NCBI GenBank assembly: GCA_006226565.1
Contig: SBGO01000480.1
Coordinates: forward strand, 1-53,003
Reading direction: 5' to 3'
DNA length: 53,003 bases
DNA from: Deltaproteobacteria bacterium
GTDB lineage: Bacteria; Myxococcota_A; UBA9042; PHBI01
Shown: positions 1-53,003 of the stretch, one piece after another
How the letters are laid out: every line of letters begins with the position of its first letter
Position numbering within the stretch: the first letter of the stretch is position 1
Program-made: the position numbers and the translations under genes
The notes under the pieces: generated by a model
What the model saw: only the letters and a program-made list of their open reading frames with translations
Database searches by the model: none
What the model was told of the DNA's origin: nothing

Positions 1-78
1 CGCTGCGTGCTCCCGCGCCCGCGGCGCTGCGTGCTCCCGCGGTGGCGCCTGCTCGCGCGCTCGCGCCTGGCGATGCCC

Positions 79-110
79 CAAAGAAAAAGGCCCCGTCTCG
101 CGACGGGGCC
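79..110 (-). terminator. Rho-independent terminator downstream of the DsbA-like gene
   Basis: Hairpin GGCCCCGTC-tcgc-GACGGGGCC followed on the minus strand by TTTTTCTTT. Confidence 0.8.
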
Positions 111-162
111 CTCTTCACCGCGCGAGCAGCCCGGGGGCGCTCACGCGGTCACGTAGGCGAAC

Positions 163-2163
163 CTACTTCTTCTGGAGGATGTACTTGTCGATGACGGTCG
201 TGAACGCCTCGAGGTTGTAGCCCGACGGCGAGTTGAACTTGCGACCGTTGATGTACAGGGTCGGGGTGCCACGGACGCCGGCCTCGCGGCCCTCGGCCAT
301 GTCGGCCTCGATCTGGCCCTTGTACTTGGCGCTGTCGAAGCACGCGGTGAACTTCGTCTCGTCGAGGCCGACCGCCTTGGCGTAGCCCTTGATGTCGTCG
401 TTGCTGAGCGCCTTCTGGTTGTCGAACAGCTGGTCGTGAAGCTCCCAGAACTTGCCCTGCTCCAGGGCGCAGAGCGCGGCGAGGGACGCGGGCATCGCGC
501 TCTTGTGGAAGCTCAGCGGGAAGTGCTTGAAGACGACGGCGACGTCATCGCCGTAGTGCTTCTCCACCTCGGCCAGCGGGGCCTTGACGCGCGAGCAGAA
601 GGGGCACTGGAAGTCGCTGAAGAGCGTGATGACGATCTTGGCGTCCTTCTTGCCGTGCACCGCCGTGGACTCGGTGAACTTGAACTCGTTGACCTTCTCC
701 TCGAGGGGCTCGAAGACCTTGCCGTTCTTGACGATCTCCTCGTAGAGGGCCTGGCCCTTGGCACCCTTGGTGCTGGCGAGCGCCTCGGCCTTCTTGATCT
801 CCTCGTCGATGACCGTCTTGAACTCCTCGACCGGCTTGGCGCCGGTGAGCTTGCGGCCGTTCACGAAGGTGTTCGGGGTCCCGCGGGCGGTGACCTTACC
901 GGCGAGCTCCTGGTCGGCCAGGATCTGCTCCTTGTACTTGTTCGCCGCCACGCAGGCCTTGAACTTGTCCATGTCGAGGCCGAGCTCGCTGGCGTAGGTC
1001 TCGAGGTTGGCGGCCTCGAGGGCGCGCTGGTTGTCGAAGAGCTTGTCGTGCATCTCCCAGAACTTGCCCTGCTCCTTGGCGCAGAGCGCGGCCTCGCCGG
1101 CGCCCTGGGCGTTCTTGTGGAACGGGAGCGGGTTCGACTTGAAGACCATGCGGATCTTGCCCTCGTAGTCCTTCATGAGCTGGTCGAGGGTCGGGCGAAC
1201 CTTGCTGCAGAAGGGGCACTGGAACTCGCTGAAGACGACCATCGTCACGAGCGCGTCCTCGGCGCCCTTGACCGGATCGACCTGCGGGTTGACGTCGACC
1301 TTGTAGACGGTGCGGTCGACCGGGCGCTGCTGGCGCGGCGGGGTCTTCGGGGGGGTCTTGCCGGCGAAGACGTAGTCGAAGAGCGCCTGGTTGTTCGCCT
1401 TCGAGCGCTCCTTGATCCAGTCCATGCCCGTCTTGTTCGCCTTCGTCGCCTCGGCGACCTCGGCGTCGATGACGGCCTTGAACTGCTCGAAGGGCTGGGC
1501 GCCGCGGAGGTTCTTGCCGTTGATGAAGAACGACGGGGTGCCGGTGGCGCCGAGGGCGGTCGCGATGGCCTGGTTCGAGTCGATGAACTTGTCGGCCTCG
1601 GGGTCCGCGAAGTCCTTCTTGAACTGGTCCATGTTCAGGCCGAGCTCCTGAGCGTAGCGCTCGAGGTCAGCCTGCTTGAGGGCCTTCTGGTTCGCGAAGA
1701 GCTTCTCGTGCATCTCCCAGAACTTGCCCTGCTTCATCGCGGCGATCGACGCCTTCGAGGCCGGGCGCGCGTCCTTGTGGAAGGACAGCGGGTTCTGCAT
1801 GAAGGTGACCTGCACCTTGTCGCCGTACTCCTGCTTGATCTTCGCGATCGTCGGCTCGACGCGGCTGCAGAAGGGGCACTGGTAGTCCGAGAACTCGATG
1901 ATCTGGACGACCGCGTTGGGGGCGTTGGTGCTCGGCGGAGCCAGCGCACCGCCGACCGCGCCGACGGCCTGGGCCTCGGCGACGGCGGCGCCAGTGGGCG
2001 CCATCTCGGGGTTGGCGGCCTCACCAGGGCCGGCGGCGCCGCGGGCACCCTCGGCGGGGGCGGCGGGCGGAACCTGGGCGCCCTCGGGGGGAGTCGCGTC
2101 CTTCTTGCCACACGCGACGAGCAGCATCGCGGCGGACAGGACGGCAGTAAGCCTGAGCATCAT
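163..2163 (-). CDS. Lipoprotein with three tandem DsbA/thioredoxin-like domains
   Basis: Three (D/E)(Y/F)QCPFCS motifs, each followed by a PL.FH and a GTP cis-Pro motif; lipobox LLVAC; ATG 2163 preceded by AGGAGG. Confidence 0.9.
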   Translation of the reverse strand: MMLRLTAVLSAAMLLVACGKKDATPPEGAQVPPAAPAEGARGAAGPGEAANPEMAPTGAAVAEAQAVGAVGGALAPPSTNAPNAVVQIIEFSDYQCPFCSRVEPTIAKIKQEYGDKVQVTFMQNPLSFHKDARPASKASIAAMKQGKFWEMHEKLFANQKALKQADLERYAQELGLNMDQFKKDFADPEADKFIDSNQAIATALGATGTPSFFINGKNLRGAQPFEQFKAVIDAEVAEATKANKTGMDWIKERSKANNQALFDYVFAGKTPPKTPPRQQRPVDRTVYKVDVNPQVDPVKGAEDALVTMVVFSEFQCPFCSKVRPTLDQLMKDYEGKIRMVFKSNPLPFHKNAQGAGEAALCAKEQGKFWEMHDKLFDNQRALEAANLETYASELGLDMDKFKACVAANKYKEQILADQELAGKVTARGTPNTFVNGRKLTGAKPVEEFKTVIDEEIKKAEALASTKGAKGQALYEEIVKNGKVFEPLEEKVNEFKFTESTAVHGKKDAKIVITLFSDFQCPFCSRVKAPLAEVEKHYGDDVAVVFKHFPLSFHKSAMPASLAALCALEQGKFWELHDQLFDNQKALSNDDIKGYAKAVGLDETKFTACFDSAKYKGQIEADMAEGREAGVRGTPTLYINGRKFNSPSGYNLEAFTTVIDKYILQKK

Positions 2164-2371
2164 CGTCGAAAAACCTCCTGAGCCGATCCCTGGGTCATGT
2201 GTCGGGGTCGGGCTATCTACAAAGATGGCCACTGCGGGGATGGCCGGTGTGTCGGCCTTCGGCCTCGAAAATGCCGCGGGACTATGTCACAAGCGGTCTG
2301 GCCCCGCAACGCCGAAGCCCTGGGGGCTCTGGCCCCCCTGAAACGTGGTCCGAAGCGCAAAGGTTCACCCC

Positions 2372-4003
2372 ATGGCGAGAAATCTCCGACCCGACTCTCG
2401 AGCCCTCCTCCGCGCGGCGTCACGGCGCTCCCTCCTGCTCCTGACGGTGGTGGTGGCGGGCTGCAGGGGAGACGCCGGCGAGCGCCCGGGGCCGGCCACG
2501 GTCGCGCCCCCGGTGGCGGTCGTCGACACGGCCGCGCCGAGCGTCGTCACGCCGGGCGAGGGCCCGACGGATCCGCGCCCGGCCGTCGCGGGGACGGCGC
2601 CCGTCGCGGTCGAGCCGGCGCTCGTCGAGCAGGCGCTGCGCGTCCTCGAGGGCGCCGGTCGGGACACCTGGTTCGGCGTCTACATGGGCGCGCGCAAGGT
2701 CGGCAACGGGCACATCGTGTACCGCCGCAGCGAGCCGGGCGAGGCGGGGGCCTTCGCGGCGATCGTCGACCTGGAGATGACGCTCGAGGCCGGGGGGCGT
2801 CAGGCGCGGATGACCGCCTCGGAGCGACGCTTCTACGCGGCCGCGCCGTCTCTCGGCCTGGTCGCGGCCGAGATGGAGATGAGCGCCTCCGGCGTGCGGG
2901 ACCTGCGGCGTGGCCGCAACTCCGCGGACGGGATGCACATCTCGCGGACCCTCAACGGCGAGCCGCAGCCGGAGCGCTCGGTCGCCGGCTCCCGCGACAG
3001 CCTCGCGTACCTCGCGGTGACCAACCCGGCCGCGCCGGAGCAGCTCGCCCCCGGAGCGGAGCGCACGATCTACGCCTGGGATTGGGAGAGCGAGGCGGAC
3101 GACGAGGTCCTGGTCAAGGTGGACGCGATCGACCGTCGCCTCATCGCCGGCATCGAGAGCCACGTCGCGACGCTGTCCCTGGTCTACGAGGCGAGCGGCA
3201 TCACCATGAAGAGCCGGGTCGCCGACGGCGGGAGCGTGCTCGTGATGAGCCTCGGGCCGGCGCTCACGCTCCGGCAGGAGGAGGAGGAGGTCGCCAAGAG
3301 CGGCATCGTCGGGCTCGACGTGGCGGAGAGCGGCATCCCGGTGAAGACCGCGCTCGGCGATCCCGAGAAGATCTCGCGGCTCGTCCTGTCGTCCCGCCTG
3401 CCGGAAGGCTTCCGGCTGCCGAGCGGGCCCCGCCAGCAGCTCACGGCCGGGGAGGGCGGAGCGACGCTCATCACGATCGTGCGCGGCGTCGGCGCGCCGG
3501 TGACGGCGGAGGAGCGCGCGGCCGCGCTCGCCGAGGACGCGACCGTCGACTGGAAGGCGAAGCCGGTGCGGGAGCTCGCGGCGACGCTCACCGCCGGCCT
3601 CGAGACGCCGCGCGCCAAGGCCGACGCGCTCGCGGCCTGGGTCCACGACAACCTCGCCAAGCGCCTGGCCACCCACCTCCCGACGGCGTCGGCGGTGCTC
3701 GAGCGGCGGGTCGGCGACTGCACCGAGCACACCTGGCTCTTCACCGCCCTCGCGCGCGCGGCGGGGCTGCCCGCCCGCCCGGTCTACGGGGTCGCCTACG
3801 CCGGGGATCTCGAGCGGCGCTTCGCCTACCACGCCTGGGCCGAGGTCGAGATCGACGGCACCTGGCAGGCGCTCGACCCGACCTGGGGCGAGGCGGTCGC
3901 GGACGCCACCCACGTGCAGCTCGGCGCGGACCTCAAGCACGTCGGCGCGGCCCTCGGCGGGCTCACCTTCGAGGTGGTCTCCCACGAATCCGTGGGCGAC
4001 TGA
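2372..4003 (+). CDS. Transglutaminase-like domain lipoprotein
   Basis: GDCTEH, YHAWAEV and DPTW catalytic-triad motifs; VVVAGC lipobox-like signal; start uncertain. Confidence 0.85.
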   Translation: MARNLRPDSRALLRAASRRSLLLLTVVVAGCRGDAGERPGPATVAPPVAVVDTAAPSVVTPGEGPTDPRPAVAGTAPVAVEPALVEQALRVLEGAGRDTWFGVYMGARKVGNGHIVYRRSEPGEAGAFAAIVDLEMTLEAGGRQARMTASERRFYAAAPSLGLVAAEMEMSASGVRDLRRGRNSADGMHISRTLNGEPQPERSVAGSRDSLAYLAVTNPAAPEQLAPGAERTIYAWDWESEADDEVLVKVDAIDRRLIAGIESHVATLSLVYEASGITMKSRVADGGSVLVMSLGPALTLRQEEEEVAKSGIVGLDVAESGIPVKTALGDPEKISRLVLSSRLPEGFRLPSGPRQQLTAGEGGATLITIVRGVGAPVTAEERAAALAEDATVDWKAKPVRELAATLTAGLETPRAKADALAAWVHDNLAKRLATHLPTASAVLERRVGDCTEHTWLFTALARAAGLPARPVYGVAYAGDLERRFAYHAWAEVEIDGTWQALDPTWGEAVADATHVQLGADLKHVGAALGGLTFEVVSHESVGD

Positions 4004-4087
4004 GCCGGCTCGTCGGGATCGGGTCTTCCGCCGCGGGGCGGCTTGCGAGGCCCCGCCGAGGGGCCTCGCGGCTGGCGCCGACGCCTG

Positions 4088-5563
4088 TCAGGGCGTGGCG
4101 CTGTTCTTCTGGCCCGGCGTCCCCTGCTGGTTGTCCGGGCCGAAGTTCTTCGTGCCGGCTTCCCAGTTCTCCGGGACCGTTCCGTCGCCGGTCGGGTTGA
4201 CGCGCTCGAGGCTGCGGCCGGAGAAGAACTGCGTCCACGGCTCGAAGCGGCTGTAGCGGACCTGGTCGACGAGCGCCGAGCCGAACTGGTTGCCGTCGTA
4301 GAGGAGGATGCTGCCGACGGTGTTGGGCAGGTAGAAGCCCGTGCCGTAGGCGAGGTCCACCGGCACGCCGCCGTTGGTGTTGGAGTTCGAGTTCATCCCG
4401 ACGACGAGGTAGCTGCGCGGGGCGATGGTCAGGTTCGGCCCGGACAGGGTGAAGGCCTGATCGCCGCAGTCGCGGAGCTGCCAGCCCTGGATGTTCACCG
4501 GCTCGTTGGTCGGGTTGTAGAGCTCGATCCACTCCTGACCGAGGTCGCTGCCCCACGGGTCGGCCATGTGCTCGTTGATGACGATCTGCTTGGTCCCGGG
4601 GTCCTCGGCCGGCGCCTGGCACTCGGACGCGATGCACTTCGAGATGCCCGTCGACGCGCCCTTCTCGGTCCAGTCGAGGTCCGTCTCGTCGCGCGGCTCG
4701 ATCTTGAAGTTGCCGAAGGCGTAGTAGAGCGGGCCGGTGATGCTGGCGAAGTGGTCGCCGAGGCGGGCGTCCCAGTGGATCCCGAGGTCGTCGATCCGCA
4801 GGTTGCCGGTGACCGAGAACTCGCCGTACTCCTTGGGGCAGTCGGGCCGGGTGTTGACCGTCTCGACGTCCTCGACCCGCACCAGGACCCCCTCGAACAT
4901 CTCGGCGATGGCGCCCTCGGTGGCCAGGTGGGCCGGGTGCACGGGGACGTACGGGGCGGGCGGCGTGCCGGCGCTGATGCGCTCGTAGCTCTCCAGGTAG
5001 ACCTGGGTGTTCTCGTAGAACTCGGTGTAGCTGCCGGTGATGTTCACGCGGTCACCCACCGCCAGGTCGGTGTCGGTCGGCTCGCCGTGGGCGTAGACGG
5101 CGATGCCGCTGTACGGGCCGCCGTTCGCCTCCTGGACGAAGAAGGTGTCGCCGAAGAGGCCGGTGACGACGACGCCGTCGAGCTCGACGTAGTAGCCGGG
5201 GTTCTGCGTCGGCTCGGGCCAGACGTGGTCCGGGCACTGCGGGTCCTGGAGATCGTAGATGTTGATGCTGCCGCCCGGGTCCGAGCAGTTGCCGAAGCTC
5301 GCCACGACGTCGGCGTCGGGGATCGGCGGCGCCGTGTCGACGGGCGTCGTGTCGGCGATGAACGTGTCCACCAGGGTGGTGTCGCTGACGCCGTCGCTGT
5401 CCTCGAGGGCGTCTTCGACGGCGTCCTGGGTGCCGTCCTCGTCGACGACGAGGGTGTCGCCGTCGACCACGTCGGAGCCGGTGTCGGCCCCGCCGTTGTT
5501 GTCGTCCGAGCACGCGACGAGGAGGAGGACGGAAGCGAAAGCGGCGTAGCGAGTCCTGATCAC
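4088..5563 (-). CDS. Lamin-tail-domain-containing lipoprotein with OB-fold-like segments
   Basis: Lipobox LLVAC, acidic linker, IVINEHMADP...EWIELYN...GWQLRD LTD signature, C-terminal GTPG. Confidence 0.75.
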   Translation of the reverse strand: MIRTRYAAFASVLLLVACSDDNNGGADTGSDVVDGDTLVVDEDGTQDAVEDALEDSDGVSDTTLVDTFIADTTPVDTAPPIPDADVVASFGNCSDPGGSINIYDLQDPQCPDHVWPEPTQNPGYYVELDGVVVTGLFGDTFFVQEANGGPYSGIAVYAHGEPTDTDLAVGDRVNITGSYTEFYENTQVYLESYERISAGTPPAPYVPVHPAHLATEGAIAEMFEGVLVRVEDVETVNTRPDCPKEYGEFSVTGNLRIDDLGIHWDARLGDHFASITGPLYYAFGNFKIEPRDETDLDWTEKGASTGISKCIASECQAPAEDPGTKQIVINEHMADPWGSDLGQEWIELYNPTNEPVNIQGWQLRDCGDQAFTLSGPNLTIAPRSYLVVGMNSNSNTNGGVPVDLAYGTGFYLPNTVGSILLYDGNQFGSALVDQVRYSRFEPWTQFFSGRSLERVNPTGDGTVPENWEAGTKNFGPDNQQGTPGQKNSATP

Positions 5564-5710
5564 GGCGATCTCCCAAGGGCGACGTCCGCGGACAGTAGGC
5601 AGCCGGATCGGGTCGGGTCAAGGAGGAAGGGTGGGGACCGACAGGGCGAACCGCGGCGCGCACTGACCGGGCGGCCAGAGGCGCCGTCGCGGCCGATCCC
5701 GCGCGCCGTG

Positions 5711-6739
5711 CTACGGCGTCAGCACGACCTTGCCGAAGACCTCGCGACGCTCGAGGGCCGCGTGGGCGTCGGCGATGGCGTCGAGGGGCAGCACGCGATC
5801 GACGAGCGGCGTGAAGATCCCCCGATCGTAGAGGCGCACGAGCTGGTGGAACTCGGCCTTGCTCCCCATGGTGGAGCCGAGGATGGACTGGCTCTTGAAG
5901 AAGACGTGGCGCAGGTCGATCTTGGCGGCCGCGCCCGTGGTGGCGCCACACGTCACGAGGCGTCCGGCGCGCGCCAGGCACCGCATCGAGCGCTCGAAGG
6001 TCTCGCCGCCGACGTGCTCGAGGACGACGTCGGCGCCACGCTTGGCGGTCAGGGCCCGGACGCGCGCCGCGAAGTCCTCCGTCTTGTAGTTGATGACCTC
6101 GTCGGCGCCGATCGCGCGCGCCCGCTCGAGCTTCGCGTCGCTCCCGGCCGTGGCGATGACCCGCGCGCCGAGGAAGCGCGCGATCTGGATCCCGGCCGAG
6201 CTCACGCCGCTCCCGGCCGCGTGGACGAGGATCGTCTCGCCGCCGCGGAGCTCCGCGCGCGCCACCAGCATGTGCCAGGCGGTGAGCCAGGGCAGGGACA
6301 GCGCGGCCGCGTCGGTCCAGCTCAGCCGCTCGGGCTTCGGCACGACGTTCGCTCGGGGGACCACGACCCGCTCGGCGAGCCCGCCGTCGACGCCCTCGCC
6401 GAGGATGGCGTAGCGCGCGCAGAGGTGGTCGAGCCCCGCGACGCAGCGCTCGCAGCGGCCGCAGGAGACGCCGGGGGCGACCATGACGGGCGCGCCGACG
6501 GCGACGTCGTCGACGCCGGGCCCGAGGGCGGCGATCTCGCCGGCGATGTCGGCGCCGCCGATGCGCGGGAGGTGGAAGCCGGCGCCGGGGATGCCGCGCC
6601 GGACCCACAGATCGAGGTGGTTGATGGCGCAGGCCCGCACCCGCACCGCGACCTCGCCCGGTCCGGGCTCCGGGGTCGGGATCTCCTCGACCCGGATCAC
6701 CTCGGGTCCTCCGTGCTCGCGAACGATGGCGGCTCTCAT
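5711..6739 (-). CDS. Zinc-binding alcohol dehydrogenase/quinone oxidoreductase (MDR family)
   Basis: CGRCERC...C structural Zn site, HAAGSGV nucleotide-binding motif, C-terminal GKVVL. Confidence 0.9.
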   Translation of the reverse strand: MRAAIVREHGGPEVIRVEEIPTPEPGPGEVAVRVRACAINHLDLWVRRGIPGAGFHLPRIGGADIAGEIAALGPGVDDVAVGAPVMVAPGVSCGRCERCVAGLDHLCARYAILGEGVDGGLAERVVVPRANVVPKPERLSWTDAAALSLPWLTAWHMLVARAELRGGETILVHAAGSGVSSAGIQIARFLGARVIATAGSDAKLERARAIGADEVINYKTEDFAARVRALTAKRGADVVLEHVGGETFERSMRCLARAGRLVTCGATTGAAAKIDLRHVFFKSQSILGSTMGSKAEFHQLVRLYDRGIFTPLVDRVLPLDAIADAHAALERREVFGKVVLTP

Positions 6740-6836
6740 CGGCGTCCTCCTGAGTCGGCCCACGAAAGCGCCACGGCGCGGGGCCTGTCAACCGGAGGGC
6801 TCGCCAGGACTCGGCCGGTTGCGGTAGGGTCCGCTC

Positions 6837-7169
6837 GTGCTTCGGATCGTCGCCACCGTGATGTCCCTCGTCGTCCCCGGGAGCGGTCAGCTGCTCCGCG
6901 GGCGGCTGCGCGACGGGCTCCTGTTCCTGTGGGCGACCCTGTGGTTCCACGTCCTGACCCTCGGGGCGCTGCTCGCGGCCTACCCGAAGCTCGAGGACCT
7001 GCCGCTGACCTTCGCGGTGGGAGCCTTCGGCGTGCCGCGCGGGTTCGCGGTGCCGGTCGCCACGGTCTTCACGCTCGTGGTGATCGCGCTCCACGCCTGG
7101 GCGGCGCGGGACGCCTACGCCGACAAGCGCAACCCGTCGGCTCGCGAGGTCGCCGCGCGGCAGGCGTAG
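6837..7169 (+). CDS. Small hypothetical membrane protein
   Basis: SLVVPGSGQL motif plus hydrophobic helices; host-like codon usage. Confidence 0.65.
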   Translation: MLRIVATVMSLVVPGSGQLLRGRLRDGLLFLWATLWFHVLTLGALLAAYPKLEDLPLTFAVGAFGVPRGFAVPVATVFTLVVIALHAWAARDAYADKRNPSAREVAARQA

Positions 7170-7300
7170 CGCGACGTCGCTCCGGACGGGGGCGAGGGCG
7201 CTCGGACGCGCGGCGCTGGCCGAAGGACGCCGCCCGAGGCACGCGGAGACGCTGCACGGGGCTGGCCTGGACGAACCGAGGCCAGCCCCGAACAGACGAC

Positions 7301-7330
7301 GGGCGAGGTGGCGCGGGGCCGACCTCGCCC
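7301..7330 (-). terminator. GC-rich hairpin directly after the 6S RNA 3' end
   Basis: GGGCGAGGT...ACCTCGCCC inverted repeat. Confidence 0.45.
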
Positions 7331-7331
7331 G

Positions 7332-7527
7332 GGTGAGTACCGTTGGTGACGTCCAGCAAGACCGGATCTAAACCCAATATCCCTCGCAGGTGGGCTTCGA
7401 GGTATCCACTTTAGGCTTCCTGCTACCAGGGCAGGCATGCACACCGTGGACAGGGACGAACCCCGGGTTCAGATCTAGGGTTTAGACATATGTGGCCGAG
7501 CTGAGTCGTACACCACAGTCATCTCAC
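7332..7527 (-). ncRNA. ssrS: 6S RNA
   Basis: Minus strand folds as a ~195-nt rod (GTGAG/CTCAC, TGGTG/CACCA, TCTAAACCC/GGGTTTAGA, TCCAC/GTGGA) around a central bubble; terminal GGTGTGCATGCCTG...CAGGAAGCCTAAA resembles the 6S GCATG...GAAGCC motif; TGCTACTTT extended -10 just upstream. Confidence 0.8.
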
Positions 7528-8041
7528 ACCCCGAAAGTAGCACGGGTTTTCGGCCAGGTCACCCCAGAGGAGCGGTTTTTCGCTTCCGCCCCGAGGGGGG
7601 ACCCGGGGCGGGGTGCAACCCTTTGTAATCACTGTGATGCGAGGGTGTTCTCCGGCGTGGCGGCCGGGCCCGTGCCGGCGCGGAGCCGCCGCGGCGTCCG
7701 GATGGCCGTGGCGGCGCGGAACCCCGCGTTGCGAAATGCGAAAACCGCAAGGCTGCCCACCGCCTGCGGCAGCTCGGTGCGGTCCTCTGTCGCACCGCAA
7801 GCGGCGCGCGGATCGTCAATGACCACGCCGCTCTCCGTGCGCTGCAACGGCGCGCGGATCGCCCGAGCCACGCCAGCGTGCCGGGGCGCGAGCGGACCAA
7901 CCTCGCGGACCCGCACCCCCGGGGCGCCGACACGGAGCTCACCCGTCCTCGACAGGGGAGGACCAGGAAGCCTCTGGTCCACGGCGCGGCGGCGCGACGA
8001 CCCGGCTGGGAAGCGGTCGACGCCGCGTGCCCTGAAACGAC

Positions 8042-8069
8042 GAAAGCCCCCGATTTCTCGGGGGCTTTC
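8042..8069 (-). terminator. Hairpin, probably the original tRNA-Leu terminator, now next to the displaced tRNA 3' fragment
   Basis: GAAAGCCCCCGA-tttc-TCGGGGGCTTTC perfect stem immediately after the duplicated CCA end. Confidence 0.75.
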
Positions 8070-8132
<63 letters not shown>

Positions 8133-8312
8133 TGAGAGCCAAGCGCCATGCGGGCTTCCGCCACAGTAACGATCAATCGGGCCCGGATTTCCGTCAACCC
8201 CGCTTGGTGCTTGGTTCCGCGAGTCTCAGCTCGGTCGGGCAGCTCACACATACGGCGGCGCACAGGATGGTGCCGTCGATGCGATGTAAGTCCTCGGATT
8301 GTCGGAGGTAAC

Positions 8313-8603
8313 ATGGTTGACCCCACCCCCCTCGACGGAGGCGACGGCACCATCACCGTCGGCCAGGCGCGACGGCTCAACATCGCCGACCCGAAGAGGG
8401 GGCCGGAGACGCTCAACCGGGTCGCGCGTTGGATGCTGACGGGCGCGATCCGGCCGGACCTCGCCCGGACCTTCGCGTACCTGGCGCAGGTCGCCGTGCG
8501 AGCGTCCGACGTGGCCGACCTCGCCGAGCGCCTCGACGCCCTCGAGGATGCGCTGAAGGGTCGGGACATGACAACCGCAGGAGGGCGTCATGCGAAGCAC
8601 TGA
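8313..8603 (+). CDS. Small hypothetical protein with C-terminal LAERLDALE coiled coil (DUF5681-like)
   Basis: GGAGGT RBS before ATG 8313; GAIRPDLA...LAERLDALE pattern resembles small proteins of integrative/satellite elements. Confidence 0.6.
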   Translation: MVDPTPLDGGDGTITVGQARRLNIADPKRGPETLNRVARWMLTGAIRPDLARTFAYLAQVAVRASDVADLAERLDALEDALKGRDMTTAGGRHAKH

Positions 8604-8781
8604 CCGCAAGCGACTCGATCGCCTGACCACAAGCGCGGACGGGGTTTGCCGCTACTGCGGCCGAGGGCCCGCGTCGGAAGAGCAACAGCGTGAGCTGACG
8701 GACGAGGAGGTCGCCGAGATTCTGCTTCTCGCGGCCGATGCCTTGAGGTTCGTGGACTGGGGCGCCGGTCAAGACGACTGA
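8590..8781 (+). CDS. Small hypothetical protein with CxxC
   Basis: GGAGGG RBS, overlaps the upstream gene end, CRYC motif. Confidence 0.45.
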   Translation: MRSTDRKRLDRLTTSADGVCRYCGRGPASEEQQRELTDEEVAEILLLAADALRFVDWGAGQDD

Positions 8782-9124
8782 GTGGAAGGCGACCGACCAT
8801 CTCCGGTCGGCGCGGAGCCGCGGCTCGCGGCGACGCCAAGCAGGCATCGAACGTGCGTGCGGCTCGTTGCGAGTTGGGGGCCGCCGCCCCACGTGCTCCG
8901 CACCGTGCGGGTCGCGCCGTTGCCGCGGTTGATGGGCACGTTAGCCTCTGCCCGTGGACCCTGCGGCGGCGAGCCGAGCGGCACTGTCCGGTCGACAAAG
9001 GGAGAGTACGCGTTGAACATGGTGGTTGTGCCGGCTGAGTTGCCTTCCACGTCGACGCTCGCGATTGCGATCTCGTGCAGCGCGCGATCGACGCCGGCCA
9101 CCTGAAGCGATGTGAGGTCGAGTC

Positions 9125-9334
9125 ATGAGGTTCATCGTAGTCGAGCGCGGTCCGATCCTGTGCAGGTTCAAAGACGGCTCGGTCGGAGTGATACCGAACC
9201 CGAACGACGACGAGGCGATGATGCGTGGCGTCGTCGAGGCCGAGACGCGCGATGAGGCGCTCGCGAAGGCTCAAGCCACTATCAAACTCGATGGTGACTC
9301 GGAACACTACACGCTCGACGTCATCGCGGACTAG
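9125..9334 (+). CDS. Small hypothetical protein
   Basis: GAGG RBS, protein-like composition, ATGA overlap with the upstream frame. Confidence 0.55.
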   Translation: MRFIVVERGPILCRFKDGSVGVIPNPNDDEAMMRGVVEAETRDEALAKAQATIKLDGDSEHYTLDVIAD

Positions 9335-9899
9335 GCGAACTCGACGACCGCAAGCGCTCATCGTCTGCGTCAGCGCGTCGCCGCCCCCGCACGAGGTCGG
9401 ACTCCGTCATGAGCTTGGATTCGACGCCGGCTCGACCGAGACGGTCGTGGTCGTCGAGGCGTTCTTCGGGGAGTGGATGCATTTCGGAGGTAGACGCCTC
9501 AGCGGTCGTGCGCGGCCGACGGCCGCGATCCCGTCCTGGGCGGCTCGTACTCGTGGTGGGACCGTTTCGCCTATGCGGACTCCTCGACGGCTTGGCCGAG
9601 AACGCCCCTGGCGGCTGCGTGGTCCTCGCAGGTGGACTTCGGCCGGCGCGGACCCCGACGCCGCGAGCCGGCCGTATCTCGCGTGCCCTGGAGGTCGTCC
9701 TGGGCGGGTCCAAGCCGGGCGACGAGCGGGACCACGAACGGTCGCGGTCGGGCGTCACGGGGTCGGGGGGACCTGCGTCTCTGTCATCTGCCTCGTCGGC
9801 AAGCGCGAGGGTGATTGGCCCCATTGGCAGCGCAAAAGGACCATTTGTGCCCTTCTACGACCCGTATCCGTCGTCAGCGCCCTTTTGCCGTGCGTCGTG

Positions 9900-10040
9900 A
9901 CCGGGGTCAGCGCCCCCGCGGGAAAGCCCATCGCCCTCACCACCGACCTCAGCGCCACGTCCACAGTCGCGCTCGTCGAAAGGCGCACCCATCGCGCCGA
10001 CATCATCGCCATCGAGGGCAAGAGCTGGCGCCACAAGCCA
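9900..10040 (+). pseudogene. Degenerate IS21-family IstB (helper ATPase) C-terminal fragment
   Basis: Translation KPIALTTDL...ALVERRTHRADIIAIEGKSWR resembles the IstB C-terminal IxxTTN...AxxDRLxHxxxxxxIxGxSYR motif. Confidence 0.5.
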
Positions 10041-10074
10041 CAAGGAAACTCGCGATCGTCTCGACCGCCGCGAC

Positions 10075-10705
10075 GACGAACATGCGTGAACGCCACCCCT
10101 CAACCGGCGTCGTCCCATTTCCGCGGTTCCTCATGAGCGTCTACAGTCGCGGACGCCATCACGATCCTGGTCGAGATAGCCGCGCCACTGCGACCACACG
10201 AGGCGAGCGTCCTCGAGACAGTCCGCGCGCTCGAGGTCGTCCGTCGTCGACGCCCGGAACAGGAACACGAGCTCACCGCGCCGGTCGCGCAGTTCCTCGG
10301 GGAAGATGCGGTAGCGCTTGATGCGGTCGACCCGGTCGAAGGCGCCTGCGCGTTTGACGCGCACCCTCTGTTGGTGCGGAACAAAGACGCGCAGTCCGTC
10401 GAAGCCCGGCTTCGGGATGCCGGCCCGACCGGTCGCCTCGGCGATGGTCGCGGCGTAGAGGTCGATGACGAACTCGCGGCCGGCTCGTCGGGCCGCATTG
10501 AACACCGTCACCAGGCGGCCGATGTTCTGTGCCGAGAAGGCTGTGAGGACGAGGCCACGGGTGTGTGAGAAGGTGAGGGGCAGGTCGTTCTCGAACTCGT
10601 ACTCGGTGAGTACCGGACGCGGCGCCTCCCTCGCAGGCGGGACGTTGGTGCCCTCCGTGAGGAGCACGTCGATGGCCGGCGGCGGGTCTGCGAGGAGCCG
10701 GTGGT
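10075..10705 (-). pseudogene. Truncated MBL-fold/beta-CASP (RNase J-like) hydrolase fragment
   Basis: PPPAIDVLLTEGT, SAQNIGRL, VIDLY, WSQWRGYL motifs; N-terminal HxHxDH half missing; frame breaks before the HTSGH motif. Confidence 0.7.
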
Positions 10706-10713
10706 GACTTCAA

Positions 10714-11454
10714 TCATGTCTTGAAGCGCACGTTCGTGCGAATCAACCCGCTCGACGGATGGGGGCCCGCATACAGGACGATAACGCGTGACTTGCCGAA
10801 CAGGTTGTTGCGGTGGAAGTAAACGCGAGCGGCGTCCTCTCTGGTCGTCCTGTCGCCTTCCTTGAGGTGCCAGCAGGTTCGGCTTGGCCGGTCGGTCGGG
10901 GCCCCGTCGTGATACACGTTATATTGGAACTCGACCCCGCCGCTGGACGCGTAGCAGATGCCCCGTTGATTGAAGTAGGCGTCCAACCGCCCGGCGCTAG
11001 GGTTGCTACTGTACTCAAGGAGCGCTTGGGCAGCGCGGGTCATGAACCGTTGCCGTCGCTGAGTAACGTCGTCTGCTCTCGCGAATGCGTCCTCTGCGAA
11101 CACCATGAGGCCCTTCGATGACTCTGCTGCGACCATGAAGGCTCTACCAGGCGGTACAACCGGGACCAACGCTGGCGGCGGTGCCGTCTTGTGGAGCCAG
11201 GTCTGAAGCTCATCTTCTGTGGGCTTCTCTAGGACAACGTTGAAGCAGTGAGCCTTCAGAGCCCGCCGATATTCCTTGGTCAGGCTGAAGCATGCGATCG
11301 GGGCGTCCCGCTCAGCGTACAGTTCGCCGAGGGTCCGACCGCTGGGTTGTTCTTCGCTCGGGTCTCCGATTAGCTTGACGTCAACGAAGTTCGAAGCGGT
11401 GAGCAGCCCCTCCAGTCGTGTGTGATACCGCGCGTGGCATACAACGAAGCGCAT
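10714..11454 (-). CDS. Hypothetical protein with a C-terminal RelE/ParE-like motif (candidate toxin/effector)
   Basis: WHLKEG...RVYFH...VIVLYAGPHP; GGAGA RBS; atypical codon usage. Confidence 0.7.
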   Translation of the reverse strand: MRFVVCHARYHTRLEGLLTASNFVDVKLIGDPSEEQPSGRTLGELYAERDAPIACFSLTKEYRRALKAHCFNVVLEKPTEDELQTWLHKTAPPPALVPVVPPGRAFMVAAESSKGLMVFAEDAFARADDVTQRRQRFMTRAAQALLEYSSNPSAGRLDAYFNQRGICYASSGGVEFQYNVYHDGAPTDRPSRTCWHLKEGDRTTREDAARVYFHRNNLFGKSRVIVLYAGPHPSSGLIRTNVRFKT

Positions 11455-11483
11455 GGCCCGTCTCCGTCGAGCGAGGCTCTACG

Positions 11484-12335
11484 TCAGCGCTTCCCCGCGA
11501 GGACATCCATCACAAGACCGATCGGGAGAGGCACCTGTCTCAACTGGTCATCGCCCATTCTATCGACGACTTCCTTCACCAACTGTCGCAGGTCTCGCTC
11601 TTTTGGACCAGCAGCCATCGTCTTGGGCGGCTTCGGCCGAGCCGCGTATCCTGATTGGATAATGGTCTTCATCGCCGCGTCGGCCGCTGCATCGCTGGTG
11701 CAAGTCTCGGCCAAGCTGCGTTGCAGCTCTTCCCGAAGTCTCTTGTGCCGATGGCTTGTCCAGTCATCGGCGCATGTCGCTCCTCCAGCGCGGATTGTCG
11801 TCAGCCACTCGCGCCACCACCCATCGCGTGCAGACTGGACGAGACTCAGTAACTCGGACCGGAGATCTTCACTGGGGATGGCGCTACTGTCACGTGCGAA
11901 CTCCATGGCGATGCGCTCGTGAACCTCCGGGGCGGCGGGAGGGAGCACCACGCCCGCGCAATCCTGAGCTCCCGTTTCAGGCATCATGCTGACGGCCCCT
12001 GTGGCAGCATCGACGCAGATGACGAACGTCGCTCGCGGGCTAACCCACACGCGCCAGAACTCGTCTTTCCGCGCGCCGCCGTGGTCGGACGTCGCCCATT
12101 CCGTCAGGCCCCAGATCGGGTCGAGGCCGGAGTGACCGATGATCGCAACGCCATCAACATGGAGCGTCATGAACTCCTTCAGGTTCCGTGCTCCATAGGC
12201 TCTTGGCTGGAAGTCCGGCGCTACGCTCTTGATGACGTTGCCTGCCCGCGACCCCATGAGTCCGTCCGGCGCGGCCTGCCGAATCGCGTCGCGGACCGCA
12301 TCGCCAATCGTTTCGATGGTTGAGCCTTCGGTCAT
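11484..12335 (-). CDS. Hypothetical protein with an N-terminal OST-HTH/LOTUS-like motif
   Basis: GNVIKSVAPDFQPRAYGARNLKEFM resembles the OST-HTH PDFDPRxYGxxxLxxL pattern; GGAGG RBS before ATG 12335. Confidence 0.7.
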   Translation of the reverse strand: MTEGSTIETIGDAVRDAIRQAAPDGLMGSRAGNVIKSVAPDFQPRAYGARNLKEFMTLHVDGVAIIGHSGLDPIWGLTEWATSDHGGARKDEFWRVWVSPRATFVICVDAATGAVSMMPETGAQDCAGVVLPPAAPEVHERIAMEFARDSSAIPSEDLRSELLSLVQSARDGWWREWLTTIRAGGATCADDWTSHRHKRLREELQRSLAETCTSDAAADAAMKTIIQSGYAARPKPPKTMAAGPKERDLRQLVKEVVDRMGDDQLRQVPLPIGLVMDVLAGKR

Positions 12336-12541
12336 GTTCCCTGCCTCCAAGAGAATAGGAAGCGGCGCCGCACTGTGCAGACGCCCTTCCTTCATTTGCT
12401 CTTTTCGCGCAGGATTGGCCGAAACGATCGATTGTCTGTGGACAATCTCGGACCAACCTCCGGTCCAATCTGAGCCGCGCACCCAGCTCAGAGAGGCATC
12501 CCTGGAGGGCCATAGGGTGCTATCCCATCCAGATTGAGGAA

Positions 12542-12570
12542 ACGTTAACCTCCCCCTTCGTACGAGTCAA
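12542..12570 (-). promoter_or_regulatory. Sigma70-type promoter for the 12335/11454 gene pair
   Basis: TTGACT-17 nt-TAACGT on the minus strand. Confidence 0.6.
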
Positions 12571-12841
12571 GCAACCTCATTCGTGGCCGACGCCCGAAAC
12601 GCCCGCGTAGCAGTCCGACGAGCGCCCATCTCGCTGCACGAGTCGAGAAACGGAGGCCGAACCATGACCGACGAATCGAGCGTGGGCGACGAACGAGGGA
12701 TAGATGGCGAGGATCGCGCCAACAGATGCCATTCGTGGTCTAGGTGGGTCTAGGCGAGGCAGTTGAGTGCTTGGTGCGCGCTGTGAGCAGGGCAGCCGGA
12801 CTCGCCTGTGGCAGTTCGTTGACTGCGTCCCGGAGCCGCTC

Positions 12842-13858
12842 CTATGTTGGGACGTAGGTCTTCCGCAGCGGCACCAGCGCACGGGCGCGTGGGTCGAGTT
12901 GCTCGTAGTACTCCAAGAGGAGGTCGCGCAGATCGGCCAGGTTGAGGAGCTTCAGGGGCACGTTGGCCCGATCCGCCTCGTACTTCGCGTCCTTCGTGAA
13001 ACCGCCCGTGCTGACGTAGAGGCATCGATCCCCGGCGCTTCGGCCGCCGAGGAACGAGCGGATCTCCTGACTGCCCATCGTGCTCTTCAGGCGGTGCTTC
13101 ACCTCGACGAAGATGCGCGGCTCCTCGAGCCCGAGCCCGTCGGGTGACGCGAAGATGTCGACGCCGCGGTCGGCGCCGCGCGGCGAGATGGTGGTCTTGT
13201 ACCCCATCGCCCTCAGGATCCCGGCGACGAGCTCCTGGAGTTGCTCCCAGTCGAGCGCGGCGATCCTGTCACCAACCGCCTCTTCGGACTTCCCGAGGAG
13301 CTCCTTCTGGAAGTCGACCGCCGAGTCGCCCGCGGTCGTGTCCTCCGGCGCCGGGGCCGCCGACTCCTCGGCGAGCTCGTCCAACGGGACCGCCTTGGTG
13401 AGGACCTCTTTGGCGGCCTTCGTGTTGAGCAGGAACAAGGTCTGGATCGCGCCCAGCGTGTTCTTCGTCTCGACGCTCAGCACGTCTCGCGGAGCGGCGC
13501 GGGTCCACTCTACCTCGCGGACGTGAGGCATCTCCTCGATCTGCTTCGGCCGCCAGCTCACGTCCGAGGTGACCTCGCCGACGAGGTAGAGACGTCGGTT
13601 CTGGTCGTAGGTGATGACGGTGTCGCCGGTCTTGATCTCATTGACGAAGCGCGCGATCTGCCCGGTCTGGTTGCTCACCGTCGCCTTCGACTGGCTCGGG
13701 AAGACCTGCTCGTAGCGCGCGACGATGTCGCTCTTCGGCATGTTCGGCGCGAGCTCGCCGAGCTCGCGCCACCCGATCGCGACGACGCCATGAGACTCGA
13801 ACTCTTCGACATGCACCGCGCTCGCGCCGGCGCGTACCATCCAGGTCGACGGCATCAT
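12842..13858 (-). CDS. mrr: Mrr-family (type IV) restriction endonuclease
   Basis: WMVRAG...VAIGW N-terminal domain; ELVAGILRAMGY...GADRGVD...VEVKH...LYVSTGGFT Mrr catalytic domain. Confidence 0.9.
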   Translation of the reverse strand: MMPSTWMVRAGASAVHVEEFESHGVVAIGWRELGELAPNMPKSDIVARYEQVFPSQSKATVSNQTGQIARFVNEIKTGDTVITYDQNRRLYLVGEVTSDVSWRPKQIEEMPHVREVEWTRAAPRDVLSVETKNTLGAIQTLFLLNTKAAKEVLTKAVPLDELAEESAAPAPEDTTAGDSAVDFQKELLGKSEEAVGDRIAALDWEQLQELVAGILRAMGYKTTISPRGADRGVDIFASPDGLGLEEPRIFVEVKHRLKSTMGSQEIRSFLGGRSAGDRCLYVSTGGFTKDAKYEADRANVPLKLLNLADLRDLLLEYYEQLDPRARALVPLRKTYVPT

Positions 13859-16041
13859 GCCTCCTGTTGAACGTCGATTTCGCCCCGATCGCCGATGTAG
13901 AAGACGACCGTCCTTCGCTTCGCCTCGAGAGCTCGTCGGCCGGTCCCCGCTCCTCGGGTGGTTTCCGGGTGGCTATCTCGGATCGAGAGATCGAAGCCGA
14001 CGATCTGCACCGGCTCATCGGGCTCGTCCGCCGCGACCCACCGGGTGCTCTCGATTCTCGTCTCGCCGAGGCGTTCGTCCACGGAGGTGACCGGCCAGCC
14101 CCGTCGTTGAAGCTCGGCCACGACCGAGTGGAAGGCGTAGCGACGAGACATCTTCTCGATGAACTCGTCGCTCGTCATTCCGCGTGCCACCTCCACGCCG
14201 TCCCAGTCGGCCGCGAAGACATAGCCGCCGCCGGCCTCTTCGCAGACGTAGACGTCGTGGTGCTTCGAGACGTGGATCGCCATAACCACGACCCGCCCTG
14301 GGACGAGCGCGGTGTCCGAGGCGAAGCTGTCGAATTGATGCCCGGTGTCCTTCACCGCGCGGATGATCGCGGGCAAGGACGCGAGCCGGGCGGGGCCGTC
14401 TCCGTTCAGAGAAGATGCGACCTGGATCCTTCGTTCAGCCTCTGCCGTCGCGCCGTCAACCGAGGACCTCACCGGTCCCGCGGAGAGGTCGTCCAGAATC
14501 CCCTCGAGCTGCTCGACGACGGAGCGGAGGTCTTCGACGATCTCCTCGGTGATCTCGTCGGGGTCGGGGAGGTTCTCGGCGTCGAGGAGGCTCTCGTCCT
14601 TCAGCCAGAACAGGTCGAGGCTGCACTTGTCGCGGGCGACGAGCTCCTCGTAGTCGTAGGACCGCCAGCGCCCCTTCGGCTGGTCCTCCGACCAGGTGGG
14701 CGCGCGGCCCTGTCGGTCGTCGGCCTTGTAGCAGGAGACGAACTCGTCGAGGTCGCGGTCCTTCATGCGCTTCGTCTTCAGCGTGAAGTGCATGTTCGTC
14801 CGCAGGTCGTAGACCCAGAGCTTCCGCGTCCAGGCCGTCTTCGAGGCGGGCTTGCGGTCGAAGAACAGCACGTTCGCCTTGACGCCTTGGGCGTAGAAGA
14901 TGCCGGTCGGCAAGCGCAAGAGCGTGTGGCAGTCGCACTCCTTGAGCAGCTCCCGACGGATCGTCTCGCCCGCGCCGCCCTCGAAGAGCACGTTGTCGGG
15001 GACGACGACGGCGGCGCGGCCGTGCATCTCGAGCAGGCTCTTGACGTGCTGAACGAAGTTGAGCTGCTTGTTGGTCGTGCTCGCCCAGAAGTCGTCGCGC
15101 TCGTAGACGATGCGCTCCCGATCCGTGTCGCCCTCGTCGGTGACGACCATGATGCTCGACTTCTTGCCGAAGGGCGGGTTCGTCAGGACGACCTGATAGC
15201 GGGTCGAGCCGAGCTCGCGCAGGGCGTCGTCGGTCCTCACCGGTAGCCGGGCGTCGATCTCGGCGTCGGCTTCGTCCTTGCTCTTGCCCGCGGCCATGAG
15301 CTGCTCGTGGACCACCTCGAGCTCCTGCGGGGTCGGTCCGACGCCGTGGAGCATGAGGTTCATGGCGCAGAGCCGGGTGACGCTGTGGACGATCTCGACG
15401 CCACGGAAGGCGTGCAGGCGCAGGTGCTCTCGATCTTCGCGGGTGAGGTTCGCGTGATTGGTCGGGTCGGTGAGGTAGGCGTGTGCGGCCAGCAGGAAGC
15501 CGCCCGTGCCGCAGGCCGGGTCGATGATGCGATCGCGCGGGGCAGGGCGGATGCACTTCACCATCGCGTCGATGAGGGCGCGGGGCGTGAAGTACTGGCC
15601 CGCCCCCGACTTGGTGTCCTGGGCGTTCTTCTCGAGCAGGCCCTCGTAGGTATCGCCCTTCACGTCCACACCGACCATGACCCACTTCTCGCGGTCGATG
15701 AGGTCGGCGATGAGGCGGCGGAGCTTGGCCGGATCGCTGATCTTGTTCTGCGCCTTTCGGAAGACGAGGCCGAGCAGGCCGTGCTGCTTGCCCAGGTGCT
15801 CGAGCGTCTTGCGGTATTGGACTTCGAGGGCGTCGCCGTCCTTCGACATCAGGGTCGGCCAGTCGAAGCCCTCGGGGATGGGCGACGGGCGCTTCCACGG
15901 CGGCTTCGTGTACTCGTCGGCCATCTTCAGGAACAGCAGGTAGGTGAGCTGCTCGGTGTAGTCGCCGTAGGAGAGGCCGTCGTCCCGCAGGACCTGGCAG
16001 TAGCTCCAGAGCTTGTTGACGAGGGTGCTTGGATCGCTCAT
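13855..16041 (-). CDS. hsdM: Type I R-M methyltransferase subunit M with a ~210-aa C-terminal extension
   Basis: GQYFTPR, DPACGTGGFL, NPPF motifs; the usual end (LPDPD...ILDDL) lies near 14485. Confidence 0.95.
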   Translation of the reverse strand: MSDPSTLVNKLWSYCQVLRDDGLSYGDYTEQLTYLLFLKMADEYTKPPWKRPSPIPEGFDWPTLMSKDGDALEVQYRKTLEHLGKQHGLLGLVFRKAQNKISDPAKLRRLIADLIDREKWVMVGVDVKGDTYEGLLEKNAQDTKSGAGQYFTPRALIDAMVKCIRPAPRDRIIDPACGTGGFLLAAHAYLTDPTNHANLTREDREHLRLHAFRGVEIVHSVTRLCAMNLMLHGVGPTPQELEVVHEQLMAAGKSKDEADAEIDARLPVRTDDALRELGSTRYQVVLTNPPFGKKSSIMVVTDEGDTDRERIVYERDDFWASTTNKQLNFVQHVKSLLEMHGRAAVVVPDNVLFEGGAGETIRRELLKECDCHTLLRLPTGIFYAQGVKANVLFFDRKPASKTAWTRKLWVYDLRTNMHFTLKTKRMKDRDLDEFVSCYKADDRQGRAPTWSEDQPKGRWRSYDYEELVARDKCSLDLFWLKDESLLDAENLPDPDEITEEIVEDLRSVVEQLEGILDDLSAGPVRSSVDGATAEAERRIQVASSLNGDGPARLASLPAIIRAVKDTGHQFDSFASDTALVPGRVVVMAIHVSKHHDVYVCEEAGGGYVFAADWDGVEVARGMTSDEFIEKMSRRYAFHSVVAELQRRGWPVTSVDERLGETRIESTRWVAADEPDEPVQIVGFDLSIRDSHPETTRGAGTGRRALEAKRRTVVFYIGDRGEIDVQQEA

Positions 16042-16057
16042 GCGGGTCGGGCTCCGA

Positions 16058-17566
16058 TCAGGCGCCGTGTTCGGCCTGGATGCGGGCGAGTAGGGCCGTC
16101 GCGGGCTCGTCGCTCGGGTCTTGGGGGACGAGCTTGCCCTCGAAGGCGCGCTTCAGGATGGACTGCCGGAGGTTGCCGCAGCGGGTGAGGTTCCGCTCGA
16201 CGGCCTGTTCGGCGGCGTCGAGGACGGACAGACGGCGTTCGACCTCGGCGACGATGCGCTGTTGCTCGTGAAGGGGGGGCAGTGCGACGCGAAGCTCGCG
16301 GATGTTTGTCAGATTGAGCCCTGGCTTTCCCGCGCCGTAGGCGGCCTTCTCCAGTTGTGGTCGGCCCCCGCCGTGAGCCATGAGCCAGGTGTGCAAGTAG
16401 GGACTCGTGACCACATCGACAGGTCGGCAAAGACCGACGTGCTGGTTGACGTACGCCTCTCCCACATCGGCTTGGACCCACGCCGATATGGTGACGTTCG
16501 CGCCCGTGATGATGATCAGAACGTCGCCCATTTGCACTCGTGTCCGCGTCCCTTCTGCTCCGGCGGGCAGCTCCACGTGGGCTACCAGTGACAGATCGAG
16601 CCTGTATGTGTTGATATCCTGCGAGCGGATGAACAACGGGCCGGACTCTGAGTAGTACCGCGCCCACCCTCGGGAGCCGCTCGTTACGAACTCGGTCATC
16701 TGGTCGGTCGTTGCCCACACCCATCCCTCGGGCAGCTCGGGTAGCCCATCGGTGTCCGGCTCGACCGGCGGCGTGTACTTCTTCTTCCCCCCGGCGGCGG
16801 CCTGCTCCTCGTCGTGCTTGCGCTTCCGCTCGGCCAGGATGCGCTCGAGCAGGTCGGCGGCGGGTTCGTAGGTGCGGCCCTCGGCCTTGGCGAGCTCGGC
16901 CTCCGTGGGCACCAGCCGGCCCTCGACGGCGGCCTTCAGCACGCTGGCCCGTGCCCGCTCGAGCTTGACCTTCACCCGCTCCAGGGTGGCGACGGCGTCG
17001 TCGAGGCGGGTGAAGTGCTTCTCGATCTCGGCGACGATGCGCTCTTGCTCGGGGAGTGGGGGCAGAGCAGTCGGCCAGCGAACGACGGCCTTCGCGCCGA
17101 TGTGGTGGATGCCGACTCCTCTGGATGCCCGCGCGAATTCCCCGGTTAGGGCGTCCTTGACGAAGTGCAGATGCAGGAAGGCAACAAGCTCTCCGGGCGC
17201 TCGCACACGGATGAGCGTGTTCTGGAAGCAAGCGCCTGGCACCTGCCCCTTCCATACCGCAGGCTTCCCTACCTCGGATGCACTGCCAGACGCCTCGGCC
17301 AGAAGGATGTCACCGACCTGGAGGACGTAGACCTCAGCCTCAGAAGGCGTGAAGTCCATCTCCTTCACGTCATGTAGGCTGATCCCGTCCCAGGTGACGT
17401 TTGCGGCGCGCATGTACGGTCGCATGTTCGGGCCGGTCGCTTTCTCGGGGCTCCGCTGGCGCCCGAGTCGAACCTCGGCGATCTCGCCAAGTCGCGTCGC
17501 TGCCCACCCCGGCGGCAACCCGTTATCGCTCCCGGCGTCGAAATTCATGTTCAGTTGTTCGCTCAC
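16058..17566 (-). CDS. hsdS: Type I R-M specificity subunit S
   Basis: Two LPxGW starts and two LPPLxEQxRIVAE conserved regions flanking two A/T-richer TRDs. Confidence 0.95.
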   Translation of the reverse strand: MSEQLNMNFDAGSDNGLPPGWAATRLGEIAEVRLGRQRSPEKATGPNMRPYMRAANVTWDGISLHDVKEMDFTPSEAEVYVLQVGDILLAEASGSASEVGKPAVWKGQVPGACFQNTLIRVRAPGELVAFLHLHFVKDALTGEFARASRGVGIHHIGAKAVVRWPTALPPLPEQERIVAEIEKHFTRLDDAVATLERVKVKLERARASVLKAAVEGRLVPTEAELAKAEGRTYEPAADLLERILAERKRKHDEEQAAAGGKKKYTPPVEPDTDGLPELPEGWVWATTDQMTEFVTSGSRGWARYYSESGPLFIRSQDINTYRLDLSLVAHVELPAGAEGTRTRVQMGDVLIIITGANVTISAWVQADVGEAYVNQHVGLCRPVDVVTSPYLHTWLMAHGGGRPQLEKAAYGAGKPGLNLTNIRELRVALPPLHEQQRIVAEVERRLSVLDAAEQAVERNLTRCGNLRQSILKRAFEGKLVPQDPSDEPATALLARIQAEHGA

Positions 17567-20436
17567 GCCACCAACCGTTCGTTGAGCTCAGCCACGATCG
17601 CCTCGTACTCGTCCCCAAATACCTCGAAAAAGCCGCCAAGCCCGCCGGCGTTGATGAGGGGGACCTGGTCGAAGTCTTCCATCCGCACCTCGACGTCTCC
17701 GGCGATGCGGTCACGAATCAACTCGAGCCAGCGCGTCTGTTCGGCGCTGAAGGTTCGACCCCTGTTCGCCTGCTGGGCGAGCCAGTTCGTGAACCGCTCG
17801 TTCACCTCGTCGGCGTAGGGCACAAGGTCTTCGTTCGGGTACATGGCGTGGCGGGCGAGCGCCACGATGTCCGTCCACAGGCGACCCTCGCTCGCCCCCT
17901 TCACGCGGTCTGCGTCGACCCGCTGATAAGCGGCCCACAGACGCTCAGTCGTCCACTGGCGCTCCGGCAACCGGATCGCGTCGGCGAGCTCCTTGATCTG
18001 CTCCCGGCGCAGCCGCCCGCTGTAGGGGCGGGTGTAGAGGATCTGGAGCGCGTCGATCTCGTCCCGGTGCGCCGTGATGAAGGTTTGGAAGGACTGGATC
18101 AGCGCCGCGTCGTAGTCGATCTGGTGCCCGGGCTTTGGGCCTGAATCCACCACCGTGTCGGCGGTGGTGTCGTCGATGACCTGCTCCTGCTGCCGCCGCA
18201 CCTCCAATATGGTCTGGCAGAGGGTCGGGTTGTACGCGAGCGGGGCGGCAGCGGCCTCACGTAGCTCCTCCTGCGCGTCCTTGACCTGCTCGACGGTCGG
18301 CTGGGCGTCGTCGGCCAGATTGTGCAGCTCGCGGGCCTTCGCGTCCTCCTTGTCGGGGTCGAGCGCGTCGAGCAGTCGCGCGACGATCGCGCGCAGCGAT
18401 TCGCCGTTGTTGGCCCGCTGAATGGCCGCCGCCTGGGTCCCGTTCAGCTTGCGCTCCATGCGGTCGAGGCGGCCCGCGAGGTTGGCGAGTACCGCCTCGT
18501 CGCGGTTCCCGGCTCGCACCAACTCCAGGAGCGCCTCGAAGGAGATGCCCCGCGACCGGATGAGCGGCGGGTCGGACTTCTGCTCGTCCATCACGCCGAC
18601 GGCGTCCACGATGACGAAGTGCGTCTTGACCGTGGCGTCTCGCGTGATGGCCTGGAAGTCGGAGTCGGGCATGACCCGGACGCCCCGGCCCTTCATCTGC
18701 TCGAAGAGGCCCCTCGATTTCACCGACCGCATGAAGACGACGCACTCGAGCGGCTTGATGTCGGTGCCGGTGGCGATCATGTCCACGGTGACGGCGATGC
18801 GGGGCTGATAGGAGTTGCGGAACCTCTGGATCACGTCCTCGGGCCTGTGAGAGGCGGAGTGGCGGGTCCCGTCGCCGAGCTGGCGCTCGGGCTTGTAGGT
18901 GACCTTGACGGCCTCCTCGTTCCCGATGGCGAACTCTTCGCGGATGACCTCGAGGATGTCTTCGGCGTGGTGGTCGTTCTTGGCGAAGAAGAGGGTCTTC
19001 GGGATCTCGGTCCGGCCAGGGAAGATCTCGGTGAACAGCTTGTCACGGAACTCGCGAATCACCGTCCTGATCTGGTCTGTCACGACGACGCTGCGGTCGA
19101 GGTCCCTGGGCGAGTACGTGATGTCCTCGTCGAGCGTCTCCCAGCGCACCTCGCGGGTCTGACGGTCGCGCTTCCCAACGACGACCGGGTCGCTCTCGCT
19201 GACCTCGAGCGTTCCCCCTTCGCGGGTCACCCTGGTCTGGATCTTGTAGACCTCGAAGGGGACGTTGACCCTGTCGCGGACGGCGTGCTCGTGCCGGTAC
19301 TCGGAGACGACGTTCTTGCGGAAGAACGCGAACGTGTGCTTCGCCGGGGTCGCCGTGAGGCCGATGATACTCGCGTCGAAGTACTCGATGACCTGCCGCC
19401 AGAGCGTGTAGATGCTGCGGTGGCACTCGTCGACGACGAGCACGTCGAAGAACTCCGGCGGGATGTACGGCGAGTAGACGACCGGCGGTGGTTCTCGGAC
19501 CAGGGCCGACCCTGAGCCATTGAACGCCGACCCCTCTTCCAACTCGTCGTTGTACTCTGGCTCGCCCTTCAGGATGGAGTAGAGGCGCTGGATGGTCGTG
19601 ATGACGACCCGGTTCACGGGGTCGATCTTGTTCGAGGTGAGCCGGGTGACGTTGTAGAGCTCGGTGAACTTCCGGCCGTCGTCGGGCGCCGTGTACGCTT
19701 GGAACTCTTTGTACGCCTGGCGACCCAGGTTGCCTCGGTCGACGAGGAAGAGGACGCGGCGGGCGCCGCCGAACTTGATGAGGCGGTAGAGCGCCGCGAT
19801 GGCGGTGTAGGTCTTTCCGCTGCCGGTCGCCATCTGGATGAGCGCTCGCGGCCGACCCTCACGAATCGACTTCTCGAGGTTCTCGACGGCCCGGCTCTGC
19901 GCGGGCCACATGCCCGCCGCGTTGAGGGTCGGGGCCTCCTGCATCCGCCCGAGGAAGGTCGCTGCGACCGGGGCTCCGGGGCGAGCCTTCTTGATGGCGA
20001 TGGCGTCGTCGAGCCACCTCTTCAGCGTCTCGGGCTGATGGAAGTGGAAGACCCCGCGGCTCCGGGGCTTGGGGTCGAGGAGGTTCGTGAAGCGCGTCTC
20101 GACGCCCGTGGACTCGTACAGGAAGGGCAGGGGGCGGATGGGCACCGGGATGGTGCTCGGCACCTTGGAGGCGTAGTCCTTCGTCTGTGCCTCGATGCCC
20201 GTGAGGACGACGCCCTTCTTCTTGGCCTCGATGATCCCGGCGGGCTTCCTGTCCACGTAGAGCAGGTAGTCGGCGAACCCGGCGTCGGTCTTGAACTCAC
20301 GGATGGCGACGCCGAGCTTGGCCGCGACGTTCATCTCGGCGCGGTCCTGGACCGCCCATCCGGCCGCCTCGAGCGCGGCGTCGATGTTCAGCCGCGCGAG
20401 CGCCTCGGGGGAAAGGTCAGGAGTTGATGCAGCCAT
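17563..20436 (-). CDS. hsdR: Type I R-M restriction subunit R
   Basis: ADYLL...IEAKK nuclease motif, MATGSGKT, DECH, GLTATP, QMKGRG helicase motifs. Confidence 0.95.
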   Translation of the reverse strand: MAASTPDLSPEALARLNIDAALEAAGWAVQDRAEMNVAAKLGVAIREFKTDAGFADYLLYVDRKPAGIIEAKKKGVVLTGIEAQTKDYASKVPSTIPVPIRPLPFLYESTGVETRFTNLLDPKPRSRGVFHFHQPETLKRWLDDAIAIKKARPGAPVAATFLGRMQEAPTLNAAGMWPAQSRAVENLEKSIREGRPRALIQMATGSGKTYTAIAALYRLIKFGGARRVLFLVDRGNLGRQAYKEFQAYTAPDDGRKFTELYNVTRLTSNKIDPVNRVVITTIQRLYSILKGEPEYNDELEEGSAFNGSGSALVREPPPVVYSPYIPPEFFDVLVVDECHRSIYTLWRQVIEYFDASIIGLTATPAKHTFAFFRKNVVSEYRHEHAVRDRVNVPFEVYKIQTRVTREGGTLEVSESDPVVVGKRDRQTREVRWETLDEDITYSPRDLDRSVVVTDQIRTVIREFRDKLFTEIFPGRTEIPKTLFFAKNDHHAEDILEVIREEFAIGNEEAVKVTYKPERQLGDGTRHSASHRPEDVIQRFRNSYQPRIAVTVDMIATGTDIKPLECVVFMRSVKSRGLFEQMKGRGVRVMPDSDFQAITRDATVKTHFVIVDAVGVMDEQKSDPPLIRSRGISFEALLELVRAGNRDEAVLANLAGRLDRMERKLNGTQAAAIQRANNGESLRAIVARLLDALDPDKEDAKARELHNLADDAQPTVEQVKDAQEELREAAAAPLAYNPTLCQTILEVRRQQEQVIDDTTADTVVDSGPKPGHQIDYDAALIQSFQTFITAHRDEIDALQILYTRPYSGRLRREQIKELADAIRLPERQWTTERLWAAYQRVDADRVKGASEGRLWTDIVALARHAMYPNEDLVPYADEVNERFTNWLAQQANRGRTFSAEQTRWLELIRDRIAGDVEVRMEDFDQVPLINAGGLGGFFEVFGDEYEAIVAELNERLVA

Positions 20437-20597
20437 GTCGCTCCCAGGTCGGACGCAGCACGCCCGAAGGTAGCTCGGGTCGTTGTCGCTGACCAGGGAA
20501 GCCGTGCTGAACGGGACCGCTCTTGTTGGCGCGGATGCCGACGCTCAAGATGGTCGCCGAGACCACGGGCGAAGACCACGCTGGTGAGGGCTGTCGA

Positions 20598-21533
20598 ATG
20601 CGCTACACGGCCGCGACCGAGGTGATGGCAGGGGACGAGCTGGACGACTGGCTTGGTGCGGTCGACCGAGGTGGGCGCATGGTCTTCGTCCGCGCGACAG
20701 CTCTTCTCGGGCCCACGCACGGGTCGTCCGATGACGGTGTGGGGGGCTCCGACCACGCCCTCAGCGCGGGCGTGAAGGTCTACGCGCGAGTCGGCGCCGA
20801 CAGCGTCGAGCTCGACCGGCTGCCCGCGAGACTCTCCTACCTCAAGGTCGTCGATGGCCAAGGCTTCGCGAAGCTACGGGCGCCCGGAGCGGTCGCGACG
20901 GTCTATCGGTGTGAGCTCGTCCTCCGATACGACCTGCTCGAGTGGCTGACAACGAGGGGCCACTTTGCGTCCATCCCGGACGTGGTCGAGGTCGAGTGGG
21001 GGGCAGGGCGTCAGGTCAAGCTCGAAGACCTCTTGGTGCCCGCGGGGGCGTACTGGGATGCCGCGCGACGCCGGGACCGTGCGATCGGTCGTGCCGCGAC
21101 AAACCTACACGGCTACCTGCTGGACGTAGCCTCCGAGGGTGCCGCGAAGGCGTTCAACGATGGTCGCGGGGTGGGGGCAGATCACGCCGTCGCCGTTCAG
21201 GGCCCCGAGCAGGCCGGCGAGTCCGACAGCTTGACCTCGAGCGCGCGCGGGGGCCTGTCCCCGAGGGATGCCAAGATCCGAGCGCTCGCTGCAGAACACG
21301 TCTCCGACCGTGAGAACTGGCACGGAGGGAAGCCGAGCCTGACGGCGATCGCGAGAGCCGTAGCGCTCGAACGGGCCGAGGCAGCCAAGCTCCGTCGAAC
21401 GACGGTCGACGACCAGGGCAAGGTCGTGACCGCCGAGCACGAAGCCGGTTGGGCGCCCGAGACGATCCGCAAAGCCCTCAGCCGCGCGCTCCTGTTTCGG
21501 CCGTGGACGCAGGAAGAGCTCACCCGCAGATAG
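20598..21533 (+). CDS. Hypothetical protein, possible C-terminal HTH
   Basis: Long ORF divergent from hsdR; SLTAIARAVA...PETIRKALSR helix pattern; start uncertain (20523-20598). Confidence 0.6.
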   Translation: MRYTAATEVMAGDELDDWLGAVDRGGRMVFVRATALLGPTHGSSDDGVGGSDHALSAGVKVYARVGADSVELDRLPARLSYLKVVDGQGFAKLRAPGAVATVYRCELVLRYDLLEWLTTRGHFASIPDVVEVEWGAGRQVKLEDLLVPAGAYWDAARRRDRAIGRAATNLHGYLLDVASEGAAKAFNDGRGVGADHAVAVQGPEQAGESDSLTSSARGGLSPRDAKIRALAAEHVSDRENWHGGKPSLTAIARAVALERAEAAKLRRTTVDDQGKVVTAEHEAGWAPETIRKALSRALLFRPWTQEELTRR

Positions 21534-21638
21534 AAAAGATCAGGTCGATACCTGGTATCGCCCGGATCCCGGTCGCCGCGCTCCTAACGGTCTGCTCGAC
21601 GTTCGATGACGAACGTCGGTGACGGAGGGAGGCAACCA

Positions 21639-21863
21639 GTGCGACTCGATGACGAACCGACGCCGTTCATGTCGGTGGCGGCCTTCGCCGCGGCCCACAA
21701 GTGGCCGAGCGAGCGCTCCGTTCGGCACTGGCTCTACCAGAACACGGACGGCTTCAGGTCGCGGTGCGCGCGGCGCATCGGCCGCTCCGTGGTGCTCAAC
21801 GTCGCCGCCGTGTGGGCGTGGGTCGACGAGCACGTAGAGAGCGCCGCGGAGGTGGATTCGTGA
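21639..21863 (+). CDS. Excisionase/AlpA-like small DNA-binding protein
   Basis: FMSVAAFA...SERSVRHWL...RRIGRSVVLNVAAVWAWV winged-HTH pattern; GGAGGGAGG RBS. Confidence 0.75.
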   Translation: MRLDDEPTPFMSVAAFAAAHKWPSERSVRHWLYQNTDGFRSRCARRIGRSVVLNVAAVWAWVDEHVESAAEVDS

Positions 21864-23326
21864 GCCCGCGCGATGCCTACGGATTCGCTGAGGGGACTGC
21901 TCTGTCGCACGCGATCGAGGTCGAGCGGGAGCTTCTGGGCGCGATGTTCCTCGACCCCGCGAGGGTCTTTCCGTTGCTCACTGGGCGACTCCGCGGACGA
22001 GATTTCTACTCGCAGGCGCACGGGCTGATTTTCGAGCACTCGCTCGGGCTCTGGCAGGAGAGCGGCGCCCTCGACCCGCCGTTGCTTCTTCAACGACTCA
22101 AGGAGCGAGGGGCCTGGGAGCGTTGCGGTGGTGGAAGCGGGGTCAGGGAGGCGCTCGCCCACGAAGGCTTGGTCGTCAACGTCGCCCACTACCGCGACCT
22201 CATCCTCGACAAGGCTCGCAGGCGGCGGATGGCCGAGGCGGCTGTGGAGATCGGGCGAGCGGCGCACGATGAAGGGCGCGCCGTCGACGACATCGCCGCC
22301 TCGGCTCGCGAGCTCATCGACGACGCCCAGCGCGAGGGGGGCCACTCGAGCCGGATCTTCGCGCCACCGGTGACCGCCGACGGCGCGTCGTGGCTGACTT
22401 CCGTGCCTCCGAAGCGCGCCTCCATCCTGTCTCAGCGCGATGAAGAGGACCCGCAGCGGGGTCGGTCCTTCCTGCCTGCGGGTGTCGTTGGGGTGTTCTC
22501 TGCGCCGGGCGGGACGGGGAAGTCGATGGCCTTGCTTCAACTGGCCTTCTCCGTCGCCACGGGCTCGGACTGGTTCGGCCTCGTCGTCGAGGAACCCGGC
22601 GACGTGGCGATCGTCATGGCGGAAGAGGGCAGGGACGAGCTCTGGCGGCGCTTCCACCGGATCGCCCGCGCGATTCATGGCGATGACCACGAGGCGTTGC
22701 GCAGTGCTGCTGAACGGCTTGGGGAGCGTGTCACGGTCGCTGCGCTGAAGGGCCGTCCCTGCACGATTCAGAACGCCGACGACCCGGAGAGGATGACCGC
22801 ATTTGGCCATCAGCTCGTCTCGGAGCTCGCGAGTGACCCGTCCCGGTCCTGGAAGCTCATCATCATCGATCCGCTGTCGCGGTTCGCCGGCCCAATGGCC
22901 GAGGTCGATAATCACGCCGCGACGCGCTTCGTCGAGCATCTCGAGACGCTCACGGAGCTACCCGGCGGTCCCGCCGTCCTCCTCGCCCATCACGAGGCGA
23001 AGGGCGGGAAGAGCACAAACCAACACAGCGGTCGAGGCGCGACCGGCCTGTCCGATGGGGCCCGCTGGGCGGCCCGCCTCGAGGCGGTGGAAGGGCCGGA
23101 TGGCGTCTTGCCACTTCTCGTCCGACTGCGCCAAACGAAGAACAGCTACGGCCCGCTAGGGCCAGCGCTTCGCCTGAAGCGGATTGCAGGCGGTGCGCTC
23201 GTCGTTGCGAGCACGTCGGACTTCTGGGAGGCCGGTGCGACCGGCGAGGCGAAGCCGGTCAAGCCGCGGGCGGCACGCAACTCGGTGTCGGCGCGAGCGG
23301 CGAAGATCGCGGGGCTCGCACCGTGA
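21860..23326 (+). CDS. Replicative helicase: DnaB N-terminal domain fused to an AAA_25/RepA-like ATPase
   Basis: HAIEVERELLGA...DFYSQAHGLIF (DnaB_N); APGGTGKS Walker A, LIIIDPL Walker B, AHHEAK, RGAT; GTGA coupling to the upstream gene. Confidence 0.85.
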   Translation: MSPRDAYGFAEGTALSHAIEVERELLGAMFLDPARVFPLLTGRLRGRDFYSQAHGLIFEHSLGLWQESGALDPPLLLQRLKERGAWERCGGGSGVREALAHEGLVVNVAHYRDLILDKARRRRMAEAAVEIGRAAHDEGRAVDDIAASARELIDDAQREGGHSSRIFAPPVTADGASWLTSVPPKRASILSQRDEEDPQRGRSFLPAGVVGVFSAPGGTGKSMALLQLAFSVATGSDWFGLVVEEPGDVAIVMAEEGRDELWRRFHRIARAIHGDDHEALRSAAERLGERVTVAALKGRPCTIQNADDPERMTAFGHQLVSELASDPSRSWKLIIIDPLSRFAGPMAEVDNHAATRFVEHLETLTELPGGPAVLLAHHEAKGGKSTNQHSGRGATGLSDGARWAARLEAVEGPDGVLPLLVRLRQTKNSYGPLGPALRLKRIAGGALVVASTSDFWEAGATGEAKPVKPRAARNSVSARAAKIAGLAP

Positions 23327-24714
23327 ACGCCGTTGGCCCGCGATCTGTCATTCGCCTGCTCGACCGAGAGGCCGCGTTGGCAGTCGCGCGAGTGGTCGTC
23401 TTGGCCGACGACGGTGACGCAGCGTGGCCGGAGGCACACAGGGAAGAGGCCGCCGCTGTGCTGGCTCGGGACGCGACCGACGTCGTTTCCCGCTGGCTCG
23501 CCGAGGACGTCGGCGCGGATCTCGACACGTTGTCCAACGCGGGCACGCGGGGCGTGACGAACGGGGCGTTCAAGACGACCGATGTCGTGGCTCTCATCGC
23601 GTCGGTCGGCGTTGTCGGCGGCGCGCTCGGCGAGAATTGCGACATCAATCGGGACGGCGTGGACCTCGGGCGCGTGCTCGTGGCCGCGCTCTGGATCGGC
23701 CGGGTGAGGCCGAGGTTGAAGGAGCGACGCGACCGCGCGCGTCAGAGCCTCCCGGCGCTCCCAAGAGGTGTCGTCGCGGACCGCCTCCTTCCCGTGATGT
23801 GCGGGACCGCGACCCTGGACGAGAGCGATGCCGCCGCGCTGCTCCGAGACGGAGAAGGTGCCCTCCTCGCCGAGGTGACTCTCGTCGACGGTGCCGTCGC
23901 CCTCGCCGCGGTTCGTCGCGGGCTCGAGCTGCTCGGGACCGTGCCCGGTCATCGTCTCGTCCGCGAGCTCGCGCGTCGCTCTCATGATGCCTTCGAGAAG
24001 GGCGATCTCGATGCGCGTCGGGTGTCGTTCGTTGGGGGGTGGAGTGGACTCGCCGACGCCATCCGATACTCGACCAACGACTACGGGCCGCTCCGGCAGA
24101 TCGCCGATACCGGGCAGTACGTTCGGTTCGTCACGCCCAGCATCAGCTCATCGCCGTTGTGGCACTGGAGCTTCCGACGCGGGTCACGCCGGCGCTCGGC
24201 CGAGTTGGCGTTCATACTCGGTGACCCCCTCGTGCCGGGATACGTCCTGGAGCTGAAGGCCACGAAGAAGAACGGCGTGGGAGATCGTCAAGCCAGACGG
24301 CTGGTGCCCGAGCTGCGCTTCGAACCGCCCGTCGGCGGAGTGAGCCGCGCTCGGGAGCACGGAAAGATCTGGACGTTGCACCGGCTGCTCCTCCTCGAGT
24401 TCGTGGACCACGCTGAGCAGTTCGTGACCCAAGGCGGTGTCAGGATCACGGCGGCGCGCTGGGACGAGCTTGTGGCGCGTGCAGGGCTGCCCTCGGGGGC
24501 CGTCGCGAACATCATTGCGTCATGGAAGGCGGGCGACGATGTCGCGCCGCCGCTCATCGTCGAGGTAGAGCCGGCCAGGTTCCGCTTGGGCGTCGAGCAT
24601 GACCTCGAGCAAGTGTTCATCGAGGAATCCGGCCGACGTCGGCTCGAGGGGCGCGCCAGTGGACGCGCAGCGGCACGTCGACGAGCGGAGAGACGACGGG
24701 GAGGGCGCCGATGA
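23323..24714 (+). CDS. Hypothetical protein, putative replication initiator
   Basis: Translationally coupled to the helicase and immediately followed by iteron-like repeats; function inferred from position only. Confidence 0.6.
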   Translation: MNAVGPRSVIRLLDREAALAVARVVVLADDGDAAWPEAHREEAAAVLARDATDVVSRWLAEDVGADLDTLSNAGTRGVTNGAFKTTDVVALIASVGVVGGALGENCDINRDGVDLGRVLVAALWIGRVRPRLKERRDRARQSLPALPRGVVADRLLPVMCGTATLDESDAAALLRDGEGALLAEVTLVDGAVALAAVRRGLELLGTVPGHRLVRELARRSHDAFEKGDLDARRVSFVGGWSGLADAIRYSTNDYGPLRQIADTGQYVRFVTPSISSSPLWHWSFRRGSRRRSAELAFILGDPLVPGYVLELKATKKNGVGDRQARRLVPELRFEPPVGGVSRAREHGKIWTLHRLLLLEFVDHAEQFVTQGGVRITAARWDELVARAGLPSGAVANIIASWKAGDDVAPPLIVEVEPARFRLGVEHDLEQVFIEESGRRRLEGRASGRAAARRRAERRRGGRR

Positions 24715-24734
24715 ACGCGACCCGTCGGTATCAT

Positions 24735-24789
24735 CTCACCCGTTGGGGGCGCCTACCTCACCCGTTGGGAGCGTTCACCTCACCCGTTG
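24735..24789 (+). repeat. Three iteron-like direct repeats (putative origin)
   Basis: CTCACCCGTTG at 24735, 24757, 24779: exact 22-bp periodicity. Confidence 0.8.
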
Positions 24790-25206
24790 CAGGACCTGAC
24801 ATTCAGTCGGAATGGGGCTCGTCGGGGTGTCCGACCTTAACGGTACGGAACGGTAGTGTAGTCCGCGGCCGCTACGCGGTGCCGCCTGACGGCGTCACCG
24901 ACGCGGCCGCAGTGCAGTCGACGGTCGGAGGTGCGGCATGAGCGCCTCCGACAAGGTCGACGTCGGACCGCCGGGTGTCGAGACGGGGGCGGCGCGTCGG
25001 AAGCGTGTGCTGGCCGGCATGTTAGCGGCTGCCCACGCGCAGGAGGCGTCGGCGCGCGCACAGGCGGAGTCGGCGCGCGCACAGGCGGCGTCGGCGCGCG
25101 CACAGGAGGAGACGGCGCGACGGCTTCGCGAGCTTGCGGCGCTGCTGGCGGATGAGTCAGGATCAGGGGGACTGGAATCCGGGCCCCTCAACGACGAGGG
25201 CCTGGG

Positions 25207-26529
<1,323 letters not shown>

Positions 26530-26630
26530 AGAGCGGCTCGCGTGCTGTCGAAGTAGACCGTTCACACGACGCCGTCAAGAGCGTTCGTACCGGGGCCGAC
26601 ACCTTGTGCCGGACGCCCCGGGCGATCGCT

Positions 26631-26735
26631 TTAGGCGCGGCGGCGGTTCGAGCTCTGCGCCTTCTTCTCGCGCGCCTTCTTGGCCAGCTGACGCTGCTTG
26701 CGGCGCATCTTCAGCGACTTGTCGCCCTTGCCCAT
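26631..26735 (-). CDS. 34-aa highly basic small protein (MGKGD..., THX-like N-terminus)
   Basis: MGKGDKSLKMRRKQRQLAKKAREKKAQSSNRRRA; GAGGTG RBS; strongly biased codons; own promoter. Confidence 0.75.
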   Translation of the reverse strand: MGKGDKSLKMRRKQRQLAKKAREKKAQSSNRRRA

Positions 26736-26793
26736 CGGATCACCTCGAAACGGTCTGCCTCGCCACGACGGCCTGCCGTGACAGTGGGGCGGG

Positions 26794-26821
26794 AGTATAG
26801 GAATCTCTCCGCGGCTGGCAA
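26794..26821 (-). promoter_or_regulatory. Sigma70-type promoter for the small basic ORF
   Basis: TTGCCA-16 nt-TATACT on the minus strand. Confidence 0.55.
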
Positions 26822-26824
26822 CTG

Positions 26825-26854
26825 AAAAAGGCGCCCCCCGGCCGACCGGGGCGC
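26825..26854 (-). terminator. Rho-independent terminator
   Basis: GCGCCCC...GGGGCGC stem followed by CTTTTT on the minus strand. Confidence 0.6.
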
Positions 26855-26864
26855 GCGGAGGGCC

Positions 26865-27644
26865 TCAGCCGCCCGGCAGGCGGTACACCGCCACGTCGTC
26901 GAAGTAGGCGTTACTCGCCCAGTTGTTGAAGCCGAAGTAGCGCCCCGGCACGGGCGCCTCGTCGGTGTAGGTCATCACCAGCTCGCCGTCCCGGAAGAAG
27001 TAGACCTTCTGCTCGGACCGCACGATGGCCCAGCGGTGCGCCGTCGACTGGATCACGGGGCGCGCGTTCTGCGCCAGCCGATCCTTGCCGTGCTCGCCGA
27101 GGCGCGCGATCACGTCGAGGGTGTTGTTCCAGCCCCCGTTGATCACGCTGTAGCCGGCCTCGTGCCGCGGCTCGGTCGCGAAGATCTCGCACTTCAGATC
27201 GCCCGGGAAGCTGCCGTCCGCCTTCGGCTCGCTCCGCGCGGTGAACTCGACCCGCGTCGGCCCCTCCGGCAGGAGCTTCATGAGCCACGCGCCGGCGTTC
27301 TCGGGCTGCGTCGCGTGGAGCCACCCGTTCTCGATCCGCCAGCCGCGCTTGTCCTGGGCGTACGGCATCTCGGTCTTCCAGTCCGGGCCCAGCTCCGCGC
27401 GCTCGAAGTGGTCCTCGAAGACGCGCTCGCCTCCCTCGAGGAAGCGCTCCACCCCGGGGGCGTCGCCGCGCGCCGGGATGACCCGCTTCGGACAGCCGGC
27501 GCCCAGCGCCAGCGTGCCGATCAGCACCCCGAGGGTGCCGAAACGCCGCGCCCGCGCGCCACGACGCGCCACGACCTCGCGCGGGAAGGCCCCCACGCCG
27601 CACTCACTGCTCGCCTCTGTCGACATCTCGCCTCGCTCGCTCAC
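26865..27644 (-). CDS. Hypothetical lipoprotein, beta-sandwich (ConA/lectin-like) fold likely
   Basis: LALGAGC lipobox; FEDHFER...W...YFGFNNW...YFDDV pattern. Confidence 0.65.
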   Translation of the reverse strand: MSERGEMSTEASSECGVGAFPREVVARRGARARRFGTLGVLIGTLALGAGCPKRVIPARGDAPGVERFLEGGERVFEDHFERAELGPDWKTEMPYAQDKRGWRIENGWLHATQPENAGAWLMKLLPEGPTRVEFTARSEPKADGSFPGDLKCEIFATEPRHEAGYSVINGGWNNTLDVIARLGEHGKDRLAQNARPVIQSTAHRWAIVRSEQKVYFFRDGELVMTYTDEAPVPGRYFGFNNWASNAYFDDVAVYRLPGG

Positions 27645-29140
27645 TCGTCGCCGGGCTCGCCCTCAGCGGGCAGCGGCGGCGGCTTGGTGTCTGGCCGCCG
27701 CGCCTCGTCGGCGTAGGTCTGGGGATCCGGGATGGTGCGCGCCGTGTTGATCCGGGAGGTCTGCGCGCGCGGGCGCGGCTCGGCGCCGGGGCGCGGGACC
27801 GCGGTGAGGGTGTCCGCCTTGAACCGCCCGGTGGGCCGGGGGCGGGTCCCGGAGCGCGTCGCCGCCACGGGCTCGGCGTAGAGCACGCTCGGGTCCGTGG
27901 CCTGTCCGGCGATCGCCGCGAGCCGCCGGGTCAGAGAGCTCGCCGCCGCGACCGCGAGCTTGAGCGCGACCGTCGGCGCGGTCATGCGCAGCTCGTCGAA
28001 GGCCGCCGGCGGAAGGATCAGGACCGTCGCGCCGGCGTCCGGGGTCGCGCGCACCATGCACGCGGCGACCGACTCGTGGAGGAGCGCCTCCTCTCCGAAG
28101 TGGCCGCCGGCTTCCACGCAGGCGAGGAAGTGGCCGTTGCGGATGACCTCGAGGGTGCCGTCGAGGACGACGCAGAGCGCGTCCTGCGCGTGTCCCTGGT
28201 CGACGAGCCGCTCGCCCGGCTCGAGCCGCCGCTGCAGCGCCCCGTCGAGGACCCGGCGGAGCTCGAGCCCGCTCATGCCGTCGAAGAAGGCGATCCCCTT
28301 CAGCTCGTCGAGGAGCGCGGCGCGCTCGTGCTCGTCGATGCGCGCCGGCGCGCCCGCGACCTGCACCACCACCGCCGTGATGTTGTCGTCGCCGCCGGCC
28401 GCGTTGGCGCGATCCACCAGCTCGCGGACGCACGTCTCGGGGTCGTCGAGGTCGAGGAGATCGGCGATGACGTCGGACTTCACCGCGCCGTGGAGCCCGT
28501 CCGAGCACAGGAGGAAGCGGTCGCCGGGGTGCAGCTCGAAGGCCTGGGCGTCCACCTCGACGACGGGGTGGACGCCGACCGCGCGGGTGATCGCGCTCTT
28601 GAGCCGCCCGTCGAAGCTCTCGGCCGCCACGTTCATCGAGCGCGCCATCTCGTTGACCAGCGAGTGGTCCTCGGTGAGCTGCGTCGTGCGCGCGCCGCGC
28701 TTGCGGTAGATGCGGGTGTCGCCGACGTGCGCCACGAAGCCCGTGTCACGGACGAGCAACAGCAGCGACAGCGTCGTCCCCATGCCGCGCTGGTCGGCGT
28801 TGTGGTGGCCGCGCTCGTAGATGCGCAGGTTGGCCTCGTGGACGGCGTCCTCGATCAGCGCCATCACGTCGTTCATGTCGTGATGGCCGTCGTCGTAGCC
28901 GTAGCTGTCGATGACCTCGCGGCGCTTCACGAGCGTCTCGCGCACGACGTTCACCGCCGTGGCGCTCGCCACCTCGCCCCCCCGGTGGCCGCCCATCCCG
29001 TCGCAGACGACGTAGAGCTTGAGCCGGCGGTCGACGAGGTAGTTGTCCTCGTTGTGCGAGCGGACTTGCCCCACGTCGGTCCGCGCGCCGAACGTCACGG
29101 TCATGGGGCCCTTCAGGCCCGACGGTTCGGGAGCGCTCAA
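27641..29140 (-). CDS. PP2C (Stp1/IreP-type) Ser/Thr phosphatase with a C-terminal cyclic-nucleotide-binding domain
   Basis: RSHNED, CDGMGG, MGTT, HVGD, LCSDGL, GGDDNIT motifs, then a GHFGE cNMP-like domain. Confidence 0.9.
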   Translation of the reverse strand: MSAPEPSGLKGPMTVTFGARTDVGQVRSHNEDNYLVDRRLKLYVVCDGMGGHRGGEVASATAVNVVRETLVKRREVIDSYGYDDGHHDMNDVMALIEDAVHEANLRIYERGHHNADQRGMGTTLSLLLLVRDTGFVAHVGDTRIYRKRGARTTQLTEDHSLVNEMARSMNVAAESFDGRLKSAITRAVGVHPVVEVDAQAFELHPGDRFLLCSDGLHGAVKSDVIADLLDLDDPETCVRELVDRANAAGGDDNITAVVVQVAGAPARIDEHERAALLDELKGIAFFDGMSGLELRRVLDGALQRRLEPGERLVDQGHAQDALCVVLDGTLEVIRNGHFLACVEAGGHFGEEALLHESVAACMVRATPDAGATVLILPPAAFDELRMTAPTVALKLAVAAASSLTRRLAAIAGQATDPSVLYAEPVAATRSGTRPRPTGRFKADTLTAVPRPGAEPRPRAQTSRINTARTIPDPQTYADEARRPDTKPPPLPAEGEPGDE

Positions 29141-29235
29141 CGCGGCGGCTCGTTCCCTTCCTCTCCGCGGTCACGAGAAGCGCACCGGGCACCCCAGTGC
29201 CCGATGCGCCCCACGGAGATTTCGAGTAGGGTGCG

Positions 29236-29321
29236 TACCGAAGGTCGGGCTCGAACCGACACGGGAGTCACCTCCCACTGGATTTTGAGTCCAGCGCGTC
29301 TACCAATTCCGCCACTCCGGC
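29236..29321 (-). tRNA. tRNA-Leu(CAA)
   Basis: Anticodon arm CTGGA-CTCAAAA-TCCAG, long variable arm, GTTCGAG; CCA not encoded. Confidence 0.95.
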
Positions 29322-29334
29322 AGCTGTGCTCCGC

Positions 29335-29362
29335 AGCATAGCGACGCCCGGGGCGAAGTCAA
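29335..29362 (-). promoter_or_regulatory. Sigma70-type promoter of tRNA-Leu(CAA)
   Basis: TTGACT-16 nt-TATGCT. Confidence 0.6.
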
Positions 29363-29421
29363 CGGAGTCCGGCGGCCGCGCGTGGCGAGCGTGCCCCACA
29401 AAAACGATTCTCGGAGGATTC

Positions 29422-30261
29422 ATGACAGGCGACATCCGGCTCGGCGTTCTCGGCGCGGGCAACATGGGCCAGGCCCTGCTGCGCGGCGTCGTCAGCCGCG
29501 GCGGGCTCGCCGCCGATCGGGTGCTGGTCGCCGACGTGCGTCGCGAGGTGTGCGAGGCGCTGTCGGCGGAGCTCGGCGTCAAGGTGGCCGACAGCAACGA
29601 GGAGCTCGTCGCGAACAGCGACGTCGTCCTGCTCTGCGTCAAGCCGCAGGTGCTCTTCAACGTGCTCGAGCCCCTGGCCGAGTCGCTCGGGCCCGACAAG
29701 CTCCTGATCTCGGTGGCCGCGGGCATCACGCTCGCCGCCCTCGAGCGCGCGCTGCCGGCCGGGACGCCGGTCATCCGCTCGATGCCCAACACCCCGTGCC
29801 TGGTCGGCTTCGGCACCACCGCCTGGACCCGCGGCGTCGCGGCGACCGAGGCGCACGGCGCGCTGGCCCAGGCCATCCTGGGCGCGGTCGGCGGCGCCTA
29901 CGAGCTGCCCGAGCGGGCCCTCGACGCCGTGACCGCCGTCTCCGGCAGCGGCCCCGCCTACGTCTTCCACCTGATGGAGGCGATGATGGAGGGCGGCGTG
30001 AAGGCCGGCTTCGACCCGGCGCTCATCCGCGAGTTCGTGATCGCCACCGTGCGCGGCGCGGCCGAGCTCGCCGCCGCCTCGGACGTCGACCCGGGCGAGC
30101 TGCGGCGGCGCGTGATGTCGCCGGGCGGCACCACCGAGGCCGCCATCCGCCGCCTCGACGACGACGGCTTCCAGTGGGCGGTCATCCACGCCATGGGCGC
30201 CGCGCGCGACCGCAGCGCCGAGATGGCCCGCGCCTTCACCTCGGCGGCCCCGCGCAAGTGA
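29422..30261 (+). CDS. proC: Pyrroline-5-carboxylate reductase
   Basis: GAGNMG, VKPQ, SVAAG, MPNTP, SGSGPAY, SPGGTT; GGAGG RBS. Confidence 0.95.
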   Translation: MTGDIRLGVLGAGNMGQALLRGVVSRGGLAADRVLVADVRREVCEALSAELGVKVADSNEELVANSDVVLLCVKPQVLFNVLEPLAESLGPDKLLISVAAGITLAALERALPAGTPVIRSMPNTPCLVGFGTTAWTRGVAATEAHGALAQAILGAVGGAYELPERALDAVTAVSGSGPAYVFHLMEAMMEGGVKAGFDPALIREFVIATVRGAAELAAASDVDPGELRRRVMSPGGTTEAAIRRLDDDGFQWAVIHAMGAARDRSAEMARAFTSAAPRK

Positions 30262-30959
30262 GCGTGCTCGCGCGCATCGCGGCCGTCCGGGCCTCCGGGC
30301 GGCTGCCGCTCGCCATCCTCGACATCGACCTGACGCTGGTCGACAACGCGCCGCGCACGCGCGCCATCCTCGGCGACTGGCTCCTGACCCTGCGCGGTCG
30401 GTGGCCCGGCGCCGAGGCGGCGATCGCCCACGCCCAGACGATGCCGATCGTCTTCAGCGCCGCCGCCAACGTCCGCGCCCTCGGCGTCGACGACGAGGCG
30501 CTCCTGCGCGAGGGCCTCGCCTTCTGGTGGGAGCGCTTCTTCACCGCGCGCTACGCCGTCCTCGACGTCCCCTGCCCGGGGGCGGTGGAGGCGGCCCGCG
30601 CGCTGGCCGCCGCCGGCGCGACCCTGGTCTACCTGACCGCGCGCCCGTCGACCCTGGCGGACGCGACCGCCAACCGCTTCCGAGAGCTCGGCCTCCCCGT
30701 GGCCGAGGTCGGGACGGTGCTGGTGATGAAGGATGACCCGAAGGAGGCCGACGGCGCCTTCAAGGCCCGCGCGCTGTCGTGGATCGGCGCCCTCGGCGAG
30801 GTCGTCCTGTGCGCGGACAACGAGCCCGGCCACGTCAACGCCATGCACGCCGCCTTCCCCGGCGCGCTGGCCGTGCAGGTCGCCACGCGCCACAGCCCGG
30901 CGGCGCCACCGCTGGCCGCCGGCGCCCGCGTCGTCGCCCATCTCGGCGAGGTCCTGTAG
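30258..30959 (+). CDS. HAD-superfamily hydrolase
   Basis: LDIDLT motif I, YLTAR motif II, FK and DNEP; GTGA coupling to proC. Confidence 0.8.
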
Positions 30960-31037
30960 CCCGGGCCGGGGCGCTCATATCCTTTGCAGTCGGCGCGGCC
31001 TTCGCGGTACAGGTTCCGTCCTCGAAGGAGGCGAACA

Positions 31038-31661
<624 letters not shown>

Positions 31662-31717
31662 GCGCCCCACCTCCCGCGCCGACCCCGTCGGCGAGCTCCC
31701 AGCCCGGAGGCCCCCGC

Positions 31718-35398
<3,681 letters not shown>

Positions 35399-35478
35399 CG
35401 CGGACCGGCCGGTGAGTGGCGAGGTCGCGGCTCATCGGGCATGCTCCAAGGCACACGCTAGCGCGAGGGGCATCGACG

Positions 35479-38079
35479 ATGGGACCGACACCCGAGGTCC
35501 CCGGCCAGGACGGGGCGCGCCGGCGCGCCCCGAAGGCGCTCGACGCGCTGATCGCCCGGCGCGGCGCCGAGGCCGGGGACTCCTTCATCGGCCCGCTGCG
35601 CCAGACCGTCGCGCGCGAGCTGACGACGACGTCGCTCCCGATCCTGCTGGTCCTCAGCCTCCTGTCCGTGGTGACCACCGGGCTCGCGGCCCCGGACGAG
35701 CCGGTCCGGATGATTCCACCGGCGCTCGGCGCGGTGGCGGTGCTGATCGGCTTCGCCCTCCGCCGCGTGCGACCGCTCTCGGTCGCGGTCGCGCTGGTCG
35801 CCGCGGTCATCCTGGCGGTGGCGTTCGGGATGGCGTTCAACGGAGGCGTTCGCGCCCCCGTGTACGTCGGGATGTTCGCCGCCGTCGTCGGCGCGGCGAA
35901 CGTCTTCGGCCACCGCACGGCGATCCTCGTCGGCGTCCTCTTCGCCGCGGTGGGCGGCGTCGCGCTGATCGCCGAGGAGCAGGGCCTGCTCACGGTCCAG
36001 ACGCCCAGCCCACGCATGGTCTACGTCGCCTACATGGCGTGGCTGGCGGTGCTGGTGGCCTTCGCGGCGGTCCCGGTGCGGGTCGTCCTGGCCGCCTACC
36101 ATGACAGCGAGACGGCGCGCCGCGTCGCCGCCGAGGGCCGCGCCCGCGAGGACGAGCAGCGGCGCCTGCTGCTGACCCTCTTCGACAACGCGCGCGGCGC
36201 CGTGGCCCTGGTCGGGGGGGACGGGAACATCCGGGTCGCGAACCGCGCCATGACCGAGGCGCTCGGGATGCCCCAGCGCGAGCTGGTCGGCGTCCGGCTC
36301 GACGCGCTCCCCGGCGTCCCGGCGGACGAGCGGGAGGCGCTCCGCGGCGGCATGGCGCGCGCCCGCGAGGGCGGGTCGTCGAACCACCACGTCCACTGGT
36401 CCCGCGGTGACGACGCGCGGCACCTCGACATCGGGCTCCGGCCGGCCGCGAGCGACCCGACCGTCGGCGTGATCGTGGTCGAGGTGCGCGACACCACCGA
36501 GTACGAGCGGGTCCGCGCCGCGCTGACCGTCGAGCAGCAGCGCTACGAGGCGGTCTTCCACCACGCCAGCGACGCCATCTTCCTGATGACCGGCGAGCGC
36601 TTCATCGCCTGCAACCCGCGGACGTGCGAGCTCTTCGCGTGCGAGCTCGAGGACATCGTCGGCGCCACGCCGATGGACTTCTCACCGGAGCTGCAGCCCG
36701 ACGGCCGCCGCTCCGAGGAGGCGGCGATGGCCTACATCTCGGCCGCCTTCGAGGGCGCGCCGCAGCGCTTCGACTGGCGTCATCGGCGCAAGGACGGCCA
36801 GGAGGTGGACTGCGAGGTCACCCTCAACGCCGTCGAGATCGGCGGGATCCGAAACGTCGTGGCCCTCGTGCGCGACGTCGGCGAGCGGCGTCAGCTCGAG
36901 GCGCGGCTCCGCCACGCCGAGCGCCTCGACTCGATCGGGCAGCTCGCCGGCGGGGTCGCCCACGACTTCAACAACCTCCTCGCCGCCATCATGGGCGCGA
37001 CCGACGTGCTGCGCACCGAGATGGCGCCCGACGCGGAGGCCGACCCGTGGCTGTCGATGATCGAGGAGGCCTCGCGCCGCGCCGCGGACCTGACCCAGCA
37101 GCTCCTCAGCTTCGCGCGCCGGGGCATCGACGACCTCGGCCCCATCTCGGTGCACAAGACCATCGAGAGCGCCCGCACGCTCCTCGCGCGCACCATCGAC
37201 AAGCGCGTCAACATCGTGCTCGCGCTGAACGCGCGCGCGGACCGCGTGCTCGGGAGCAGCACCGCGCTCCAGAGCGCCGTCCTGAACCTCGGCGTCAACG
37301 CCTCCCACGCCATGCCCGACGGCGGCGTCTTCGAGATCACGAGCCGCGACTGCTCGCTCGACGACGAGGTGCGCGAGCCGTGGCTCGCCGGCCTGGCGCC
37401 CGGGCGGTACATCCAGCTGACGGTGACCGACACCGGCTTCGGGATCCCGACGTCGGTCATCGACCGCATCTTCGATCCGTTCTTCACCACCAAGGACCAG
37501 GGGAAGGGCACGGGCCTCGGGCTGGCGGCGGTCTACGGCACCGTGCGGCAGCTCGGCGGGGCCATCACCGTGTCCAGCGAGGTCGGCCGCGGCACGCGCT
37601 TCGACATCGCGCTGCCCGTCCTCGGCGCCAGCGTCGAGCTCCCGGCCGTGCCCGCGGCCGCGTTGCCGGTGCGAGGCAGCGGTCGCATCCTGGTCGTCGA
37701 CGACGAGGCGGCCGTGCGGCGGTCCGCCCGGGGGCTCCTCGAGTCCTGCGGCTACCGCGTGCTCGAGGCGGGCGACGGCGCCGAGGGGCTGCGGCTCTTC
37801 GCCCACGAGCGTCCGGACCTGGTGCTCCTCGACCTGACGATGCCGGTGATGAGCGGGCGGGACTGCTTCGAGCGCGTGCGGGACCTCGATCCGCGGGCGC
37901 GCATCGTGGTCATGACGGGCTACGGCGCGTCCGAGGACGTGGACGCGATGCGGCGCGCCGGGCTCACGGGGATGATCCGCAAGCCCTTCGACCTGGGGCA
38001 GCTCAGCCGCGTCGTCGACCGCGCGCTGAACGGCGGGGTCGGGCTGGCGGAGGGCGGCTCGGGCGAGCCGACGGCCTGA
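35479..38079 (+). CDS. Membrane hybrid sensor histidine kinase (PAS-PAS-HisKA-HATPase-REC)
   Basis: TM helices, AHDFNN H-box, [14 protein letters not shown], receiver with LLDLTMP and KP. Confidence 0.92.
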
Positions 38080-38167
38080 GCCGTCGTCGGGGGACGTCGC
38101 GGCGCGTGGCCGCGTGCGTGGCATGCGGCGCGTCCCCGGTGGGGGAGCGCGCCGCCGCTCACGAGGA

Positions 38168-38503
38168 TCAGGCCTTCTTCTCGGCCCAGAGCTGGCAGTA
38201 GCCCTTCGGGCTGACGATGCCCTTGATCACGGTGCAGTTGCCGCAGGCGTTGGGATCGGCGCCGGGCTTGAAGAGCTGGCAGTTGGCGCAGTGCTTGCCC
38301 TCGGTGGTCGAGACCGCGACGTACTTGTTCATCGTGCGCGTCTTCTCGTCGGCCAGCGAGAGGCCCGAGGGCTCGCAGCTCGGCCCGTCCTCGGAGCCCT
38401 TGCCGCCGCAAGCGCCGAGAATCGCGCCGGCGGCCGCGGTGACGCCGACGGCGGTGGCGGTGGTGGTGAAGAATGCGCGACGCGAAATGCCTTGCTTGCT
38501 CAT
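38168..38503 (-). CDS. High-potential iron-sulfur protein (HiPIP), Tat-exported, probable lipoprotein
   Basis: SRRAFF Tat motif, LGAC lipobox, CANC...C...GYCQLW HiPIP signature; GAGGAG RBS. Confidence 0.85.
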   Translation of the reverse strand: MSKQGISRRAFFTTTATAVGVTAAAGAILGACGGKGSEDGPSCEPSGLSLADEKTRTMNKYVAVSTTEGKHCANCQLFKPGADPNACGNCTVIKGIVSPKGYCQLWAEKKA

Positions 38504-38793
38504 GGTCTCTCCTCGGTGAAGCCCACCGGCCTGCCGCGCACAGCGGGAGTCTCTGGGGGAGCGTGCGCGGCGAGCGGCGGAGGGGCAGAGGGCCCCCGGG
38601 GGGGCAGAGCGTCTACATGACACGAACCGCCCGGTCTCAAAACCCGGTAGGCGGTGCGTCCCATCGTCGCAGGGGCGCCCGGGGGCCTCGCAAGCCCGCT
38701 TGCGGCGCGCGGGCCGGTTTTGGGGAGCGCTGCTGGTGACGGGATCTTCGGGCGGTAGGAGATCGCGACGCCGCGCGCGGGCGGGAGCGCCGG

Positions 38794-39900
38794 TTAGTCG
38801 TTCGGCCGCGGGCGAAAGACGATTCGGTCGTCGACGAGATCGACCCGCGTCTCGAACGGGCGCGAGTAGTCGGCGAGGGCGTCGCGCAGCGCCGCGGCCT
38901 CGCTCGGGGTCGCCGGGGTCGGCGCGAAGCTCGGCACGCGGATGTGCGCGGGCAGGAGCGCGATCTCCTCGAGGCGGGGCGGGGAGTCGCCGCTCAGCCG
39001 CACGGCCAGGACGCCGGTCTGCCGCTTGAGCGGGGTGCGGTTGGTGAAGACGAAGTTCCCGAGGCTGTAGGCGATGGCCGCGTCGCCGCGCCACTCGACG
39101 CCCTGGAGGACGTGGGGGTGGTGGCCGACGACGAGCCCCGCGCCGGCGTCGACGAGGCGATGGGCCGCGGCGACCACGCTCCGCGGCGCCGTCGTCACGC
39201 CCTCGCGCCCCATGTGCACGGTGACGGCCACGAAGCAGCCGCGCTCGCGCAGCGCCCGGATCCGCCCCGCGAGGCGGTCGAGGCCGGCGTCGCCGCGGTA
39301 GTACGCGACGGCCGCGCCGTCCTTGGGCGCGCGGTTCGACTTCAGCGTCGCCGGGAGCACGGCGACGCAGCGCCCCTCGCGCTCGAGCAGGTACGGCGCC
39401 TCCGCCTCCTCGGGGGTGGCGCCGGCGCCCATCGTCCGCACGCCGGTCGCGCGCAGGTTCGCGAGGTTCTCGACGACGCCCTCCGCGCCGCCGTCCCAGG
39501 CGTGGTTGTTGGCGAGCCCGACCAGGTCGACGTGGGCGGCCTCGAAGACGCCCGCCCAGAGCGGCGCTGCGCCGATGTCGAGGCGCGACTCGCCGTAGGC
39601 CGGCGGCCGCTCGGAGGTCATCAGCCCCTCGGCGTTGGCGACCGCGAGGTCCGCCGCCTCGAAGATCCCGGCGAAGGCGCGCAGCGGGTTGGCGTCGCCG
39701 GCGGCCTGAGCGGCCGACGCCGGCACCCGGCGCCCCGCGAAGGAGAGGTCGCCGGTGAAGACGAGACTGAAGCCGCCTGCGTCCCCGCTGGCCTCCGCGT
39801 GCGCCGGGCCGGCCAGCGCCACGACGCTCGCCCCCACCGCGACCCAGCCCGCGAGGCGGCGGAGGGGCGACGGGACGGGGGAGGGCGGGGTGGGCTTCAA
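38794..39900 (-). CDS. CapA/PGA_cap family metallophosphatase-like protein
   Basis: FTGD, ANAE, LANNH, VHMG, GHHPHV, YSLGNF motifs; start uncertain. Confidence 0.85.
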   Translation of the reverse strand: MKPTPPSPVPSPLRRLAGWVAVGASVVALAGPAHAEASGDAGGFSLVFTGDLSFAGRRVPASAAQAAGDANPLRAFAGIFEAADLAVANAEGLMTSERPPAYGESRLDIGAAPLWAGVFEAAHVDLVGLANNHAWDGGAEGVVENLANLRATGVRTMGAGATPEEAEAPYLLEREGRCVAVLPATLKSNRAPKDGAAVAYYRGDAGLDRLAGRIRALRERGCFVAVTVHMGREGVTTAPRSVVAAAHRLVDAGAGLVVGHHPHVLQGVEWRGDAAIAYSLGNFVFTNRTPLKRQTGVLAVRLSGDSPPRLEEIALLPAHIRVPSFAPTPATPSEAAALRDALADYSRPFETRVDLVDDRIVFRPRPND

Positions 39901-42617
39901 CCGGTGGCTCTCAGACCGTGCGCGATGCCGTTGAGGGTGATGAGGAGCGCGTGCTCGAGGGTCTCGTCCTCGTGGCCGGTCGCGCGCCAGCGCCGGAGGA
40001 GATCGACCTGGAGCAGGCTCATCGGATCCACATAAGGGTTCCGCAGGCGGATGGAATTCCGCGTCGGGGCGTCCTGCGCCAGCAGCTCCTCCTCGCCGAG
40101 GAGCTTCAGCACCTGCGCCCGGGTCCGGTCGTACTCCGCGATGATGCGCGGGAAGAAGCGCTCGCCGAGCGCGCCGGCGAGCTCGGCGTAGCGCGCCGCG
40201 ATCCCCATGTCCGCCTTGGCCATGACCAGCTCGACGTCCTCGAGGAGCGTCCGGAAGAACGGCCAGTCGCGCGCCATCTCCTTGAGCGCCTCCTCGCCGT
40301 GCGCCCGCGCGAGCGCCTCGAGGCCGCTCCCGAGCCCGTACCACCCGGGGAGGATGTGTCGGCTCTGGGTCCACGCGAACACCCACGGGATGGCGCGCAG
40401 GTTCTCGACGCCGCCGCCCTTGCGCCGCGACGCCGGGCGCGAGCCGATGCGGAGCCGCTCGATGACGTCGATGGGGGTCGCCCGGCGGAAGTACTCGACG
40501 AAGTCCGGGTCGCCGTAGACCAGGTCGCGGTAGGTCGCGCGGGTCGTTCCGGCGAGCTCGTGGACCCGCGCGCTCCAGGCCGGGAGCCGCGGGTCGTCGG
40601 GGCCCTCGGCGGCGACCGTGCGGGACAGCACCGCGGAGACGGTCAGCTCGAGGTTCCGCATCGCGGTCCCGCGCAGGCCGTACTTCGAGTTGATGACCTC
40701 GCCCTGCTCGGTCACGCGGAGGTGGCCGTTCACGGCGCCGCGCGGCTCGGCCAGGATGGCCCGGTGGGTCTTGCCGCCGCCGCGGCTGACCGTCCCGCCC
40801 TTGCCGTGGAAGAACGTCAGGTCGACCCCGGCCGGGCGCATGAGCGCGACGAGCTCGGACTGCGCGCGGTGGATCGCCCAGCGCGACGCGACCAGGCCCC
40901 CCTCCTTGTTGGAGTCGGAGTAGCCGATCATCACGACCTGGCGGTCGCCGCGCCGGGTGAGGTGCGCGCGGTAGAGCGGCGAGGACAGGAGCTCCGACAT
41001 CGTCGCGCGCGCGCCCTCGAGGTCCGGGACCGTCTCGAAGAGGGGGGCGACGTCGAGGGCGACGTTGCCGTCGCGGTCGGCCATGCCGCCCCAGCGGGCG
41101 AGCAGCAGCACCGCCAGGACGTCCTCGGTCGACTGCGCCATGCTGATGATGTACGGGCCGATCGCGCGCTCGCCGTAGCGCTCGCGGGAGCGGCGGATGG
41201 CGCGGAAGACGTCGAGGGTCTTCTGCGCCTCGGCGGTCGGGGCGACGGCAGGGACCTCGCCGGATCGCAGCGCGTCCTCGAGGCGCGCGCCGCGCTCGGC
41301 GGCGGACTTCGCGAGCCAGCGCGCCGGGTCCTCGCCGAGCAGCTGGCCCACGACGGTGCGGTGGACCAGCGCGTCCTGGCGGACGTCCAGGGTCGCGAGG
41401 TGGAACCCGAAGGTGTCGGCGCGGCGCATCAGCCGGAGGAGCCGGAAGCTGCCGGCGTAGTGGCCGCGGTTGTCCTCGAGGCTCTGGTGGACCAGGCGGA
41501 GGTCGTCGATGAAGCCGCGGACGCTGGTGTAGCCGCGGTCCTCGCCCCGCCGGGTGGCGCGGAGGCGCGCCGCGACGAGCCGCAGCAGCACCCGATAGGG
41601 CATGTCGTGGTAGCGCCGCGGGATGTCCGCCATCTCCTCGGGGAAGGACTCGGCGTAGAGCGCGCCGCGGCGGATGACGGCGCCGTCGACGCCGACCCGC
41701 ATGGTGGAATGGCTGAACTCGCTGGCGAGCGCCTCGACCTCGGGGACGTAGCGCCGGACGATGAGGTCGCGGTGGCGCTCGAGGGTCGCCTCGATGGTGG
41801 TCGCGCCGACGTTGGGGTTGCCGTCCATGTCGCCGCCGACCCAGGAGGCGAAGGACAGGACCGGTCGGAGGGCGTCGAAGCGCGGGTCGCGCCGGCCGTA
41901 GGCGGCCTCGGCCGCGTCCTCGAGGGCCTCGTAGAAGGCCGGCACGATGCGGTAGAAGATGTCGGTCAGGTAGAAGAGGACGTGCTCGACCTCGTCCTTG
42001 ACCTGCGGCCGCGCGCTGAGCAGCTCCTGGGTCTGCCACGCGGTCGTGACCTCGCCCCGGATGCGCCCGAGGGCCGCGCGGTCCTCGGCGGGCGTGCGGG
42101 ACGGGTCGAGGCGGTCGACCAGGGCGCGCGCGATGCGCTGGTGCTTCTGCAGCACCGTCCGGCGGCTCGCCTCGGTCGGGTGGGCGGTGAAGACCGGCTC
42201 CACGTGGGTGCGGCCGAGCAGCGCCAGCAGCCCGTCGAGGTCGTGGCCGCTGGCGGCGAGCCCGGCGAAGGTCTCGTCGAGGCCGCCGGTGGCCTCGCCC
42301 GCCGCGAGGCGCATGCGGCGGCGGCGGATGCGGTGGACGCGCTCGGCCAGGTTGACGAGCTGGAAGTAGGCGGAGAAGGCCCGCGTCAGGAGCTCGGCCT
42401 GGCGCGGGTCGAGCCCGCTGAGGAGGGCGTTGAAGCTCGCCTCGGCCGCGGCGTCGCCCTTACGGCGCGCGATGGACGTCTGGCGGACGCGCTCGACGAG
42501 CTCGTAGAAGGGGCGGCCCTCCTGCTCGATGAGGATCTCGCCGAGGAGGGCGCCGAGCAGGCGCACGTCCTCGCGCAGCGGGAGGTCTTCGTCGGCGGAG
42601 AGGAGGGCGGCGGGCAT
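39897..42617 (-). CDS. ppc: Phosphoenolpyruvate carboxylase
   Basis: VFTAHPT, GYSDSNK, FHGKGG, LRAIPWVF, RNPY, LRATG end. Confidence 0.97.
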   Translation of the reverse strand: MPAALLSADEDLPLREDVRLLGALLGEILIEQEGRPFYELVERVRQTSIARRKGDAAAEASFNALLSGLDPRQAELLTRAFSAYFQLVNLAERVHRIRRRRMRLAAGEATGGLDETFAGLAASGHDLDGLLALLGRTHVEPVFTAHPTEASRRTVLQKHQRIARALVDRLDPSRTPAEDRAALGRIRGEVTTAWQTQELLSARPQVKDEVEHVLFYLTDIFYRIVPAFYEALEDAAEAAYGRRDPRFDALRPVLSFASWVGGDMDGNPNVGATTIEATLERHRDLIVRRYVPEVEALASEFSHSTMRVGVDGAVIRRGALYAESFPEEMADIPRRYHDMPYRVLLRLVAARLRATRRGEDRGYTSVRGFIDDLRLVHQSLEDNRGHYAGSFRLLRLMRRADTFGFHLATLDVRQDALVHRTVVGQLLGEDPARWLAKSAAERGARLEDALRSGEVPAVAPTAEAQKTLDVFRAIRRSRERYGERAIGPYIISMAQSTEDVLAVLLLARWGGMADRDGNVALDVAPLFETVPDLEGARATMSELLSSPLYRAHLTRRGDRQVVMIGYSDSNKEGGLVASRWAIHRAQSELVALMRPAGVDLTFFHGKGGTVSRGGGKTHRAILAEPRGAVNGHLRVTEQGEVINSKYGLRGTAMRNLELTVSAVLSRTVAAEGPDDPRLPAWSARVHELAGTTRATYRDLVYGDPDFVEYFRRATPIDVIERLRIGSRPASRRKGGGVENLRAIPWVFAWTQSRHILPGWYGLGSGLEALARAHGEEALKEMARDWPFFRTLLEDVELVMAKADMGIAARYAELAGALGERFFPRIIAEYDRTRAQVLKLLGEEELLAQDAPTRNSIRLRNPYVDPMSLLQVDLLRRWRATGHEDETLEHALLITLNGIAHGLRATG

Positions 42618-42627
42618 GCGGGCTCCG

Positions 42628-43332
42628 TCAGGCAGGGCGCGGTCGCGTGGTGCGGTACTCGATCGGGTCCTCGTGGGTGGGCGCCTCGAAGACGCGCTGG
42701 ACGAAGATCCCGGGCAGGTGCACGTCGTCGGGGTCGATGGCCCCGACGGGCACGAGCTCGTCGACCTCGGCGATGGTGACGCGGCCGGCCATCGCCATCG
42801 CGAGCTGGAAGTTGCGGGTGGTCCCGCGGAACTGCAGGTTGCCATAGGCGTCGCCGCGGCGCGCGCGGATGAACGCCCAGTCGGCGGTGATGGCCTCCTC
42901 GAGGATCGCCCGGCGGCCGCCGATGACGCGCTCCTCCTTGCCCTCGGCGACGACGGTGCCGACGCCGGTCGGCGTGAAGAAGGCGGGGATCCCGGCGCCG
43001 CCGGCGCGGATCCGCTCGGCGAGCGTGCCCTGCGGGATGAGCTCGACTTCGACCTCGCCGGCGGCGTACTGCTCCTGGATGTCGGGGTTGCCGCCCATGA
43101 AGGAGCCCTTCCAGGCGCCCACCTGGTGGTTCTTCAGCAGCACGGCCAGGCCCTGGCCCTGGTTTCCGCAGTTGTTGCTGATGATGGTCAGGCGCTTCTT
43201 GCCGCTCGCGGCGAGGGCCTGGATGAGGTGCTCGGGGTTGCCGGAGAGGCCGAAGCCGCCGACGAGGACCGAGGCGCCGTCGGTGAGGTCGGCGATGGCG
43301 TGGGCGGCGTCGGGGACGACTTTCGAGGTCAT
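42628..43332 (-). CDS. scoA: 3-oxoacid CoA-transferase subunit A
   Basis: VGGFG, SNNCG, PQGTLAERIRAGGAGIP, VHLPGIFV. Confidence 0.9.
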   Translation of the reverse strand: MTSKVVPDAAHAIADLTDGASVLVGGFGLSGNPEHLIQALAASGKKRLTIISNNCGNQGQGLAVLLKNHQVGAWKGSFMGGNPDIQEQYAAGEVEVELIPQGTLAERIRAGGAGIPAFFTPTGVGTVVAEGKEERVIGGRRAILEEAITADWAFIRARRGDAYGNLQFRGTTRNFQLAMAMAGRVTIAEVDELVPVGAIDPDDVHLPGIFVQRVFEAPTHEDPIEYRTTRPRPA

Positions 43333-43596
43333 GGGCGATCTCCCGGAGGGCGGCGGGCTGCCGCGCGAGGCGCACGAGGTGCGGGGCCGATCTACTAGCA
43401 GCCGCGAGGGCGCGGGACAACGCGCATCGCCGTGGCGTCGGGCGGTCGCCGGGCGACGGAGCGGGATGCCCCCGCTCGGGCCGGTCCGCGCGCGGCGAAT
43501 AGCCAATTGTAACGCGGGTTCACGGGCTTGCGTGTTGCAACGCGGGAGGCCATCGCATAGCCTGACCCTCCGGTCCGTCCGTCCTCGGGGCTCTCC

Positions 43597-46167
43597 ATGT
43601 ACAGATTGTCAGCGCTCGCCATCGGGCTCGCGATCCTCGCGGCTTGCTCTCAGGGCGTCCCTGCGGACGGCCCCCAGGTCGCCATCAACGTCGCCCCGTT
43701 CGAGATCGACACCGTCACGAACGCCTCCTTTCGGCTGACGGTGCGGAACGCCGCCGACGAGCTCGTGTGGCAGCGGGACGTCGACGCGGATCGCTACGGC
43801 AACGGTCGCGGCTCGATCTCCTACGTGGGGCCGTGCGACGCCGACGCGAACCCGAACCGCGTCAGCGTCGAGGTCCTCGACCTCTTCATGGGCGCCAACG
43901 GCGACCAGCCGTTCGATACCAGCACCTACGGGCTCCCGGGCGAGATCACCCGCGAGGTCGACTGCGTTCCGAACCAGGACACGGCGGTCGAGTTCGACCT
44001 CACGATCCTCATCGACCCGCCCGACATGCCGGCGTTCCTGTCCGTCGGCATCGGCTTCGCCGACATCTTCTGCGCCGCCAAGCTCGACTGTCAGGACACC
44101 CACGGCGACCCGCTCAACCTCCTCCACCGCCCCGACGGCACGCGCGGGCGCACCGCGGTCGTCGCGCTCGCGTGCACGGCCGGCGCGGGCGCCGACACCG
44201 TGCTCTACCACGAGGACCTCGCCATCCACTGCGACGACGGCGCCGGGGGCGTGCTCGACGTGGCGGTCGACCCCTCGGCCGGGCCGGGCAACCTCACGGT
44301 CGGCGACGGCCTCAGCGGCGACGCCGGCGTCCTCTTCGGGGCGGCCGTCTACCGCGGCGACGAGCTCATCTCGAACTACAACAAGGCCTACTGGAACGTG
44401 CTCCTCGGCCTCGACGCCGGCGCCAAGGGGTGCGTCCTGACGACGACCGCCACGGCCTCCGACGGCCGCTGGGCGGGCGACGCCATCCCGGCCGGCACGG
44501 TCTGGCCCTACGTGGACTGGAACGTCCAGCTGACCGACACGAACGGCGACCTCGTCTGCACGCAGCACCCGCTCTTCGGTGTCGCGCCGAACGACGGCGT
44601 CAGCGCCCTCTACACCGACGGCAGCGTCGTCACCTGGTCCTACGTCTACCTGAGCGCCGCCGCCAGCGTCATCGCCAGCGGCCCCATCGTCGGCGCCCTG
44701 ACGAACGCGTCCCCCGGCGCCTGGCAGAACGGCGGCTACGCGGCCGCCTGCGACGGCTACCGCTTCCCGACCGACGGCCACGAGTACGCCGGCTCGACCG
44801 GCGACGGCGTCTACCGCGTCGACCCCGACGGCGACGCCGGCCCCATCGCGCCGTTCAACGTCTACTGCGACATGACGACGTCGGGCGGGGGCTGGACCCT
44901 CATCTCCCAGTCTCGCCCGTCGACGGACCCGGCCGAGAACCTGTGCGCGGTCGACGCCATCGGGACGATGGACGTCGACGCCGACACGGTGAGCGCCCCG
45001 GCGAAGCTCAGCGACGACGTCATCAACGCGCTCTGGGACACCGGCACCGAGCGCTGGGTGCTCGCCAAGGCCGACGTCGAGGGCACCGGCGCGACGGCGG
45101 TCTACGACGCCCAGTGCGCGCTCGACTTCAACAGCACCATGGTCTGGTCGTCCGCCCTCACCGCCGACGTCGCGGACCTCGACGGGCCGGCAGTCACCTG
45201 CTTCCAGGGCGGCCTGGGCACCAACGTCGTGACCGGCCTGTGGTCGTCGACCCTCGGCTGCGGATACACCTACCAGCTCAACGGCTCGACCCCGTACTAC
45301 TTCATCTTCCAGGCCAACAACAGCTACGTGGCGACCGGTGGGACCTGCTCGGGCACGTCGGGCCGCTCCTGGCTCTCGACCGGCAACTTCGGCTGCAACC
45401 TCGTCAAGACCTTCGTCCGCGGCGTCGCGCCCATCCCGCTCGCGGGCGCGCTGACCGCCGCCGACCCCGGGCGCTGGTCCGACGGCACCCTCGGCGCGTC
45501 GTGCAACGACTACCGGCGACCGGCGTCGGGCTACGCGCACCTCGGCTCGGTCCAGGACGGCGTCTACCGCGTCGATCCCGACGGGGACGCCGGCCCCATC
45601 GCGCCGTTCGAGGTCTACTGCGACATGACCACCGACGGCGGCGGCTGGACGCTGGTCGCTCAGTCCCGGCCCGTGGTCGACGCCGCGGCGACCCTCTGCA
45701 CGACGTCGGCCGTCGGCAGCCTCGACCTCGACGCCGCCACCGTCGCCGCGCCGGCCAAGCTCAGCGACTCCCTCATCAACAGCCTCTGGGCGACCAGCAC
45801 CGAGCGCAAGGTCCTCGCCCAGGGCGACACCGACGCGACCGGGACCACCGCGGTCTACGACCGGAAGTGCGAGCTCGACTTCACGCTCGGCTACAACTGG
45901 ACCTCCGCCGCCGGCGACACCTCGCTCGCGAACCTCGACACGAACGTCGTCAAGTGCGCCCTCGGCGCCCTCGGCGACAACGTCATCGACGCGGTGTGGG
46001 CGAGCGGCTGCGGCTACGGCTACCGCATCGACTCGACGTCGGCGTTCTACTTCAACTACTCGATCGGCACGACGTACAGCGGCGGCGCCTGCACCGGCAA
46101 CGCGGGGCGCTCGTGGCTGTCGACCGGCAACTACGGGTGCAACGTCATCAAGACCTTCATCCGCTAG
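43597..46167 (+). CDS. Secreted lipoprotein with two tandem fibrinogen-like (YCDMxxxGGGW) domains
   Basis: ILAAC lipobox; Cys-rich N-terminal domain; two copies of [10 protein letters not shown]...VYCDMTTxGGGWTL...GCNxxKTFxR. Confidence 0.85.
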
Positions 46168-46262
46168 CGCGCGGGGCCCCGCGCGCGCGGCGCGACGAGA
46201 GGCTCCCGTCCGCCCCGGGCGGTGTGCTAAGGTCCGCCCGACCGCATAGACCGAGGTACACG

Positions 46263-47912
46263 ATGGCGCAGCGCAAGGACGACAGCAGCGAGGTCGCGGC
46301 CTACCGCGAGGCGATCCGCGGCGAGCGGCTCCGAAAGGACCGCTTCGAGACCATGTCGGGGCTGCCCATCGAGGCGCTCTACGGGCCCGACGACGTCGAC
46401 CCCGAGATCGGCGTCCCCGGCGGCTTCCCGTACACCCGCGGGCCGTACCCCACGATGTACCGCGGGCGCCTCTGGACGATGCGGATGTTCGCGGGCTTCG
46501 GCTCGCCCGAGGACACCAACCGCCGCTTCAAGTACCTCCTCGAGCACGGCCAGACCGGCCTCTCGACGGCCTTCGACATGCCCACGCTCATGGGCTACGA
46601 CCCCGACCACCCGCTCTCCGCCGGCGAGGTCGGCCGCGAGGGCGTGAGCGTCGCCTGCCTCGACGACATGCGCCGCCTCTTCGCCGGCATCCCGGTGGAC
46701 CAGGTCACCACCTCGATGACCATCAACGGGCCGGCCATCGTGGCGCTCGCGATGTACTTCGCCGTCGCCGAGGAGCAGGGCGTGCCGCTGACCAAGGTCG
46801 GGGGCACCATCCAGACCGACATCCTCAAGGAGTTCATCGCCCAGAAGGAGTGGATCAGCCCGCCGCGCCCGAGCATGCGCATCGTGGCGGACATGATGGT
46901 CTTCTGCGCGAAGAACGCGCCCAAGTGGCACCCCATCAGCATCTCCGGCTACCACATCCGCGAGGCCGGGGCGACGGCGGTGCAGGAGCTCGCCTTCACC
47001 CTCGCCGACGGCATCGGGTACGTGCAGGCCGGCATCGACGCCGGGCTCGACGTCGACGAGTTCGCGCCGCGCCTCTCCTTCTTCTGGGACGTCCACAACG
47101 ACTTCTTCGAGGAGATCGCCAAGTTCCGCGCCGCGCGCCGCATCTGGGCCCACGTCATGCGCGAGCGCTTCGGGGCGAAGAACCCGCACTCGTGGCGCCT
47201 GAGGACCCACGCCCAGACCGCCGGCGTCAGCCTCACCGCGCAGCAGCCGCTGAACAACGTGGCGCGCGTGGCCATCCAGGCGCTCGCGGCGGTCCTCGGC
47301 GGGACGCAGTCGCTCCACACCAACAGCATGGACGAGACCTACGCCCTGCCCACCGAGGGCGCGGTGAAGGTGGCGCTCCGCACGCAGCAGATCATCGCCG
47401 AGGAGACCGGCGTCGCCGAGGTCGTCGACCCCCTGGCCGGGAGCTGGTTCGTCGAGGACCTCACCGACCGCATGGAGGCCGAGGCGATGCGCTACATCGA
47501 CAAGATCGACGAGCTCGGCGGCATCGTCCGGGCGGTCGAGCTCGGCTACCCCCAGCGCGAGATCGCCGACAGCGCCTTCGAGGACCAGCAGAAGGTCGAG
47601 CGGGGCGAGCGCGTGATCGTCGGCCTGAACAAGTACATCGACGAGGACGCCTCCGGCGCGGGCGCCATCCCGACGCTCAAGATCGACGCGGAGGTCGAGC
47701 GGGCCCAGCGCGAGCGCATCGTGAGCCTGAAGCGGACCCGCGACGCCGAGAAGGCCGCGGCGGGGATCGCGGCGGTGCGGCGGGCCTGCGAGACCGGCGA
47801 CAACCTCATGCCGCCCATCATCGAAGCGGTGAAGGCGGACGTCACTCTCGGCGAGGTCTGCGACGTCTTCCGCGAGGTGTTTGGGGTGTACCGCGACCCG
47901 GTGTTCGTGTAG
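46263..47912 (+). CDS. Methylmalonyl-CoA mutase family, large (substrate-binding) subunit
   Basis: [33 protein letters not shown]; no B12-binding domain. Confidence 0.92.
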
Positions 47913-47927
47913 CTTTCCGCCCATCAA

Positions 47928-48004
47928 CGGGGCGTAGCGCAGTCTGGTAGCGCGCCAGCTTTGGGAGCTGGATGTCGCAGGTTCGAATCCTGCCGCCCCG
48001 ACCA
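47928..48004 (+). tRNA. tRNA-Pro(TGG)
   Basis: CGGGGCG acceptor, CCAGC-TTTGGGA-GCTGG anticodon arm, GTTCGAATC, CCA. Confidence 0.97.
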
Positions 48005-48032
48005 TTCCTCCCTCGGCTCCGTGAGGTGACGC

Positions 48033-48500
48033 ATGTCCGCCCTCCGCATCGCGCTCGTTCTGGCCGTCACGTGGGGGGGGCTGGGGATGGGCGCGGCCTG
48101 TGGAGGCAAGGACGAGCCGGAGCCGGTGGCCCCGGCGGATCCGGCCGTCGCGGTCGCCCCCGCCGAGCCCGCGCGGGCGCCCAGGCCGCACCCCGAGACC
48201 GAAGAAGCGCTCGTGGGCGCCTTCACCGACGCCCTCGAGGCGCGGGATCTGGACGCGCTGAGCAAGCTCGCCGCGCCCGAGCTGGCCGCGGACCTGCGGC
48301 GGATGCACGGGCAGGACGCCGGCGCCTTCTGGAGCCGCGGCCAGCAGTGGATCGACAACGTGCGGAGCGGCTTCGAGATCCGCGCGCGGCAGGAGGACAA
48401 GACCGACCACTGGCGGGCGCTCCTGCACTTCGAGAACGGCAACGAGGAGACCGTGCAGTTCTCGAAGGTCGAGGGGAAGCTGGTCTTCCTCGCGCTGTAG
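48033..48500 (+). CDS. Hypothetical lipoprotein
   Basis: Signal ending AACGG, GAGGTG RBS. Confidence 0.7.
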   Translation: MSALRIALVLAVTWGGLGMGAACGGKDEPEPVAPADPAVAVAPAEPARAPRPHPETEEALVGAFTDALEARDLDALSKLAAPELAADLRRMHGQDAGAFWSRGQQWIDNVRSGFEIRARQEDKTDHWRALLHFENGNEETVQFSKVEGKLVFLAL

Positions 48501-48539
48501 CGCCCGAGCGCGGGGTGACCCCGCGCTCGCCGGGTCGGG

Positions 48540-49910
48540 TCAGGTCCCCGCGACCGTCATCTGCGCGATGCGGAGCGACGGCGCGCTGGTGCCGCGCCGC
48601 GGGTCACGGTCGTTGGCCAGGGCGTCGATGCTGGCCCACATGCGCGGGAGGGTCGACGCGATGGTCGCCTCGTGGACGGGGTAGGCGAGGGCGCCGTCCT
48701 CGATCCACATGCCGACGACCCCCTGGCTGTAGTCCCCGGTGACCGTGTTGACGCCGAAGCCCGAGGTCTCGGTGACGAGCAGGCCCTGCTTCACGCCGCC
48801 GATGAGCTCCTCGAAGGAGAGCGCGCCGTTGTCCATCCAGAAGTTGCTGGCGCCGGGGCTGGGCGTGCTGGCGAGCCCGCGGCGCGCGCCCCGGGTGGAG
48901 GCGAGGCCGAGCTTCTTGCCGGTGTAGGTGTCGAGGAGGTACGAGGCGAGGACGCCGCCCTCGATGATCCGGGTGGGCCGCGTGGCCAGCCCCTCGGCGT
49001 CGAAGGTGCGCGAGCCGGGGCCGCGCGGGATGTGGGGGTTGTCGACGACGTTGACGAAGCTCGGCGCGAGCGTCTCGCCGAGCTTGTCGCAGAGGTAGCT
49101 CGCGTCCTTGTAGAGAGCGCTGCCGCTGATGGCGCCGGCCAGCGAGCCGAGCAGGCTCGAGGCGATGGGGGCCTCGAAGATGACCGGCACCTGGCAGGTG
49201 GCGGGCTTCTTCGCGCCGAGCCGGCGCAGGGTCCGGCGGGCGGCCTCGCGGCCGACGGCCTCGGCCGCGTCCGAGCCGAGATCCTCGAGGTGGCGGGCGC
49301 TGGTCCACCAGTAGTCGCGCTGCTTCTCGTCGCCGTCCTCGGCGACCGGCGTCGTCCACAGGGACACCGAGGACGAGCGGCGCGTGCGGTAGACGCCGAG
49401 GCTGTTGGCGAAGTGGAGGGCGCTGTGGCCCCAGCTCATCTCGGCGCCCTCGGAGTTCTTGAGGCGCGGGTCCTGGGCCAGGGAGATGGCCTCGGTCTCA
49501 CGGGCCAGCGCGATGGCGCGCTCGGCGTCGAAGCCGACGAGGTCGTCGTCGTAGAGGTCGAGGGCGAGGTCCGTCAGCGGCTCGTCGAAGAGCGCCGCGT
49601 CCGGGAGGCCGGAGAAGGGATCCTCGGCGGTCACGCGCGCGGCCGCCACGGTCCGCTGGATGAGCGCCGTGATGGCGGCCTCGCTGAGGTCGCTGGTGCT
49701 CGTCGTGGCGCTCCGGTTGCCGACGAAGACGCGGACGCCGACGCCCTTGTCGCGGGCCTGGCTGACCTTCTCGGTCTCTCCGAGGCGGACGCGCACGCTG
49801 GCCGAGCGGCCGGTGATGAAGAGGCCGTCCGCGGCGGTCGCGCCGGCCTGCTTCGCGGTTTCGAGGACGTAGGCGAGGAGCGCCTGGGGATCGGCGCCGA
49901 GATCGCTCAT
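48540..49910 (-). CDS. pmbA: TldE/PmbA metalloprotease subunit
   Basis: FDAEG, GVNTVTGDYS, follows tldD, lacks HExxxH. Confidence 0.9.
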   Translation of the reverse strand: MSDLGADPQALLAYVLETAKQAGATAADGLFITGRSASVRVRLGETEKVSQARDKGVGVRVFVGNRSATTSTSDLSEAAITALIQRTVAAARVTAEDPFSGLPDAALFDEPLTDLALDLYDDDLVGFDAERAIALARETEAISLAQDPRLKNSEGAEMSWGHSALHFANSLGVYRTRRSSSVSLWTTPVAEDGDEKQRDYWWTSARHLEDLGSDAAEAVGREAARRTLRRLGAKKPATCQVPVIFEAPIASSLLGSLAGAISGSALYKDASYLCDKLGETLAPSFVNVVDNPHIPRGPGSRTFDAEGLATRPTRIIEGGVLASYLLDTYTGKKLGLASTRGARRGLASTPSPGASNFWMDNGALSFEELIGGVKQGLLVTETSGFGVNTVTGDYSQGVVGMWIEDGALAYPVHEATIASTLPRMWASIDALANDRDPRRGTSAPSLRIAQMTVAGT

Positions 49911-49941
49911 GGCTCTTGCCTCCGAGGGCGGGGGGCGCGGT

Positions 49942-51393
49942 TCAGACGGCGACGCCGCCCACGGTGAGGTTGTTGACGCGGATGGTCGGCATGCCGACGC
50001 CGACGGGGACCGACTGCCCGGCCTTGCCGCAGGTGCCGATGCCGGTGTCGAGGGCGAGGTCGTGGCCGACGGCGGCGACGCGCTTGAGGACGTCGGGGCC
50101 GTTGCCGATGAAGGTCGCGCCCTTGACGGGGGCGGTGACCTTGCCGTCCTCGATGAGGTAGGCCTCGGACCCGCTGAAGGTGAACTTGCCGCTCGTGATG
50201 TCGACCTGGCCGCCGCCGAAGGAGACGGCGTAGATGCCGCGCTTGACGCCCTTGAGGATCTCCTCGGGGTCGTCCTGGCCGGCGAGCATGAAGGTGTTGG
50301 TCATGCGCGGCATCGGGATGGAGGCGTAGGACTCGCGGCGGCCGTTGCCGGTCGGCGCCATGCCCATCAGGCGGGCGTTCATGCGGTCCTGCATGTAGCC
50401 GCGGAGCACGCCGTTCTCGATGAGGACGGTGCGCGTCGTCGGCGTGCCTTCGTCGTCGACGTTGAGGCTGCCGCGGCGGCCGGGGAGGGTGCCGTCGTCG
50501 ATGACGGTGACCAGGGGGCTGGCGACCTCCTTGCCGATGAGGCCGGTGAAGGCGCTGGTCCCCTTGCGGTTGAAGTCGCCCTCGAGCCCGTGGCCGACGG
50601 CCTCGTGGAGGAGGATGCCGGGCCAGCCGGGGCCGAGCACGACGTCCATGGTGCCGGCGGGGGAGTCGATGGCGTCGAGCTTCAGGACGGCCTGGCGCGC
50701 CGCCTCGGTGACGAAGGCCTGCCAGCGGTCGTCCTCGAGGAACCAGGCGTAGGCGTGGCGCCCGCCGCCGCCCCACGAGCCGACCTGGCGGTTCTGGCCG
50801 TCGACCGCGATGCAGGCGACGCTCAGGCGCGCGAGGGGGCGGACGTCGACGGTGATGCGGCCGTCGCGGTCGACCATGACGACGGTCTTGCGCTCGCTGA
50901 CGAAGCTCGCCTGGACCTGCTTGATGCGCGGGTCGTAGGCGCGGGCGGCGACGTCGATGCGGCTCAGGAGGTCGAGCTTGGTCTCGAGGGGCTCCTCGGT
51001 GGCGTCGGCGACGACCGGGTAGAGGTCGTGACCCGTGCGGGCGCCGGCCACGGCGATCGCGCGCGAGGGGCCGCCGCTCTGGGCGATGGCCCGGGCGGCC
51101 TGGGCGGCCTCGAGGAGGCGGGCGCCGTCGATCTCGTCGGAGTGGGCGTAGCCGGTCTTGTCGCCGGCGACGGCGCGCACCCCGACGCCCTGGTGGATGG
51201 AGCGCGCGGCCTTCTTGACGAGCCCCTCGTCGAGGGCGATCGACTCGGCCTCGACGTGCTCGAGGTAGAGGTCGCCGTCGTCGAGGCGGTGCCCGAGGAG
51301 CGCCTCGAGGGTCTTCGACAGCGCGCCTTCGTCCACGCCGAAGCGCGTCAGCGCGGCGTCGACGCCGGTTCGTGGAGTGCTGGTCTCCGTCAC
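49942..51393 (-). CDS. tldD: Metalloprotease TldD
   Basis: HEAVGHGLEGD, PRMTNT, CGKAGQ. Confidence 0.95.
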   Translation of the reverse strand: MTETSTPRTGVDAALTRFGVDEGALSKTLEALLGHRLDDGDLYLEHVEAESIALDEGLVKKAARSIHQGVGVRAVAGDKTGYAHSDEIDGARLLEAAQAARAIAQSGGPSRAIAVAGARTGHDLYPVVADATEEPLETKLDLLSRIDVAARAYDPRIKQVQASFVSERKTVVMVDRDGRITVDVRPLARLSVACIAVDGQNRQVGSWGGGGRHAYAWFLEDDRWQAFVTEAARQAVLKLDAIDSPAGTMDVVLGPGWPGILLHEAVGHGLEGDFNRKGTSAFTGLIGKEVASPLVTVIDDGTLPGRRGSLNVDDEGTPTTRTVLIENGVLRGYMQDRMNARLMGMAPTGNGRRESYASIPMPRMTNTFMLAGQDDPEEILKGVKRGIYAVSFGGGQVDITSGKFTFSGSEAYLIEDGKVTAPVKGATFIGNGPDVLKRVAAVGHDLALDTGIGTCGKAGQSVPVGVGMPTIRVNNLTVGGVAV

Positions 51394-51506
51394 GCTCACT
51401 CTCCTGTGTCGCGCGGAAGTTGTGCTATACGCGGGCGCCAGACTAACGGCGTCGCGTCCCCACGCCAAGCCGACGGACGCGAGCCAGGACCGGATCGGAG
51501 CGAGCC

Positions 51507-52166
51507 ATGAAGCGCACCCTCGTCGTCGCCACCGGCAACCCGCACAAGCGGGCCGAGATCGCGGCCATGCTGGAGCCCTACCACGTCGCGGTGACGACCG
51601 CGCGCGAGCACGGCCTCGGCGACGTCGAGGAGACCGGCGCGACCTTCGAGGAGAACGCGCTCCTCAAGGCGATCGCGGGCTTCCGTCACACGGGGCTGCC
51701 GTGCCTCGCGGACGACTCGGGGCTGCTCGTCGACGCCCTCGACGGGGCGCCCGGGGTCTACTCGGCCCGCTACGCCGGCGCGGACGCGACCGACGCCGAC
51801 AACAACGCGCTGCTCATCTCGCGGCTCGTCGACGTGCCGGCCGAGCGGCGCGGGGCGCGCTTCGCCTCGAACGTGGCGCTGGTGCTGCCGGCGGCGCTCG
51901 CGGTGGGTGTCCCGGACGGGCCGTGGCGGCGCCACGACGTCGACGCGGAGGCGGTCGCCTTCACCGTGGAGGGCACCGTCCCGGGGCGCATCATCGACGA
52001 CGCCCGCGGGGCGGCGGGCTTCGGCTACGATCCGCACTTCCTCTACGAGCCGGCCGGGCGGACCTTCGCCGAGCTCGCCTCCCACGAGAAGCACGCCATC
52101 AGCCACCGCGGTCAGGCGATGGCGATGATGGGCGAGCTCTTCCGGGCGGTCTTCGGGCACGCCTGA
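51507..52166 (+). CDS. rdgB: Non-canonical purine NTP pyrophosphatase (Ham1 family)
   Basis: ATGNPHK, ADDSGL, PGVYSARY, FGYDP, SHR. Confidence 0.92.
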   Translation: MKRTLVVATGNPHKRAEIAAMLEPYHVAVTTAREHGLGDVEETGATFEENALLKAIAGFRHTGLPCLADDSGLLVDALDGAPGVYSARYAGADATDADNNALLISRLVDVPAERRGARFASNVALVLPAALAVGVPDGPWRRHDVDAEAVAFTVEGTVPGRIIDDARGAAGFGYDPHFLYEPAGRTFAELASHEKHAISHRGQAMAMMGELFRAVFGHA

Positions 52167-52507
52167 GGGCACGGCGAGGCGCGGCCCGAGCGCGTCCGGG
52201 ACGGGTGGCACAGCCGCTGTGTCATCCGCTGGGGCTCCGGGTCTCCATCAGGAGGGTCCACCGACCCCGGGGGGAAGGCTCCGTCGTCGTCCGGTCGGCC
52301 GGAAGTGGCCGAAATTCGGCGCGGTGGGCGCCCGGATCGGCGTTGGCACGCAACTTGTTGTGGGCGAAGCCCACCCTGGGTGGGGGTGCGTTTCGCGCGT
52401 TCGCCGGTGAGGGGCGGCTTGGTCGAGGGAGGCCACGCGCGGCGCCGCGCGAGGAGGCGGCGCCGCACGGGGGGCAGGCGAGGGGCGGCTGCACCCTCGC
52501 GTGTGGG

Positions 52508-53002
52508 CTACTTGGCGGACTGGAAGACGAAGGGCCAGCGGACGAGGCAGCGGCCGCCGTCGGGCTTGCCGAAGCGCATCCGGCCGATGGCCTTGGTGAT
52601 GCAGCTCGACACGCGCTCGTTCTTCAGCGTCGCCGCGCCGACGCGGACGTTCTTGACGCTGCCGTCGAGCTCGATGGTGAAGGTCACCGGGAGCTTGCCC
52701 GAGAGGTCGGGGATGACGCGCAGCTGCGACTCGTAGCAGAAGCGGAACGAGTGCTTCTCGCGCGCCATGTTCGCCTGGATGTCGCGGGTGTTGCAGAACT
52801 CCGGCGACGGCGGCGGCTCGGCGGGCTTGACCTCCTTGGGGGCGCGCTCGACCGGCTTGTCGCTGAGGCCGCGCGAGGACGGGACGGCGATGGCCGAGAA
52901 GGCGACCGCGACGCCGGTCGGGCACTGAACGGCGGCGCCACCGGCCGCGGCGGTGGGGCAGCTCGCGCCGGGCCAGAGGGCGTCGGCCTCGGCGACGGCC
53001 GT
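52508..53002 (-). CDS. AgmX/PglI (TonB-like) C-terminal domain protein, 5'-partial
   Basis: FRFCYE...LSGK...FTI...G.V...CI...F..P.GG...WPFVF; the frame stays open to the window edge. Confidence 0.75.
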   Translation of the reverse strand, partial: TAVAEADALWPGASCPTAAAGGAAVQCPTGVAVAFSAIAVPSSRGLSDKPVERAPKEVKPAEPPPSPEFCNTRDIQANMAREKHSFRFCYESQLRVIPDLSGKLPVTFTIELDGSVKNVRVGAATLKNERVSSCITKAIGRMRFGKPDGGRCLVRWPFVFQSAK

Positions 53003-53003
53003 G

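Follow-up and report, generated by a model that had tools for sequence, protein, structure and literature searches.

What is the two-gene cassette that lies directly downstream of type I restriction-modification (R-M) genes in a mobile island of this deltaproteobacterial genome, and how might it work? We addressed this in the window, the entire 53,003-nt stretch of contig SBGO01000480.1 that was analysed, where a sequence-only reading had singled out two adjacent genes as a candidate anti-phage or toxin-antitoxin system. Our analysis suggests that the cassette probably represents a toxin-antitoxin or phage-defence module not described before, of which a conserved structured leader RNA may be the third component.

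The cassette and its mobile setting

Both open reading frames, of 283 and 246 aa (gene 1 and gene 2), were confirmed on the minus strand with the 29-nt gap originally proposed (Table 1). An in-frame GTG at 12482 would extend gene 1 to 332 aa; because the homologues begin at the ATG, we placed the start at 12335 instead. The description of the cassette as richer in A/T than its surroundings also held, with a GC content of 0.615-0.626 over 10501-13000 against 0.65-0.75 in the flanks and a GC3 of 0.73 in gene 2, compared with 0.91-0.92 in the R-M genes and 0.96-0.98 in chromosomal genes. The proposed location downstream of hsdR-hsdS-hsdM-mrr in a mobile island was borne out by the genes themselves, a pair of 75-nt direct repeats and an integrase. 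The island measures approximately 18.4 kb, is integrated at a tRNA-Leu gene and contains both the cassette and the R-M genes. The only sequencing run to match was a DNA run, possibly of the source sample itself, and no RNA run was listed.

Table 1. Features of the cassette and the surrounding island, in window coordinates
Feature	Position	Strand	Details
Promoter	12542-12570	-	TTGACT (12570->12565), 17-nt spacer, TAACGT (12547->12542)
Conserved structured leader RNA	12351-12539	-	Fold, covariation, covariance models R1/R2
Gene 1, 283 aa	11484-12335	-	ATG 12335; GGAGG 8 nt 5' of ATG
Gene 1 OST-HTH/LOTUS winged helix, residues 1-86	12078-12335	-	
Gene 1 C-terminal helical segment, residues 244-283	11487-11606	-	Motif LRQLV..VVDRM..LRQVPLPIGLV
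Gene 2, 246 aa, two-domain, NsnC-like	10714-11454	-	ATG 11454; GGAG 5' of ATG
Gene 2 N-terminal small Rossmann-like alpha/beta domain, residues 1-96	11167-11454	-	
Gene 2 C-terminal RelE/BECR-like domain, residues 112-246	10717-11121	-	H196, K198, R210, Y212, H232
Mrr_cat protein (mrr)	12842-13858	-	Upstream of cassette
hsdM	13855-16041	-	Upstream of cassette
hsdS	16058-17566	-	Upstream of cassette
hsdR	17563-20436	-	Upstream of cassette
75-nt direct repeat	8058-8132 and 26428-26502		Copies 93% identical
Tyrosine integrase	25207-26487		
tRNA-Leu(CAG)	26440-26527		Overlapped by second direct-repeat copy

To place the cassette in a wider context, we fetched seven metagenome loci carrying relatives of gene 1 and six genome loci carrying relatives of gene 2, together with one genome of the window's phylum. 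Gene 1 was followed by an adjacent, co-directional gene 2 in all ten lineages that show both sides (the window, L003, the L004/5/6/8 group, L007, L010, L011, L012, L013, L014 and L015), in line with the expectation that the two genes co-occur. The gap between them was 4-29 nt in nine of these ten, which is every lineage measured (L010 excluded), and in an eleventh lineage, L002, the sequence stops at the end of gene 1. Lineages with the pair carry it on mobile elements and belong to at least three phyla, and just one genome among 400 others from the window's phylum contained gene 2. Neighbouring genes elsewhere encode integrases, a TrwC relaxase with its coupling protein, a primase-helicase and phage-tail proteins. 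Collectively, these data identify a mobile cassette that is patchy in distribution and recurs in distant bacteria. The sequence-only reading had pointed to PrrC as a precedent; since R-M genes were absent from beside the pair in the other loci examined, where it adjoins relaxase, integrase or phage-tail genes instead, we rejected PrrC-style dependence on an adjacent type I R-M system as a general feature, and the comparison survives as an analogy only.

Gene 2 and its relation to the Menshen effector NsnC

The predicted structure of gene 2 (pLDDT 94.4, pTM 0.81) comprises two domains. Every structural neighbour of the C-terminal domain was a toxin among the matches listed; six RelE-superfamily toxins in that list fitted the domain over 81-96 residues each, approximately the full toxin length except for HigB1, and YafQ was among the best of the listed matches. 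No PIN chain appeared among the best 50 structure matches listed for the N-terminal domain. Across 52 family members H196, R210, Y212 and P233 were invariant, and L197, K198, G200, T203, F213, G230, P231 and H232 were kept in at least 90%, while the N-terminal domain had no invariant column. The equivalents of H196, R210 and H232 were likewise invariant in a 61-member sister class, and from the alignment ranges of the model we infer that these three residues share one pocket or cleft. The motifs originally quoted for both proteins thus proved real and conserved, in 12 sequences for gene 1 and 52 for gene 2.

Menshen is an anti-phage system composed of NsnA, NsnB and NsnC, the last with an inPIN plus PB-BECR1 architecture, and the sections of Li et al. 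2025 (PMC12065111) drawn on here assign the C-terminal domain of the archetypal NsnC to the BECR/RelE-superfamily RNases, with an H-R-H triad in PB-BECR1 and YafQ among its best structural matches. We compared gene 2 with locus L016, which encodes NsnA (7e-114), NsnB (9e-102) and NsnC (4e-20) in a row, and BLASTP aligned gene 2 residues 99-236 with the C-terminal domain of this NsnC at 37% identity over 138 residues (E 4e-26). Both proteins appear to combine a non-catalytic small Rossmann/PIN-like N-terminal domain with a C-terminal BECR RNase-like domain, and H196, R210 and H232 fit the NsnC triad; the N-terminal domains, in contrast, share no detectable sequence similarity. On sequence grounds, gene 2 is a two-domain relative of NsnC and not an orphan, and the effector would therefore be of a known kind.

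These findings bear directly on an alternative in which gene 2 is no RNase: its RelE-like match would reflect a common small alpha/beta arrangement, its conserved His, Arg and Tyr would be kept for something else, for instance binding a nucleotide or a protein, and the function of the pair would be unrelated. Several searches are in keeping with such a view, in that Foldseek returned nothing for gene 2 in the PDB at E <= 0.001, hhalign of the C-terminal profile (112 sequences given, 103 kept) against 11 YoeB-family sequences gave a probability of 0.2% (E 0.29), the family profile recovered no RelE-family chain from PDB sequences, and Pfam matched none of the 52 gene 2 relatives or 61 sister-class relatives. 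Nevertheless, the fit of six toxins to one domain among the matches listed, the homology to an NsnC domain whose archetype was assigned to the BECR superfamily by independent analysis, and the coincidence of the conserved H/R/H pattern with the one published for NsnC (both in the consulted part of PMC12065111) argue against this alternative, which we consider very improbable. The RelE-like character first suggested for gene 2 is supported by the NsnC homology but not by any profile similarity to YoeB, and the YoeB-family identity of its nearest named ESM Atlas cluster (score 0.86) serves as a lead only.

The resemblance to Menshen does not extend to the rest of that system, whose NsnA (ParB-DUF262) and NsnB (ABC ATPase) are replaced here by a LOTUS protein and a structured RNA. 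Neither NsnA nor NsnB is encoded next to gene 2, the genes upstream being those for the LOTUS protein and mrr/hsd, and both were also absent from beside the pair in the other loci. Within the genome, which was assembled from an environmental metagenome and is 94.8% complete, NsnB had no match, and the only DUF262-like match scored 21 bits on another contig. Gene 2 did not match the PADLOC NsnC models even at E <= 1, and few of its 52 relatives reached them (PDLC03879, one at 4.7e-5; PDLC03915, one at 0.0025; PDLC03899, two at 0.021; PDLC03912, one at 0.028). As had been anticipated, PADLOC called neither protein of the cassette, and the gene 2 family as a whole is without a PADLOC call or a model in Pfam, NCBIfam or PHROG.

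In the representative library the family comprises 135 other clusters at 50% identity; its members come from an exhaustive search, a word-index search having returned gene 2 itself only. For the sister class (approximately 280 aa), 400 sampled genomes of the phylum of genome G401 yielded two weak partial matches only. A tblastn search of the plasmid collection gave no gene 2 match, and a single 15-residue match to the gene 2 pattern in viral contigs was dismissed as chance.

Gene 1 and the conserved leader RNA

LOTUS domains are most familiar from proteins of animal germ granules; to our knowledge, they are mainly RNA or helicase binders and are not known as operator-binding antitoxin domains. 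Gene 1 is a LOTUS protein of this RNA-binding type. Its N-terminus, previously read as OST-HTH-like, matched PF12872 above the cut-off (26.4 bits against 23.8, E 6.2e-6, residues 12-56) and adopts a winged-helix fold like that of solved LOTUS domains in structure comparison, and six of 12 gene 1 homologues matched PF12872 at E <= 0.1. The LOTUS domain (approximately residues 1-86) is followed by a Trp-rich mixed beta/helical region (approximately 90-230), a disordered linker (230-243) and helices (244-283), with a model pLDDT below 50 in the linker and of 55-76 beyond it. Within the C-terminal helices R266, P271 and G273 were invariant in 12 sequences and L268, V275 and D277 were kept in at least 90% of them, and we speculate that this segment binds a partner. 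Prediction of a gene 1-gene 2 complex scored 0.00 against a mark of 0.32, a value that is uninformative either way.

Searches for further relatives of gene 1 returned one by word index and three with the gene 1 profile, with no confirmed match in a pattern scan of genome contigs. We dropped the idea that its helical part is a DUF3696-like tail because the gene 1 profile showed no similarity to the NsnB of L016, and the likeness of residues 88-283 to UPF0158 (ESM Atlas 0.80-0.82) was at chance level.

The cassette had been credited with its own TTGACT-17-TAACGT promoter and a leader of about 200 nt. The promoter is present and kept in homologous loci, with TTGAC retained in 10/10 and the TA of the -10 element in 11/11 of the other loci that reach it, in each case at the same distance from the RNA, but it fails a strict sigma-70 consensus scan in the window, as do those of L013 and L003. 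The leader likewise exists, yet it is more than untranslated sequence. A conserved structured RNA of approximately 165-190 nt occupies this position, beginning a few nucleotides after the -10 element, stopping about 15 nt short of the gene 1 ATG and folding into five helices that comprise P1, P2 and its inner hairpin, P3 and a GC-rich 3' hairpin. Promoter and five-helix RNA were kept together in all 11 lineages.

Several lines of evidence support this structure. The single-sequence fold gave z = -2.97, and the consensus of 11 sequences, with a mean column identity of 60%, contained 40 base pairs, 24 of them with compensatory changes. None of 500 shuffles reached the observed values, and slid registers were at most 54% paired against 90.7% in the true register. 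A covariance model (R1) found a single match in the window and a single match in the whole genome, and a leave-out model built without the window sequence (R2) recovered 12355-12539 on the minus strand as the only match in 53 kb (E 5.9e-6); the window RNA is the most diverged copy, scoring 78.6 bits with R1 and 22.7 bits with R2. Each locus had exactly one match, always just 5' of gene 1, and the Menshen locus L016 had none. Rfam 15 gave 0 matches at E <= 1 in window positions 10000-13000, with no Rfam match at the position of the RNA in eight other loci. The leader is a new RNA motif, absent from Rfam 15.

Beyond these loci, the RNA model was run over a further 150 genomes from the order to which G403 belongs and matched G403 alone, and blastn found no match in the plasmid collection. 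An 18-nt core of the RNA also occurs in one phage contig, where it falls within a coding region; this candidate was rejected because there is no model match and no gene 1 or gene 2 there.

This degree of conservation raises the question of whether the RNA is itself the antitoxin or sensor, acting as a separate small RNA of approximately 165-190 nt with the 3' hairpin as its end. Held by the LOTUS protein, the RNA would form a ribonucleoprotein that gates the RNase, type II and type III logic would be combined, and read-through would supply the proteins. The RNA lies at the extreme 5' end of the transcript, is kept across phyla in sequence and structure far beyond an ordinary leader, occurs once per locus in strict linkage with gene 1, and accompanies a protein with a domain type known for RNA binding (Anantharaman et al., PMC2848206, in the part cited here), all of which would suit such a role. 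Its 3' hairpin scored as terminator-like in L013 and L003 but received no terminator score in the window, and we detected 0 arrays of tandem ToxI-type repeats in window positions 12250-12900, where the RNA is a single five-helix unit. On balance, we regard an antitoxin or sensor RNA as rather unlikely.

Proposed mechanism and comparison with known systems

Based on these observations, we favour a three-part mobile cassette, consisting of the RNA, gene 1 as regulator and gene 2 as RNase effector and obeying toxin-antitoxin or abortive-infection logic, a reading that we hold at about even chances. The cassette would be transcribed from its own promoter as structured 5' RNA, gene 1 and gene 2. 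Gene 2 would be the effector, with a likely active site of H196-R210-H232 aided by K198, Y212 and R134, and gene 1 would stand in for NsnA and NsnB as regulator, keeping the RNase inactive by direct binding through its C-terminal helices on their flexible linker or through its Trp-rich domain. The LOTUS winged helix may contact nucleic acid, for which the leader RNA of the cassette itself is the likeliest candidate; given that this RNA ends in a hairpin, terminator-like in L013 and L003, just before the ribosome-binding site, binding of gene 1 would set the output of both genes. If the element were lost, or a phage infected the cell, the balance would be disturbed and the RNase freed to cut cellular or phage RNA, and growth would stop. 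The more specific version, in which a Menshen-type BECR RNase is gated by the LOTUS protein as it reads its dedicated structured RNA or phage RNA that competes with it, is tentative.

A different use of the same parts is suggested by bacterial OST-HTH proteins: in almost all of those described in 2010 the domain is joined to an NYN-type RNase, with substrate recruitment as its proposed role. The consulted portion of that work also notes no conserved neighbourhoods tying these genes to RNA-processing systems such as CRISPR (PMC2848206). By analogy with these LabA/DUF88-type fusions, the pair would involve no poison: the LOTUS protein would bring a specific RNA, the leader or a transcript of the element, to a sequence-specific BECR RNase, and the two would serve the mobile element as a dedicated pair for RNA processing. 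Both arrangements pair OST-HTH with a partner of RNase type and are predicted to recognise RNA, and in the cassette a conserved RNA accompanies the RNA-binding-type and RNase-fold proteins; the NYN domain, however, is fused in the LabA/DUF88-type proteins, whereas the partner in the cassette is a separate, predicted BECR-fold protein. The close relation of the RNase domain to an anti-phage effector domain, the exclusively toxin neighbours among the structure matches listed, the rarity and patchiness of the cassette (1/400 genomes) and its setting among defence or mobility genes with no conserved element function all weigh against RNA processing, and we judge it unlikely.

The toxin-antitoxin or abortive-infection reading places the cassette near, but not within, established classes. 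Typical type II antitoxins are approximately 80-100 aa long and have RHH, Phd or HTH folds. As in type II systems, the cassette has two adjacent co-directional genes, a putative regulator first, that are separated by a short gap and kept together; it differs from them in that gene 1 is a 283-aa protein with a LOTUS domain, the 246-aa gene 2 adds an N-terminal domain and strands to what is seen in RelE, YoeB, YafQ and HigB toxins and lacks sequence-profile similarity to YoeB, and a conserved structured RNA precedes the genes. ToxIN, a type III system, has a promoter-proximal structured RNA, a hairpin and a toxin gene, with the hairpin setting the ratio of RNA to toxin. The cassette shares the order of promoter-proximal structured RNA and hairpin upstream of a toxin-type gene, but it lacks tandem RNA repeats, inserts a protein gene between RNA and toxin, and has another toxin fold.

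Neither the gene 1-gene 2 pair nor the leader RNA is described in the portions consulted of the literature on LOTUS proteins, antitoxins, Menshen and HEC-07, and the main text of the Menshen paper (PMC12065111) contains 0 occurrences of OST-HTH or LOTUS. The earlier reading had not recognised the cassette as a named system; gene 2, however, is related to the Menshen effector. Its family is now linked to the effector of a defence system that has been validated but whose mechanism is still to be worked out, and the same effector type appears to have been captured by a wholly different control module, which therefore offers a natural two-protein test-bed for how such an RNase is held off and switched on. 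Similarly, because a partner protein and a candidate RNA ligand are both conserved alongside this bacterial LOTUS protein, the specificity of its binding can be tested directly. If the tripartite reading were true, it would provide the first bacterial function for a stand-alone LOTUS protein, a new structured-RNA class with a defined protein partner, and an NsnC effector drivable by a sensor entirely unlike the ParB-ATPase pair. Defence activity, if confirmed, would extend the catalogue by one compact system and explain another operon beside R-M genes in islands.

The PADLOC candidate system HEC-07 offers a further point of comparison. In the part of the preprint cited here, its C-terminus is RelE-like (Payne et al., bioRxiv 10.1101/2024.01.29.577857), and it resembles the gene 2 family in carrying a RelE-like C-terminal domain on a larger protein in defence contexts; it differs from gene 2 in consisting of one far longer protein that also has AdoMetDC-like and thioredoxin-like domains. 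Gene 2 itself did not match the HEC-07 model, and 20 of its 52 relatives did so weakly, with a best E of 6e-4.

The gene pair as a mobile unit

On mobile elements, three components move as a group behind one conserved promoter: a structured RNA, a LOTUS protein and an NsnC-like protein containing a BECR-like domain (NsnC is the effector of the Menshen anti-phage system NsnA-NsnB-NsnC; BECR is the RelE/YoeB/YafQ RNase superfamily). We collected homologous loci with a gene 1 pattern (seven), a gene 2 pattern (six) and a scan of 400 same-phylum genomes (one), and found gene 2 directly after gene 1 in every lineage with both positions readable, in keeping with the co-occurrence expected of a two-gene system by the sequence-only reading. 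These lineages are the window, L003, the near-identical group L004/L005/L006/L008, L007 and L010 (gene 2 cut off by the contig end in both), and L011 to L015, with gaps of 4-29 nt in all except L010; the L002 sequence stops where gene 1 ends, and L016 carries the Menshen genes instead. The hosts are Myxococcota (three MAGs), Verrucomicrobiaceae and Betaproteobacteria, and the pair is rare: of 400 further genomes from the phylum of the window, one has it. Because the downstream genes differ between loci and often lie on the opposite strand, the unit ends at gene 2.

The pair is located in mobile or conflict contexts, beside a TrwC relaxase and coupling protein (L015), a primase-helicase and integrase (L012), two integrases (L005), phage-tail-like genes (L013, L014) or a PDC-M28-like ATPase (L011). 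Around the cassette in L013 (2124-3164) and L014 (4141-6806, 8766-9227) we noted a T4 baseplate protein, a minor tail protein and a gp19 tail tube protein; in these two Myxococcota MAGs the cassette may be cargo of a prophage or tailocin-like cluster.

The cassette and its island in the window

In the window, the block with the restriction-modification (R-M) genes and the cassette is an integrated island of about 18.4 kb, flanked by direct repeats that take in the 3' part of a tRNA-Leu(CAG) and holding an integrase, a helicase, type I R-M, an Mrr-like gene and the cassette. Base composition, gene order and the repeat, tRNA and integrase all agree with the earlier account of an A/T-richer cassette beside hsdRSM-mrr in a mobile island. 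The GC content of the cassette stretch is 0.615-0.626 versus 0.65-0.75 in its surroundings, and GC3 is 0.73 in gene 2, 0.91-0.92 in the adjacent restriction genes and 0.96-0.98 in chromosomal genes, which suggests that the cassette arrived separately, even relative to its R-M neighbours. The Mrr_cat protein is more than a generic Mrr, since its match to the PADLOC candidate PDC-S02 (3e-86) spans the whole protein. Both cassette genes are preceded at normal distance by a Shine-Dalgarno-like GGAG(G), as read from the sequence; a start at the in-frame GTG 12482 would lengthen gene 1 by 49 residues, but the homologues start at the ATG.

Features of the island in the window
Feature	Position	Strand	Remark
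Direct repeat, 75 nt	8058-8132 and 26428-26502		93% identical
Rest of island's left end	8148-10100		not annotatable
178-aa ORF	10131-10667	minus	46 nt downstream of gene 2
Gene 2	ATG 11454 to stop 10714	minus	246 aa; 29 nt after gene 1
Gene 1	ATG 12335 to stop 11484	minus	283 aa
Leader RNA (model match)	12355-12539	minus	
Mrr_cat protein	12842-13858	minus	adjoins cassette
hsdM	13855-16041	minus	upstream of cassette
hsdS	16058-17566	minus	upstream of cassette
hsdR	17563-20436	minus	upstream of cassette
DnaB/AAA_25 helicase	21701-23326		inside island
21-nt tandem unit, three copies	25031-25114		just upstream of integrase gene
Tyrosine integrase	25207-26487		inside island
tRNA-Leu(CAG)	26440-26527		

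The 178-aa ORF has a gene-like codon bias (GC3 0.84), matches no family and had no counterpart that we saw behind the pair in other loci. At 728 aa, HsdM is long, and residues 590-654 in a C-terminal stretch weakly match DUF1257 (23 bits, cut-off 22.2).

Gene 1, gene 2 and the link to Menshen

The OST-HTH-like N-terminus claimed for gene 1 was borne out by a Pfam match just over the cut-off (26.4 versus 23.8 bits), and 6 of 12 homologues match the domain at E <= 0.1. In a structure model made from 12 homologues (pLDDT 83.4), gene 1 has four parts, in which the OST-HTH/LOTUS domain is joined by a Trp-rich mixed domain (motifs WRVWVSP, WW..W and W..FR) for which we found no informative structural match, a predicted disordered linker and two or three predicted conserved C-terminal helices.

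Gene 2 had no match in sequence searches of Pfam, NCBIfam, PHROG, PDB or, as anticipated, PADLOC. An exhaustive search of 1.84 billion representatives returned 136 proteins at E <= 1e-3 (query counted) and 102 at E <= 1e-10, falling into two groups: full-length matches of about 245 aa, and a class of about 280 aa sharing only the C-terminal ~140 residues. In an alignment of 52 rows (49 near-full-length representatives, two locus translations and gene 2), H196, R210, Y212 and P233 are invariant, and P102, R134, F137, L145, A169, G172, L197, K198, G200, T203, F213, G230, P231 and H232 are at least 90% conserved; in the 61 sequences of the ~280-aa class, the corresponding R, H, G, R, Y, G and H do not vary. 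No Pfam family could be assigned convincingly to any of these 113 sequences. The ~280-aa sister class (P0022-P0133) shares the RNase-like C-terminal domain but has another alpha/beta domain (motif VLPYA..P), together with an additional conserved segment at the N-terminus, IGLP..LR.R.EA.A, resembling a strand-helix DNA-binding element.

At L016, found by the gene 2 pattern and lacking gene 1, PADLOC identifies consecutive NsnA (7e-114), NsnB (9e-102) and NsnC (4e-20), and residues 99-236 of gene 2 are 37% identical to the C-terminal domain of this NsnC (E 4e-26). The PADLOC NsnC models do not reach gene 2 and match only a few of its 52 relatives (best 4.7e-5); the HEC-07 model is weakly touched by 20 of the 52 (best 6e-4), and the C-terminal end of HEC-07 is described as a RelE-like domain (preprint 10.1101/2024.01.29.577857). 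The AlphaFold model of gene 2 is confident (pLDDT 94.4, pTM 0.81) and consists of two domains. Counting against the RelE-like fold proposed for gene 2, Foldseek found nothing, hhalign of the C-terminal profile against a profile of 11 YoeB-family sequences gave a probability of 0.2%, and the family profile retrieved no RelE chain from the PDB by sequence. These null searches would fit a gene 2 that is not an RNase, but the NsnC identity argues against this, and we consider it very unlikely.

Since gene 2 is homologous to NsnC but NsnB has no match in the window's genome (94.8% complete), where the sole DUF262-like match is one of 21 bits on another contig, gene 2 is a predicted NsnC-like effector outside Menshen. 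The homologous domain is partnered by NsnA and NsnB at L016, whereas its partners in the cassette are a LOTUS protein and an RNA; neither OST-HTH nor LOTUS occurs in the main text of the Menshen paper (PMC12065111). The sequence-only reading did not recognise the pair as a named system. The effector type is already known (NsnC, RelE/BECR superfamily), but we found the partner of gene 2, the RNA motif and the architecture of two genes plus an RNA neither in PADLOC v2, Pfam and Rfam 15 nor in the papers turned up by our literature searches, a coverage that excludes most subscription journals.

The Menshen genes of L016 adjoin a type I R-like gene and, on the other side, a SoFic gene; the type I R-like protein (174-3293, plus strand) is fused at its C-terminus to a Peptidase_S24 (LexA-like) domain (E 9e-8), which is unusual.

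Promoter and leader RNA

In an alignment of 11 regions upstream of gene 1, TTGAC is kept in all 10 rows extending that far, a 17-18 nt spacer follows, and the TA of the -10 is kept in 11 of 11, with a five-helix RNA directly after it, then the ribosome-binding site and start codon. The proposed promoter TTGACT-17-TAACGT lies exactly at this position; it fails a consensus promoter scan, and we take the conserved position as the better evidence. Leader sequences are visibly similar across phyla, and folding of the 200-205 nt that precede gene 1 yielded z-scores of -2.97 in the window and -3.46, -3.99, -3.11, -3.34 and -5.76 elsewhere. The RNAalifold consensus has 40 pairs, 24 with compensatory changes. 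On this structure 90.7% of cells pair (81.1% in shuffles) and 24 pairs are changed on both sides (10.3 in shuffles), values reached by 0 of 500 shuffles for each measure; slid registers gave at most 54.4% paired and at most 13 pairs of this kind. The ~200-nt leader noted earlier is present and is a conserved structured RNA.

A covariance model had a single match in each locus, in every case immediately ahead of gene 1 (mostly training sequences), and a single one in the window's whole genome, with no match in L016. As an independent check, a model from nine sequences, leaving out the window and L012, returned the window leader as sole match in 53 kb (22.7 bits, E 5.9e-6) and L012 2696-2812, just before gene 1 (E 1.5e-7), and nothing in L016. 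Searches of Rfam 15 returned nothing, either for the window region or for the RNA position in eight other loci.

We propose that gene 2 would act as an RNase effector restrained by gene 1, whose LOTUS domain may bind nucleic acid, the most economical candidate being the leader of the cassette itself. The leader's 3' hairpin could then tune read-through into both genes, and the RNase would be set free by phage disturbance or when the element is lost. We hold this reading to be evenly balanced between right and wrong. That the two proteins instead form a non-toxic RNA-processing pair seems rather improbable. An RNA serving as antitoxin, or as sensor within a ribonucleoprotein, would suit the last helix, which scores as terminator-like in L013 and L003, but that helix is not terminator-like in the window and the RNA has no tandem repeats; we judge this role unlikely.

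CAAUCC occurs twice in the RNA motif, at the 5' end of P1 and the 3' side of P3 (alignment columns 1-9 and 131-145), each copy pairing with GGGUUG. The single-stranded CGAU after P3 and an ACC bulge in P2 hardly vary, pointing to a candidate contact site for a ligand or protein.
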